Source: Sphyrna mokarran
Lineage: Eukaryota
Assembly: GCA_024679065.1 (NCBI GenBank)
Contig: JAGIQG010000004.1
Span: forward strand, 62,868,001-62,932,000
Direction of reading: 5' to 3'
Length of the DNA: 64,000 bases
Within the stretch, counting starts at the first letter, position 1; each line of letters begins with the position of its first letter. The translations under genes and the position numbers were made by a program. The notes beneath the pieces are model-generated. The model had not been told where the DNA came from. It made no database searches and worked only from the letters and a program-made list of their open reading frames with translations. This document shows positions 1 to 64,000 of this stretch, piece after piece.

Positions 1-612
1 TATTGAGTCAGAATATAGTCACAATAGTTCGCCGAAGTAGTTACATCAGAATTTAATGCACTTTTATTACAATCTATTTCCCATGGTGAATTCTGTCGAC
101 GTTTCCAAGTATCGACATTGTAGTTGTTAGCTGCCTAATATCTGTTCCTCACTAGTTCTCACCTTGCTCTACTTTCTGACACAGATTAAAACTAGGCCCT
201 CCATTATTATGTAATATTATTTCAATAAATGTTTAAGATTTCACAATTTATAATATAGTGATATCTTCATCACCCGGAGTGTATATTTGCGATTGTCTAT
301 GCATGACCGTACTGCTGTCGTGTGGCTTCATTCAATACAGTTTATTTTTGCAAATGTATTTCGAGAAGTGTATAGCCTTATAGGAACTCAAAGTGATCCA
401 TGATTTGCAAAGGCCATGTATCATTTCCCAAACACCGGCACGCTATAGTTCTTAAAATGATATTCAGCAGTTGCCTTATTTTTTAATTCGTTGCAGTAAC
501 AACCCTGTATTGATTATAACATTTTTTTCTAAGTTGCGTTCTCAACTTGTTCTCGTCAATTCAAATATAGTCGTCGCAAACATAACGGACATGTCCATTT
601 ATCAATAATTAA

Positions 613-720
613 TGGGATTGGGGGTTATAGATAGGCCTGGGAGGTAGGGGTTTGATCGGAGCAACTTGTGGGCCGAAGGATCTATTTGTGCTGTAGTGTT
701 TTATTTTGTATGTTCTATGT
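613..720 (+). mobile_element. Short 3' fragment of a CR1 LINE (CR1-B-like)
   Basis: GGTTATAGATAG (GYR*) end of ORF2, then the GGGCCGAAGG..TGTGCTGTA 3' UTR and TTCTATG tail; tail-to-tail with the next element. Confidence 0.8.
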
Positions 721-721
721 T

Positions 722-3666
722 AACATAGAACAATACAGCACAAACAGGCCCTTCGGCCCACGAGTTGCACCGATCACATCTACCATTCCACAGACCTATC
801 TATAACCCCCTATCCTATTCTTTTCCATATACTCATCCAGAAATCTTTTAAAAGACTTCAGTGAGTTTGCCTCAACAACCTCCGACGGCAGTCGGTTCCA
901 TTCACTCACCACCCTCTGAGTGAAAAACTTATCCCTGACATCTCCTTTGTATTTGCTTCCCTGCACCTTAAATCTGTGTCCTCTCGTAGTGACCATTTCA
1001 GCTCGGGGAAATAGTCTCTGAGAGTCCACCCTATCTATTCCTCTCAACATTTTATAAACCTCTATCAGGTCGCCTCTCAACCTACGTCTCTCCAGTGAGA
1101 AGAGTCCCAGCTCCCTCAACCTATCTTCATAAGGCCTGCCTCCCAATCCAGGCAGCATCCTTGTAAATCTCCTCTGAACTCTCTCAATAGCCTCTACATC
1201 CTTCCTATAATGAGGCGACCAGAACTGCGCACAATACTCCAACTGGGGTCTGACAAGAGTCTTATAGAGCTGCATCATTACCGCCTGACTCCTAAACTCT
1301 ATCCCTCGATTAATGAAGGCCAGTACACCGTACGCCTTCTTGACCACTTTCTCCACCTGCGATTTAAGAGTCCTATGGACCCGGACCCCGAGATCTTTCT
1401 GCTCTATAACACAGCTAAGACTCCTACCCCTTATATTGTACTCCTTCATCCCATTATTCCTGCCAAAATGGACCACTACGCATTTATTCGCGTTGAAGTC
1501 CATCTGCCACTTCTCCGCCCAGTCTTGCATCCTGTCTATGTCCCACTGCAACTTTCAGCATCCCTCCAGACTATCCACAACAACACCGGCCTTTGTATCG
1601 TCGGTGAACTTACTAATCCATCCCTCCACTTCCTCATCCAGGTCATTTATGAAAATGACAAACAGCAGGGGTCCCAGAACAGATCCCTGGGGCACTCCAC
1701 CGGTTACCGACCTCCATGCAGAACAAGACCCATCCACAACCACTCTCTGCCTTCTGCCGTGAAGCCAGTTCTGGATCCACGAGGCCAAACCCCCTTGGAT
1801 CCCATGAACTCTCACCTTCTCCAGAAGCCTTGCATGTTGGACCTTATCAAACGCCTTACTAAAGTCCATGTACACTACGCCCACCGCCCTTCCTTCGTCA
1901 ATGTGTTCAGTCACATTTTTGAAGAACTCAGCTAAGCTCGTAAGGCATGATCTGCCCTTGACAAAACCATGCTGACAATTTCTAATCAGTCCAAACTTCT
2001 CCAAATGTTCATATATCTCATCCCTCAGAAGCCTCTCCATCAGCTTATCAACCACTGAAGTAAATTCCTGGACTATCCCAATTCCCTTTCTTAAAGATAG
2101 GAACCACATCCACAATCCTCCAGTCTTCCAGAACCTCTCCCGTTTCCATGGACGACGCAAAGATCATCGCCAGGGGCTCTACAACCACTTCGCTCACCTC
2201 CCACAATAACCTGGGGTACATCCCATCCGGTCCCAGCGACTTGTCTATCTTGATAGAATTTAACAGGTCTAACACATCCTCTTTCCTAACATCCACATAC
2301 TCAATCTTTTCCGTATGCCTCAAACCTGCAGTGCAATCTCCCAGTTCAGTTTCCACTGTGAATACCGAGGCAAAGTACTCGTTAAGCACCTCTGCCATTT
2401 CTTCCGGATTCACATGGAATTTTAGCCCTTCACCTTTTATAACCCCTATCCCTTCTCTTCTCATCCTTTTACTTTTCACATATTTGTAGAAGGCCTTGGG
2501 ATTTTCCTTAATCTTACCTGCCAAGGCCTTCTCATGACCTCTTCTGGCTCTCATAATTTCCTTTTTAGTTCCATTCTACACACCTTATACTCCTCTAGAT
2601 CCCTAAAATCCCCTAGCTCTCTGAACCTTTTATATACCTTTTTTTTCTTCCTAACTAGGTTCACCACTACCTTCGTGCACCACGGTTCCCAGGTCCTACC
2701 AGAACCTCCTTGACTCCTCGCAACGTTGTCTTGCAGTGCCCCAGACAAACATTCCTTGAAAAACCCCCACTTTCCTTCTGTACTCTTCCCCAAGAACACC
2801 TCCTTCCAGTTTATGCGTCCAATTACCTGCCTAATGTTTTCATATTTCCCCTTATTCCAGACGTACACCTTCCTAGCCTGCCTGATCCTATCTCTTTCCA
2901 TCGCTGTCGTGAAAATATAGAATTATGATCTCCATTCCCAAGATGCTCACCTACCGTGAGATCCGACACCTGCCCTGGCTCATTAGCAAGCATCAGGTCA
3001 AGTACAGCCTCTCTTCTCGTAGGCTTTTCCACGTACTGTGTCAGAAAACCTTCCTGAACACACCTAACAAACTCCACACCATCCACACCCCTTACCCTTG
3101 GGATATTCCAGTCGGTGTTTGTGAAATTGAAATCTCCCATCACGATAACCCTGTTATTTCTGCATCTGTCTAGGATCTGTTTCCCTATCTTCACCTCAAG
3201 TTCCCTGTCGCTATTGGGCGGCCTATAGAATACACCCAGCAAAGTTATCGACACTTTGCTGCTCCTAACTTCCACCCACAGAGACTCCACAGACATTCCC
3301 TCCCCATCTTCCACCTTCTCTACAGCCATGACACTGTCCCTGATCAACAGTGCCACACCACCTCCTCTTTGGCCCCAACCCTGTCCCTTCTGAAGCATCT
3401 GAATCCCAGCACCTGAAGTACCCAGTCCTGTCCCTGAGACAACCAAGTCTCTGTAATGGCCACCACATCACACTCCCAAGCAGCAATCCACGCCCTAAGC
3501 TCATCTACCTTATTTACTACACTCCTGGCATTAAAATAGACACACCTCAGCCCCTCAGTCAGGCCATTTCCCTTTTCCACCACCTGCCTAACCCCCCTCT
3601 CAGTGTGCCTGCAGTCCTTCCCTCCCTGGGAACTAACCTCCTTATTCACCGTCCCATCGATATTCC
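722..3666 (-). mobile_element. CR1 LINE family A, 5'-truncated, frameshifted ORF2 (APE endonuclease + RT)
   Basis: ORF pieces [52 protein letters not shown], ending IGGYR* at 796; CR1 3' UTR with (CATAGAA) tail on + strand. Confidence 0.97.
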
Positions 3667-4049
3667 CATCGATGTTTTAATTTACATTTTCCCTCGTAAT
3701 TTTGCTTTGCACTTTTCCAGTGCGATCACTTACTCTTTGTAATGAGCTGGCGAATAAGATACCTGGAGCTCTAAATTTGGAACACCCACTGCTTCATCAA
3801 TGGTACAATAACTTCCATTTTTTCTTCTGCACTAAACACAATTATTCCCCATGTCTCCTGAACAACTTGCTTCATTCCTTTAAGGGATTGTTGATATGCT
3901 ACCCAAGACCAAATATCCCTCAACACTTGTTGGACGTAGAAACAATACGTGTCCCCAAGCCTTGCTTGCCTTCACAATTTTCCCTTTGATTTGCAGAGCA
4001 AATCATGTTCCGGACAATTGATCTTTTTTTTCCTCCAGGGTTCTAGGGG

Positions 4050-4690
4050 AGGAGGAAATAAAATGGCGTGAATGTCCATCTAAGTACCTAACCGTCCATC
4101 CTAAACTGACCCCCTAATTCTATGGATGGGCGGACGCCAAAATCGCCATGTAAAAATGACCATTTAAAATTAAAAACCCGTTTTATGAAGCCGATCAGTC
4201 CTACAATACAATGACCACACTGTAAAGCGTTAACCTCGATGAATAAACGGTGGGAAAAAAGGAATTGCCGTTCTTCTATGGCCGCCTTCTGCTCACAGCG
4301 GGTTGGCGCCTTTAGACTGATGTTTCTTACCCTCTTCCACCCACTTCTAATCCCATGCCACCAACTCAAACCCATCCCCTCCGACTCCTCCCCCGAACGC
4401 TATGCACTGTCCTTATCCTGAAGAAGGGATAAGAGCCTTCCGGCTCTTTTTCTCAGTTAAGGTGGCGGCAACAGCCATTACCCCATCCGTGGCGCTGTCA
4501 GGGCTGGCAGAACTGCTGGTCCATTGGTTTAGTAGGTTGCTTCAGAGGGTGGGGCAACGATGCATTTGGCCTTCGTTAATGAATCTTCTAGTTCTTTAAT
4601 ATTGAGGGATTTTTCGGCGTGTTGTCACTCCACTTCACGCCGACAAGGATTGAGGGAAGCGCGAGGAATGGGCATGTGCATTCTGCCCAC
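4050..4690. repeat. Degenerate GC-rich interspersed repeat, possibly Harbinger-derived non-autonomous element
   Basis: GC-rich island ending ATTCTGCCC; resembles the terminus style of the element at 24621; no coding signal. Confidence 0.25.
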
Positions 4691-5556
4691 ATAGCAATCG
4701 GATACCGTTTGGAATTGGTCTCTCTATCCATTGCACAGGCATATTGGCATCAAGTGCAACACTCATATATTTCCGTTATTTTTAAGTGCAAATAATTGCT
4801 GCATAAGTCGATAAGGAAACGATCTCGTATGTTCTAAGCGCTGTGGAACCACTATTGAAAGAACAATCCAGTCAAAATAAAAATCATGTCAACCTTTGAT
4901 TATTTTCAGTGAGGGAACAGCGTCTCTTATTCCGCTGGGAATGTTTTTTTACTTGTCTTGCCAGTCAAATGTTTGTTGAAACTCACCAATCTCTTTCAAC
5001 TGTTGTTTAATTTCCTCGAACAATTCAATCAATGTCGTCAAACGCACTCAATCTCAATCATTCCTCTGGGTCCTCTTAATTAACCGCTGTGATTCGAAAA
5101 TACAATGAGTAACGCGCCACAAAATGACTAATTTATTTGTCAGAAACCTGGATGACACTGGCGGATCTGTTATTGCTGCCGCTTTTTTAACAATGCTACA
5201 ATGATAGAGGTACCAAATTCCTTCTGAAAGACGCCCAAGGCGACAAGGGGATTGGAAAATGATGTGCAGCTCATGTGCTGTTTTCTCTATTGCTTCTGTT
5301 TGCAGCCTTATAAATTTTATCCGTAGTATCACATAACGGTTATCTGCGCGGCAAAAATGAATTTCATGTATTTCCCTATCTCGTCCTTCACTTGGAAAAT
5401 TACACCACTGTTATTATTATGGCAGAGTGTCTGTATTTTACATTACTTGCACGATTTAAAATGTTTTCGTTTTCCCAACGCAGGGCGAGGCAAATGTAAT
5501 ATTAAAAACAGCCCTGCTAAACGGGAAATTGTGGGTCATTATTGTAGATATTTCTT

Positions 5557-5980
5557 TCACAATCTGATGAGGCGGAGTACAGGAAAGAGATAGCAAATCT
5601 GATTAATTGGTGCAACAACAATAATCTCTCCCTCAATGCAAATAAAAGGAAGAAAATTGTCATCGACTTCCGAAAGTGAACGTTAATGGGGATGAAGTGG
5701 AAATCTTCCACAATTTCAGGTTTCAAGATTTTCAGATCACCAACCACCTGGCCTGGTCCCTTCACACCGACGCTATAATTACAAAAGCCTACCAGCGCAT
5801 TTACTTTATTTTGAGGCTAGGAAATTCGGCATGTCCACTGCGACTCTCACTAACGATACAGATGCACCATAGGAAGCATCCTTTCCGCATGTATCACAGT
5901 TTTGTATGGCTTCTGTTCTACCCTAGACGTAAGAAACTACAAACGATCATACAGAAGCCCTGTGCATCACTCAGATCAGA
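5557..5980 (+). mobile_element. Rex1/Babar-type LINE RT remnant
   Basis: Decayed frames EYRKEIANLINWCNNNNLSLNANK..IVIDFRK, NGDEVE, ITNHLAWSLHTDAIITKAYQRIYF. Confidence 0.75.
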
Positions 5981-6169
5981 CTCAGTGGCAATTTCCAATA
6001 CTTGCTTTTCCAGCTCCCTGTTCTTGTTAAAATACTCTTCTGGCTTATTCATATGACACATGAATATATGACTATGATATATAAAAATGACTATGCAATT
6101 TTTTCCTACCTGTCATTGTTACCAGATAATTCATCTATATTTCCTCTCGATCTGAGAACAAATGACCCC

Positions 6170-7350
6170 TAAACTTGGCCAACAAGGGATCTCCTACCAC
6201 TGGTAATTGCACATATACGTTATCCCCATGGGCAGACATAGAATTTTAGATTTCTTGTTTGCTTCTTGTTTCATTAGTTGCTGTGCCATTTGCAAAAGTT
6301 AGGTAGTTAATTCACCCATTCTGTTTAATCGTTCTTTTATCCTCAGCTATATGATACAACTGTGAGATCTCGTACTTTGAACCTACCAACTTTCCTTGAT
6401 GTATTTTGAAGGATCTTTTACATCATATAGAAGTATCAAATCAAATGGAGTAAACTGAGTCGGTCAAATTGGAGCATCTTTAATAGCAAATAATATAAAT
6501 TTAAAGGATGTCTTTATCTCAATCAGTTGGGTAACCCTGGCAATAAGTCCTCAACGTGGTCTTTACAGCAGGATGCCAAATTTCCAATGTTAACTGAGAT
6601 TCAGGATAGCGCACACTTGAGATAAATTGTCTGATGTATAAAATAGCCATGATGTCCTTAAATAATTCGGCTGTAAAATTGAACATTTGGTCTGACTGAA
6701 TCTCCCTGAGTAATCCATAACGAGTAAAGAAAGCAAGCAATCCCTTCACAACCTTTCTTACCTTGATAGTTCTGTGGAAACCTGGTGGACACACCCATTG
6801 CAGTTAGCACATATTGGTTCCCACTTTTGGTTTTAAGGAGGTGATCTACACAATCAACTACAATCCATGTAAAAAGCTCTTCAAATAAAGGAAGTGGCAG
6901 CAAGGGTGCTAATTTATTGCTGCCTCTGGCTTTTTTACCATCTGACATGCATGATAGGTTTGGCAAAGTTCAAGCACGTCTCTATGTAAGCAATAAAAGT
7001 GCTCCTGTACCTTAACCGGAGTCCTCCTCAATTCTAAATGACCATGTACAGGTAATTGACTCACAATACCTTTTTGTATTCCACCGGCAACATAGTTTGG
7101 TGAGCGTCTGTCCATTTCTCACTGCAGTAATCTGTCAAGATCTGCTTTTTTGCCTTAAGATTTTATTCTTCATGTAATAGCATCCTGGAATACACTCTCA
7201 TTCCTTTTCTCTGTAGGCTTTATGATATAAATCGATCATTATCTCATCTTTCTGTTGTGACTCCATTAGTCGTTCAGAACTAGTCACTTCTGTCTGTTCC
7301 TTTACCTGTTTAGGTGTTTTCGTTTACTAACTCATCGAACATAGTGGCAT
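6170..7350 (-). mobile_element. Gypsy LTR-retrotransposon integrase remnant
   Basis: GHL..CQTYHACQMV zinc-finger relic; IVVDCVDHLLKTKSGNQYVLT, FFTRYGLLREIQSDQ, YPESQ..LE integrase core across frameshifts. Confidence 0.85.
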
Positions 7351-7445
7351 ATCAAAATTCTCATAATAGAATCGGCTTACCGGTAACAAAACATCAAGTA
7401 ATTTTCAAATTGATTGTTAAAAATGCAAAAACATGTTCGAGTTCA

Positions 7446-7817
7446 AGTGCTTCACGTCGTTAGTGTACGCTTGACCTGGATCATTTGATGGGCAACATGA
7501 CAGCTCAGTGACTATCGCTGTGCTGTGCAGATACATGGATTTGGGCCTGTGTCTGTGGGAGTTTGCGTATTCTCCCCGTGCTTGCGTGGGTTTTCTCCGG
7601 GAGCTCCGGTTTCCTCCCACATCCCAAAGATGTGCTCTTAGGCTAATTGGCAAAACAAATTCTCCCTAAATTGTCTCAAATTTGGTTTTTAATCCATGGA
7701 TCTATAAACATGGACAGGGATCATGGGTGGGGGTGGGGGCGTCAGGGTGGCGGCGTGGACTCGTTGGGCCGGGGGGCCTGTTTCCCGTGCTGTTTTGTTC
7801 TTTGTTCTTCTTTGTTT
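7446..7817 (+). mobile_element. CR1-C 3' UTR fragment (SINE-containing end)
   Basis: Matches the 3' part of the copies at 16379 and 30092; (TTGTTCT) tail. Confidence 0.9.
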
Positions 7818-8477
7818 TGCCTCTAGCGCATTGTTTCAGCCTTCGTACTGCTTGCACCTGCTTCAGGTCAGTAAAGAACAATATTACCTTTTCGAACAAT
7901 ACCATGGAATTTCACAACTCTTAGCATTTCAGAAGTTTTAAAAATAATTTTACAATCACTCATTACACAGCAGTTCAGTACTCCATGTGGGCTGGTAGTT
8001 ATTGCACGGGGGGCAGTGACCTTTAGGGGAGTAATGTCTTCCTTCCAGCATCCCTCCAGATGAACAGCAAAGTGACTGACTCTTCAGTGCCATCTGAAGT
8101 GACGCAGAAATTCATTCAGGATACTACATTCTGGACAATAAATCACTGTTTTCTCGAACTGAAGCCAGGAAAAAAATAGGAAAAAAAATGCAAAGGTCAT
8201 GTATACTTATCTTGATGACGATAGACTGTAATAGATTTTGAAATGGCGTAGTGATTTGTAGATTTCTGATTCGGAAGGCTGAGTAGAAGATATGTTCTGC
8301 ACCCCCATGACAATGTTAGTTGATGGAGATCTACAAACAAGCTTAGAATTTGATGATTATAGATCTAGCAGAGAGGTGCAATATAACTGTCATGAAAACT
8401 AGTGGGGTTGAAGAACTTAAGACTTTTTTTTCATAAGTATCTAAGTTGTGTGCAGAGATATCTAATGTTTAGTTTAG

Positions 8478-8770
8478 AATCATAGAATCAGAAAGCACAG
8501 AAGAGACTCTTTGGCCTATCAAGTCCACACTGACAAATTAGAAAAACATAAACTCTCACCTATCCCATTAGTCAACATTTGTCCCAAAGTCTTTAGTGCT
8601 ATGATGGGCGAAGAGCTCATTTGTTTTTTTTTTAATGTATGAGGCAGTTCACATCTACCATTCTGCCAAGCAATGCATTCCAGACTGTCACTATCCCCTG
8701 GATTAAAAAAAAAATCTTTCACGTCCTCCTCAATCTCCTCACCGTCACCTTGGACCTATGTCCCATTGTG
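8478..8770 (-). mobile_element. Old CR1 3' fragment
   Basis: CATAGAATC tail, degenerate 3' UTR and ORF2 C-terminal relic. Confidence 0.6.
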
Positions 8771-8804
8771 GCTGAAACTCACTTTCTTACTTTGTTTATT
8801 AACA

Positions 8805-10110
8805 CCGGTACACAAAACACAGAATAAATCCAAGCTGTCCAATTACCCTCTAATTAACCTACTCTTGATAGTTCATAAAGTAATAGAACAGGCCATCAAC
8901 ATCACCATCAACAGCATCTGTTCAGCAAAAATCTGCTCAGTAATGTGGAGTTTGGCTTTGCCCAGTGTCACTTAGCTCCTGACCTCATCACAGCCTTGAT
9001 TCAAACATGAATAAAAAAAGTTGAATTCTCGAGTTGATGTGAAAATGACAACCTTTGGAATCAAGACAGCATTCTATCCAAGTGTGACATTAACGAATCT
9101 TAGCAAAACTGGAATCAACGAGTATAAGGGGCAAACTCTCTTTTGGTTGCATCACTGGGCAAGTTGTTGCTGAGGAGGTGCTGTTTGATAGTGCTGCTGC
9201 TGGCCCCTTCCATGACTTGGTACAAAGGAGAATTATTTTGGTTGTGGGGGATAGCCATCTCAGTTCCAGAACATCCCTGCACGTCTGCCTCAGGGTAATG
9301 TTGTAGGCCCAACCATCTTCAACTGTTTCATCAATAACTTTCCTTTCATCATCATGTCAGAAACGAAGACATTCGCCAGTGATTGCACATATATTCATGG
9401 TTCTTCACACACTGAAGTAATCAATTTCAAATGCAAAAAGGCCTGGACAATACACAGGCTTGAGTTGAGAAACTGCAATTAATGTTTGTGCCAAATAAAT
9501 GCCAGGCAATGACAATCATGCATAAGACAGTATCTAACACTGTCCCTTGGCACTCAATATCGCCACCATCATTGAATCCTCCATTTTAAACATTCTTGGG
9601 GTGACCATTGATGCGAGAAGGTCAGATAGTAGATTAACTGTGGCGAGTGACTCATCTCGTGATTCTTGTCCACCTTATAAAAAGCAGAAGTCATGGGTGG
9701 GATGGAATATTGTCATGAGTCTGGATTAGTGCAGCTGCAACAACACTCAAGCAGCTTGACACCATTCAGGAAATGCAGCTACAAAATGGCATCACAAACT
9801 CAAACACCCACTCCCTCCACCACCGATGTTCAGTCGCAGCAATGTGGACGATCTACAAGCTGCATCGCAGAAATTCACCAAAGATCCTGAAACAACACCT
9901 TCCAAACCCGTCACCACTTTCATCTTGAACGATATGGGCAGCAAGTACATCAAACGACGACACCTGCAGGCATTGTGTGTTAGCCCACAGCAAGTGGACA
10001 GCCGAGTTTCAAGAAGGCAGCTCATTACGGCCTTCTCAAAGGCAATGAGGAATGGGCAATTATGCTGGACTGCCAGCAGTGTTCGTGGTACACATATGAA
10101 TATATTTAAA
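8805..10110 (+). mobile_element. Old L2/CR1-group LINE, decayed RT and 3' end
   Basis: HKTQNKSKLSNYPLINLLLIVHKVIE relic (SNYRPISLLS type), PQG..LGPTIF, FASD relic of FADD; 3' end GGGCAAT..TGCTGG..GCCAGC shared with 60700-61840. Confidence 0.75.
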
Positions 10111-10649
10111 AAGTGGATATTTGCATCTTAATTTTAAGGAACGAATGGAAAAGCGTCAGTGTGGGCTAGTCCGTTTAAGGAACATCTACCTCAAACACGC
10201 AACTTCCTGTTTCTGAGTTAATTTTAAGTTTCCCGCTAGTATACAGGGTCTTCTGGGTGATGGAAACTTAAATTAGAGCGCCCTTTCGGAATCTCCGCAT
10301 ACTCGATGTTGCCAGTAGCCCCATTCTTGTACGTGAATCAGCTGTTCAACCTCAATTTGAGTTTGAGAGAAGAGAAACAAAAAGATATCAGGCTGAAAGT
10401 GCCAATACCTGGAGCCGTATCCAACAGGCATTTTCACATTCATAAGCTCGACAGGCCAGTTTAATCTTAGAAGTCGCGGAGCCATGATAGTGCGATCATC
10501 GTAACGCCAATTTAAGTGTTTTCACAGCACTAGGAAACCGTTTCCCAAATATTTGGCCTTGTATTGTGTGGTAACTGCAAGCTGGATTTGTGTCACAGAC
10601 TTAGTTAATTTGAACGGTTATTTAGGTTTGGGGAAGTTGGGTTTGGGTG

Positions 10650-11304
10650 GTGGAGCACACCGGAGGGTGTCCTCCTTCATAATAAGTACTCCTGCTTGAG
10701 TACCACAGGGTGGGACAACTCGTCCGAGGGAGGCTGCAGTGGCCCGCTCTCTAAACCTGAGCCAGTACGCCAAAAAGCTAAGGAAGAGAGAGGCAAGGCG
10801 ATACGAATAGGGGACTCCACTGTGAGAGGTTCAGACAGGCATTTTTGTAGACGCAGGCGAGAGTCGCGGATGGTGGTTTGTCTTCCTGGAGCTGGGATCC
10901 GAGATGTTTCTGGACGCCTCCCAGACATCCTGAAAGCGGAGGGTGAGGAACCTGAAGTTGTGGTGCATATAGGTACTGCAGAAATAGGCAGGAAGAGGGA
11001 GGCAGTCATCAAAAGGGATTATAGGGAACTGGATAGGAAGCTGAGGAAAAGGAAAGCGAAGGTAGTAATTTCAGGATTGCTGCCTGCGCCTCGGGAGAAT
11101 GAGAGCAGGAATAAAATGAGGTGAAGGATGAATGCATGGCTGAGGGACTGGAGCAAGGGGCAGGGATTCAGGTTCATAGATCATTGGGACCTCTTTAGGG
11201 GCAGGTGTGACCTGTATAGAAAGGACGGGTGGCACTTGAACTCTTGTGAGACTAATATCTTGGCAAGTAGACTAGCTCGGGCTACTGGGGGATCTTTAAA
11301 CTAG
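10650..11304 (+). pseudogene. CR1-A ORF1 C-terminal part, SGNH/GDSL esterase-like domain (internal TGA at 11122)
   Basis: IGDSTVRG, VCLPGA, VHIGTAEIG, KDGWHLN, ending GSLN* (TAG 11302-11304). Confidence 0.9.
11295..11301 (+). other. Candidate -1 frameshift slippery heptamer T_TTA_AAC, CR1-A
   Basis: In ORF1 phase (TCT TTA AAC TAG); -1 frame TTT AAA CTA GAA AAG... runs without a stop into ORF2. Confidence 0.65.
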
Positions 11305-12042
11305 AAAAGCTGGGGGGTAGGAATATCGATGGGATGGTGAATAAGGAGGTTAGTCCCCAGGTAGGGAAGGACTGTAGGCCCTCTGAGAGGGGGGTTAGGC
11401 AGGTGGTGGAAAAGGGAAATATCCTGACTGAGGGGCTGAGGTGTGTCTATTTTAATGCCAGGAGTGTAGTAAATAAGGTAGATGAGCTTAGGGCGTGGAT
11501 TGCTGCTTGGGAGTGTGATGTGGTGGCCATTACAGAGACTTGGTTGTCTCAGGGACAGGACTGGGTACTTCAGGTGCCGGAATTCAGATGCTTCAGGAGG
11601 GACAGGGTTGGGGCAAAAGAGGAGGTGGTGTGGCACTGTTGATCAGGGACAGTGTCATGGCTGTAGAGAAGGTGGAAGACGGGGAGGGAATGTCTACAGA
11701 TCTCTGTGGGTGGAAGTTAGGAACAGCAAAGGGTCGATAACTTTGCTGGGTGTATTCTATAGGCCGCCCAATAGCGACAGGGAACTTGAGGTGCAGATAG
11801 GGAAACAGATCCTACTCAGATGTAAAAATAACAGGGTTGTCGTGATGGGAGATTTCAATTTCCCAAACATCGACTGGAATATCCCAAGGGTAAGGGGTGT
11901 GGATGGTGTGGAGTTTGTTAGGTGTGTTCAGGAAGGTTTTCTGATACAGTACGTGGAAAAGCCTACGAGAGGAGAGGCTGTACTTGACCTGATGCTTGCT
12001 AATGAGCCAGGGCAGGTGTCGGATCACACGGTAGGTGAGCAT

Positions 12043-12060
12043 AAACAAAGAACAAAGAAT
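12043..12060 (-). mobile_element. Tail-only insertion of the CR1-C microsatellite tail
   Basis: AAACAAAGAACAAAGAAT interrupts GAGCAT|CTTGGG, which is intact in copy 722-3666; AT duplicated. Confidence 0.7.
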
Positions 12061-12172
12061 ATCTTGGGAATGGAGATCATAATTCTATATTTTTCACAAT
12101 AGCGATGGAAAGAGATAGGATCAGGCCGGCTAGGAAGGTGTATGTCTGGAATAAGGGGAAATATGAAAACAT

Positions 12173-12489
12173 ATCCTGACTGAGGCTCAGTGACTATCGC
12201 TGTGCTGTACAGATAGATGGATTTGGGCCTGTGTCTGTGAGAGTTTGCGCATTCTGCCCGTGCTTGCGTGAGTTTTCTCCGGGTGCTCCAGTTTCCACCC
12301 ACATCCCAAAGGTGTGCTTTTAGGGTAATTGGCAAAACAAATTCTCCGTAAATTGTCTCAAATTTGTTTTTTAATCCATAGATCTATAAACATGGACAGG
12401 AATCGTGGGTAGAGGTGGGAACATCGGGGTGGCGGCGCGGGTGCGCTGGGCCGAAGGGCCTGTTTCACGTTCTGTTTTGTTCTTTGTTC
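12173..12489 (+). mobile_element. CR1-C 3' fragment nested in CR1-A
   Basis: V-SINE core plus tail inserted at GAAAACAT|TAGG. Confidence 0.92.
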
Positions 12490-13898
12490 ATTAGGCAGGT
12501 AATTGGATGTATAAACTGGAAGGAGGTGTTCTTGGGGAAGAGTACAGAAGGAAAGTGGTGGATTTTCAAGGAATGTTTGTCTGGGCCACTGCAACACAAC
12601 GTTGCGAGGAGTCAAGGAGGTTCTGGTAGGACGCGGGAACCGTGGTGCATGAAGGTAGTGGTGAACCTAGTTAGGAAGTAAAAAAAGGTATATAAAAGGT
12701 TCAGAGAGCTAGGGAATGTTAGGGATCAAGAGGAGTATAAGGTGTGTAGAAGGGAACTTAAAAAGAAAATTAGGAAAGCCAGAAGGGGTCATGAGAAGGC
12801 CTTGGCAGGTAAGATTAAGGAGAATCCCATGGCCTTCTACAAATATGTGAAAAGTAAAAGGATGAGAAGAGAGGGGATAGGGCCTATAAAAGGTGAAGGG
12901 GGAAAAGTCTGTGTGAATCCGGAAGAAATAGCAGAGGTGCTTAATGATTGCTTTGCCTCAGTATTCACAGCGGAAAGTGAACTGAGAGATTGCACTGCAG
13001 GTTTGAGGCATACGGAAAAGATTGAGTATGTGGATGTTAGGAAAGAGGATGTGTTAGACCTGTTAAATTCTATCAAGGTAGACAAGTCGCCGGGACCGGA
13101 TGGGATGTACCCCAGGTTATTATGGGAGGTGAGGGAAGTGGTTGCAGAGCCCCTGGCGATGATATTTGCATCATCCATGGAAACAGGAGAGGTTCCGGAG
13201 GATTAGAGAATTGTGGATGAGGTTGCTATCTTTAAGAAAGGGAACAGGGATAGTTCAGGAAATTACCGACCGGTGAGTTTGACTTCAGTGGTTGGTAAGC
13301 TGATGGAGAGGCTTCTGAGTGATAAGATATACGAACATTTGGAGAAGTTTGGACTGATTAGAAATAGTCAGCATGGTTTTGTCAAGGGCAGGTCATGCCT
13401 CACGAGCTTAGTTGAGTTCTTCGAAAATGTGACTGAACACATTGACGAAGGAAGGGCGGTGGACGTAGTGTACATGGACTTTAGCAAGGCTTTTGATAAG
13501 GTCCCCCATGCAAGACTTCTGAAGAAGGTGAGAGAGCATGGGATCCAAGGGGCTTTGGCCTCGTGGATCCAGAACTGGCTTCACGGCAGAAGGCTGAGAG
13601 TGGTTGTGGATGGATCTTGTTCTGCATGGAGGTCGGTAACTAGTGGAGTGCCCCAGGGATCTGTTCTGGGACCCCTGCTGTTTGTCATTTTCATAAATGA
13701 CCTGGATGAGAAAGTGGAGGGATGGATTAGTAAGTTCACCGACGATACAAAGGTCGGTGGTGTTGTGGATGGTCTGGAGGGATGCCAAAAGTTTCAGCGG
13801 GACATAGACAGGATGCAAGACTGGGTGGAGAAGTGGCAGATGGACTTCAACACGGATAAATGTGTAGTGGTCCATTTTGGCAGGAATAATGAGATGAA

Positions 13899-14189
13899 CA
13901 TAGAACATATACATAGAACATAGAACAATACAGCACAGAACAGGCCCTTCGGCCTTCGATGTTGTGCCGACCAAAATAAAAAGCAATGCCCCTCCTAACT
14001 AAACCATTCCCTTCTCATCCATATACTTATCAACTAACCTCTTAAACGCCACCAAACTTGGCGCATCTACAACAGCTGCAGGCAGGGCATTCCACTCCCT
14101 AATCACTCTTTGAGTAAAGAACCTACCTCTGATATCCGTCCTATAACTCATACTCCTTAATTTAAAGTTGTGTCCCCTCGTGCTAGCTT
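13899..14189 (-). mobile_element. CR1-D 3' fragment nested antisense in CR1-A
   Basis: Matches the 3' end of 43924-46070; a few target bases lost relative to copy 722-3666. Confidence 0.92.
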
Positions 14190-15959
14190 TACAATATAAG
14201 GGGTAGGAGTCTTAGCTGTGTTGTAGAGCAGAAGGATCTCGGGGTCCGAGTCCATAGGACTCTTAAATCGGCCTCGCAGGAGGAGGAAGTGGTCAAGAAG
14301 GAGTACGGTGTACTAACCTTCATTAACTGAGGAATAGAGTTTAGGAGTCAGGAGGTAATGATGCAGCTCTATAAGACTCTTGTCAGACCCCAGTTGGAGT
14401 ATTGTGCGCAGTTCTGGTCGCCTCATTATAGGAAGGATGTAGAGGCTATTGAGAGAGTGCAGAGGAGATTTACAAGGATGCTGCCTGGATTGGGAGGCAG
14501 GCCTTATGAAGATAGGTTGAGGGAGCTGGGACTCTTCTCACTGGAGAGACGTAGGTTGAGAGGCGACCTGATAGAGGTTTATAAAATGTTGAGAGGAATA
14601 GATAGGGTGGACTCTCAGAGACTATTTCCCCGAGCTGAAATGGTCACTACGAGAGGACACAGATTTAAGGTGCAGGGAAGCAAATACAAAGGAGATGTCA
14701 GGGGTAGGTTTTTCACTCAGAGGGTGGTGAGTGAATGGAACCGACTGCCGTCGGAGGTTGTTGAGGCAAACTCACTGGGGTCTTTTAAGAGACTTCTGGA
14801 TGAGTATATGGAAAAGAATAGGATAGGGGGTTATAGATAGGTTTGTGGATTGGTAGATGTGATCGGCGCAACTCGTGGGCCAAAGGGCCTGTTTGTGCTG
14901 TATTGTTCTATGTTCTATATAAGACTTACGATGTTCAGGAAACACAGATATATCTTGGAACCAGGAGCAATTATAAATATGTGTGTATGATAATTAATAT
15001 ATGGAATTTTTTTACGCTGCTCAGTTCTAGTCGTGTATATGTTTTCTTTCGTTTAGTGATTATTATCTGGTGATTGCCACACGATGACTCAGTTGGTTAT
15101 TCTCAACGGGCTTTCATATGGCTCCTCACACCCTTCTAAAAATCAAACCATGAATCACCACAGACACATGATTCAAATTTGTATAAACTTGTGGCTACCT
15201 TTACGCAGCACCAATATCTGAAAGCATTGTAATACCTCAGGGACAAGCAAGATGTACACAATTGTAAACCCAGCAAACGACTAATGGGAATTCTCACTAA
15301 ACATGTATTGATTATATCAATAGATCTCACGCCATTTTTACACAGAGATCTAATTTTCCATCCATCCGGCCTGCCACTCAATAGGATAGGCCAATCATGC
15401 TCCAAGAGAACCCCGCCCCCCACCACACCCCCCACAAAAAGCCTGTTAGACCAATGTGAAAACAACAATCTGTGAGCTGCTATATATAATATGCCTCGTT
15501 TTCATATCTTCCTGCGTCGATGTACGGGCTGTTCAAGACAAATAATGTTTGCTGATACCTTGTCTTACGCATGACAGGCTCTACACAACATGAATTGATC
15601 AAATGGTTGGGTGAGTTCTTCAACCAGTTTTGAGCAGGCTTTTTTTTCATTTGATGTTGCTGGGCCATTCATTAAAGTGCCGCTCAGAGAACTCATACGC
15701 ACTTGCACTGCAGTGATAAGATCATACGAAATTTGACCCATGTACCTGTCGAGTCTGCTGCACCATTCAATGAAAAGGTGATTAATCGGATACGATAATC
15801 CTTAAATTAATTTTCCCACTTTAGCCCAATAATCCTTTATTCCCTTACCAATTGGAAATATGCCCACCTAGCCTTGAGCATGCTTAACCCGTCGACCTCT
15901 GCAGTCCTCTGCAGTAAAGAATTCCGTGGAATTCTCTTCATCCCCTTGTAAAATGGTTA

Positions 15960-16232
15960 CCCTGATTAGCACTGCTACCTCACAGCACAGGGACATGAGT
16001 GTATTTCCTAGCTTGGGTCTGCACTTTCTCCCCGTGCCTAAGCAGGTTTCCGTTGCATGCTCCAGTTTCCTCCCACAGTCCAAAGATATGCTGATTCGGT
16101 TCCAGTGCCCATGCAAAATTCTACTTCCATGTACACGAGTGGGTGGCAGAGTGTGGCGAGTAGGGGGAGTATCATCATCTCTTCATTGCAGTATTAATAT
16201 AAGCCTACTTGTCATACTAATAAATAAACTAA
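15960..16232 (+). mobile_element. Degenerate tRNA-derived V-SINE with a different tail
   Basis: TTAGCACTGCT..CACAGC head, TTCTCCCCGTG..TTTCCTCCCACAGTCCAAAGAT core, CTTCATTGCAGT..AATAAATAAACT tail. Confidence 0.7.
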
Positions 16233-16378
16233 AGAAAAAGACTGACAATGAAATTTTGCCTATCGGCCTTAGACTCTTCCACAAAGAAAAACAACCTGTC
16301 AGTGTTTACTCTTCAGTCCCACTGATGACCCAATGTGGCACAATGAGGACAAAGAACAAAAAAACAAAGAAAACCATA

Positions 16379-17119
16379 ACGAGGGGTCACGGGCTTAGGG
16401 TTAGGGGGGTAAGGTATAGTTTGGATGCTAGAGGGAGTGTTTTTTGCACAGAGGGTGGTGGGGGTATGGAATGCGCTGCCAAGTAAAGTGGTGGAGGCAG
16501 GTACTCTGGAGTTATTTAAGAAATACTTAAATGGGCACATGGACAGAATGGGAATGGAGGGGTATAGAAAACTGATTTAAAATAGGGATCATGAGCCTTC
16601 GGAGTCCCTGGGAAGTGTGTAAATAGATGATGATATTGATGTACTTGTTTTTATCCTACAGGTGCTTTGGTCCACCTTGTTGTCTAACGAGGGGCATACA
16701 CGCGATGGGTCGTGAGAGGGCTGCTCTTGGATTTTTTTCGAGAGTATCCTAGTGCTTCACGTCGTTAGTGTACGCTTGACCTGGACCATTTGATGGGCAA
16801 CACGACAGCTCAGTGACTATCGCTGTGCTGTGCAGATACATGGATTTGGGCCTGTGTCTGTGGGAGTTTGCGCATTCTCCCCGTGCTTGCGTGAGTTTTC
16901 TCCGGGCGCTCCGGTTTCCTCCCACATCCCAAAGATATGCTCTTAGGCTAATTGGCAAAACAAAATCCCCCTAAATTGTCTCAAATTTGTTTTTTAATCC
17001 ATAGGTCTATAAACATGGACAGGGATCACAGGTAGAGGTGGAAACAGCGGGGTGGCGGCACGGGATCGTTGGGCCGAAGGGCCTGTTCCCCGTCCTGTTT
17101 TGTTCTCTATTCTTTGTTC
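16379..17119 (+). mobile_element. CR1-C: ORF2 C-terminus, ~214 nt spacer, embedded SINE-derived 3' end
   Basis: RGHGLRVRG..GYRKLI* (TAA 16578-16580); SINE head begins at 16795. Confidence 0.93.
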
Positions 17120-17790
17120 CTCCATGCTTGCTCCAATCATGCTGCCCGTCTGAACTAAAACGTTCTACACTTCTGGGGCCACATCCCTCCATTCCCACCC
17201 GATTCATGCATTTGTACAGGCGCCCGTTAAACGTCAATATGGTATCTGCTTCCACTACCTCCCCCAGCAGCGAGTTCTCGACATCTGCCACCCTGGTAAA
17301 CAAACGTGCCTAGTATATCTTTTAAAAATATCTTTCGCACCTTAAACCAAAGCATCCTCAAAAACGACTCTTCCACCATGGGAAAAAAAAACTTCTCACT
17401 ATTTACTCTGTGTATGCCACTCATAATTTTTTAACAGATCACCCTTCAACCCCCGTCGTTCCAGAGAGAACAAATCAAATTCCTCCACATACTTGTGATA
17501 TCCTTCAGGACGCCTCTCATTTTTCTAAACATATCGAACGTACTCGTGTTCTTCTCTTAAGAAAATCCCTTCTCATCTGGGGCCACCTGAAATCTTGCTT
17601 GACTGCGTCTAACGCAATATATTTTTCGTTATATCAGGGGCCACAACTATTCACAACGTTGTAGTTTGATCTAATTATTGACCAATAGAATTCTGGCAAG
17701 ACCTTCCTGTTATTATACTTAATTCATTTTGAAATAAAAGCCAACATGACCTTTGAATTCTCTGTGAGCTGTTTTTTTTTTGCAATCCAT
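17120..17790 (-). mobile_element. Old CR1 3' fragment
   Basis: EVVEADTILTFNGRLYKCMN relic of the ORF2 C-terminus. Confidence 0.7.
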
Positions 17791-17918
17791 ACATGAGACA
17801 TTCAAATCCAACCCCCCACCCCTCACTTCTAGGTGTTGGGTTAGACGAGAAACTAGTCTTCAACGGAATCACGCTCAACCAGCGAAACCTTGTACAGTTC
17901 TAATATGCTGATGAATTC

Positions 17919-18177
17919 GGGAAGCATAGTGAAACAATGATTAGCACTGCTGCCCCACAGCACCAGGGATCCAGGTTCGATTCCCGGCTTGGGAGTTTCC
18001 TCCAGGTGCTCCTACACTCCAAAGATGCGTGGGTTAGGAGGATTGGCCATGGTAAATTGTTCCTTAGTATCAGTTGAACTAGCAAGGATAGCTGCATGGA
18101 GACAGAGCCAGGGTAGGATTGCTGTCAGTGCAGAATTGATGGGCCAAAATGCCTCCTTCTACACTGTCGGATGCTAG
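17919..18177 (+). mobile_element. HE1-like tRNA-derived SINE with internal deletion
   Basis: B box GGTTCGATTCCC, partial V core, GATGGGCCAAAATGCCTCCTTCT tail. Confidence 0.8.
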
Positions 18178-18534
18178 ACATGAATGAACAGCTAGAGAAA
18201 ATAATTTGCTCTACACATTGATATGCCCCATCTTTCGCTTCCTTTCACCTTTGAAATTCAGCTTTCAATAGGCTTCCTTTCTTTGACATGCGATTTCAGT
18301 ATTTGGCTGGTGTTGCTTACTACCCTCCAGTTCAAACATGCGATTTCTGATCAATGCATTCGGATTCCTACAATTCCATGTGCTGAAGATTTGCTTCATC
18401 AGAAATGGTCAGAAATATGGCTAAATTTGTTCGTTTGCTATGCTAGCTTAATGGCAAAATAGACCAATCAGAAGTAATCGATGGGGTAATGACTATGTTG
18501 ATTACAGCATTGCATGTCATTACTCCCTGGAGAT

Positions 18535-18655
18535 ATGAAAACATATGACTACGGATGCTGGAATCTGAAAGAAAAACATAAAATTCTAGAAAATCTCATG
18601 CAGTTTTGACAGCATCTGTGGAGAGAGAGCAAAGCTAAAATTTCACATCTGGGTG
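18535..18655. repeat. Penelope-associated repeat fragment
   Basis: GGATGCTGGAATCTGAAA..CAGCATCTGTGGAGAGA; related piece at ~49485-49560. Confidence 0.5.
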
Positions 18656-19779
18656 GCTATCCGAACAGCCCTACACTGTTCCGTAGACTCATGGACGAGC
18701 CAAAGGCTGCCACTTAATGCCCTGCAAATTGGCCTGAAAGGGACGGTAGCTCGGAGATTTCAGCAACAACAGAAATTAGCTGTTTCGCTCTGCTATTATG
18801 CAATAGGAATAGGAGTAGCATTTGCCAAGACCAGCGAACTGCCATGAAACCAGAATATAACTCCGCAGATCATACATGGACTCTGTATTTTGCGCCACAG
18901 GATCACCATAAGCTAACGTCTGTAATGTCGTCATCTATGGATGAAATCTGCATGAGTTCTAATGATTAATTTCACTTGATTTCAACTCATAATCCAGATA
19001 TGTTGCACTTCATTTGTTATATGAAATTAGAATTTTAAATTTTAATTCTTCCTCTCGCCGTGTTGATTTGGCATTTATTAAATTTCACTGTATTAACCGT
19101 TCACATATTACCAATGTGCATCAGCTTTTGTTTTAACATGCCAACGTTTGTGAGGTCATCGTGTTGTTGAACATGACCGGTCTCAGTATAACAAATCTCT
19201 CCGAAAAATGTCGCTTTGGATCACATGTCTTCCTTTAAAGTGTATTAAACTTCCCTTCTCCACCTGCTTCATCTAAACAATGTAAGTAATCCACATGTTC
19301 CTCGAGTGTTCTGTAGTCCCATTCATATGATCCAAAATGAATCAAAATTAATTCTGAGTTTCATTTTTTCTAACAGCAGTAGCGTTCACTATGTTGTCCA
19401 ATCACGCCTTCAGGCTCCCTGCAACTATCCGTGGTACATCTTGATAAGTCCCAGTTCCAAACACTTTCTTCTTCACACATCTGCGTGTACAAAACAGTTG
19501 GCATCCTTCTAGCTGCTACATCATTCACTCTCAATAACCAGTTCTTTTCTTTGCCAGTTATCTTGTTATTTGGTCCTAAATTATCTTAGCAACCGCTAAA
19601 TGTTGATGATCATGACAATATCTACACGTGAATCTGTTTTTCTTTTTTGTTGTTGCCTTCGCTTCATTTTCAGATCTATAGAAGCTCCGGTTTAAGTCGC
19701 GAATCTTACTATGAGATTTCCTTCGTGCCCTAACGGAAGATCATTCTATCGATATAATTATTTTCTTAAGTATTCTCTT

Positions 19780-20255
19780 CCTGTCGAGGAACACTTCAGC
19801 ATTCAAAAGCATTCAGCCTCTGGTCTTCGAGTAAGCGTTCTCCATGGCAGCCTTCAGTTAACAGGACAACGCAGAATCGCTGAACAGGGACTGTTTGCCA
19901 CGTTCCGACAGATGAGGACAGCCTCAGCCAGGGTCTTCGGTTCATGTCATCCAATCTGTAACTCCCACGACTTACCTGGGCTTGTAAAATCTCATTAACT
20001 GTCCTAGCTGGAGACAATACGCATCTCTTTCATCTGTGCTTACCCTCTCTCCACTCACATTGTCTATACCTTTAAGATTTAATTATCTGTAACGACTCGC
20101 ATTACAAACGTCTTGTAAATTGAGTTTGTGTCCATATATGCCCTGTTTGTGAACACAACTCCTTACTCACCTGAAAAAGGAGTGACACTCCGAAAGCTTG
20201 TGCTACCACATAAACCTGTTGGACATTAACCTGGTATTGTGAGATTTCTTACGAA
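19780..20255 (+). mobile_element. Penelope-like element 3' end (GIY-YIG C-terminus + pLTR)
   Basis: LPVEEHFS..HSASGLRVSVLHG..QRRIAEQGL; pLTR ending AAACCTGTTGGAC..CCTGGT. Confidence 0.85.
20168..20202 (+). ncRNA. Minimal hammerhead ribozyme relic in Penelope pLTR (core mutated)
   Basis: CAC-CTGAAAA-A-GGAGTgacACTCC-GAAA-GC-TT-GTG; CUGAUGA core reads CUGAAAA. Confidence 0.65.
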
Positions 20256-20429
20256 GGTCATGTTCTCGGGGTTAATAGCAATTAATTGAAAAAAAAATGG
20301 ATGGGACTAGAAGGAACTGAGGTAACCTATACCGCAAATGCACATATGCCTTTTGAAAGAATGATCAGAAATATAGCTGGAAACTCGGGCAAAATGATAG
20401 GAATCAGAGTAATGATGACTCACATCATT

Positions 20430-20735
20430 ATCATAGAATCATAGAATCCCTACAATACTGAACGAGGTTATTCAACACTACCCGCACTGACAACATTCCC
20501 ACAGAGGGCCTATCCACGTATCCCCACGTATTTAACCTACTAATCAGCCTGACACTAAAAAGGAATTTTCAATGATCAGCTTGCCAGTGTACCTTTTGAG
20601 GAGTGAACAGAAACAGGACACCCGGAGAAAACCTAACTTAGTAAGTAGAGAACGTGCAACTTCGATATAGCCACCCCAAGCGAAATTGCACCAGGTTGTT
20701 GAGGCAGCAGTGTTAGCAAATACAGTACCTTGCCG
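20430..20735 (-). mobile_element. Old HE1-like SINE
   Basis: CATAGAAT tail, CACCCGGAGAAAACC core, GAGGCAGCAGTG head relic. Confidence 0.7.
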
Positions 20736-23061
20736 GCTACACCAAAGACCTATCTCATCAAAAACGTAGTTGGCCAGAGTGAGAAGGCCCATAAGGCATT
20801 ACATACAGGGTAATAAAGCGAACAATTTTGCAGTTTATTTACAGGGATTGTACAGACAAATTTCAATATCTATATTGGTCTCTAACGAACTGGCTTCCCA
20901 GCCTTAGCTTTGGTGAGTTTTCCGAACAAGAACTGGGGAATCGTTCTCTGAATTCGAGGCTAGCATTGGCACTGAAATTGCCCAGATCTGCAAACATCCC
21001 CGGATTTAGACCTGCACTGGGAAACATCTGAAAGTTGTGATTATTCTGCTCGTGTTTTCCCAACAGTTATTCCGAAAAACGTTAGGGGAAACAAAAGCAC
21101 ATCTAACTTCAAAGTAACGTCTTTGAATATCCAAAAAGATCCGGTCGTGCAGCAACCGCAACCCCCTCCCCAATCATCCCCAACCCCAACCACCATGCCC
21201 ACCCCTTCCTTCGCCACCACCACACCCTCCATATGGGCTGCAAACACCCATTCCCACTATATCCAGCAGCAAACTCCATACGGAGAACCATTCCTCCTTC
21301 CCCGTATCAGAAGTCCACATCCTCGCCCAACGCACCGAAGTACCTACCACGCAGCATAACCTGTCGCCACACCCCCTCCCCCCATTGTATGACCGTCCCT
21401 CGTTCCATATCCCACCCCATGTCCTTTCCTCCATCTCCCAAATGCAAGTCTCCATACCTTCCGTGGCATCTGACCCATCACATCCTCGATGTCTGACTCC
21501 AGCACCCACCGAGTGTTCGAACTCTACATTTCCGAACCAGCACCCCTGATCTCCGACCATCCAATTACGTATCAATTAAATTCCAATCTGCCGATGTGTT
21601 GCTCTAAGCATTACACTGCCCAACCCCCGCCCCCCACTTCTCCAAGTCCGTCATCACATTCTCGTATCCGAACCCACCCCCAGTTGCATGTGCGATACCC
21701 CGCAGTGGGCCGCCCTCATGTCCAAGCCCAGAGCATCCAAATTCCATCCAATTCCCTTCGATCCTTAACTTCCTGCAGGCCTGTTATTCGCAATGAGACA
21801 TCTAAATTTGCCTCCTTGATGGCGCTAAAACGAGGGAGTTACTTCCTACGCTCCAATTGTTTTTGGACCATGTCGCTTGACCGCAGGACGCTCTGCGCTG
21901 CTTGGATCTCGTCCGGCCGGTGTCAGGAACGTCGGGCAAGTCTGGCATAAAACAGAATTTGACTAGTTAAGTAAACACTGATTGGCATTCCAACGCTGGT
22001 TATTATTCCAGGGAAGTTATGGTTTATTGAACTCCCTTTTCTATTCGGCACAACGCTTTCTTTTATAATATGCTATATCTGAAAACACTATTAGAATAAT
22101 ACTTAATTCCAATTAAAGTTATGTAACACTGAAAGGCTTACCATAATAACATGCAATTAACCTGCATCCTCTTTCCGTCTCTAGGAATTGCATGTAGGCC
22201 AGGAGTGCCTGTATTTTACGTCCCCTTAAAAAAATTCATATTCTTTACTCTTACTAACCCCTAGTTAACATTTGTTGTGGTAGATTACAGACAGGCACAC
22301 GTGTACTGCAAATCTCTATAATTATCTCATTCCCAAGAATTGATCGTGTTTTTTTTTTCTACAGACGTTTTTACTCATTCATGCATTTTGTTCAGTGCAA
22401 GGAATCTCAAACATTTTTTTTCTTTTCTCGACTTCTTACCAAATATTCTATTCCTCCTCTTTTCCCCAACTTTTGGTTGTTTTTTGTTGGATTTTACAAA
22501 TCTTCTAGAGCTTTGTAAAATCTTATTATTCATTTATTATATATTAAAATACTTCTACTCCTTAGAAAGCCACAAATGGATCTTCCTTGCGTAGGTTCTG
22601 TTATTAACATTTGAAAATATTGAATAATTTATTTAAATGGCCACTTCCTTTCTTTTGCTAATCACCATACCCACATATTGCCCGCACTTCTTGTATTTGG
22701 CTCTGTCTAGGTTATATCTTTTTGTACTACGGTATGATGCGCTGCTTTCAAATTTAATATGGTCTTCCACCCTATGATTTTATTTTTTCCAGCGAACTTT
22801 TCTGCTATCATATTACTAGTTAACCAAGCGTCTATGCGCAATGTTTAACTTAAAATAGCTTTGCCGCAAATTCGTGCCTAGATTGTTTTAGGATACAGAT
22901 ACAAAATCAAATTCGTCTTCCAGGAGCTCTTATAATTTTCAATGAACCAATTTGAATAAAGATAGAAATATATGCGATTGTATACCTGCCTCGATGCTCT
23001 TTCCAATAATATGCATATATTTATAGGAAATTTTAAGAATATCTTGCCTAATGATGTGCCT

Positions 23062-23390
23062 ACCATTTGATGGGCAACACGACAGCTCAGTGACTATCGC
23101 TGTGCAGTGCAGATACATGGATTTGGGCCTGTGTCTGTGGGAGTTTGCGCATTCTCCCCGTGCTTGCGTGGGTTTTCTCCGGGTGCTCCGGTTTCCTCCC
23201 ACATCCCAAAGATGTGCTCTTAGGCTAATTGGCAAAACAAATTCTCCCTAAATTGTCTCAAATTTGGTTTTTAATCCATAGATCTATAAACATGGACAGT
23301 GATCGCGGGTAGAGGTGGGAACATCGGGGTGGCGGCGCGGGCTCGTTGGGCCGAAGGGCTTGTTTCCCGTGCTGTTTTGTTCTTTGTTCT
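23062..23390 (+). mobile_element. CR1-C 3' fragment
   Basis: Starts in the spacer (ACCATTTGAT) just upstream of the SINE head. Confidence 0.92.
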
Positions 23391-24620
23391 ATTAGTATAA
23401 TTATTTCTAGGAGTTTTAACATAACCAGAGTCATGTTTCATAATCCATGATGTTATCAATATCCACCCATAAGGATTCGACTTTCCTCTGATCCGTTTCC
23501 TTTTCTGGACGTCATCCTCTAATATCAGCTCTGAGTTCCATAAAGTTCCTTTTCTTCATGTTTCCAAAACTGGAACTTTTTTTATCCCTAATCTTAGTTA
23601 TCTATCTGGAATTTATAACTCTATTCATTTTCAATTCGCCTGTCTTGTAATTGCTCCGATTTCTGGAAAAAGCCGACGCAAATGTATTCATCGGGGTATA
23701 AACAAAAAGAAATGCTGGGAAAATCTCTGGCCACACATATAGAGCTAGGAACAGAATTAATCTTTCGAGTCCCTATTACATTTCGCCAATGCAAAAGAGA
23801 TTTATTTATGTCTGTTTTTTTTTCCACAGAAGGCAGATTCAATATTGCAACGTTACCTTACAGATATCTCTGTCTTCGTGCCACACTCCGTCTTTATCAA
23901 AATCGCTATAAAACCCTACTGACCATTTTTTTCTCCTTGTGTCCAGTACCCGAACAGGCTTGTATGATTCATCAGTACACAAGACGTCAACCCGTTTTAA
24001 ACGCAGCTCATTGCAACAGACTAACCCCATCCTTGTCCAGCTTTCGTCAAAATTTTCATGAATCGAGGGTCATTCATACCTCCAAATGTCTTTCACGCAG
24101 GCATTTTTTTATCTCTTTAACCCGTTGTTAGGTGTCGGTGGACTGAGGTATCAACGTCAAGAAAATGTCTCAGATAAAGAAGCTAATTGGATTCAGTTGG
24201 CTTAGTTCCTTTAATTTCAAAGACTGTTAAATATTGCAACTTAACGGCATTTCGTAATAATCAGAATAATTAATGAATAATGCAGATTTTGAAGGAAAGA
24301 ATTCTGTAATTCGTATCTCTCATCGATTAAAGATAATTATAAAATTAGGATGCTTAACTTCGTTCTTTTGATCCAAAATCTAGCATTTCTATACAACCTG
24401 CTGAAAGAGACGTTCCAGATCATCATCCCAATAGTAAAAATCTGCGAGTTTTGATTCCTGGTCCCTAAGTATGACTTAAAAAGTAATATGTTTAATTAAT
24501 ATTAATAGGTTGCAGGATGTCAACATTGCTTGTTAGACCAACATGCATTGTCCATTAATTAGAATGGAAAATGTGTTTTTTAGCCGCATTCTGAAAGTGT
24601 CCGTTGTGTCGGTACACCAC

Positions 24621-25542
24621 GGGCCCGATTTTAAAAAGGCCAACCTGGTAAAGTCGGCAGTGAGGACGTTAACGCGATCCGCTCCTACGTCAGCGCAGTT
24701 GCCCACTTTATCAAGGCTCGAAAATGCCCACAATACGAACCGCACCCGAAAGGGGTGCAGCAGCGATTTAAATGCATTTGCATATATTTCCCCCTTTACC
24801 AAGGGGGAGGGGAGGAAGGAGGAGGCGCGTCAGATGAATCCCTGATGAGAGGGGGAGAAGGAAGGCCCGATGTTGTCTGGTGGGGAAGGGAAGAGAGTGG
24901 CCCGATCATTCTTTGGCGGTGGAGGACGGGTGGTCGTGGGGGAGGGAAACTGTCATTCAATGGCGGGATGCCGTGGAGGGCGAAGGCGGGGGGTGGGGGG
25001 GAGCAGATAGTTGCGGGAGGAAGCCAGATAGTTTTCTGGCGGGGCGGGAGTATGAGGATGGCCAGATGGATTTCTGGTGGGGGATGGGTGAAGTGAGGGG
25101 CGGGGGAACCGCTGCCACTCTTGGGGCAATGGAATTGGGAAGAGGCGAGGTGAGAGGGTTCTGATCTGTCTGGATAGCGGGAAGGGGAGGTGGGGGGGGG
25201 GGTGTTAGGTGGATAAAGGGGGTGGTTATGTTGTGGGGGTAGGGCAATGTCTCTGGTTGCCATCGCTCCCACTTTTCCAGGCCGATTTATCCGCTTTTTG
25301 CGGCTCTGGATCCATGTGACAGGGGCGCGTTTTTCAATGTAGTTTCTCATGCCCAGTTCAACGCTCCGATTGGAGCTGCAGAGTTTCAGGCGTGTCAGTC
25401 CCGCCGCAGCGCAAATCAGACCCGCATTTGTTTTTTTTTCAGGCTAAGTGCCTACTGGTTGAGCCCGAGAGCAGTTTTCCAAGTCGAATCTGAATTGTAT
25501 CCAGATTTAGTACTTAGAATCAAAATGGTAAAATCGAGTCCC
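24621..25542. mobile_element. Non-autonomous DNA transposon with short TIRs (Harbinger-like MITE)
   Basis: Left GGGCCCGATTTT, right AAAATCGAGTCCC (imperfect inverted repeat); G-rich low-complexity interior; no clear TSD. Confidence 0.6.
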
Positions 25543-25559
25543 ATTAGTTTTGTTTCTGC

Positions 25560-25940
25560 AGGATATGCCAAACAGACATATATTTCCTGGTCAGGGCTGT
25601 GTGTGACTTGGAGATGAACTTACAGGTAGTGGTGATCTCGTGTATGTGTTGTACCTGTTTGTTTTCTCTAGAAAACTGATATCGGTGTTGTTGAAGGAGC
25701 TTTGATGAGTTTCTGTAGTGTACCTTCTTGACGGTGCACACAGCTGATACTGCACCATTGGTGGAGCTGTTTTTTTTTTATGCTGGTAAGTGGCATTGTA
25801 ATCGAACGGGTTGATTTATCCTGAATGGTAGAGAACATTTTAAGTATTGCTGGAGCTGCATTCATCCAAACGAATGAAGAATATCCAATCGTGTATTTTA
25901 AGTGTCCTTTGTAGATGAAAAACAGGCTTTGAAGAGGGAG
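25560..25940 (-). mobile_element. Old L2/CR1-group LINE 3' fragment
   Basis: YSSFVWMNAAPAILKMFSTIQDKSTR..LHQWC relic; same family as 8805-10110. Confidence 0.6.
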
Positions 25941-27954
25941 GGAATAAACGGAGGACGGTAGGACCAAAACACTTCCTAAGGAACTCATAGAGTTACTGCT
26001 TGGAAAGGAAGAGGCTGATCCCCCAAAATCCAAATGATATAAATCATATCAGGATTTTCGCTCTAAGTCCCATTGACATTTCTTTGATGAGACATTCAGC
26101 AAAATTTCGCCTTCATTTCAAGAGAAGTCACTCTGCTCCCATTTATTGAGTTCAGCAGTTTTTCCTATGTTTGATTGGGTGCCGTGATAGGTCGGGAACG
26201 GAATGTCTCTGGCGGGTCTGAAACCTAACCTCCAAATTAGAGCAGGTTATTGATTGCGAAACTTTCAATATTAACGACCCCTTCTGTTACTTGATAATGC
26301 AGAATGGAATGATTGGATTGCAAATTGGCCTGGGGCGATTTGTGATGTTTTACTTTTCCTGGGCGAGCAGGCCACATTTTTCAAATGGCAGTGTAACTTC
26401 CAGTTTATTAGCTTACTTGGCCACGTTGGCTCATGGCGCAACTTGTTCTGGAGCAGAAGTCTTGAGTATTATTGTCGGAACTTTGATGTATCCAATGCCT
26501 TCAGCCATTGAATATTAGTATGGAGAGTGCACCGAATTGGCTTAAATGATGCTGGTCCCCTCATTTGGAAGGAGAAATGAATAATCCACTTTAATGCTGA
26601 AGATTGTTCTGAATGATCAGTGCTCGAGAGAAAGGAAGCGCGTAAAGACATACTGATGATACTGGGACCAAGCATCTTGAAACATAATGCCATTAAGTCA
26701 ATGTTTAATTTGCCGCCCGATTCTATTTTGGCGTTACCAAAAGTACGCATGTGAATACAGCTTATTGAGTGAAATTGAAAGCATATTCATAGGTTTTTTT
26801 TGTGTGAAGGACAATCACTCGGGAAAATCCGTTTACTTTGAATTCTACCGCTATTTTTTGAAGACAGCTCAGTGTGAAGAGTTTAAGCGATCATATCCCA
26901 TGTTTTGAAGTCAGTGGATAATGACATTTCGGGAGGTTAAAGACCAGGGCAAACTACCATTTAGCCGACATTACAGGTGAGCAGAAGTTCAAGGTAGAGA
27001 AAAAGGAACAGCAGCTTACCTCATAATTGAAGTACAAATTTGGCAGGGTTGTATCTATGCAATTGTTAAAGAATGGCTTTATTTATCGAGTGATATGTGA
27101 TGTTGGTTTTCATTGAGAAAACTCGTTGAGAGGTTAGTATAAAGAAAACATTTTAAAAATCGTAGAAGGTATTAATGCAACCTGGATGATATGTTCTTTT
27201 TTAACATCTATACTCATTTCCCTGTTTTAAAACTTGCTATTGATTTTTCAATGCCAAATGCTGAATACAGATTTTGTTTTGGTTATTATAAACGCTTTAT
27301 TCCTGGCAAGACGTTTGTGTTTTCTTAGCCAAAGATCAAATAAAAAAGTAAACGTGTGTAACAAACAAATGCTGATAACAAAAGGTTTTGAACAGCATTA
27401 CGAAAGTAAACTTTTAAACGCTAAATGTAATTACATGCCATGTAATCAAATCGCCATATGCCAAAATCTAGGAGAACTAAATCTTTTACTCTATCTTCAA
27501 GACAGGAATAAATCTCTCCACGCTGTTTCTAGCTAACAAACCATTAATGGGCATTCTAATTAAACTGCAGATATCGTGGACAATTGTGAAAATATGAATC
27601 TTCTTAACTTGCTCCTCCTACAGTTCTGACCTTTTGTACATTGTCGTTCACGCAGTTATTGTGCATTCGACTATTTTGAATAAATTTCCTTCATTTGTTT
27701 TCACTTCTAAGAGTTGGTCCGTATATTTTCAATGTGAAAAGAAAATGACAATATAGCCACTGTTTCTGAGCAGCATAACAATGGGTCAGGTTGAAGAGCA
27801 AAAATGATGATTTTGCGCCGGCGTTACCCTGAAGAAATATATCATGAAATGTAACTTCAAGTGACAGCCCCACCTATCTATCAGGGGCTGATCGTTATCA
27901 GATCGTTAAACGCTAACGTACGACATTTATTTAGATAATTGTAAAGAAAGCTAT

Positions 27955-28470
27955 ACTAGAATTGGAGGAAGTTCAGAGGAGGTTCACAAGATTGATCCTT
28001 AATATGGAAGGACTGCCTTATGGGGATAGATTTAGCAAATTGGATGTTTATTCGTTGAGATTAAGAAGAATGACAGGAGAACTTATTGAGATATAAGATT
28101 CAAAAGGAGGAAAGGGGCTTGACAGGGCAAATGCTGAGAGGTTCTTTCCCCTTGTGGGACAGTCTAGCAGCAGCAGGCATAATCTCAGAGTAAAGGGTCA
28201 TGCATTTAAGGCAGAGATAAAGATGGATTACTTCTCTCAGATGGTGATATTATCTGTGAAATACTTTAGCACAGAGGGCTGGAGAGATTGAGTGCTAATT
28301 ATGTTCAAGGCTGAGATTGACAGAGTTTGAAACAGTAAGGAAATCAATTGTATGGCGATAAGAGGGAAAATTTAGTTTTGGATTATCATATCAGTTCAGT
28401 TACGATAATGGCTGAGCAGTCTCGATGGGTAGATTAGCCTAATTCGACTTCTAAGGTTTGTGGTCCTATT
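27955..28470 (+). mobile_element. Old CR1 3' fragment
   Basis: LEEVQRRFTRLI..GLPYGDRF relic and degenerate 3' UTR. Confidence 0.75.
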
Positions 28471-28802
28471 CAATTTGCTGACTCTTATTTTTTTCAACTA
28501 AAATGCATTGTCCAGTGTTGTTTTATATGAAGTGTCGATTTCTGTCCACAACAGGGAAGATAATTAATTGTGGAGGTCCAAGCCGTATTGTTTCTTTCAT
28601 ATAACAGAGTATATAGCTGTGAAATTGTACATTCTCACCGTGAATAAGAAGCATGTCAACTCTACCTGCAAATGATGCACCATCAATTTGGCCAACTATA
28701 CAAATGTTACATCGATCTACAATGATCATTTCCTCTTCCGGCACAGAAGTACAGAGATTTTCATATGGAATTCTTCAGTTATTCAGAAATTAAATTATTA
28801 TA

Positions 28803-28860
28803 ATTTACATGAACTTAGAATTTACATGAAGTTAGAATTACATGAAGTTAGAAGTTAGAA
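28803..28860. repeat. Short tandem repeat, ~17 bp unit x3 plus partial
   Basis: ATTTACATGAA(C/G)TTAGA repeated. Confidence 0.85.
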
Positions 28861-30091
28861 ACACGCTAAGCGTTTTCTCGTTTTCTCGCTAGGCAGTTTC
28901 CTTTTCTAATATCGAAATTTCGAAAGTCGGCAACCCAGAGATGTAGAGATGAATTATGGGAACAGAAAAAAAATTCTAACTGGTGTTGGGTTTCTCGCAT
29001 TTTAACAACTTCTATATCATTTCCGAATTTTAATTGTTACGTGCTGCCTGATTGCGTTGTTGCAATTCTGGTAAGCTCTCTCAGTAACACGGTGAAACTG
29101 GCAAACCTTTTGTGATATAACGTGTTTAGTCAAATACATAAATCCAGAACTTATAGTCAGTCATTTCCTGTTGCTCTACAGAGGTACAGTTTTGCCTGTT
29201 ATTTCATCAGTTCGCACCTTTTGAAGAAAATCGTTTTGAATTAATCCGCGAAGACAATGGCCAACGTCAAAATGATCAAAATGGCTGATATAAATCGGGT
29301 TAACAAACCAACTAGAAAATCGCATACATCCCATAAGGCGTAAATAAAAGAAAGAATATCCGCAAAACAACAGTATATCAATAAACGGATGGGTTGTTTT
29401 TATAACGATGAAACCAGTTATTAATTCATTTCTACAATACATGATATAGTTTTGTAAAATGTCTATGTTACTACAATAAATAATATTTCATGCGTTGTGC
29501 AAAATTTGTAACAGCATAATCGTCACAGCACCAACATTTCATGGCTTTACTGTTAATATTAATTTATAATTATTCTACGGACTGCTTCCCATTTTAGCAA
29601 AGCTGTGGTAATCTCTGGGAAAGCACAAAAAAAAGTTAAAACACAAACGGCTAGAAATCTTCACCAACAAATTATAAAGCGTGAGCAATAAATAATAAAA
29701 ACAAAACGCTCAGCATAAAGTAATCGAATTTTAATGTTCTTTATCCAGAATGAATTTACTGGGAAATAGATGATCCATTGTGCAATACTCAATCTAAATA
29801 CTGCAAAGCAATTGAAGGTCATTGCTTCGAGTCAGATGAGGGCGCTCCAACAGAAGACGTGACTGATTTTATTATGTTTGCACTAAACTAAAATAGAATC
29901 TTATTTTTCTAATGTTTATAAAATAAAGAGGACTGTTTAAGAGAAAGCTTGTTATAGATCTAGGCAGCAGTGTGGAACTTAACTTGAGCTACAAGGCCAT
30001 GAAGAGATAAAATTGTTTCGCGTGGTTTGGTGCTATTCGTTTAACGAGGTGCCATAATGATACTGCAAGTACAATAATAATGCTGCTGAGA

Positions 30092-31315
30092 AAGAATGTA
30101 GTGGGGAGGTATATGATAAAGGGTAGACCTATTAAGAGTATAGAAACGCAGAGGGACCTGGGGGTGCAGGTGAACAAGTCTCTGAAGGCGGCAGAGCAAG
30201 TGAAGAAGGTTGTGAAGAAAGCATATAGTATGCTAGCCTTTATAGGAAGGGGTATAGAGTACAAGAGCTGGCCTTTAATGTTGCAGTTGTATAAAACGCT
30301 GGTTAGACCTCATTTGGAATACTGCGTCCAATTCTGGTCGCCTTACTAGCGGAAGGACGTGGAGACTCTGGAGAGAGTGCAGAAGAGGTTTACCAGGATG
30401 CTGCCTGGTATGGAAGGTCAGAGTTACGAGGAAAGGTTAGGCAAATTGGGGCTGTTTTCCTTAGACAAACGTAGACTTAGAGGAGATGTAATAGAGGTGT
30501 ACAAGATTATGAGGGGTCTAGATAGAGTAAACAGGTTTAAACTTTTTCCTAGGATGGACTCAAATAGCACGAAGGGACACAGGCTTAGGGCGTGGGGAGG
30601 GGGGGTGGTAGGGTAAGGTATAATTTGGATGCCAGAGCGAGTTTTTTTTCATACAGAGGGTGGTGGCAGTATGGAATGCGCTTCCAAGTAGAGTGGTGAA
30701 GGCAGGCACTCTGGAGTTATTTAAGAGACACTTAGATGATGGGCACATGAACAGAATGGGAATAGAGGGTTACAGAAGACTGATTTAAAATAGGGATCAT
30801 GACCCTTGGGAGTCTCTGGGTGATGTGTAAATAGACGATGATATTGACGTACTTGTTTTTATCCTACAGATGATTTCGTCCGCCTTGTTGTCTAACAAGG
30901 GTTATTCACGCGATGGGTCATGAGAGGGCTGCTCTTGGATTTTTCAAGAGTATCCTAGTGCTTCACGTCGTTAGTGCACGCTTGACCTGGATCATTTGAT
31001 GGGCAACACGACAGTTCAGTGACTATCGCTGTGCTGTGCAGATACATGGATTTGGCCCTGTGCCTGTGGGAGTTTGCGCATTCTCTCCGTGCTTGCGTCG
31101 GTTTTCTCCGAGGTGTTCCAGTTTCCTTCCACATCCCAAAGATGTGCTCTTACGCTAATTGGCAAAACAAATTCTCCCTAATTTGTCTCAAATTTGGTTT
31201 TGAATCCATAGATCTATAAACATAGACAGGGATCACGGGTTGAGGTGGGAACATCGGGGTTTTGGCGCGGGCTCATTGGGCCGAAGGGCCTGTTTCCCGT
31301 GTTGTTTTTGTTCTT
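30092..31315 (+). mobile_element. CR1-C, 5'-truncated
   Basis: QRDLGVQV..LYKTLVRPHLEYCVQFWSP ORF2 end followed by spacer and SINE-derived 3' end. Confidence 0.95.
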
Positions 31316-31317
31316 CG

Positions 31318-31866
31318 TACGCATCAGATGACAAGACAAAGTACCAGACACTGAAGTTCTCTGTACAGCAAGTCTACCATCATCCACACACTGCTGATGA
31401 GAATGCAGACCCGGTGGCAAAGCATGTCATCCATATGCTAAACCAGCGCAGTCGAAGCCGCTCATTTTTGGGGAACTCTCTGCTGGAATACGCTCACATG
31501 GGGGGCGGGAGGAGGCGGTGGCAGAAGAAATGTTACAAAGCCACGTTCAAGGCCTCTCTGAAGTCACTTGACATGGATACGACTACCTGGGAAATGCTGG
31601 CACAAAACCGCCCTGCCTGGTGCTGCCTCATCCACGAGGGCTATCAAGCTTACAAAGCAAGGTGCATTGCTAAAGAACAAGTTAACCGCCAGCTGTGCAA
31701 GCCCTGAGCCACCAGCACAACAACTCCAATGCCTACACAAGTCTGTCCATTATGCGCCAGGACATTACATGTCCGAATTGGCCTCATCAGTCATCTTTGG
31801 ACATGTCAGCCTCAAAATGACTGATTGTGTTGTGGTCCTCATCCATGACGATGGACGAATGACAAC
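31318..31866 (+). mobile_element. RTE-clade LINE 3' fragment
   Basis: QDKVPDTEVL, QKKCYKATFKASLKS..TWEMLAQNRPAW, CPLCARTLHVRIGLISHL zinc finger, GACGATGGACGAA 3' end. Confidence 0.85.
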
Positions 31867-31876
31867 CATTGACAAC

Positions 31877-33463
31877 ATAGAACATAGAACATAGAACATT
31901 ACAGCACAGAACAGGCCCTTCGGCCTTCGATGTTGCGCCGACCAAGATAAAAAGCAATGCCCCTCCAAACTAAACCATTCCCTTCTCTTCCATATACTTA
32001 TCAACTAACCTCTTAAACGCCACCAAACTTGGCGCATCTACAACTGCTGCAGGCAGGGCATTCCACTCCCGAACCACCCTTTGGGTAAAGAACCTACCTC
32101 TGATATCCGTCCTATAACTATCACCCCTTAATTTAAAGCTGTGTCCCCTCGTGCTAGCTTTTTCCATCCTAGGAAAAAGGCTATCACTGTCCACCCTATC
32201 TAAACCTCTAATCATCTTATATGTTTCGATCAGGTCCCCTCTTAGCTTCCTTCTTTCTAACGAAAACAACCTCAAATCCCTCAGCCTCTCCTCATAAGAC
32301 CTGCCCTCCATACCAGGCAACATCCTGGTAAACATCCTCTGTACCCTCTCCAAAGCCTCCACATCTTTCTTATAATGCGGGGACCAGAACTGCACACAAT
32401 ACTCCAAGTGCGGCCGCACTAGAGTTTTGTACAGTTGCAACATGACGTTGCGGCTCCGAAATTCAATCCCTCTACCAATAAAAGCCAAGACTCCATATGC
32501 CTTCCTAACAACCTTCTCGACCTGACTGCCTACTTTCAGGGATCTATGCACATACACACCAAGATCCCTCTGTTCATCTAGACTACTAAGAATCCTACCA
32601 TTTGCCCTATACTCTACACATTTATTATTTCTGCCATAGTGCATTACCTCACACTTTTCCACATTAAACTCCATTTGCCACCTCTCGGCCCAGCTCTGCA
32701 ACTTGTCTAAGTCCCTCAGCAAACTATAACACCCCTCTTCACTATCTACCACTCCACCGACTTTAGTGTCATTTGCAAATTTACTAATCCATCCTTCAAT
32801 ACCCTCATCCAGATCATTTATAAAAATTACAAACAGCAGGGGCCCCAAAACAGACCCCTGAGGTACACCACTTGTCACCGAACTCCAAGATGAATATCTC
32901 CCATCAACCACCACCCTCTGTCTTCTATCTGCTAGCCAATTCCTAACACAATTAGCTAAATCACCCTCTATCCCATACATCTGAATTTTCTGCAGAAGTC
33001 TTCCATGGGCCACCTTATCAAACGCCTTACTAAAGTCCATATCTACCACATCAACCACCTTACCCCCATCCACCTCCTTAGTCACTTTTTCAAAAAACTC
33101 AATGAGGTTAGTAAGGCACGACCTACCCTTCACAAAACCATGCTGACTATTTCCAATCAATTCATTACTCTCTAAATAAGTATAAATCCTATCCCTAATT
33201 ATTCTCTCCAATACTTTGCCCACCACAGAAGTAAGACTCACTGGCTATAATTCCCTGGAAGGTCTCTCTTCCCCTTCTTGAACAACGGGACCACATTCGC
33301 TATCCTCCAGTCCTCCGGAACCACACCCGTAACCAACGATGACCTGAAGATCAGAGCCAGAGGCTCTGCAATCTCCTCTCTTGCCTCCCAGAGAATCCTA
33401 GGGTAAATCCCGTCCGGCCCAGGGGACTTATCCAACTTCAAACCCTCATCCAACTTCAAACCC
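31877..33463 (-). mobile_element. CR1-D 3' segment (RT to tail) of a 5'-inverted insertion
   Basis: 423-aa RT ORF; tail (CATAGAA)n at 31877. Confidence 0.96.
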
Positions 33464-33464
33464 A

Positions 33465-34838
33465 TGTTTGAACTCGTGGCTACGGGGATGGTGCAGGAGG
33501 GAGGGGTTCAGGTTCCTGAACAATTGGGACTCATTCTGGGATAGGTAGGACCTCTACAAGAGAGATGGTCTACACCTGAACCAGAGGGGAACTAATATCT
33601 TGGGGGGAAAATTTGCTAAGGCTATGCAGGGGGCTTTAAACTGATTCGGGGGGGGGGTGGGATCCTGAATAGTTGGGGTGCTAAGAGGGATGAGAGTAAG
33701 GGGGTCCTGGAGGAAAGCCGTAAAACACAGCAGCATACGGGTGGGGTAGGGCATGGTTTGAAATGCGTATACTTTAATGCAAGGAGTATTCGCAATAAGG
33801 GGGAGGAACTTGAAGCTTGGACCAGTACCTGGAACTTCGATGTTGTGGCCATTTCAGAGACTTGGGTAGAGCAGGGACAAGAATGGATGTTGCAGGTTCT
33901 AGGGTTCAAATGCTTTAGTCGGAGTAGAGAAGGAGGTAGAAGGGGGGGAGGAGTGGCATTATTAGTCAAAGACTGTATCACAGTGACAGAGAAGAAGTTT
34001 GATGAGGACTTGTCTGTTGAGGTAGTATGGGCTGAGATTAGAAACAGGAAAGGAGAGGTCACCCTGTTGGGAGTCTTTTATAGACCTCCTAAAAGTTCTA
34101 GAGAGGTAGAGGAAAGGATTGCAAAGTCAATTCTGGTCAGGAGTGAAAGTAATAGGGTAATTGTTATGGGGGACTTTAACTTTACTAATATTGATTGGAA
34201 TAGCTATAGCTCTAGCTCGTTAGAGGGGTCAGTTTTCGTACAAAGTGTGCAGGAGGGTTTTTTGACTCAGTATGTAGATAGGCCAACTAGAGGTGAGGCT
34301 ACATTGGATTTGGTGCTGGGCAATGAGCCAGACCAGGTGTTAGGCTTGGAGGTTGGTGAACATTTTGGTGATAGTGACCACAATTCGGTTACGTTCACCT
34401 TAGTGATGGATAGGGATAGGCATGAAGCTGGGGGCAGTAGTTATAGCTGGGGGAAGGGTAATTATGAGGCCATCAGGAGAGAATTAGGGTGCATAGATTG
34501 GACTAGGAAGCTACAGGGACTGGGAACATCTGGAATGTGGAGCTTATTCAAGGAGCAGCTGCTGCGGGTCCTTGATAAGTATGTCCCTGTCAGGCAAGGA
34601 GGAAATGGTCGTGTAAGAGAACCTTGGTGTACGAAAAAAGTTGATTTGCTGGTTAAAAGGAAAAAGGAGGCTTATGTCAGGATGAGGATTGAAGGCTCGG
34701 TTAGTGCAATGGATAGCTATAGATTAGCGAGGAGGGAGCTAAAGGGGGAATTGAGGAGAGCAAAGAGAGGACATGAGAAGACTACGGCTGATAGGATTAG
34801 GGAGAATCCTAAAGCTTTCTTTAGATATGTTAAGAATA
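33465..34838 (+). mobile_element. CR1-D inverted 5' segment (ORF1 end + APE domain)
   Basis: LNSWLRGWCRREGFRFL..DGLHLN..GALN*, then intact CVYFNARS..SDHNSV..FFRYVKN. Confidence 0.95.
33635..33641 (+). other. Candidate -1 frameshift slippery heptamer T_TTA_AAC, CR1-D
   Basis: GCT TTA AAC TGA; -1 frame open for 41 codons to TTG 33758 with no ATG. Confidence 0.65.
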
Positions 34839-36820
34839 ATACACTGGATGACATATTTCATCAAATTGATGATAGAACATAGAACATAGAACACTACAGC
34901 ACAAACAGGCCCTTCGGCCCATAAGTTGTGCCAAACACATCAAAACCTACCCAGCCATAGACCTATCTATAACCCCCAATCCCATTGGATCCCATATACT
35001 CATCCTGAAGTCTTTTAAAAGACCCCAGCGAGTTCACCTCGACCACCACCGACAGCAGCCGATTCCATTCACTCACCACCCTCTGAGTGAAAAACTTTCC
35101 CCTAGCGTCCCCTCTGTACTTGCTTCCCTGCACCTTAAATCTGTGCCCTCTCGTCATGACCATTTCAGCCCTGGGAAATAGTTTCTGAGAGTCCACCCTA
35201 TCTAATCCTCTCAACATCTTGTAAACCTCTATCAGGTCGTCTCTCAACCTTCGTCTCTCCAGGGAGAACAGTCCCAGCTCCCTCAACCTGTCTTCATAAG
35301 GCATGCCTCCCAATCCAGGCAACATCCTTGTAAATCTCCTCTGCACCCTTTCAATAGCTTCCATGTCCTTCCTATAGTGAGGCGACCAGAACTGCGCACA
35401 GTACTCCAAGTGTGGTCTGACAAGGGTCCTATAAAGCTGCAGCATTACTTCCTGACTCCTGAAATCAATCCCTCGATGAATGAAGGCCAGTACACCGTAA
35501 GCTTTCTTAACCACATCCTCCACCTGGGAGGCCGATTTGAGAGTCTTATGGACCCGGACCCCAAGATCCCTCTGCTCTTCCACACAGCTAAGACTCCTAC
35601 CTTTGATAGTGTACTCATTCATCCCGTTGGATCTGCCAAAATGGACCACAACACATTTATCCACGTTGAAGTCCATCTGCCACTTCTCCGCCCAGTCTTG
35701 CATCCTGTCGATGTCCTGCTGCAACTTTTGACATCCCTCCAGACCACCCGCAACACCACCGACCTTCGTGTCATCGGCGAACTTACTCACCCATCCCTCC
35801 ACTTCCTCATCCAGGTCATTTATGAAAATGACAAATAGCAAGGGCCCCAGAACAGATCCCTGGGGCACCCACTGGTGACTGACCTCCATGCAGAAAAAGA
35901 GCCATCCACAACCACCCTCTGCCTTCTGCATGCAAGCCAGTTCTGGATCCACAAGGCCAAAGCCACTTGGATCTCATGCCCTCTCACCTTCTCAAGAAGT
36001 CTTGCATGCGGGACCTTGTCAAATGCCTTGCTGAAGTCCATGTACACCACATCCACTGCTCTTCCTTCGTCAATGTGTTCAGTCACATTTTCGAAGAACT
36101 CAATTAAGCTCGTAAGGCATGACCTGCCTTTTACAAAACCATGCTGACTATTTCTAATCAACCTAAACTTCTCCAAATGCTCATAAATCTTGTCCCTCAG
36201 AAGCCTCTCCAACAGCTTACCAACCACTGAGGTCAGACTCACTGGTCGGTAATTTCCAGGACTATCCCTGTTCCCTTTCTTGAAAATAGGGACCACATCC
36301 GCAATCCTCCAATCCTCCAGAACCTCTCCCGTCTCCATCAACGACGCAAAGATCATCGCCAGGGGCTCTGCAATGACATCCCTCACCTCCCACAATAACC
36401 TGGGGTACATCCCATCTGGTCCCGGAGACTTGTCTATCTTGATAGCATTTAAAAGTTCTAACACATCCGCTTCCTTAATATCTACATACTCAATCTTTTC
36501 AGTCTGCCGCAAACTTGTAGTGCATCCTCCCAGATCACTTTCCACTGTGAATACTGAGGCAAAGTACTCATTAAGCACTTCTGCCATTTCTTCCGGATCC
36601 ATACAGACTTTTCTCCCTTCACCTTTTATAGGTCCTATCCCTTCTCTTCTCATCCTTTTACTTTTCAGATATTTGTAGAAGGCCTTGGGATTCTCCTTAA
36701 TCCTACCAGCCAAGGCCTTCTCATGACCCCTTCTGGCTCTCCTAATTTCCTTTTTAAGCTCTCTTCTATAAGCCTTATACTTCTCTAGATCCCCAACATC
36801 TCCTAGCTCTTTGAACCTTT

Positions 36821-37535
36821 TAGAACATAGAACATAGAACATAGAACATTACAGCACAGAACAGGCCCTTCGGCCTTCGATGTTGTGCCGACCAAAATAA
36901 AAAGCAATGCCCCTCCAAACTAAACCATTCCTTCTCTTCCATATACTTATCAATTAACCTCTTAAACGCCACCAAACTTGGCGCATCTACAACAGCTGCA
37001 GGCAGGGCATTCCACTCCCTAATCACTCTTTGAGTAAAGAAACTACCTCTGATATCCGTCCTATAACTCATACCCCTTAATTTAAAGCTGTGTCCCCTCG
37101 TGCTAGCTTTCTCCATCCTAGGAAAAAGGCTATCACTGTCCACCCTATCTAAACCTCTAATCATCTTATATGCTTCAATAAGATCCCCTCTTAGCCGCCT
37201 CCTTTCTAACGAAAACAACCTCAAATCCTTCAACCTCTCTTCATAGGACCTGCCCTCCATACCAGGCAACATCCTGGTAAACCTCCTCTGTACCCTCTCC
37301 AATGCCTCCACATCTTTCTTATAATGTGGGGACCAGAACTGCACACAATACTCCAAGTGCGGCCGCACTAGAGTTTTGTACAGTTGCAACATGATGCTGT
37401 GGCTCCTAAATTCAATCCCCCTGCCAATAAAAGCTAAGACTCCATATGCCTTCTTAACAACTTTATCCACTTGACTTTCAGGGATCTATTGACACATACA
37501 CCAAGATCCTTCTGTTCCTCAACACTATTAAGAGC
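36821..37535 (-). mobile_element. CR1-D 3' fragment nested in CR1-B
   Basis: TTTTA duplicated at 36818-36822 and 37538-37542. Confidence 0.93.
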
Positions 37536-37910
37536 TATTTTATACACTTTTCTTTTCTTCCTGACTAGGTTCACCACAGCCTTCGTGCACCACAGTTCCC
37601 TCGACCTAGCAAAACCTCCTTGTCTCACCGGAAGGTTGTCGTGCAGAGCTCCAGACAAGCATTCCTTGAATATCTGCCACCTTCCTTCTGTGCTTTTCCC
37701 CAAGAACACCTCCTTCCAGTTTATTCGCCCCAACATCTGCCTGGTGTCTTCATATTTCCCCTTATTCCAGACAAACACCTTCCGAGCCTGCCTGATCCTA
37801 TCCTTTTCCAATGCAAGGGTGAAGGAGATAGAATTATGATCTCCAAGATGCTCTCCTACCGAGAGATCCATCACCTGTCCTGGTTCATTAGCTAGTACCA
37901 GGTCCAGTAC

Positions 37911-38145
37911 TATAGGACGGATATCAGAGGCAGGTTCTTTACCCAAAGGGTGGTTCGGGAGTGGAATGTCCTGCCTGCAGCGGTTGTAGATGCGCCAAGT
38001 TTGGTGGCGTTTAAGAGGTTAGTTGATAAGTATACGGAAGAGAAGGGAATGGTTTAGTTTGGAGGGGCATTGCTTTTTATATTGGTCGGCGCAACATCGA
38101 AGGCCGAAGGGCCTGTTCTGTGCTGTAATGTTCTATGTTCTATGT
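37911..38145 (+). mobile_element. CR1-D 3' fragment nested antisense in CR1-B
   Basis: AGTAC duplicated at 37906-37910 and 38146-38150. Confidence 0.93.
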
Positions 38146-38832
38146 AGTACAGCCTCTCCTCTCTAGGCTTGTCCACGTGCTGTGTCAGGAAACCCTCCTG
38201 AACACACCTAACAAACTCCTCCCCATCCAAATCCCTTACCCTTGGGATATTCCAGTCGATGTTTGGGAAATTGAAGTCTCCCATCACAACAACTCTGTTA
38301 TTTCTACATCTCTCCAGTATCTGTTTCCCTATCTGCACCTCAACTTCCCTGTCACTATTGGGCGGCCTATAGCATACACCCAGCAACGTCACCGACCCTT
38401 TGCTATTCCTAACTTCCACCCACAGAGACTCCGTAGACATTCCCTCCTCGGTATCCACCTTCTCAACAGCCACGACACTGTCCCTGATCAACAGTGCCAT
38501 TCCACCACCTCTTTTTCCTCCCTCCCTGTCCTTCCTGAAGGATCTGAATCCCGGGACCTGTAGTACTCAGTCCTGTCCCCGAGACATCCAAGTCTCTGTA
38601 ATGGCCACCACATCACAATCCCAAGCAGCAATCCACGCCCTAAGTTCATCCACCTTATTTACTACACTCCTGGCATTAAAATAGACACACCTCAGCCCCT
38701 CAGACTGGACATTTCCCTTCTCCCCCACTCGTCTAACCTGTCTCTCATCCTGCCTAGAGTTCTTCCCTACCTGGGAGCTAACGTCCTTGCTCCCAGTCTC
38801 CACATCACTATTCCCTCCCCCTAATCTTTCTA

Positions 38833-38839
38833 GTTTAAA
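38833..38839 (-). other. Candidate -1 frameshift slippery heptamer T_TTA_AAC, CR1-B
   Basis: ACT TTA AAC TAG; -1 frame FKLERLGGGNSDVETGSKD... open into CVYFNARS with no ATG. Confidence 0.65.
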
Positions 38840-38972
38840 GTCCCCCTAGTAGCCCTAGCCAATCTTCCCGCCAAGATATTAGTTCCCCTGGGATTCAGGT
38901 GCCACCCGTCTTTGCCGTACAGGTCACACCTGCCCCTAAAGAGGCCCCAATAAATGATAATTGAGAGTACCT

Positions 38973-39325
38973 TGGAACCATAGCATCTCTACAATTCAGA
39001 AAGAGGACATCTGACCCATCAAGTCTGTGCTGACACTCCGAAAAAAATATTCCACTCAGACGCTACCTCCACCCTATCCTCATAAGCCCACGCATTTACC
39101 ATGGGTAATCCGCATAACATGCACATCTTTAGACGATGACAGCCTATTTAGTACACCCAATCACCTACCTTGCACATGCTTGGAAGTTAGAACGGATCTG
39201 GAGCGCTCACAGAAAACACCTGCAGGCAAGGAGAGAAGATTCACACAGTTATCCAATGCTGGAAGAGAACCTGGTTTCCTAGGGCTGCGAGACAGCAGTG
39301 CCAACAATTGTGTCACTGTGCCCCC
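38973..39325 (-). mobile_element. Old HE1-like SINE
   Basis: Tail GAACCATAG, core relic, head GACAGCAGTGCC..CACTGTGCCCC. Confidence 0.65.
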
Positions 39326-39506
39326 AGCGGAGTGATATGTTAATTGCGCAAATTCTATCTCACAACATTATGGAATGCCTGCAATATAAAATTGGCTCTG
39401 GGGTATGTTGCGACTGTGTGCCCTCTGAAGGTGCCCTCTAGTGTATCACCCTACCTTTACCCCGCAGCACTGTCCATTTTCATTTTCAACAAATAAGTTC
39501 AGCTTT

Positions 39507-41093
39507 GAAGAGAACAGTGACCACCATACCACACAACCCTGCCACAGAAACGTCTGCAAGATGTGCCAGATCATCGACAGGGATGCCATCATCTCACATG
39601 AGAAACCATCCAGCGGGATTTGTTTCACAAACAGGGCATATATAGATACGAATTCAGTTACAAGATAATGGTTGGAATGCAAGCCTAAATGATAATCAAG
39701 CCTTTATACAGGCGCAGAGAATTTGAGTGGAGAGAAGGTTAAACACAGGTTAAACGCATGTGAATCGTCTCCAGCCAGGACAGTTAGTGGGATTCTGTAA
39801 ACCCAGGCACGTCATGGGGTTACAGATTGTGTGGCATAAAGCCAAGATCCCTTTTGAGGCTGTACTCATGTGTGTGGAAGTTGGCTATCAGTCTCCGCAC
39901 AGGGACTCTGTGCTGCCATGTGTCGTGAAGGTCTGCTTGGAGAACACTTACCTGAAAATCAGAAGCGGAATCCCCGTGACCGTTGAACTGTTCGTCAACA
40001 GGAAGAGAACAATCTTGCCTGGTGATTGTTGAGTGGTGCTCATTCATCCGTTGTATAGCATCTGCATGGTCTCCCCAATGTACTATGCCTCCAGACATCC
40101 TTTCCTGCAGTGTATCAGGTAGGCACAGTCGGCAGAGTTGCAAAAGTACAAAGAACAAAGAATAGAGAACAAAACAGCACGGGAAACAGGCCCTTCAGCC
40201 CAACGAGCCCGCGCCGCCACCCCGATGTTCCCAAATCTATCCGTGATCCCTGTCCATGTTTATAGATCTACGGATTAAAATCCAAATTTGAGACAATTTA
40301 GGGAGAATTTGTTTTGCCAATTAGCCTAAGAGCACATTTTTGGGATGTGGGAGGAAACCGGAGCACATGGAGAAAACACATGCAAGCATGGGGAGAATGC
40401 GCAAACTCCCACAGACATGGGCTCAAATCCATGTATCTGCACAGCACAGCGATAGTCACTGAGCTGTAGTGTTGCCCATCAAATGGTCCAGGTCAAGCGT
40501 TCACTAACGACGTGAAGCACTAGGATACTCTTGAAAAAAAAGCCAAGAGCAGCCCTCTCACGACCCATCGCGTGTATGCCCCTCTTTAGACAACAAGGTG
40601 GATCAAGGCACCTGTAGGATAAAAACAAGCACATCAATATCATCATCTATTTACACAATTCCCAGGGACTCACAAGGCTCATGATCTCCCATTTTAAATC
40701 AGTTTTCTATACCCCTCCATTCCCATTGTGTTCATGTGCTCATCTAATTATCTCTTAAATAACTCCGGAGTGCCTGCCTCCACCACTTTACTTGGCAGCG
40801 CATTCCATACCTCCGCCACCCTCTGTGTGAAAAAACTCCCTCTAGCATCCAAATTATACTTTACCCACCTCACCCTAAGCCCGTGACCCTTTGTGCTATT
40901 CTAGTCCATCCTAGGAAAGAGGTTAACCCTGTTTACTCCATCTATACCCCTCATACCATGCAAATACATACAGTATGTACAGTACGTACCGTGCAACAGG
41001 TTGATGATGTTCTGACATGAGATGATGGCACATGTGTCGATGATCTGACATGCCTTGCAGAGGTTGCTTTGGCAGGATTATGTGGTGTTGGGA
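39507..41093 (-). mobile_element. Penelope-like element (GIY-YIG region + partial pLTR), split by a CR1-C insertion, with an inverted piece at 39507-39606
   Basis: QRMNEHHSTITRQDCSLPVDEQFNGHGDSASDFQVSVLQ; TQPCHRNVCKMCQIID appears in both orientations. Confidence 0.8.
40150..40955 (-). mobile_element. CR1-C nested in Penelope element
   Basis: ORF2 end + spacer + SINE-derived end; AGTAC at 40145 and 40981 as possible TSD. Confidence 0.93.
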
Positions 41094-41321
41094 AAAAAAG
41101 CAGCCGGCTTGATTGATGTCCCATCCACAAACAACCATCAACCATTTACACTGGCAGCAATGTGCGCCATCTATAAGATGCACTGGAGGAACTTAGCAAA
41201 GATCTTTCAGCGCCACCATCTAAATCCAAGTCCACAATAATTAAGAAGAAAAAACTTAGCAGCTACCTGGGAACACCACCTGGATGTCCCCCTCCAAGTC
41301 AATCAACATAATCTTGGAAAT

Positions 41322-41778
41322 AGAATAAAGAACAAAACAGCACGGGAAACAGGCCCTTGGGCCCAACAAGCCCGCGCCGCCATCCCGATGTTCCCACTTC
41401 TACCCGCGATCCCTGTCCATGTTTATAGATCTATGGATTAAAAACAAAATTTGAGACAATTTAGGGAGAATTTGTTTTGCCAATTAGCCTAAGAGCACAT
41501 CTTTGGGATGTGGGAGGAAACCGGAGCGCACGGAGAAAACACAGGCAAGCACGGGGAGAATGCGCAAAATCCCACAGACACAGGCCCAAATCCATGTATC
41601 TGCACAGCACAGCGATAGTCACTGAGCTGTCGTGTTGCCCATCAAATGGTCCAGGTCAAGTGTACACTAATGACGTGAAGCACTAAAATACTCTCGAAAA
41701 AAGAATCCAAGAGCCGCCCTCTCACAACCCCATTGCGTGTATGCCCCTCGTTAGATAACAAGGTGGACCAAAGCATCT
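41322..41778 (-). mobile_element. CR1-C 3' UTR fragment
   Basis: 5' end abuts the tail of the CR1-B copy at 41779. Confidence 0.92.
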
Positions 41779-42396
41779 TAGAACATAGAACATAGAACAC
41801 TACAGCACAAACAGGCCCTTCGGCCCACAAGTTGTGCTGAACACATCAAAACCTACCCAGCCATAGACCTATCTATAACCCCCAATCCCATTGGATCCCA
41901 TATACTCATCCAGAAGTCTTTTAAAAGACCCCAGCGAGGTCGCCTCGACCACCACCGACGGCAGCCGATTCCATTCACTCACCACCCTCTGAGTGAAAAA
42001 CTTTCCCCTAGCATCCCCTCTTGTACTTGCTTCCCTGCACCTTAAATCTGTGCCCTCTCGTCGCGACCATTTCAGCCCTGGGAAATAGTCTCTGAGAGTC
42101 CACCCTATCTATTCCTCTCAACATCTTGTAAAGCTCTATCAGGTCGCCTCTCAACCTTCGTTTCTCCAGGGAGAACAGTCCCAGCTCCCTCAACCTGTCT
42201 TCATAAGGCATGCCTCCCAATCCAGGCAACATCCTTGTAAATCTCCTCTGCACCCTTTCAATAGCTTCCACGTCCTTCCTATAGTGAGGCGACCAGCACT
42301 GCGCACAGTACTCCAAGTGTGGTCTGACAAGGGTCCTATAAAGCTGCAGCATTACCTCCTGACTCCTGAACTCAATCCCTCGATGAATGAAGGCCA
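41779..42396 (-). mobile_element. CR1-B 3' fragment
   Basis: AFIHRGIEFRSQEVMLQLYRTLVRPHLEYC; near-identical to 34873-35490. Confidence 0.95.
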
Positions 42397-43923
42397 TCTT
42401 GTATTCATTTGCGACCAGATGCTCTTCAGTATTGTAAATTTGATTTTTTTTCAAGAATGATCATATACACCTAGTCCTTTCCTTGGTATAGTATAATTTT
42501 CTTAAATTGTGAACGCGGACGCAAGGTACATGTTCAGTTTATGTGCGATTTCCTCGCTTTCATTTGCAATTGTAGTCATCAGTTAACATGCAAAAAAAAT
42601 CTTTAACATCACTACCGTCTAATATTTTTGCGCAAGTTCGTTCTTGTTGATTTTATAAACAGTTGCATTTTTTAATGCGCCTACCTTATCACCGTTTGAG
42701 ATTCTTAATTAACCCTATTCAAACATTTTGAAATTAGTTTTTCCCCCTCTTTAATGCCTGCTGTGATTTTTAAGTTGATAATAGCTAGTTTCATGTATTG
42801 ATTTGTTTTGCACGAGCTTTCAAATGTTCTGTTCCTGCTCCAAATTGTATTCTTGATTTTATGGTCAATGGATTCAAAAATTCGGAATTTGGAAACAGTC
42901 TTTGGATAGGCTTAAAGTATTCGTAGTGTTTTTAACTGATCATAGGATTTTCGGCATACACTTGACAAAAACGATATATTGTACCATTGTTTCTTTTCAA
43001 GAATGCAAGCATCTCTTTACCGATTCACAATTTCTTATCATTAGCTGGTGAACTTGGGAAACCAGCGACATATGGACAGGATATTTGCCTACCCAACATG
43101 TTTTTTTTTTCACAATTCAGTCAAACCCACAGTTCAAGTCTCAGAGTCATACGGTATAAATAAGGTTAAGACAAATGTCGTTCCCTATCTGTGAAAATCT
43201 GATAGCCGCTTCCGCCGAAGCACAGTTAAAGTCGCGAATTTGCCGTCCAACAGGCCATACTTTCAAAATTTACGCAAATATGTATCATTATTGGTCTTTC
43301 CACTCAGATACCATTAGCAACATCACGTTGCTGAGTTTACTTGACACATTGAAATTGAATTAGCACGAAAAAAATGTATCTGTTTTAGTCCTCCTACTAT
43401 TTAAGTGGCGTCATAAATCTCAAACTACCAACCGAATGCTGCAAACGATTCTTGTAAGCGTGAAAGATGAACTTTCAGATTCGGTTTATGTAATCTGCAC
43501 TATTCACGATATCTTGTGCTCACTGTAACGGTTCATTCAGGCTTGTTTTGCGGCATATCTTAAAATCCCTGTTACCGTCCGCAACACCTATAACTGTACT
43601 AACCACAGACATTGGCAAAGTGGTACTTATGCAGAGTTCTGAACATCTTTTCTAATTGAAATGCAACGGAAACTTCGCTGCACCAGTTTTCCATTGCATC
43701 AATGCTAGTAACGCGGGGCTGCTGCGTGGAATTTTTAATGTGTGCAGTAACCTATCAGGACAAAGTGCGTTGTTTTATTGTCTGACTTTTTAACCTGTTT
43801 GACATGAGGTTAAAATCTTCTGTCGATGTTATAAACATTGTGGGCGACTTTCCTCACCTTAGCACTTTCCCATGGGTTTTCAACATAAATTTGCAAAAAA
43901 ACTAATGAAATTTAAAGCGCAAA

Positions 43924-46070
43924 TAGAACATAGAACATAGAACAATACAGCACAGAACAGGCCCTTCGGCCTTCGATGTTGTGCCGACCAAAATAAAAAG
44001 CAATGCCCCTCCAAACTAAACCATTCCCTTCTCTTCCATATACTTATCAATTAACCTCTTAAACGCCACCAAACTTGGCGCATCTACAACAGCTGCAGGC
44101 AGGGCATTCCACTCCCTAATCACTCTTTTGAGTAAAGAACCTACCTCTGATATCCGTCCTATAACTCATACCCCTTATTTAAAGCTGTGTCCCCTCGTGC
44201 TAGCTTTCTCCATCCTAGGAAAAAGGCTATCACTGTCCACCCTATCTAAACCTCTAATCATCTTATATGCTTCAATTAGATCCCCTCTTAGCCGCCTCCT
44301 TTCTAACGAAAACAACCTCAAATCCTTCAACCTCTCTTCATAGGACCTGCCCTCCATACCAGGCACATCCTGGTAAACCTCCTCTGTACCCTCTCCAATG
44401 CCTCCACATCTTTCTTATAATGTGGGGACCAGAACTGCACACAATACTCCAAGTGCGGCCGCACTAGAGTTTTGTACAGTTGCAACATGATGCTGTGGCT
44501 CCTAAATTCAATCCCCTTACCAATAAAAGCTAAGACTCCATATGCCTTCTTAACAACTTTATCCACTTGACTGCCTACTTTCAGGGATCTATTGACGCAT
44601 ACACCAAGATCCTTCTGTTCCTCAACACTATTAAGAGCCCTACCATTAGCCCTATACTCTACACATTTATTGTTCCTGCCAAAGTGCATTACCTCACACT
44701 TTTCCACATTAAACTCAATTTGCCACCTCTCGGCCCAGCTCTGCAACTTGTCCAAGTCACTCTGTAAACTAAAACACCCCTCTTCACTATCTACCACACC
44801 ACCAACTTTAGTATCATCTGCAAATTTACTGATCCATCCCTCAATACCCTCATCCAGATCATTTATAAAAATTACAAACAGCAGGGGCCCCAAAACAGAC
44901 CCCTGAGGCACACCACTCGTCACCGAACTCCACGATGAAAATCTCCCATCAACCACCACCCTCTGTCTTCTATCTGCCAGCCAATTTCTAATCCAATTAG
45001 CTAAATCTCCCTCTATTCCACACATCTGCATTTTCTGTAGAAGTCTTCCATGGGCCACCTTATCAAAAGCCTTACTAAAGTCCATATATACTACATCAAC
45101 CGCCTTACCCCCATCCACCTCTCTGGTCACTTTCTCAAAACACTCAATGAGGTTAGTAAGGCATGACCTACCCTTCACGAAACCATGCTGACTATCCCCA
45201 ATCAATTCATTTCTCTCTAAATAACTATAAATCCTATCCCTAATAATTCTCTCCAATACCTTGCCCACAACAGAAGTAAGACTCACTGGCCTATAATTCC
45301 CTGGAAGGTCTCTCTTCCCCTTCTTAAACAATGGGACCACATTCGCTATCCTCCAGTCCTCCGGAACCACACCCGTAACCAACGAGGACCTGAAGATCAG
45401 AGCCAGAGGCTCTGCAATCTCCTCTCTTGCCTCCCAGAGAATCCTAGGGTAAATCCCGTCCGGCCCAGGGGACTTATCCAACTTCAAACCCTCGAGAATT
45501 TCTAACACATCCTCCCTATCTACTACAATACTTCCCAATTTGCAACCCTGTACCTCAGTGTTCTCCATAGCTACATTTCCAGCACTCTGTGTGAATACCG
45601 AAGAGAAATATTTATTCAGTGCCTCACCAATCTCCTCAGGCTCCACGCACAACTTCCCACTGCTGTCTATGACTGGCCCTAATCTTGCCCTAACCAATCT
45701 TCTATTCTTAACATATCGAAAGAAAGCTTTAGGATTCTCCTTAATCCTATCAGCCAACATCTTCTCGTGTCCCCTCTTAGCTCTCCTCAATTCACTTTTT
45801 ACCTCCTTCCTGGCTAATCTATAGCTATCCATTGCACTACCTGAGCCTTCAAGCCTCATCCTGACATAAGCCTCCTTTTTCTTCTTAACCAGCAAATCAA
45901 CTCTTTTCGTACACCAAGGCTCTCTTACTCGTCCATTTCCTCCCTGCCTGACAGGGACATGCTTATCAAGGACTCGCAGCAGCTGCTCCTTGAATAAGCA
46001 CCACATTCCAGATGTTCCCAGTCCCTGTAGTTCCCTAGTCCAATCTATGCACCCTAATTCTCTCCTGATG
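43924..46070 (-). mobile_element. CR1-D, 5'-truncated, long intact RT ORF
   Basis: 559-aa ORF with [23 protein letters not shown]; (CATAGAA)n tail. Confidence 0.97.
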
Positions 46071-46589
46071 AAAAATGAAGCGCAGAAGTTACAGAAGCAA
46101 TTACAGAATTGCTTCTGTAAGCAATTAGCAATCGTGTATTAAAAAAAAGTTCGAATAATTTATGTCTCTAACAACAACTAAAGTTTCGAAGAATTGGCCT
46201 TCCCAATCTACGAATTCAGCGCCAGAGAATTCGGTTATCATTAAGATATACCAAAACGCGCTTAAGGTTGTACTTCTATCTGTATTGACCAGATGCATTT
46301 TTTTTTCTGGTGAGATTATTTAGTATAAATGAGATAATAGAACACTTATCACAAAATTGTATATATTTGAATAATATGAGTCAGCCACCAAGATTCTGTC
46401 GTCTCGTAAGGTTTGGAGGAGCAATGCAACTCGGAGAGCAACAACTTGTGGACGAGATGTAATGGGTGGTGTACCGGGGGATCGACGCTGGAAGCTCAAC
46501 TGTTTACAATTCATATAAATGATCATAAGGAGTGACTGAAAAGACTTTTCAAATTTGGTGGTGATATAAGAATAGATAGGGGCGTATAT

Positions 46590-47750
46590 CATGCTGAGGA
46601 CCCAAGGAAATTACAAAAAAAACCCGATTAAGTGAGTGGGCAAAGATGTGACAAATGAAGTACAACGTGGTAAATGTGAAATCGTCCATTTTGACAGGAA
46701 TTTAAAAAAGCGTATCATCTGAAGGGCGAGTATATTTCAGAGATCTGATGAATCACAGCAGACAAATATGCATGTACAGCAAGTAATTGGGAAAGCTAAT
46801 GGAATGGTGTCATTTGCTGCGAGGGGAATTGAACAGACTCGTTGGGAAGCTATGCTTCATTTAAACAATGTACTAGTGAGGCCACATTATACAGTATTGA
46901 TTGCCATGTCTGAGGAAAAATCATAGATCATAGAACCTTGCAGTGCAGAAAGAGACCCTTTGGCCCATCGAGTCTGCACCGACCACCATCCCATCCAGGC
47001 CTTACCCCACCCCCCCCACCCCCCACCCCCAATCTCTCTAATCTACCAACTAGAATACTAAGGATCTTTTTTTTTAGCATGGCGAATCTACCTAACCCGC
47101 ACATCCTTGGACTATGGGAGAAAACCGAAGCATCCGGAGGAAACCCACGCAGACACGAGAGAATGTGCAAACTCCATACAGACGGTGAACAGGGCCGGGA
47201 ATCGAACCCAGCTCCCTGGAGTTGTGAAACAGCAGTGCTAACCACTGTGCTACCGTGCCGCCCATGAAGATGTAAATGTTTTGGAAGCGGTTCAGAGACG
47301 GTTTACTGTATTAAAACCTGGAATGAATGGATTGGCTGTGAAGAAAGATTAGCCAGGCTAACGTTGCATCTGTTGGAGTTTCTAAAGGCAATTAGCGACT
47401 TCATCGACACATATAAGACGCATGCCGTTTTGACAGGGTGTCTCGGGAGAGGATGCATACGTTGGAGAATCTAGACTTAAAGGTGACTGTTTAAGACAAG
47501 TGGTTGCCCATTGAAAAGGAACAATAGGCGACTTTTTCACTTAGAAAGTTGTGAATTTTTGGAACTCTTCCTGAATAAGTGCAGGAAACAGAATATTTGA
47601 ATATTTTAAGGCAACGGTGCATAGATGTGCAAGGGATGACCGGACATTGGATGTAGGCGGAATATAGACTTAGGGTCAGGTCAACCATGATTTTATGAAG
47701 TGGCCGAAAAGGCTCCAAAAGACTGAATGGTCTTCTCCTACTCCTTGTTC
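46590..47750 (+). mobile_element. Old CR1 3' fragment interrupted by a SINE
   Basis: EWAKM.QMKYNV, LEAVQRRFT relics on either side of the SINE. Confidence 0.7.
46921..47263 (-). mobile_element. Full-length HE1-type V-SINE
   Basis: GGGCGGCACGGTAGCACAGTGG (A box), GGTTCGATTCCC (B box), V core, CR1-type tail. Confidence 0.93.
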
Positions 47751-48214
47751 ACGTGTTATTCATTTGCGAAATTAGCCCTGAAGTGTGTTTGGCGAAAATG
47801 TATGGCTACTTTTGATGTATATTGATCATGGGATAAAAGTCTAACTGATATGTACATTGCAGAACTTCAGTCGTTCTCACCATAATTCCCTGGCATACTA
47901 TTTGTTTGCTGACCCTATCTTTACTTAAATAGCCATGAAACAATGAGGTACAACTTACCCAGTGTTGCCCGGAGAGATTTGCAGAACGATTCAGTATATA
48001 TTTTCACAATTAAGTTTATTTTGCAGCGTTGCCCACCCTCCGGGAAACCTATGGAGTTTGCGAAAACGTAAGTAACAATGAGATTCAGCAATATTTGCAA
48101 CATTGCTTTCATTAGTCAAAAATGCTCCGGCTATTTTTTTTAATTTAGTGTGTTGCCAATTTCGACAGCAAATCAAGTTATTTGCTTTTGTCTTCCGATC
48201 AATACATATTTATT

Positions 48215-48522
48215 AGAACAAAGAACAAAAACAGCACGGGAAACAGGCCCTTCGGCCCAACGAGCCCGCGCCAACACCCCGATGTTCTCACCTCTACCCA
48301 TGATCCCTGTCTATGTTTATAGATCTATGGATTAAAAACCAAATTTGAGACAATTTAGGGAGAATTTGTTCTGCCAATTAGCCTAAGAGCACATATTTGG
48401 GATGTGGGAGGAAACCGGAGCGCCCGGAGAAAACCCACGCAAGCACGGGAAGAATGCGCAAACTCCCACAGACACAGGCCCAAATCCATGTATCTGCACA
48501 GCACAGAGATAGTCACTGAGCT
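48215..48522 (-). mobile_element. CR1-C 3' fragment ~170 bp upstream of the Ig-gene ATG
   Basis: Matches other CR1-C ends; truncated at AGCTCAGTGACT. Confidence 0.92.
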
Positions 48523-48694
48523 ATTACAGGCTATTCGGTGTTAAAGTGACTTGAAGCAAAATATCTCATTTCCGAAAACAGAATGACGGGATGATAAACG
48601 TCACAGTGACGGCTTCCATATTAAAGGAAGTTAAACGTGCATTTGTTTAGCAAAGCTGGGAAATACAGTCGTATTCAGCAAGAGCTTGATCACA

Positions 48695-48749
48695 ATGTTG
48701 AATAATAAGTTGATCCTGTGTTTCACTATCGTGGAGATAATTCATGGAG
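48695..48749 (+). CDS. IgSF V-C1-TM receptor, exon 1 (leader) MLNNKLILCFTIVEIIHG
   Basis: ACAATG start, hydrophobic core, phase-1 donor G|GTGACT matching the next exon. Confidence 0.75.
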
Positions 48750-48948
48750 GTGACTGCTTATTTTCTGTCTTGTATCTCTCAACATAAACTGAAATATTGT
48801 CTCTTTCACAGATATGAACATATATCTACTTTGAACTTTCGTAATCACACTCCATCCTCTATACCCCGTCCCCTTAGTACTGAACCATCCCCAAACCCCT
48901 TGGTATTTATAAAGTTAGTTTTAAAGTATTTATAATTAATTGTTTCAG

Positions 48949-49263
48949 TAGATACTTCAATTCAAGTAATTCAACTTCCTGAAAGTCTGAGAACAATCCA
49001 AGGCACAACTGTCACTTTTCATTGTTCGGTACCGTACCCTCCAGACGACGCGAATGTGACCTTCATGTGGTTGAAAGAAGGTGAAAATCGGCACCTGAGT
49101 ACAACCACCGATCACCGAAAGATTTTCGGCTTCACAAACAGATTTAGTGGCTTTCTTCGCATCACCAATGTAAGCTTCCAGGATGCTGGAATATATTACT
49201 GCTCGGTGCAACAACGTGGCTACATAACTGGAAATGTGATTGGATCTAACTTAACAGTATGGG
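48949..49263 (+). CDS. IgSF V-C1-TM receptor, VJ-type V-domain exon
   Basis: VIQLPESL..VTFHC..FMWLKEG..LRITNVSFQDAGIYYC..GNVIGSNLTVW; acceptor TTTCAG, donor G|GTGAGT; phase 1-1. Confidence 0.93.
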
Positions 49264-50078
49264 GTGAGTATCGAGATTTTGCAGAATGCATTATGTCATT
49301 GTGACATGTAAAACAGATCAAACATCAGACAATAATTGCAATTATTAGATCAAATCTCTCATGGGACATTGGAAGATTTAAGAACTAATAATAGAAAGTA
49401 GGAGGCATTTCATTTAGACATTCAATTGTCTGAAAGGACAAAGAAGAAAGTAGCTCAGGATTTGGGGAAAATTAAGAAATTACCGAAAATGCTGCAATGG
49501 GTAATCAGAACTGGCAGCATCTGTCGAGAGATGATCAGAGCTTCGATTTTGTCAGAACTGCCAAAATAGCCATTAGATCATCATTTGAAATCGCGAGCAA
49601 GGTTTCCTATCACAGTGAGATATCCCAACAATGTCCAGCGAACCGACAACAAGCCCGCTAATTCAGTACTTAAAGCTACCAACAACACATTCAAATTTTC
49701 CGTTAAAAATAGCTCCTGAAATTGCTACAAATATCGATCGCGACTGTTTTCGCTATAATGTAACTTGTTGAACAGTGATAATCGTGAATGTTGCTCTGTT
49801 TGTGACAGTCAGAAACGTGGGCAGAAAGAAATTCCATTCCAACAGTCTTGAAAACTGAAAATGCCCTTGTTTGCTATATCGCCAGAAATTAAATCGTTTC
49901 TTCTCGCCCGATTCACATATAAATTCTATTTTTAATTTCTTTATAATCATTAAATATCATCTTTTACATACATCATCTGTAATCACAAGCACATGATAAT
50001 AATCATTTGTAAAGTTTGAAAAAAGCTCCAATGTGACATCAAAGTGCCATAGATTTTATTTTATGTCCTGTTTTATAG

Positions 50079-50384
50079 CACCTCCAAGCCAAGTGCAAAT
50101 TCTCCCTAGTGATCCTCGAAGCGATTCATCCGTATCCCTTGTGTGTGAGGCGTCTGAATTTTACCCTGAAATTATTGCACTCGAATGGTATAAAGATGGT
50201 ATCGAAATTTCAACTGGGGTATCTGTCTTGAAACAGCAAAAATCAGACGGATTGTACGAAGCTCGCAGCTTTTGGAAAGAGTTACAGCCAGCTCCGATTG
50301 GAAGTGTTTACAGCTGTCTGGTCTCTCACGTTACATTGGAAACTCCATTAGTTGCTACGTATGTCATTACATATCCTAACGCAG
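50079..50384 (+). CDS. IgSF V-C1-TM receptor, C1-set domain exon
   Basis: VSLVCEASEFYPEIIALEWYKDG..DGLY..YSCLVSHVTL (FYP and YxCxVxH); TTTTATAG acceptor, G|GTACAT donor. Confidence 0.93.
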
Positions 50385-51048
50385 GTACATGACTAACTAC
50401 CGAGATAGTCAATTAATATCTTACCGGTCAGAAAGGACAACTACTTAAATCAATACAAAGTACAATACATTTTCAATGTTAACCAAACTTTTGTGCATAT
50501 GTAGAACAGCAATCTTTGACTCCATTTTAAACGCTTTTTATTTGTTTTTTTTTACGAATTTTAGATAAATTAGTAAAGTACGATTTCCCCCTTTTAAGCC
50601 TATGTTGAGGCTTCAAATCATTAAAGATAAACCTGAGAAATTATAATAAGCATTACTCAGTGACGGAATAAATTGTAATGGGGATATGCCGATCTAAGAG
50701 CATTGATAAATGACCCACAGGCGTCAAGAGATAGGAGAGGGTGTTGGTTGGGAGCGAGGAGTGTGGTGGTGGGTGGTGGGGGGACAGAGTTAGAGGAGTG
50801 ACATTGGTGAGAGGAATGGTGATGTTATGCATCGAATTGTTACAGAACAGATCACTCCGTCTGAAGAGTCATTGGAGCCGGTGAATAGCTGACTCTAACA
50901 AAACAAAGAAAAGCAGAGACATAAGTTCGTTAAACTTGCCTGTTAGTGTGCAGTTATAGAAAACATGATTAAAGGTGAAAATTACGATAGCTTTGTGAGC
51001 AGGCAATATACTTAATATTTGATCTTTGCTTTAATATTAATTTTGTAG

Positions 51049-51158
51049 GCAGTCAAATCTCCCGCCTTCTGCTGATTTCTGGATGCATTGGATATGGTCT
51101 AATATGTCTACTCTTCAGTGTCTTAATTTGGAAGCGACACCAGTTAAAGGATTTGTAG
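51049..51158 (+). CDS. IgSF V-C1-TM receptor, transmembrane exon with short tail and TAG
   Basis: GSQISRLLLISGCIGYGLICLLFSVLIWKRHQLKDL*; TTTTGTAG acceptor; AG|GTAAGG donor 2 nt after the stop. Confidence 0.85.
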
Positions 51159-51342
51159 AGGTAAGGTAAATTAAACGCCATAAGTGATTGTATGGGTTAT
51201 ATATGTTGCTATTATACGTTGACTGGATGTAAACGTAGCTGGAAAAGCGAGCATTTATTTTCCACTACAACGTACACGATTGATTTCAACACAGTGCCCT
51301 TAAAAGGATATAGGCCTCGTTTAAGAAGGAACCACGACACCA

Positions 51343-51895
51343 TAAGAAATACGAATAGTAATAGGCTTTATGGCCCATAGAGCCTAGCCTACCATTCAGT
51401 GAGCATTGCTGATCCAACATTCCTCACGCCCACTTTCCTTCCCTATCCCCTTAACCTTTAATTCGCTTACTGATTAAAAATCTATCTATCGTTGCCTTAA
51501 ATATGCACAAGAACTCTGCCTGGTGTTCCAGAGAATCACAGCCCTCTAAAAGAAGAAACTTCTCCCCATCTGAGTTGAAAATTGGAGCCTCTTTATGCTG
51601 AGACCATGCCCCCTGGTCATAGCCTCTTTAATGAGGGAAGAAATCTTACCGAATTCACCCTGTCAAGCTTTGAAAGAATCCTTTATGTTCCAGTGAGAGA
51701 CCTCTCATTCTTCTAAATTCCAATGATAGAGTCCAACTTTTTTCTAACTTTCCTCTTAAGGCAATCGTTCAATATCAGGGATCATCCCAGTACACATTCC
51801 CTGAATTGTCTCCAATTAAAGAATATATTTCCTTTAAAAAAAAAGACCAAATCTACTCGCTGTTCTTCAGATGTGGTCTCACCTGTGCAATTGTA
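51343..51895 (-). mobile_element. Old CR1 3' fragment
   Basis: CATAAGAAAT tail and ORF2 C-terminal relic. Confidence 0.65.
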
Positions 51896-52614
51896 GAAAG
51901 GTGGCAACAAATCCTCGCCTTAAACTATATGACAAAAATGTACGACATCTTCAGGACAACAAAAGTGGTAGTATTTCAATTGGCCCCACGTAAAATGCAA
52001 TCACGATTCATGCTTCACCTCTGCTGATGAGAATATGTATAATCCTCTCTCTCTCTCCCCCCACCTCCTTTCACGATATATGCTTTATAATCTGAAACAA
52101 ATATGTTAATGTAGAGTTCCGAATTAGTGCTGGCTTTTCTTAATTGAATCAAATAAAATATGTGTGATATTTTACAGCTATGCAATGACTTGTTCGAAAT
52201 ACATAACAAGCCGCATCTTTTGATTGAAGGTTTAATTCTAAACTTTACAAATATATGGTTCTTGTGGCTCTGAGCATATGACCATGCTTCCATCGTCCAA
52301 TTAGAACCATTCACATTTATTTTCTACAAAAATATAATTGGCAAAAATACATCATTCAGTCGTTGTTGAAAAAAAATGCAGAATTAATGGGAAGTTGTTT
52401 CTGGCGGAACGAGAATAATCCTGAACAGTCACACTTTACTGAGAGATTCTATACCTTGTGGATCAAATACGTTTGAGGTCTATCAAACTTTCACATTGAT
52501 GATCTAACTTCACATTTGTGCATTGAGAGCTTATCTAATAAATATGAGTTAATGCTCTTGCATAGAACAGATTATATTGTAAATTACCTTATGTGTTTTA
52601 TTTTCAAACAGATA

Positions 52615-52992
52615 CATGGAGCGTAGGAGGTTGAGGGTGAATTTATAGATTTCTATAAAATAATGAGGGACACAGATCAACTAGGTAGTCAATATCTTTT
52701 CCCAAAGGCAGGGGAGTCTAAAACTAGAAGGCACAGGTTTAGGGTGAGAATGGAGAGATACGAAAGTGTCCAGATGGGCACTTTTTTCATACATAAGGTG
52801 GTGAGTATTTAAAACAAGCTGCCAAAGATAATAGTAGAAGTAGGTACAATTTTATCTTTTAAAAAGCATTCAGATAGTCACATGGGTACGATGGGTATAG
52901 AGGGATATAGGCCAAATGTGGGCAATTGGGTGGCATTGAAAAGTTGAGCCAAAGAGCTTATTTCCATGCTGTAAACCTCTATGACTCTATAA
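52615..52992 (+). mobile_element. Old CR1 3' fragment
   Basis: ERRRLRVNL..YKIMR, TRRHRFRV; CTCTATGA tail; related copy at 54985-55470. Confidence 0.8.
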
Positions 52993-53085
52993 TCCTATAC
53001 ATGGTTGAAGATGTTAACATTGTCACCTGTGCTTCATTCTTTCCTTAATACTACAAATACTAAATAGGTTTCTTTTTTTTTACAG

Positions 53086-53191
53086 ACTACAAGGAGCGGG
53101 TCTGCCATTTGCTAGTTCGGTGAAATCTGTAAATCATAAAAGCAACAGCAAGAATATGGAAAAAAAAACACTGACTTTAGAAAATCAGCAG
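53086..53191 (+). other. Candidate downstream exon of the IgSF gene (cytoplasmic or 3' UTR)
   Basis: Strong acceptor T-run-TACAG, donor CAG|GTGATG; only the phase-2 frame is open throughout. Confidence 0.4.
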
Positions 53192-54194
53192 GTGATGGCA
53201 ACAATTCTTCAAAAGAAAGCATTAGTTGAGCCATGTTATAATTACTGAACTAACAATTATTTCCATTATGAGTATTGTGGGGATCTGACTGCTATACAGT
53301 TTCAGCATAAAAAACCTTAAAAATAATAATATAATTTCATAGCATCAAATTTAAGATTCTTCATTTTGAGAAACGGCAGTCATTTTTACCACTTTATTGT
53401 GGATTTTAGGAGCCTCGCATCGTTGAGCAAATGAGCATAAGAAGGAATATAAGAAATGCACTTAACAGGAATAACGACCTGCTCTATCATTAAATTATAC
53501 CCCAATTGATGCGTACCTTAACTTCGTCTGCACACATTAACTCTCTAACCATAAATTTAATTGATTGACAGAATACAATTTTGGCTTTCAAAATTTCAAG
53601 TAATTTAGCTTTAACGGGATTTGCAGGAAGTGTATTTAATTCAACACATCAACACATGTTTTCATATTCGGTTCTTTCAACAGTGCACTTATGAAATTGT
53701 GCTAACTCCAAACCCACAGTGCTGAATCTCCACTGCAACTCATTTAGCACCAGTGATTTATTCACGATGTGTTGTGATCCAATTGTTTAACAAGTGTTTA
53801 GTGCAATAGTGTGTTAACTTTCACCAGATTAAGCCTCAACCTCGTGAGGAAAGGATGATATTCAATTGCATTTTGAATGACAGCATTCAGCTGCATACAG
53901 CATTAAAGTGATGCATGCATTCAAACTCTATATCTAAGAAATTCAAAGTGGATGACTTCACTTCAATCTCCATGTTCCTCAGTTTGTCCTATCTCTTGCA
54001 CAATTCGCTTTCAAATTGCCCTCTTGAATTCCTTCTTAATATCTACGTGAATCTGGCTAGGCTCGCTTTCATTATTCATATTGAGGAGGGTATGTTGAAG
54101 TCCCCACTTGAACCTTTGCAATCCATGCTTGCTAACGTGTGCATAATTCACGGTTAGCCAATTAGTGTGGCGCACGAAGTTCGCGATTGCTCTC

Positions 54195-54950
54195 TGTATG
54201 TACACACATGCACATATATACAAGTGTTCACACACACGCGCGCGTGTGCACATACAGAGACACACACACATGCACACGCACACACAGGGAGATACACAAA
54301 ACGCATGCATATGTGCACATAGACACACACATATACATGTACACATATACATGCACAAGCACCCAAAGGCACACACATACACAACACACACACACACGCA
54401 TACACGCTCACACACATGAACACGCACACAAAGAGTCGTATACACATACACTTACACATGCACATACTGACACACGCACTCATAAACACGCACACACACA
54501 CAAACGCACACACAGATACACACACATAGACATAAACTAATATTCGTACATACACGCGCACACACAGGCACACTCGCACATACATACATACACGCATGCC
54601 ACACACATGCATACACCCACCAATGCACAAGCGTGCGCATACACACACATACATACACACAAATACAAATACGCACACACTGACAAACACATGCATATCA
54701 ATACACACATATGCACATACACACAAACACATACACACACACCAACATACATGCACATGCATGCACTCACACATTTGTACACACAAAAACACACGCATGC
54801 ACACGTGCACAAGTACATGCATACACTCATGCACACACATACACAAATGCACACACATACACACGCACACACATGAACACACGCATACACACACATATAC
54901 TCACACAAACACAGATGCATTCATGCACACAAACACACACTCGGGCACAC
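54195..54950. repeat. Degenerate (CA)n/(RY)n microsatellite, ~750 bp
   Basis: CA/TA/CG alternation. Confidence 0.97.
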
Positions 54951-54984
54951 AATGTTGATATTAAACTGGAATGATGGCTGAAAT

Positions 54985-55470
54985 GATTTACTAGGATGCC
55001 ACGGGGCATAATGGTTTTACATATAAGGAGGTAAGATAAACTGGGACTTGTTTCCCCTGGAACATAGAAGGCTTAGGAGTGATCTCACTGAGGTCTATAA
55101 AATAATGAGGGGCATTGATAAGTTAGATAGTCAACATTCTTTTCCCAAAAGTAGGACAGCATTAACCTAGAGAGATTAGGTTTAAACTGAGAGAGAGATA
55201 CAAAAGGGGCCGGAGAAGCATTTTTTTTTCAGGCAGAGAGTGGAGAGTGTCGGGAGCTGCCAGAAGAAATAGTAGAAGCCGGTAAAATGTTGTCTTTTAA
55301 AAAGTATTTAGACAGCTACATGGGTAAGATAGGTACAGAGAAACGGTATGGCCCAAGTGCGAGCAATTGTGGAGCTTAATGATAAAAACTGGGCAGCGTC
55401 GACAAGATGGGCCGAAGAGAGTGTTTTCACAACAGTAAACCTCTATGATTTTGGGACTCTATGACTCTAT
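54985..55470 (+). mobile_element. Old CR1 3' fragment
   Basis: FTRMP..LGLVSP..RRLRSDLTEVYKIMRGID relic; CTCTATGA tail. Confidence 0.8.
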
Positions 55471-56809
55471 ATCCTAATTCATAAAAAAAAATATTCGCGT
55501 TTATACAGGTTCACAAGAGGCACACACCACTTGTCAGAACACGGTGCCTAATTTGTCTTGTCTAAACTTTGTTTCCTGTATTGAAATGAATTCTATCCCA
55601 GGGCAGTTTGTTGCCTTATTGCTTTGTATGAAGCAATATCTTATTTGAAAGCGTGTTGAATGTCTTCTGGGAATCCACATAAAACACATTCACAACATGC
55701 CATTCTCTAATAATTCACACAATAAGAAGTGCAATCGTCAGTCGCTGCTACTACTGCAAAAACTGATTATACTTCGATCACTTGGTTCATTTCGGTCCAA
55801 ATATGCTATAGGTTTGATTTAATATTTGCATTCCTGTTACCAAATTGCTGCAAATTAGTGAGAAATTGTTAATTAAATTGCATTGTGTTAAATCAACACA
55901 ATAACGAGTGCTACTTTTCACGATTAAAATAATATTTAGCAATGCTCAGTAAAATAAGCTTAAGAAAAACTAATATTATTTTGTTTTACTGATCTTTGCA
56001 ATCAGTTCACAATATGTCATTTTGATTTCTGCCACTGTTGAAATGCGTTTCACAAGTAAGTAAAAGAAGCTTCCAAAACAACTTGATCACAGTTATATAT
56101 CGAACTTGGTGTATCTTTACCATAATGCACAGATTGACTAGTCATTATAATACAATTAGATGATTATCCCATATTCCCGCTTCAAGCCAGCACACTGATC
56201 AGTGTTGATATATCAACAAGACATTTGATGATTCACAACAAATGCACAATCACGCTACTTGCATGCAAAATAGATTATCCGATCAGTTATACCCAAATGA
56301 TTAGTCTTACACTAATACTTACAAACCCACGTGACGTTATTTACGAAATCTAAAAAAAAGGTGAAAGTCAATATCTAAGCAAACAGAATGTTTAATTTCC
56401 ACAATACTGTATGAAATTCTCGTTTTCGCTTTTACGCTCATGATCTATCTGTCAACTGTTTTACCTGATGGTCAAAGCATATATGGAGGTTTGCTCTGAC
56501 AAGACTAAACCCGACGCATCATTACCTATCACTCAACGGACTTTGAAAATTGATATGGCTTATTAATGTTTCGTAGCCTCTGCCGCTCACACTTATAAGT
56601 CCCAGTAACTGGTTATGAACACCCAGCCGAATAGCCTGGATCTCGCCTCGGCTGAAGCGCTAACAAAAGTGAACCTTTAATTAGCTTCTCGTGGTGAACA
56701 ACATATAGAGATGCTGGCGTTGACTCGCGTGGGCAGAGTAAGAAGTCTCACTTCACCAGGTTGAAGTCCAACAGATTTATTTGGAACCACAAATTTTCGG
56801 ATGATTATT

Positions 56810-57005
56810 GACCATTATCGGAAAGATCCATGTGGTTCGTTAACTTTCATAAGGGAAGGAAATCTTGCACCATTACCTAGTCTGGCCTACATGTGACTCC
56901 ACACCCACAGCAATGTCGTTGACTGTTAACTGCCCTTACCAATTAGGAATGGACAATAAATACTGGCCAGCCAGCGATGCCCATTTCCTATGAATAAAAA
57001 GAAAA
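56810..57005 (+). mobile_element. 3' half of a tRNA-derived SINE sharing its tail with the old L2-like LINE
   Basis: AGGGAAGGAAATCT..TCTGGCCTACATGTGACTCC..GCCAGCGATGCCCA; related pieces at ~58140-58330 and ~60300-60530. Confidence 0.65.
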
Positions 57006-59987
57006 ATCCAAATACTCGTGAGGAACCGGATCGTGGCCATTTGCCTCAACAAAGAAGGGGCGTTAACAAGCATCATTCCACAATTAATAATCATTCCAGT
57101 CTCAAAAATGTGCTGCTTATAGTAGAGGCAACCGGTGCAACATTAAATCCAACCAGCAGATAGAGGAAAGGTCCTGAAGCAAAAATAAACCATTTAATTT
57201 TGCTGAAAAATTGCTGTGTACAGCACAAAATCAGGTGTGCGAACGTGAAGCTTTTTTTTTTGCTTTGTGTTTTAATTACAGTAATTGCAACATTTCTGTG
57301 AGGTCATGACCAAACAAATATCGGAGACATCGGAACATTAAGATATTGCATCTCGAAAACAATCTGATACTTACTGTGGTGACTACATTTCAAAACGGCT
57401 ATCAGAGAAAAAACTGCGAAATAACAACGGTGCTGCCATCTTAACCTTTGAATAGCTGCAGTTTTTGACTTTGAGGGGCAGCGTAGAACTGACGATGGCC
57501 AACCGGCTGCCAATCTGTTTTCACCTCTATGGTACGGTGGAGTTTGAAATGCTCCCATTTTGTGTTTATTGAGTCTGAATCGAACTCAGCAATTGTAGCT
57601 CTTTTCAGTACATAATGACATTTAAATCAGTCTAATCTGATCCCCTTTTATTACATTTTTAACAGGCCTAACATAATACCAGTACCAACAAGTTCATTTC
57701 CAAATACCGGATCAACCCAACTTGGAAATTTAAATGTTTTCTTAATCGCCGCTAAATTCACATTCTGGAACACCTCCCAACGGATTGTGGGTGTGCCAGC
57801 AATACGAGGAAAATAATGGCTTAGGATGTCTGCTCACGAACACTTTCAAGGGGTTATTAGAGATGCATATTAAGTGTTTGGCTTGCTAGTGACGTCGAAG
57901 CCTTGTACAAAAGTAAATGTGTCTGTTTATGAAGTCCGTTTCTTCGCCATTCATCAGTTTTGCTGCATCTTCCGCGGAAATATAGCGCCTTGGAAGTCGC
58001 TTCATCCAGTTTTCCTTTCAAAGATGTACTCGGCAATACCTGAGCAAGTTTGAAGAGATGCATCTCAACATCCTTTCCAAATGCCACTATTCTCAATCAT
58101 GTCGATCTATTTACTTTGATTTTGTTTGTCCAGTTAGGACTGTTGATGACATTGAGTGAAAACTACAGACACAACTGTTGTAAACACCCATCTGGTTTTC
58201 TAACCTAATGCAGTAAATCTGCATTTTCTCCCTGACTTCGTGTCCAGGCACACAGCCACGCGATAGTTAACGTCCTTCCAAAGGCAATAAATGCTGATAT
58301 AACCTCTACGTCCGCATCTCAATGATTAATCAGAAGTGTGTTCCGAATTTTGTTTGCGCGTGTTCAGTTTTAGTCAATCAGAGAGAAACACAATATGAGA
58401 TTGCAATAATTTCACTATTTCACGCAGCGTCCATTGTTTCAAAATATACACCCAATTAGTTTAGAGACCAAATAACTAACAAACTCTTTACGTATTATAC
58501 AACCCACTATTTCTCAATTTACAGATGGAAATATTCAGCCTTTTAACGCTTGCATTTAATTGTTTTAAATCTTCCTCTGTTGTTTCTGTTATACGTCTAA
58601 TGGTAATTCAGAAATTTCAAAAGAATAACGATCCCGCTACTTTACTTTGTAGAATAACTATGCATTTTTATTTTATTTCCTTGCCCTAGTGCTCCGTTGC
58701 ATAGATTGCTTTCAAAGAACAAATGTCCTATACTGTCATGTAGTTTGAGAGAAAAGCTTTGAAGCCGTAGGATGTTTCGTGACCAATAGAATGAATTAAT
58801 GTATGCAAGGCGGGAAGACGTGGCACAACCCAACACATGCAACATCAATGAGTTAGTCATTACCGTTTAGGAATCACATTAAAATACGACCTCATTATCA
58901 TAGCTAGGCCAGAATATATTGCCCATCCCGAAAAGTCTCTGAGGCAACAGTAGTGTGTTGAGTTCTTGTAAAATTCTAGATATGAGAATACCGGAATTTT
59001 TCATGTTGTTTCCGGATTTTTTTTGTAAGTAAATTCACCCTCCCTTTACCTAACTTGTAGCAACTTGAGCTTACATATGATATGGAACAATTGACTCTGA
59101 GGAAACGGATGTGGTTTAAGCAAGAACAAGAGCTATTTATTGCGCGACAATGACGAGTACATGTCAACTGTTCCGATTAGAACCTGCTGTGAGCGCGTAA
59201 TCATATTAAAAGATTCGACTCTGCTCATGAAAACATTGCGCATTCATATGCCAACTTTATTGAAAAGTATGTCAAGCATTTCAGAATTATTGCATTCATA
59301 ATACAGAATGATCCGCCTGCTGATGGCCATAATGCTTTTTTTATCTTCACGAGTTGTTATCTACAAAAAACACAAGTGATCAACTGCGACAGAATGCCGA
59401 GCTTCTTAGCCTGATGTGTGATGCAAGCTTGAACTTCCCTAATATTACTAAAAACAGATTATCGTGTAGTGATTTCGGAGACATTTTGTAGTAGACAGCC
59501 AAGCATTAATCCCTAGTAATGTTCACTTGAATGTTTCAACTTGATGGTAGGCCACAAAGAGGAAATAATTATTTTATATCATGAAATATTCTGCCATATT
59601 AGGATATAACCTATATTTCAATCCTGTGCTGCAGTGATGCAAACAATACAAAAATATAACCAACCTCATGCAATCGCGTTGGTATGTCCGACATTGGGAA
59701 CTGTACCGGCACGTTGCGCCGTACAACCTGCGATATATTTGGATCATTTGATATAGATTACGTCCAAATTCTGCCGAAATCGGCAAAGCCAGATTTAGTC
59801 CCAAAGAAAAAGTTGAAAATGTACCATACTATTTCTAAAATAAATTTCCTTCCATCTTCACATTAAGCAGAATTATACTAGCATCTCATACAGAAGATTT
59901 TAGCCCTTACCCAGATGGAATCTTTATTCAGCTTGCAGCTATCTTTCGATTTCTAACGTAAATATGTTTAAAACAGAAAATTCGATT

Positions 59988-60300
59988 AGTAGCACTCTCA
60001 CTTTTGAGTCAAGAAACAAAAGGTCCCATTCCAGAACCTGATCAGAATAATAAACCACTGACGCAATACTACACTGCAGGAAGTATCGATTTTCAGAAGG
60101 GACTTAAAACACAGGTCCAATCAGCAAGTTATTTCGGATCTAAAATATCCCATGGCGCTATTTCGCAGTAAAGCGGAGAAATTATCCCTGCAGTGCTGCA
60201 TAGTGTTTTTATCGTTGAATCAACTTGTCTGTTGCAGTTAACATAATGCGGTTTGTGGTAATTTGATAAAGCCAATTTGGCTGCCGAGCTTCCCATTTGA
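59988..60300 (+). mobile_element. Deu-domain SINE relic (SacSINE1/AmnSINE-like)
   Basis: TAGCACTCTC..TGAGTCA head and TAAAA.ATCCCATGGC.CTATTTCG Deu core. Confidence 0.6.
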
Positions 60301-60699
60301 CTGGTTATGGACTCGCAATCCTGAGGCCCAGGCGAATATCCTGGTCAGTCGTTCAAAGTGAACAACGGCAGCTGGTGTAATTTAAAATTCAATTAATAAA
60401 TGAATAATCAATTGCCTTATCAAGAGCAATTATGTGACCATTGTAACTTGTGAAAACTGATCTGGTCCATTATTGTCCCTCCCTGAACGACTCTTAAGTG
60501 CCCACTGAAACAGCCTAGCAACCCATTACCATCTCAGCCTACTCTTCATCATCATGGAAGTTATGGAAGGATTGGGGTGGAAGGTGATACCAATTAGATT
60601 TGACCTGCTGACTCATGGGTTTGATTCTTCCAAGACAAATCTGGCATTGACCTCTGCAAAGCCTTCGGCTAGACATGTATAAAAACAAAAAAAAAACAA

Positions 60700-61840
60700 A
60701 ATGATAGATTGGAGTGACTGTGCTTGACATCAATGAAGCAACATACTAAGCCTCCATCATAGAGCCTTAAAAAAGTCTGCAATCATTGGAAAATGGGGGG
60801 GGGGGGGGGGGGCGGGATGGGGGTATTACTTACATTGCTTAGAGTCATATGGAGCACAACAAGTTGATTGTGTTTTTGGGGCCAAGACTAGTCCCAAAGG
60901 ATCACTGAAGGGATTTTTCTGGGTAAAACCCAAGGCTAAACAATTTTCAGCTACGTTATCAATGATCATCCTTTTATTAAAGAGCGAGAATTGCAGGCGT
61001 TGCTGGCGATTTCACAATGTTCAACTCTGTTCACAACTCCTCACATACATAAGCAATTAGTGTCCAAATGCAACAGATCTGGGCAAATTTCAGGTTAGGA
61101 CTGATAGTTGATAAATTTGTTTTGCGTCACACAAGTGCCAGGTATGACCATTTCCAACAGGAGAGAAGAAAGCCATGTCCCCGTGATGTTCAATGCATTA
61201 TCATCATTGACTTCCCAACTAATAGCATTCTCTATTCCCAACTAATAGCAGAATGAAGAAACTGAACTGGACCAGCCATACTCACACCCAACTCCCCACA
61301 GCCTGCCCAACATTTATAAGATACAAGGCAAAAGTATGATGAAATGCCAGCCATTAATAAGCATGAGTGAAGTTCCAACAACACTTAGAAAGTTGGGCAT
61401 CTTCCAGCATAAAACAGCTTGCTTGATTGGACACTTCATCCATCACCTTTTCACACCCTCTCCCACTGATTCAAAGTGGCAGGTGCTTACCATCTGGAAG
61501 ATGTTCAGCAACAACTCAACAAAACTTGTATAATTGCACCTGGAAATCTCATGAAGCTTACTAGTTGGAAAGACGAGATTGATAGATCGATGGGAACACC
61601 ACTACATGATTTTTTTTCCCCTTAGTCACACATATTCTAAACTGGAAATATATTGGCTATATCTTCTGGACAAAAATCTGGAACTCCCTTCTGAACAACA
61701 ATGTGGGTGCATCTACATCAGATGGACCATAGTAGTTCAAGAAGGTGACTCACCATCACTTTCTCAAGAGGCAATTAATGATGGAAATTAAAGTTAGGCC
61801 AGCTAACGACTTCCACATCCTGTGAAAGAACAGAAAAAGA
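60700..61840 (+). mobile_element. Old L2/CR1-group LINE fragment
   Basis: GVTVLDINEA, MQQIWANF, PTTLRKLGIFQHKTACLIG relics; same 3' end as 8805-10110. Confidence 0.7.
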
Positions 61841-62850
61841 TTACAGCACCGCACTGGTGTCGTTAAAAACACTTTGAAACATCAAGTGCAAAGCTTTATG
61901 TGAATGCAAAATGTTATTTTCTTGTTATCTATCATAGCTATAACAAATGAATACATCAAGATTGCAGTATTTTGAAATATCCGTTATTCAGAATCCATAT
62001 GAAACATAATATTAGTGAGGTACAAATATACAATCTTTGAATTACGAGTTTTAGGAGCTTTTCCATCCTAAGCCTCATTTAGGATTAGGTTTGACTTTCT
62101 ATTCGAACTCACATCATTTAGTGGAGAATTCAAATGCCAATATTGAAAACGTTTCAATGTCATTTCCTGTCACATTAAGTCTGTATAAAATCGCTCTTAG
62201 CAATTAGGTCAACATCGGTGATTGAGCACATTCCTTTTCCAGTTTCTTTTGCGCAATCAATTTTCTCTACATCGATTGTTTTATTCGTCGCAATCTGCAG
62301 TAATCATGTCTCCATGTTTTTTAACTTCTTTGATCCAAACTTTTTAATGTGGATTTGCTCCAAACTCTGCACCTACTTTTGATGCAACTGTGTTCAATAA
62401 ATCCCCTGGCTTCGATTTATACCTGCACAAGGTTTCATCACTTAGTCCGTGAAGGCGAATTATTCCCTCTTTAGCCTCACTCTCATCGCCTACCACCTCT
62501 TTCACTATCCCTGCCACCTCTGACCCCCGCCCCGCCACCCAGCACTCCTCCCCACAACCCATTCGCGTTCCAGCCTTTCCTTTTATCTGGATTACCGTTG
62601 TTTGACCAAGACAATATATTCATCGATAAAATCTGATACAACTCTTATAGTTCAGGCAAATATCATTCAATCCATAAAGCTGCACCAAATCTTCAAAAGC
62701 GTATCCCACCTCGGCGCTCCTTTCTATTCTACCCGCATAACGGTGCATTTATCATAACTAACCCAACTAGCTTGCACATCCAAGAAGACACTGTGGACAG
62801 CTGGTAATCCAGTGTAAGTGTCACTATGCTAGTAATGTAAAGAACACCAG

Positions 62851-64000
62851 GCTAATTTGCAAGTTTGCAGACGATACTTGCTAATCAGCAAGTATGCAGA
62901 CGATACAAAGATTCCTGGACTTGCGGATAGAGAGGAGCATTGTCAGACGATGCAGCAGGACATAGATAGGCTGGTAGCTTGGGCAGATAGATGGCAGATG
63001 GAATTCAATCCTGATAAATGTGAGGTGATGCATTTCGGGAGATAGAATGTAGGGGGGAGGTATATGATAAAGGATAGACCTGTTAAGAGCATAGAAACGT
63101 GGAGGGACCTGGGGGTGCAGGTGAACAAGTCTCTGAAGATGGCAGAGCAAGTGGAGAAGGTTGTGAAGAAAGCATGTAGTATGCTAGCCGTTATAGGAAG
63201 GGGTATAGAGTACAAGAGCAGGCCTTTAATGTTGCAGTTGTATAAAATGCTGGTTAGACCTCATTTGGAATACTGCGCCCAGTTCTGGTCGCCATACTAC
63301 TGGAAGGACGTGGAGACTCTGGAGAGAGTGCAGAGGAGGTTTACCAGGATGCTGCCTGATATGGAAGGTCTGAGTTACGAGGAGAGGTTAGGCAAATTGG
63401 GACTGTTTTCCTTAGAAAGACGTCGACTTAGAGGAGATGTAATAGAGGTGTACAAGATAATGCGGGGTATAGATAGAGTAAATAGGGTTAAGCTTTTTCC
63501 TAGGATGGACCCAAATAGCATGAGGGGTCACGGGCTTAGGGTGAGGGGGGTAAGGTATAATTTGGATGCTCGAGGGAGTTTTTTCACACAGAGGGTGGTG
63601 GGGATGTGGAATGTGCTGCCAAGTAAAGTGGTGGAGGTAGGTACTCTGGAGTTATTTAAGAAATACTTAGATGGGCACATGAACAGAATAGGAATGGAGG
63701 GGTATAGAAAACTGATTTAAAATAGGGATCATGAGCATTGAGAGTCCCTGGGAAGTGTGTCAATAGATGATGATATTGATGTACTTGTTTTTATCCTACA
63801 GGTGCTTTGGTCCACCTTGTTGTCTAACAAGGGGCATACATGTGATGCCTCGTGAGAGGCCTGCTCTCGGATTTTTTTTCGAGAGTATCCTAGTGCTTCA
63901 CGTCATTAGTGTATGCTTGACCTGGACCATTTGATGGGCAGCACGACATCTCAGTGACTATCGCTGTGCTGTGCAGATACATGGATTTAGACCTGTGTCT
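62851..64000 (+). mobile_element. CR1-C, 5'-truncated at YADD, running off the window end
   Basis: ISKYADDTKI..GYRKLI* (63720), spacer, SINE head GGGCAGCACGAC near 63936. Confidence 0.95.

Follow-up and report, generated by a model that had tools for sequence, protein, structure and literature searches.

CR1 retrotransposons are abundant in birds, reptiles, and sharks. The junction between their ORF1 and ORF2 carries a real and deeply conserved word, the slippery heptamer T_TTA_AAC, and ORF2 is probably made by programmed −1 ribosomal frameshifting at this site, which would give a Gag-Pol-like esterase-APE-RT fusion protein. The heptamer lies in phase with ORF1, the −1 frame behind it is open, its bases are kept even where a change would be synonymous, and there is no conserved AUG ahead of the APE motif of ORF2. 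From these features we infer slippage, a fusion protein and a fusion ratio. An initial annotation of one stretch of Sphyrna mokarran DNA had proposed such a frameshift; the proposal is now supported by the persistence of the heptamer and of its first T across jawed-vertebrate consensus sequences, by the form T_TTA_AAY in a distant lineage, by ORF1 ends that vary between Leu-Asn, Gly-Asn, and Lys-Asn, and by the lack of a conserved start codon.

CR1 copies in the window

The window, that is, the whole 64,000-nucleotide stretch analyzed here, is dense in decayed copies of CR1 LINEs. Three copies (A, D, and B, all decayed or truncated) retain the ORF1/ORF2 junction. The initial annotation treated these as three CR1 families. 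Identity between A and B is 86.5% over 808 nt; in APE, D shares about 64% with each of the two. A and B are thus subfamilies of one lineage, and the window holds two lineages, not three.

In CR1-A, the ORF1 remnant (10654..11304, + strand; identified by tblastn and from its relatives) encodes a 5′-truncated SGNH esterase that ends in Leu-Asn-stop. It has one internal TGA at 11122, covers amino acids 92 to 309 of a full relative at 66% (tblastn), and matches the Pfam families OSK and Lipase_GDSL_2 below the cut-off. The −1 frame of A carries a 49-codon linker and the start of APE up to the first frame break (11295..11618, +); the rest of ORF2 (APE and RT) and the 3′ end follow at 11630..14918 (+), broken by indels and interrupted by two nested insertions (about 12185-12494 and 13901-14190). 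CR1-D retains the last 58 esterase codons of ORF1 (33468..33644, +), closed by a TGA at 33642-33644, and a −1 frame that is open for 415 codons (33635..34879, +) and spans the whole APE domain (Pfam Exo_endo_phos, E = 9.6e-20). CR1-B, on the − strand, retains the last 40 codons of ORF1 (38830..38952, with the stop TAG at 38832-38830) and an ORF2 (34873..38839) whose −1 frame is open until a TGA within APE; the remainder of this ORF2 is split by two nested CR1 fragments. A sibling of CR1-A (722..3666, −), 93.6% identical to it in segment 2834-3666, is truncated at its 5′ end just 3′ of the G-run and has no heptamer.

A first search with the window ORF1 returned 14 relatives, the named ones from rays (Mobula and Leucoraja) at 66-70% identity, as would be expected of elements from a cartilaginous fish. 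The GDS, GT, and DxxH blocks of the SGNH esterase align with those of 12 relatives, and both APE and RT are found in ORF2, as judged from the APE match of D and from an APE-RT relative that matches A and B by tblastn. By sequence, the window elements are therefore ordinary, decayed esterase-type CR1 LINEs; their assignment to CR1 is based on the ORF1 relatives and on by-eye likeness to rows labeled CR1 in the consensus table of PMC13343379.

A slippery heptamer in phase at the three window junctions

At 3/3 window junctions, the esterase frame divides TTTAAAC as X_XXY_YYZ, and the ORF1 stop codon comes directly after it, just as the initial annotation had reported. Located by sequence and phase, the heptamer lies at 11295..11301 (+) in A, before TAG (11302-11304); at 33635..33641 (+) in D, before TGA; and at 38833..38839 (−) in B, before TAG. 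Its first T is the third base of a codon for a different amino acid in each copy (Ser, TCT, in A; Ala, GCT, in D; Thr, ACT, in B), again as first described. From the heptamer to the APE motif CVYFNARS, the −1 frame was likewise found to be free of stops, over 49 (A), 43 (D), and 50 (B) codons; upstream of the heptamer it is open for 8 (A), 5 (D), and 2 (B) codons. A heptamer in phase and a downstream ORF open in the −1 frame, two of the features expected of a −1 frameshift site, thus coincide at 3/3 junctions. Across both strands of the window TTTAAAC occurs 13 times; a stop follows directly in 4 of the 13, and the junctions are three of those four.

An alternative route to ORF2 is termination-reinitiation of the kind described for SART1 or L1, in which ribosomes would stop at the end of ORF1 and restart ORF2 at an AUG, or a near-cognate of it, that overlaps the stop or lies close by, and the word and the G-tract beyond it would serve the restart. 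We regard this as unlikely. The arrangement of the junction is in its favor to the extent that the stop always adjoins the heptamer, and the absence of starts is what it has to contend with. B and D have no in-frame ATG ahead of CVYFNARS, as had been claimed. A does have one, at 11334; it reads ACG in the 93.6% identical sibling and ACT in B. The ATG of A is therefore probably a copy-specific change, and neither window lineage keeps a start codon ahead of the APE motif.

Conservation of the junction across vertebrate CR1 families

Family consensuses were taken from Supplementary Table 2 of a CR1 survey (PMC13343379), as the first 400 nt of each; the junctions of full-length families (about 4 kb) fall beyond 400 nt and hence outside the counts that follow. 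TTAAAC followed by a stop occurs at 31 places in this table, 18 of which are ORF1/ORF2 junctions by context (judged by eye). The first T of the heptamer is present at 18/18 of these consensus junctions. Eight places that lack it are non-junctions, namely, 5′ ends or rows of L2, Rex1, Crack, and unclassified elements. The junction rows carry 12 species codes, which by our own expansion we take to stand for sharks, rays, a chimaera, coelacanth, bowfin, a teleost, bullfrog, crocodilians, and a lizard.

Because a search for TTAAAC plus a stop fixes six of the seven bases in advance, these 400-nt consensus starts were also examined in three ways that made no use of the heptamer. Anchoring on the esterase motifs gave five rows, four of which show the junction, with the word in 4/4. 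Forty-four consecutive rows (34 of them CR1), read in order, contained six junctions, five with the full heptamer and one starting inside it. Anchoring on the G-tract gave 23 places, among them 10 CR1 junction rows, nine full and one partial. Pooled, these overlapping sets comprise 21 distinct junction rows, from 12 species, and 20 of the 21 have the full heptamer; the remaining row begins inside the heptamer, and none is contrary. Within these 400-nt consensus starts, the comparison across vertebrates that the initial annotation had suggested returned a conserved heptamer and no variable first T. The ORF1 stop is not intact in two of the 21 rows. Over the window copies and these rows, the first T closes codons for at least seven amino acids, namely, Ala, Gly, Thr, Tyr, Asp, Cys, and Ser (TCT in window copy A, AGT in one row from a stingray), with phase judged by eye only, since the consensus rows contain indels.

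Other sources contributed no further junctions. A scan of genome contigs yielded no CR1, only 16 GDSL-type loci of bacteria (23-29% identity), and tblastn against plasmids gave no match. The supplement of PMC4316615 holds only ORF2 3′-end alignments at its four matches, and that of PMC3708506 holds only RT protein alignments.

The consensuses also bear on reinitiation. The motif UAAUG, which couples the ORFs of SART1 (PMC3708506), occurs with its AUG in the ORF2 frame across the stop at 3/18 consensus junctions in the table and at 0/3 window junctions. Homologues close to a UAAUG family, however, have GUG, GUU, or AUU at that codon, and most families in the table have no start there. A restart may not need its own AUG, in that initiation of L1 ORF2 is thought to be independent of it (PMC5009743, in the part covered). 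What reinitiation leaves unexplained is the exact in-phase X_XXY_YYZ word and, likewise, its apparent switch to GGA_AAC and AAA_AAC in other elements.

Codon choice at the heptamer

As a background for codon choice we used the window's own CR1 ORF2 stretches (3,462 codons). TTA makes up 41 of 306 Leu codons there (13%), AAC 28 of 115 Asn codons (24%), and T is found at 29% of four-fold sites; jointly, the choices of TTA, AAC, and T have p ~0.009 per independent lineage. Between B and D, 12 of 37 four-fold sites in APE are identical, which is near random and indicates saturation, yet all seven heptamer bases are common to the two copies. The short tail of ORF1, with agreement at 7 of 9 four-fold sites, is more conserved in general, so that the saturation argument rests on the APE count. 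Minority codons kept between saturated lineages, together with the first T in all 18 consensus junction rows, amount to conservation beyond the needs of protein coding.

These counts weigh on a constraint that is protein-level or compositional: ORF1p would need its C-terminal Leu-Asn, ORF2 would be made in some other way, and the codons would be inherited or reflect base bias. This is highly improbable in our estimate. The terminal Asn is indeed nearly invariant in the vertebrate clade, and all of the elements share common ancestry, so that the rows are not independent. A need for Leu-Asn does not, however, account for two minority codons at positions where B and D are saturated, and the protein ends described below add that the residues found before Asn (Leu, Gly, and Lys) are unlike one another and that the tail they close varies in length.

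ORF1 protein ends

We assembled 163 ORF1 relatives, comprising the 14 from the first search and the best 150 of 4,661 from a second, with one common to both. Named relatives in this set include proteins of snake, swallow, monitor lizard, turtle, sturgeon, eel, and sea cucumber. Ends were counted in the 96 proteins that stop 20-45 residues past the last esterase motif; in the other 67 of the 163, some of which end in LN, that motif is absent by pattern or the sequence runs beyond this range.

A heptamer ending in AAC requires a preceding XXA codon and hence Leu (UUA), Gly (GGA), Lys (AAA), or Pro (CCA) before the Asn. A C-terminal Asn was present at 68 of the 96 intact ends, preceded by L in 52, G in 9, K in 1 (62/68 together), and another residue in 6. 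Each of these six (S, E, I, or F) is one base away from TTA or GGA. For comparison, L, G, K, or P precedes 20% of 1,002 internal Asn residues. A count made without the pattern gave 62 LN and 9 GN ends among the 163 proteins. All nine Gly-Asn ends read Gln-Gly-Asn, so that G_GGA_AAC is allowed; the Gly-Asn and Lys-Asn variants are seen in protein sequence only, and Gly-Asn belongs essentially to one clade.

The first T left a fainter trace in the proteins. Residues whose codons do not end in T precede Leu-Asn in 2/62 cases (one of which is not a true ORF1 end), versus 20/62 and 17/62 at the neighboring positions. Placed on a tree (a quick IQ-TREE run with 95 of the 163 proteins), this amounts to one incompatible state in ~22 changes (P = 0.05-0.17), which is suggestive but not significant. 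The tail after the esterase motif ranges from 24 to 39 residues and still ends in LN or GN; the ending is therefore not a fixed position of the fold.

No terminal Asn was found in 28 of the 96 intact relatives. These include an L2-type clade nearest the ZfL2-1 esterase, a Phe-Phe-x group, and another group in which Lys-Asn lies ~10 codons ahead of the stop.

The distance between Lys-Asn and stop in that last group matters for a variant of the frameshift in which a single tRNA slips with the stop codon in the A site: peptidyl-tRNA-Asn, on AAC, would re-pair with AAA because termination is slow, and tandem slippage against a 3′ structure would play no part. The fusion protein would be the same and the mechanism alone would differ. 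We consider this variant very unlikely, although no conserved 3′ structure was found and the stop directly follows the heptamer in all window copies, as it does at the 18 consensus junctions of the table, for which the stop was part of the search. Besides the clade with Lys-Asn well ahead of the stop, the first T speaks for tandem slippage: a slip on AAC alone needs no first T, yet the T is kept in 18/18 consensus rows and at four-fold sites.

Overlapping frames in a distant lineage

Two ORF2 relatives, P0019 and P0020, share 36% identity with D and have F-K-L in the ORF2 frame, ~30 residues ahead of the APE motif. The frame upstream of that point, taken as a −1 frame, is codon-compatible with ORF1s ending in Y-L-N-stop at 27 and 26 of 30 positions, respectively; the comparison median over 163 proteins is 8. 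An F-K-L frame laid over an L-N-stop frame forces T_TTA_AAY, here in a lineage outside the vertebrate clade. A painted-turtle protein, P0069, likewise reads F-K-L in the ORF2 frame. Among 120 of 231 ORF2 relatives of the distant lineage, which as members of a single lineage are not independent, 21 span the site; 16 of these have F-K-L, four L-K-L, and one F-I-L. P0231 has V-K-L at the site, outside the pattern counted.

The same proteins speak to reinitiation. Met is absent between the site and the APE motif in all spanning relatives (0/21), and 51 of 54 ORF2 relatives that begin within the linker have no internal Met. The first residues of the latter align with Val or Leu in longer copies and are thus probably GTG or TTG calls of gene finders. 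One shark-type relative, P0016, does have true Met residues in its linker, which is in favor of a restart.

A few proteins run through the junction in one frame. P0186, P0202, and P0288 are fused exactly at the site (Y-L-K-L, equivalent to one extra A), and P0293 is fused in the T run. Such proteins are what would be expected from joining at the RNA level, with the word acting as a branch point and the AG of TAG as the acceptor, or with a polymerase slipping on T3-A3 and adding a base; the word plus TAG does resemble the consensus of a branch point plus acceptor. We judge RNA-level joining to be extremely improbable. P0247 and P0292 are fused elsewhere, a pattern that sequencing errors or ordinary indels of single copies would produce. 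The ORF1 stop is TAA or TGA in 7/18 consensus junctions in the table and TGA in copy D, which leaves no AG for a splice acceptor, and the known sites of polymerase slippage are much longer (runs of 9 in the covered part of PMC5009743) than the runs of three found here. We therefore rejected both forms. The in-frame fused proteins are read as copy-specific indels, and the three exact fusions, each a single-member cluster, were rejected as evidence of function.

The region downstream of the heptamer

A G-rich tract follows the heptamer in each window copy: at 11312..11321 (+) in A, 10 nt past the heptamer, where it could be a stimulator or simply code for the Gly-Gly linker; at 33648..33661 (+) in D (G10-T-G3), 6 nt past it; and at 38813..38821 (−) in B (G5-A-G3), 11 nt past it. 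The spacing of 6-10 nt given by the initial annotation therefore holds for A and D and not for B. In the consensus table, a run of at least four G soon after the stop is present at 14/18 junctions (by eye) and missing at 4/18. The Gly codons of the tract are mostly GGG (consensus rows, by eye), whereas GGG makes up 30% of Gly codons in the window ORF2, an excess that hints at a role at the nucleotide level.

Stems had also been proposed, one for each copy. The complementary words are present in all three, but the stems lack homology to one another, and the idea of a common stimulator among them did not stand. Their first arms start 8 nt (A), 36 nt (B), and 2 nt (D) beyond the heptamer, so that, with a stimulator taken as a 3′ structure 5-9 nt downstream, the usual spacing is found only in A. 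That possible stem (11310..11360, +; arms at 11310-11315 and 11355-11360, after an 8-nt spacer) has no counterpart in D nor at the same place in B. Folding z-scores ranged from −3.1 to +1.0 over the three copies (12 windows per copy, 36 in all). ViennaRNA with its G-quadruplex option predicted a G-quadruplex in the tract of D and none in A or B. No conserved pseudoknot or hairpin was found after the heptamer, with no stem shared among A, B, and D, and no Rfam family matched in the window. The G-rich tract 6-11 nt downstream is the sole conserved 3′ feature and as such the best candidate for a stimulator.

A model for CR1 ORF2 translation

We propose the following model of programmed −1 frameshifting. 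Ribosomes would translate ORF1, which encodes a zinc finger, a coiled coil, and the SGNH esterase. At UUA and AAC, the final two codons of ORF1, most would proceed to the adjoining stop and release ORF1p; a minority would slip one base back on U_UUA_AAC, with tRNA-Leu re-pairing to UUU and tRNA-Asn to AAA. The shifted ribosomes would pass through a Gly-rich linker of 40-50 residues into APE and RT, and the outcome would be an ORF1p-ORF2p fusion whose ratio to ORF1p is low and fixed, in the manner of Gag-Pol in retroviruses. The stimulator may be the G-rich tract, acting as a weak G-quadruplex, a protein-bound element, or variable stems, possibly with help from the adjacent stop. A slip of two tRNAs predicts Leu-Asn-Leu across the site; the transframe peptide with Leu-Lys-Leu that the initial annotation had named would require a shift one codon earlier.

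A broader version of the frameshift model is tentative, and we think it rather doubtful: CR1s from invertebrates to birds would have been frameshifting for >500 million years, switching among U_UUA_AAC, G_GGA_AAC, and A_AAA_AAC, with the G-tract, perhaps as a natural G-quadruplex or a protein-bound element, in place of a pseudoknot and RT made only as an ORF1p-ORF2p fusion. If this held, the polymerase would be coassembled into the RNP through the ORF1p coiled coil and the lipid-binding esterase, much like Gag-Pol.

The translation of ORF2 in LINEs has long been an open question (PMC3894237 and PMC3708506), and the cases that have been studied reinitiate; for non-LTR elements in general, the matching passages of PMC3894237 list reinitiation and IRES-like routes. 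In most vertebrates, the retrotransposons that dominate belong to the CR1 group (PMC13343379, in the part covered). Frameshifting, if it is the route taken, would mean that CR1 ORF2 annotations starting at a Met inside the linker or APE are wrong. The active enzyme would be a fusion that bears a membrane-binding esterase, which would give substance to the analogy between esterase ORF1p and Gag (matching passages of PMC3905857). CR1 would also be an ancient, high-copy animal case of −1 recoding with an unusual stimulator: a 2016 review calls natural frameshifting stimulated by a G-quadruplex "not currently known but anticipated" in its covered portion (PMC5009743).

The reading would be surprising for LINE biology and carries some risk of prior art. 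A CR1 frameshift proposal was not found among the full-text matches listed; older CR1 papers and Repbase notes lie outside that coverage. The main text of the CR1 survey (PMC13343379, 2026) contains "slip," "translat," "overlap," and "start codon" 0 times each. The covered portion of PMC5009743 discusses HeT-A, TART, and L1 and does not contain "CR1," and the matching passages of PMC2734521, PMC4255032, PMC3905857, PMC7140322, PMC4120745, and PMC11835228 hold no such proposal.

Comparison with known systems

The window elements correspond to the group called Canonical-CR1 (PMC13343379; ORF1 type IVB in PMC4120745), which pairs an SGNH esterase ORF1 with an APE-RT ORF2; the passages describing this group give two ORFs and are silent on how ORF2 is translated. 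The ZfL2-1 esterase (PDB 4C1B; matching passages of PMC3905857) is homologous: a protein closely related to the window ORF1 matches it at 86 bits. The seven-member clade nearest to ZfL2-1 (P0097, 194 bits) has no terminal Asn, so that the signal goes with CR1-type junctions and not with the esterase as such.

SART1 and L1 resemble CR1 in having a bicistronic LINE RNA and a low output of ORF2. They make a separate ORF2p, and SART1 needs an overlapping AUG (PMC3708506, matching passages) that is absent from most of the CR1 junctions compared here. For Paramecium elements, +1 shifting or reinitiation has been suggested (PMC5405496, matching passages). For TRE5-A and TRE3-A of Dictyostelium, the relevant passage of a review states that a −1 frameshift is required for ORF2 (PMC5911963). 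Frameshifting of this kind in a non-LTR element has thus been proposed before, although these elements belong to another clade and host and have no esterase ORF1.

There is also a likeness to viral −1 signals, those of coronavirus ORF1a/1b and of retroviral gag-pol. CR1 differs from the coronavirus element in that no conserved pseudoknot was found, the stop adjoins the heptamer, the overlap upstream is 2-8 codons in the window copies, and the host element is a non-LTR retrotransposon; with no H-type pseudoknot found after U_UUA_AAC, it would work alike without being a member of that class. The covered part of PMC5009743 names U_UUA_AAC as the frameshift site of IBV and places it, with G_GGA_AAC and A_AAA_AAC, among the heptamers most prone to shift on mammalian ribosomes. 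The viral signals and CR1 have in common the heptamer, its phase, and a long −1 ORF for the polymerase that lies downstream of the coding sequence for a structural or RNA-packaging protein.

Variant ORF1/ORF2 junctions among database relatives

Three database relatives of the CR1 proteins (P0262, P0278, and P0284) are fused in frame: some 35 codons upstream of the heptamer (the candidate T_TTA_AAC slip site directly before the ORF1 stop), each switches from the esterase of ORF1 to the −1 frame and continues into the APE domain of ORF2. The P0284 cluster comprises 17 member sequences, which may reflect either the spread of an in-frame fused variant or repeated sampling of one locus. Two clades have other ORF1 C termini: one ends in Phe-Phe-x (P0080, P0095, and P0119), and in the other a Lys-Asn pair lies roughly 10 codons upstream of the ORF1 stop (P0115, P0157, P0168, P0169, and P0171). 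Judging from these endings, other slip words could operate there (a U-run or A_AAA_AAC). Among the ORF2 relatives, P0018, which is 57% identical to CR1-D, is annotated on a 3-kb contig of a Carnobacterium assembly, and P0268 is annotated in a Gammaproteobacteria MAG; both are probably contaminating host DNA.

Truncation at the junction and other features of the window

The sibling of CR1-A, a second copy on the reverse strand, has lost its 5′ end immediately 3′ of the G-run (3650-3670, −), with a 10-nt duplication at the truncation join. Two published CR1 consensuses (PMC13343379 supplement) likewise start at or within the heptamer. These truncation points suggest that reverse transcription may stall at the heptamer/G-run element.

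Elsewhere in the window, exon-sized forward-strand ORFs at 48936-49301 (Ig V-set, E = 3.8e-10) and 50003-50389 (Ig C1-set, E = 9.4e-11) are, by domain match and V-C1 layout, a host immunoglobulin-superfamily gene. Sequence comparison also detected at least eight copies of a 300- to 460-nt repeat, 88 to 96% identical (7446-7809, 12185-12494, 16660-17113, 23062-23393, 30868-31318, 40159-40613, 41321-41778, and 48211-48522). One copy is nested inside CR1-A and some continue into the 3′ end of a LINE, a pattern expected of a SINE or a short LINE tail; an Rfam search of the window returned no match to the repeat. A long degenerate CA/TG microsatellite (54014-54955) gives rise to spurious open frames on both strands.

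Comparison with known systems

By sequence comparison, CR1-D (31877-34879) consists of adjoining pieces in opposite orientations: a forward-strand piece (33468-34846) running from the ORF1 end to ORF2 residue 372, and a reverse-strand piece (33441-31973) encoding ORF2 residues 442 to 931. Both match parts of a single element at 43923-46070 with 92 to 93% identity, and CR1-D looks like a 5′-inverted insertion. Such a layout is that of twin priming, known from L1 and seen here in a CR1.

The G-rich tract downstream of the heptamer frequently ends in UGGGA, both in CR1-D (33659-33662) and in the consensus rows. This word matches the 18S-pairing motif of calicivirus reinitiation; however, the calicivirus motif lies 5′ of the stop, whereas the CR1 UGGGA lies 3′ of it.

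What the first reader, a model, noticed from the sequence alone, without database searches (positions are those of the whole stretch)
16379..17119. A CR1 LINE family that has captured a whole V-SINE as its own 3' end
Seen: four CR1-C copies (16379, 30092, 40150-40955 minus, 62851) join the ORF2 stop (GYRKLI*) to the same ~214 nt spacer, then to a segment starting GGGCAACACGACAGCTCAGTGACTATCGCTG. By my count this matches the head of the free SINE at 47263 at 22 of 31 positions. The V-SINE core (GGAGTTTGC..TTCTCCCCGTG..CCAAAGATGTGC) and the GGGCCGAAGGGCCTGT end with a (TTGTTCT)n tail follow. The B box is missing. Families A, B and D reach their tail about 60-80 nt after the stop, whereas CR1-C has no such motif until after the SINE. 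Established: HE1 SINEs borrow their 3' end from a CR1-type LINE. Inference: the reverse happened here, with a LINE adopting its parasite's tail by read-through or template switch, and the chimera amplified (nine or more pieces in 64 kb). Its truncated copies would be mis-annotated as SINEs.
Basis: partly seen in the sequence, partly recalled or inferred. Interest (0 to 1): 0.8.

Follow-up and report, generated by a model that had tools for sequence, protein, structure and literature searches.

The report
CR1 LINE carrying an embedded V-SINE
A family of jumping genes (a CR1 LINE) in what looks like a shark or ray genome carries a decayed copy of its own small parasite (a V-SINE) as a fixed part of its tail region, an unusual reversal of the normal borrowing whose origin and use are still open.

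Summary
The window has nine pieces of one CR1 lineage ("CR1-C"). Each has unique flanks and a different 5' truncation point, and all eight that reach the 3' end share the same end. All 4 copies that reach the ORF2 stop (…GYRKLI*) continue into the same 214-nt spacer. A SINE-like block follows: a tRNA-head relic without a B box, the V core and about 45 nt after it. Then come 72 nt of unknown origin, a two-stem CR1 tail and (TTGTTCT)n.

The head match is weak but specific. It is 23 of 36 ungapped, reached by 1 of 5000 shuffles, and a whole-window scan recovers 7 of 7 CR1-C heads. A head-only profile misses all of them. All segments are equally diverged (K2P about 0.10), so the composite spread as one unit.

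The direction SINE to LINE is favoured. Whether the tail itself came from the SINE is unresolved, and the mechanism is untested. I found no description in print; Dfam and Repbase could not be checked.

The parts
16381..16580 (+). 5'-truncated end of CR1-C ORF2, including the stop codon at 16578-16580 (…MEGYRKLI*)
   Evidence: tblastn with the 218-aa CR1-C ORF; coordinates; alignment
16581..16794 (+). 214-nt spacer of unknown origin, found only in CR1-C
   Evidence: An nhmmer profile of 4 spacers hits only the 4 copies it was built from plus 2 partial CR1-C copies; the next best hit has E 2. MFE -69.5 kcal/mol, z -2.2
16795..16862 (+). Relic of the tRNA-derived SINE head: an A-box-like stretch is kept, the B box is missing, and it ends in the short stretch just before the core
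   Evidence: 23 of 36 ungapped matches to the free SINE head from base 1. 1 of 5000 shuffles reaches that, and the window scan finds 7 of 7 CR1-C heads. No tRNA hit. The head-only profile fails
16863..16940 (+). V-SINE core (V domain)
   Evidence: Local alignment score 74 against a shuffle mean of 14.4, z 24.8, 0 of 2000 shuffles; blastn 79.1% over 86 nt
16941..16981 (+). Post-core stretch, similar to free V-SINEs when anchored at the core end (the test used 45 nt from 16941)
   Evidence: Anchored global alignment of 45 nt from the core end: S17934 0 of 3000 shuffles, first unit of S39325 11 of 3000, S47265 212 of 3000, second unit of S39325 not significant
16982..17053 (+). 72 nt of undetermined origin
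   Evidence: No significant local similarity to the ORF2 end plus UTR of families A, A2, B or C, or to the 3' bodies of 4 free SINEs; all z are 1.7 or less
17054..17097 (+). CR1 tail: an outer stem and an inner hairpin (GGGCC-GAAG-GGCC)
   Evidence: RNAalifold on 17 tails gives 12 pairs. One pair is G-C in 7 CR1-C copies and A-U in 6 A/B copies
17098..17119 (+). Terminal 7-nt repeat (TTGTTCT)n
30092..31320 (+). Longest copy with a complete 3' end: about 690 nt of ORF2 (one stop, one frame break), spacer, SINE-like block, tail
40153..40955 (-). Copy with ORF2 end, spacer, block and tail
62851..64000 (+). Copy reaching back to the end of the RT domain (FADD/YADD stretch): a 218-aa open ORF2 end at 63064-63720, spacer 63721-63935, and a head that the window end cuts off
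   Evidence: RVT_1 match of 62884-63042, E 1.4e-4, 22.1 bits, below the 29.6 cut-off
41322..41778 (-). 5'-truncated copy that starts in the spacer and abuts the end repeat of another CR1
7446..7809 (+). 5'-truncated copy: last 48 nt or so of the spacer, block, tail
23062..23390 (+). 5'-truncated copy that starts about 10 nt before the head
12185..12492 (+). 5'-truncated copy that starts about 12 nt inside the head
48215..48522 (-). 5'-truncated copy that starts about 12 nt inside the head
46950..47265 (-). Free HE1-like V-SINE used as comparator: tRNA-like head, V core, CR1-type tail with an 8-nt end repeat
   Evidence: (tRNA model 19.8 bits, E 0.048)

Best explanation
CR1-C is a lineage of CR1-clade LINEs whose 3' UTR of about 540 nt is a composite that moves with the element.

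Anatomy. The ORF2 reading frame leaves its homology with sister family A exactly where family A has its stop (…GYR). It runs on for three codons (KLI) into a 214-nt spacer of unknown origin. Next comes a block taken from a V-SINE: a tRNA-head relic that has lost the B box, the V core and about 45 nt after it. Then follow 72 nt of unknown origin, the two-stem CR1 tail and a 7-nt end repeat.

How it moves (inferred from established knowledge of stringent-type LINEs, not shown here). The LINE RNA is made from the element's own 5' promoter. ORF2 protein recognises the tail stem-loops and primes reverse transcription at the end repeat. Frequent 5' truncation then leaves pieces that look like SINEs. 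The embedded head cannot act as a Pol III promoter.

Origin. The SINE block was acquired once, before the burst that made the copies in this window. Its direction was from a SINE into the LINE. How it was acquired remains open. The possibilities are template switching during reverse transcription, read-through from a tail-less LINE copy into a downstream SINE, or a nested insertion followed by loss of one tail. Whether the present tail is the LINE's own or the SINE's is also open.
For: One unit:
- 9 pieces with unique flanks, graded 5' ends and a common 3' end.
- 4 of 4 copies that reach the stop share the junction and the spacer.
- K2P is 0.114 in the ORF2 end, 0.103 in the spacer and 0.100 in the block.

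CR1 identity:
- The ORF2 end is 60-64% identical to families A/A2/B in the window.
- It falls inside an elasmobranch CR1 clade (SH-aLRT 98), with bird and turtle CR1 as outgroup.
- The piece upstream matches the end of RVT_1.
- The two-stem tail is shared with A/B, with a G-C to A-U compensatory pair.

SINE-derived block:
- Core z 24.8.
- The profile alignment covers the free SINE from head to tail, E 1.3e-22.
- Head: 23 of 36 from base 1; the global alignment is reached by 0 of 3000 shuffles.
- In an ungapped scan 1 of 5000 shuffles reaches the observed match. Window-wide, the 12 sites with at least 21 of 36 are 4 free SINE heads, 7 of 7 CR1-C heads and 1 other.
- The post-core stretch is similar when anchored.

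Direction:
- The free head scores as tRNA; the embedded one does not and lacks the B box.
- V-SINEs occur from lamprey to lungfish and beyond vertebrates, with different LINE partners (passages of PMC4824008).
- Families A, A2 and B have short UTRs.

Not a Pol III element: 0 of 9 pieces start at head base 1.
Against: - The head homology is weak. A local alignment with 2/-3 scoring is not significant (285 of 3000 shuffles).
- A head-only nhmmer profile built from 4 free SINE heads finds 0 of 7 CR1-C heads at E up to 1000.
- 286 of about 540 nt of the UTR (the spacer plus the distal 72 nt) match nothing in the window. 'SINE capture' therefore explains only part of the composite.
- The tail is no closer to the free SINE than to the sister LINEs.
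- No full-length CR1-C is in the window, so autonomy is not shown.
- dN/dS between the two longest copies is 0.58 from 11 synonymous and 25 non-synonymous differences, which is inconclusive.
- Nothing outside this window was examined by me.
Confidence: 0.7

Rival explanations
1. The LINE was the donor. The V core and its surroundings are native to this CR1 lineage's 3' UTR, and HE1-type SINEs arose by joining a tRNA head to that UTR, as LINE 3' ends normally give rise to SINE tails.
For: - SINE tails are known to come from LINE 3' ends, and HE1/HER1 is listed as such a pair (table of PMC3747384).
- The origin of the V domain is unknown (PMC5786205, section 24).
- The head-only profile does not detect the embedded head.
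- 72 nt of the block region match no free SINE.
Against: - The embedded block begins with a stretch that matches the tRNA-derived head from its first base. The match is 23 of 36, reached by 1 of 5000 shuffles, and 7 of 7 CR1-C heads are recovered in a window-wide scan with only 1 unrelated site. A LINE-native UTR has no reason to hold that.
- V-SINEs with other LINE partners are spread across vertebrates and beyond (PMC4824008 passages), while CR1-C is one branch among elasmobranch CR1s.
- Sister families have short UTRs without a V core.
Confidence: 0.12
2. The copies belong to a non-autonomous composite: a piece of ORF2, the spacer, the SINE block and the tail, moved in trans by other CR1 families. 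There would then be no working LINE that owns this UTR.
For: - No full-length CR1-C is in the window. The longest piece starts at the end of the RT domain.
- The tail structure is shared with families A/B, so trans-mobilisation is conceivable.
- dN/dS of 0.58 is not clearly below 1.
Against: - The 5' ends are graded (9 pieces, 8 different start points), which is what truncation of a longer RNA gives. There is no fixed short 5' end.
- The 218-aa ORF2 end of the copy at 63064-63720 is still open.
- Its closest relatives form their own ORF2 branch. That fits a separate coding lineage.
Confidence: 0.1
3. The pattern is not one element. It would be either repeated independent insertions of a SINE-like element next to CR1 ends, or a segmental duplication, or an assembly artefact.
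For: CR1-type elements do pile up at each other's end repeats. Copy 41778-41322 sits directly on another CR1's tail.
Against: - The junctions between ORF2 stop and spacer, and between spacer and head, are identical in 4 of 4 copies, while all flanks differ.
- The spacer occurs nowhere else in the window.
- Divergence is equal in all segments.
- First readers report the same composite on other pieces of the genome (unchecked notes).
Confidence: 0.02

Closest known systems
HE1 SINE / HER1 LINE pair of sharks and rays (Ogiwara et al. 1999, 2002). I saw it only as a table row in PMC3747384 and in passages of PMC4824008. The original papers were not held, so further detail is recalled.
   Same: Cartilaginous-fish CR1-type LINE and tRNA-derived V-SINE that share a conserved 3' tail. 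The free SINEs in this window fit that description.
   Different: In that pair only the tail is shared, and the flow is from LINE to SINE. Here the LINE also carries the head relic and the V core, so sequence went from SINE to LINE.
Chimeric L1 insertions made with U6, Alu and mRNA by template switching or ligation, and L1 transduction (abstract of bioRxiv 10.1101/2025.02.02.635956; PMC4476161 seen only in the search listing)
   Same: A LINE reverse transcriptase joins LINE sequence to another RNA. An Alu (a SINE) can end up fused to an L1.
   Different: Those are mostly single dead-end insertions with the partner at the 5' side of a relaxed-type LINE. Here the partner sits inside the 3' UTR of a stringent-type CR1, and the chimera itself became the amplifying lineage.
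Exchange of SINE parts by template switching, and LINE-derived SINE bodies (Nishihara 2016, PMC4824008 passages; Kojima 2018, PMC5786205 section 24)
   Same: Modular reshuffling among SINE heads, bodies and LINE tails. Template switching is the accepted route.
   Different: Both papers describe LINE parts entering SINEs, or SINE parts moving between SINEs. [quoted passage not shown] Here a V domain sits in a LINE.
CR1 families A, A2 and B of the same window
   Same: ORF2 end 60-64% identical. Same two-stem tail and 7-nt end repeat. Family A ends …GYR stop at the point where CR1-C continues.
   Different: Their tail hairpin starts 36-44 nt after the stop, against 490 nt in CR1-C. They have no spacer, no head relic and no V core.

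Membership tests
CR1-clade LINE | ORF2 with a reverse transcriptase related to CR1 elements | tested here: met
   The 218-aa ORF2 end finds bird, turtle and elasmobranch CR1-type RT proteins and sits inside an elasmobranch CR1 clade. The 53-aa piece upstream matches RVT_1 positions 150-192, E 1.4e-4, below the cut-off because it is short.
CR1-clade LINE | 3' end made of a conserved stem-loop followed by a short tandem repeat instead of poly(A) | tested here: met
   A two-stem consensus shared by 17 tails, with one compensatory pair; (TTGTTCT)n at the end of 8 of 8 complete 3' ends.
CR1-clade LINE | Copies mostly 5'-truncated, with a common 3' end | tested here: met
   9 of 9 pieces are truncated, at 8 different points.
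CR1-clade LINE | Full-length element with ORF1 and an endonuclease domain | not testable with these tools
   No CR1-C piece in the window reaches beyond the end of the RT domain.
V-SINE superfamily (asked of the embedded block) | Central V domain of about 80 nt | tested here: met
   78-nt core, z 24.8 against the free SINE; 75.6-82.6% identity in 6 of 8 copies by blastn.
V-SINE superfamily (asked of the embedded block) | tRNA-derived head with A and B boxes (Pol III promoter) | tested here: not met
   No tRNA match at E up to 10, against 19.8 bits for the free SINE. The B-box stretch is absent in the alignment. Only a relic remains.
V-SINE superfamily (asked of the embedded block) | Short independent copies that start at the first base of the head | tested here: not met
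   0 of 9 pieces start at head base 1. Two start about 12 nt inside the head and one about 10 nt before it.
V-SINE superfamily (asked of the embedded block) | 3' tail shared with a partner LINE | tested here: met
   The tail is shared with families A/A2/B and with the free SINE.
3' transduction by read-through (as known for L1) | The element's own 3' end is kept upstream of the carried flank | tested here: not met
   No tail motif lies between the stop and the spacer end. Other CR1 tails match only the last 48 nt or so of the element. The spacer matches nothing else.

The most novel reading that the evidence does not exclude
A stringent-type LINE lost its own 3' UTR at the stop codon and was rescued by taking over a SINE together with its tail. 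It has since amplified as a LINE-SINE chimera. This would be the first LINE lineage known to carry a conserved SINE-superfamily body (the V domain). It would turn the old question of what the V domain does for retrotransposition into a direct test, by deleting it from a LINE that depends on the same UTR.
Probability: 0.3. Interest if true: 0.8.

Novelty: new variant of a known kind. Interest (0 to 1): 0.58.

Why it matters
SINEs are understood as parasites that copy the tail of a LINE. Sequence flowing the other way, into a LINE lineage that then keeps amplifying, is not part of the textbook picture. I found no account of it in the papers I could search.

It has a practical side. Half of the pieces here would be scored as SINEs by a repeat annotator, which distorts SINE and LINE counts and ages in elasmobranch genomes.

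It also gives a natural construct for asking whether the widely conserved V domain helps an RNA to be reverse-transcribed or to survive. If the V domain were instead native to a LINE UTR (the rival reading), that would bear on the unknown origin of a conserved SINE body.

Tried and rejected
Tests that gave nothing or went against my reading:
1. Head homology by local alignment with 2/-3 scoring is not significant (285 of 3000 shuffles). My first head test used a start coordinate 10 nt too late and gave z 0.1; one search corrected it.
2. A head-only nhmmer profile from 4 free SINE heads found 0 of 7 CR1-C heads at E up to 1000.
3. The unanchored local alignment of the 114 nt between core and tail against 4 free SINEs gave z of 1.0 or less. 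Only the anchored 45-nt test gave a signal.
4. The distal 72 nt, tested against the ORF2 end plus UTR of families A, A2, B and C and against 4 free SINE bodies, gave z of 1.7 or less. This rejects my idea that the stretch is a second, decayed copy of the LINE's own end.
5. The spacer profile found nothing outside CR1-C in the window.
6. Tail identity could not decide the donor: 27-33 of 47 against 30-31 of 47.
7. dN/dS is 0.58, inconclusive.
8. ARAGORN and Rfam at gathering threshold found nothing in the window.
9. No tree of V cores was built.

Literature limits:
- My first search used a term shared with cancer and zebrafish genes and was wasted.
- The two Ogiwara papers are not held.
- Supplements are closed and I did not ask for them. 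The consensus sequences of the 2026 CR1-group paper (PMC13343379) may contain this UTR. In its main text, 'SINE' and 'UTR' each occur once and neither concerns this.
- Dfam and Repbase cannot be searched here.
Full report
What is there. The window is repeat-rich DNA. Its CR1 proteins are closest to those of sharks and rays: Stegostoma, Hypanus, Chiloscyllium, Leucoraja and Pristis appear among the hits. Its free SINEs have a tRNA-like head, a V core and a CR1-type tail. I therefore take it for an elasmobranch genome; this is an inference and no tool named the organism.

All 8 pieces that reach the 3' end finish at the same tail and (TTGTTCT)n repeat; the ninth is cut by the window end. The 5' ends lie at 8 different points. 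All flanks differ. This is the pattern of a LINE copied by target-primed reverse transcription with 5' truncation. It is not a duplication of a locus.

The constant linkage. Four pieces reach back into ORF2: 16379, 30092, 40955(-) and about 62851. In 4 of 4 the frame ends …GY-R-(K/R)-L-I-stop and runs into the same spacer of 213-217 nt. In 3 of 4 the whole downstream block is visible; the fourth is cut by the window end 65 nt into the head. A profile of the spacer finds only CR1-C copies in the window, and the next best hit has E 2.

Exact coordinates in the reported copy:
- stop codon 16578-16580
- spacer 16581-16794
- head relic 16795-16862
- V core 16863-16940
- post-core stretch from 16941
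- distal stretch 16982-17053
- tail stems 17054-17097
- end repeat 17098-17119

How SINE-like is the block.
- The core is beyond doubt: score 74 against a shuffle mean of 14.4, z 24.8. By blastn, 6 of 8 copies match the free SINE at 75.6-82.6%.
- A profile of six CR1-C blocks aligns the free SINE at 47265-46950 over profile positions 6-325 of 329, E 1.3e-22.
- The head is the critical part, because only a tRNA-derived piece tells the direction of transfer.
A global alignment of the two heads beats 3000 of 3000 dinucleotide shuffles (z 5.1), and a local 1/-1 alignment is reached by 7 of 3000.
- Further evidence for the head: sliding the SINE's first 36 nt over the 283 nt between stop and core, the best site is exactly the head start, and 1 of 5000 shuffled regions reaches 23. 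Over the whole window on both strands, the 12 sites with at least 21 of 36 are 4 free SINE heads (the query among them), 7 of 7 CR1-C heads and 1 unrelated site.
- Evidence against the head: a 2/-3 local alignment is not significant (285 of 3000), and a profile built from four free heads alone finds none of the 7 CR1-C heads.
- The free head still scores as tRNA (19.8 bits, E 0.048, all 71 model positions). The embedded one gives no tRNA match at E up to 10 and has a gap where the free SINE has its B box.
- After the core, an anchored comparison of 45 nt is significant against two free copies (0 of 3000 and 11 of 3000) and not against two others (212 of 3000; z -0.1).
- The next 72 nt match neither the free SINEs nor any LINE end.

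So the block has the order of parts of a V-SINE and shares a head relic, a core and a post-core stretch with one. It is not demonstrably a whole SINE.

The tail. Seventeen tails were folded together: 7 CR1-C, 9 of families A, A2 and B, and 1 free SINE. They give a common inner hairpin and outer stem. One outer pair is G-C in the 7 CR1-C copies and A-U in 6 A/B copies. This is the kind of structure that stringent-type LINE proteins are known to recognise. I rely here on established knowledge; of PMC4176376 I saw only the search listing. Over 47 tail columns CR1-C shares 27-33 positions with families A/A2/B and 30-31 with the free SINE. The lengths of the stretches between the stems resemble the SINE. 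The letters after the hairpin and the 7-nt period of the end repeat resemble families A/B, whereas free SINEs have an 8-nt repeat. The donor of the tail cannot be named from this window.

Place among CR1s. The ORF2 end is 60-64% identical to families A, A2 and B of the window. In a quick maximum-likelihood tree of 32 rows (6 window pieces and 26 of the 120 proteins, chosen by me for elasmobranch names, high identity or as outgroup), CR1-C groups with two proteins from unnamed contigs, P0001 and P0005 (SH-aLRT 92). That group lies inside a clade with A and B (98), with birds and turtles as outgroup. Family A ends …GYR-stop. CR1-C is homologous up to that R and then continues into new sequence. 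The break between old and new sequence thus lies at the former stop codon, and the whole former UTR is either replaced or pushed 490 nt downstream. Of the 120 proteins, only P0001 (77% identical) has a similar extension (…GYRRLF); two others end …GYR.

Age and unity. Pairwise K2P is 0.114 for the ORF2 end (6 pairs), 0.103 for the spacer (6 pairs) and 0.100 for the block (28 pairs). The parts are therefore equally old in these copies, and the composite existed before the burst. The head relic alone shows 0.046, but on only 68 columns. dN/dS between the two longest copies is 0.58, from 11 synonymous and 25 non-synonymous differences. That is too few to say whether the lineage evolved under selection between insertions.

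Most likely explanation. A CR1 lineage acquired part of a V-SINE once and has since moved as one unit. The tail does the work and the rest of the UTR rides along.
- Shown: the anatomy, the linkage, the common 3' end, the truncation pattern, the shared tail structure, and the lack of a usable Pol III promoter.
- Inferred: the direction of transfer, from the head relic, the tRNA scores, the wide spread of V-SINEs reported in PMC4824008 and the short UTRs of the sister families.
- Also inferred: the mode of movement, from what is known of stringent LINEs.
- Open: how the pieces were joined. Classical read-through does not fit unless the progenitor had already lost its tail, because no tail lies between stop and spacer. 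Template switching from the 5' end of a SINE RNA fits the fact that the block starts at the SINE's first base, but it leaves the spacer unexplained. A nested insertion followed by loss of one of two tails is also possible.

What is known. I read passages or sections of five papers:
- The 2026 CR1-group survey (PMC13343379, passages) does not treat 3' UTRs or SINEs.
- The MetaSINE paper (PMC4824008, passages) describes the V domain, its spread, and template switching among SINEs.
- The 2013 review (PMC3747384, passages and a table) lists HE1 with HER1.
- Kojima 2018 (PMC5786205, passages and section 24) screened Repbase for similarities between SINEs and LINEs (this scope is recalled from its abstract, of which I saw only the start). 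[quoted passage not shown]
- The L1-chimera preprint (abstract only) covers Alu-L1 and other chimeras in human.

Searches brought up no paper that describes a LINE carrying a V domain or a captured SINE in its 3' UTR. This does not cover subscription journals, Repbase Reports, Dfam entries or supplementary files.

Earlier notes of this scan. Two look-ups list at least 12 first-reader notes on other pieces of the same genome that describe the same composite: a CR1 with a unique segment, an embedded V-SINE and then the tail. None is marked as followed up. They are unchecked notes by readers like the one who wrote this finding, not independent tests. They do suggest that the family is spread over the genome. 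One note calls part of the spacer a splice acceptor. I see the pyrimidine run and CAG at about 16650-16661, and one copy starts there, but I could not test the idea.

The best holder has 0.52 of the sampled words and runs of 13 other coded organisms hold 0.05-0.23. After that I ran no collection search for this element, so copy-number profile, expression and species range are unchecked.

Verdict. 'Whole SINE', 'the parasite's tail' and the proposed mechanism go beyond the evidence. It is a new variant of known kinds of LINE-SINE exchange, of moderate to good interest to transposon specialists and of practical weight for repeat annotation.

Noticed in passing
window 41322-41827: The CR1-C piece 41778-41322(-) begins directly on the (ATGTTCT)n end repeat of another CR1 (family A2 tail at 41781-41827). 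This is a tail-to-head pile-up that may reflect targeting of end-repeat-like sites.
   Followed up: no
window 12185 and 48522: Two independent pieces are 5'-truncated within 1-2 nt of each other, about 12 nt inside the head relic. This could be a pause or exit point of the reverse transcriptase, or chance.
   Followed up: no
window 15962-16230: An element with a V core (16016-16093) and a partial SINE head has a quite different, A/T-rich 3' end without the CR1 tail. Scan notes s1-918940 and s1-919086 speak of V-SINEs with two kinds of tail in this genome.
   Followed up: no
window about 62851-62910: In the longest CR1-C piece, the stretch coding the FADD/YADD motif of the reverse transcriptase is present twice in tandem (about 30 nt each).
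   Followed up: partly
protein P0001 (unnamed ENA contig of 768 nt): It is the closest relative of the CR1-C ORF2 end (77%) and the only one of 120 listed proteins with a similar three-to-four-residue extension after …GYR. The junction may be older than this genome's burst. Its DNA could not be fetched.
   Followed up: partly
window 16795-16862 and homologues: The head relic is less diverged among copies (K2P 0.046, 15 pairs, 68 columns) than the other segments (about 0.10).
   Followed up: no
window 16581-16794: The spacer folds better than most shuffles (MFE -69.5 kcal/mol, z -2.2, 3 of 200 as good). It starts with a hairpin right after the stop and holds a pyrimidine run plus CAG at about 16650-16661.
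   Followed up: partly
window 11281-11365 and 48695-51158: Other first-reader notes on this window concern a possible frameshift site at the ORF1/ORF2 junction of CR1 families, and an antigen-receptor-like gene. I examined neither.
   Followed up: no
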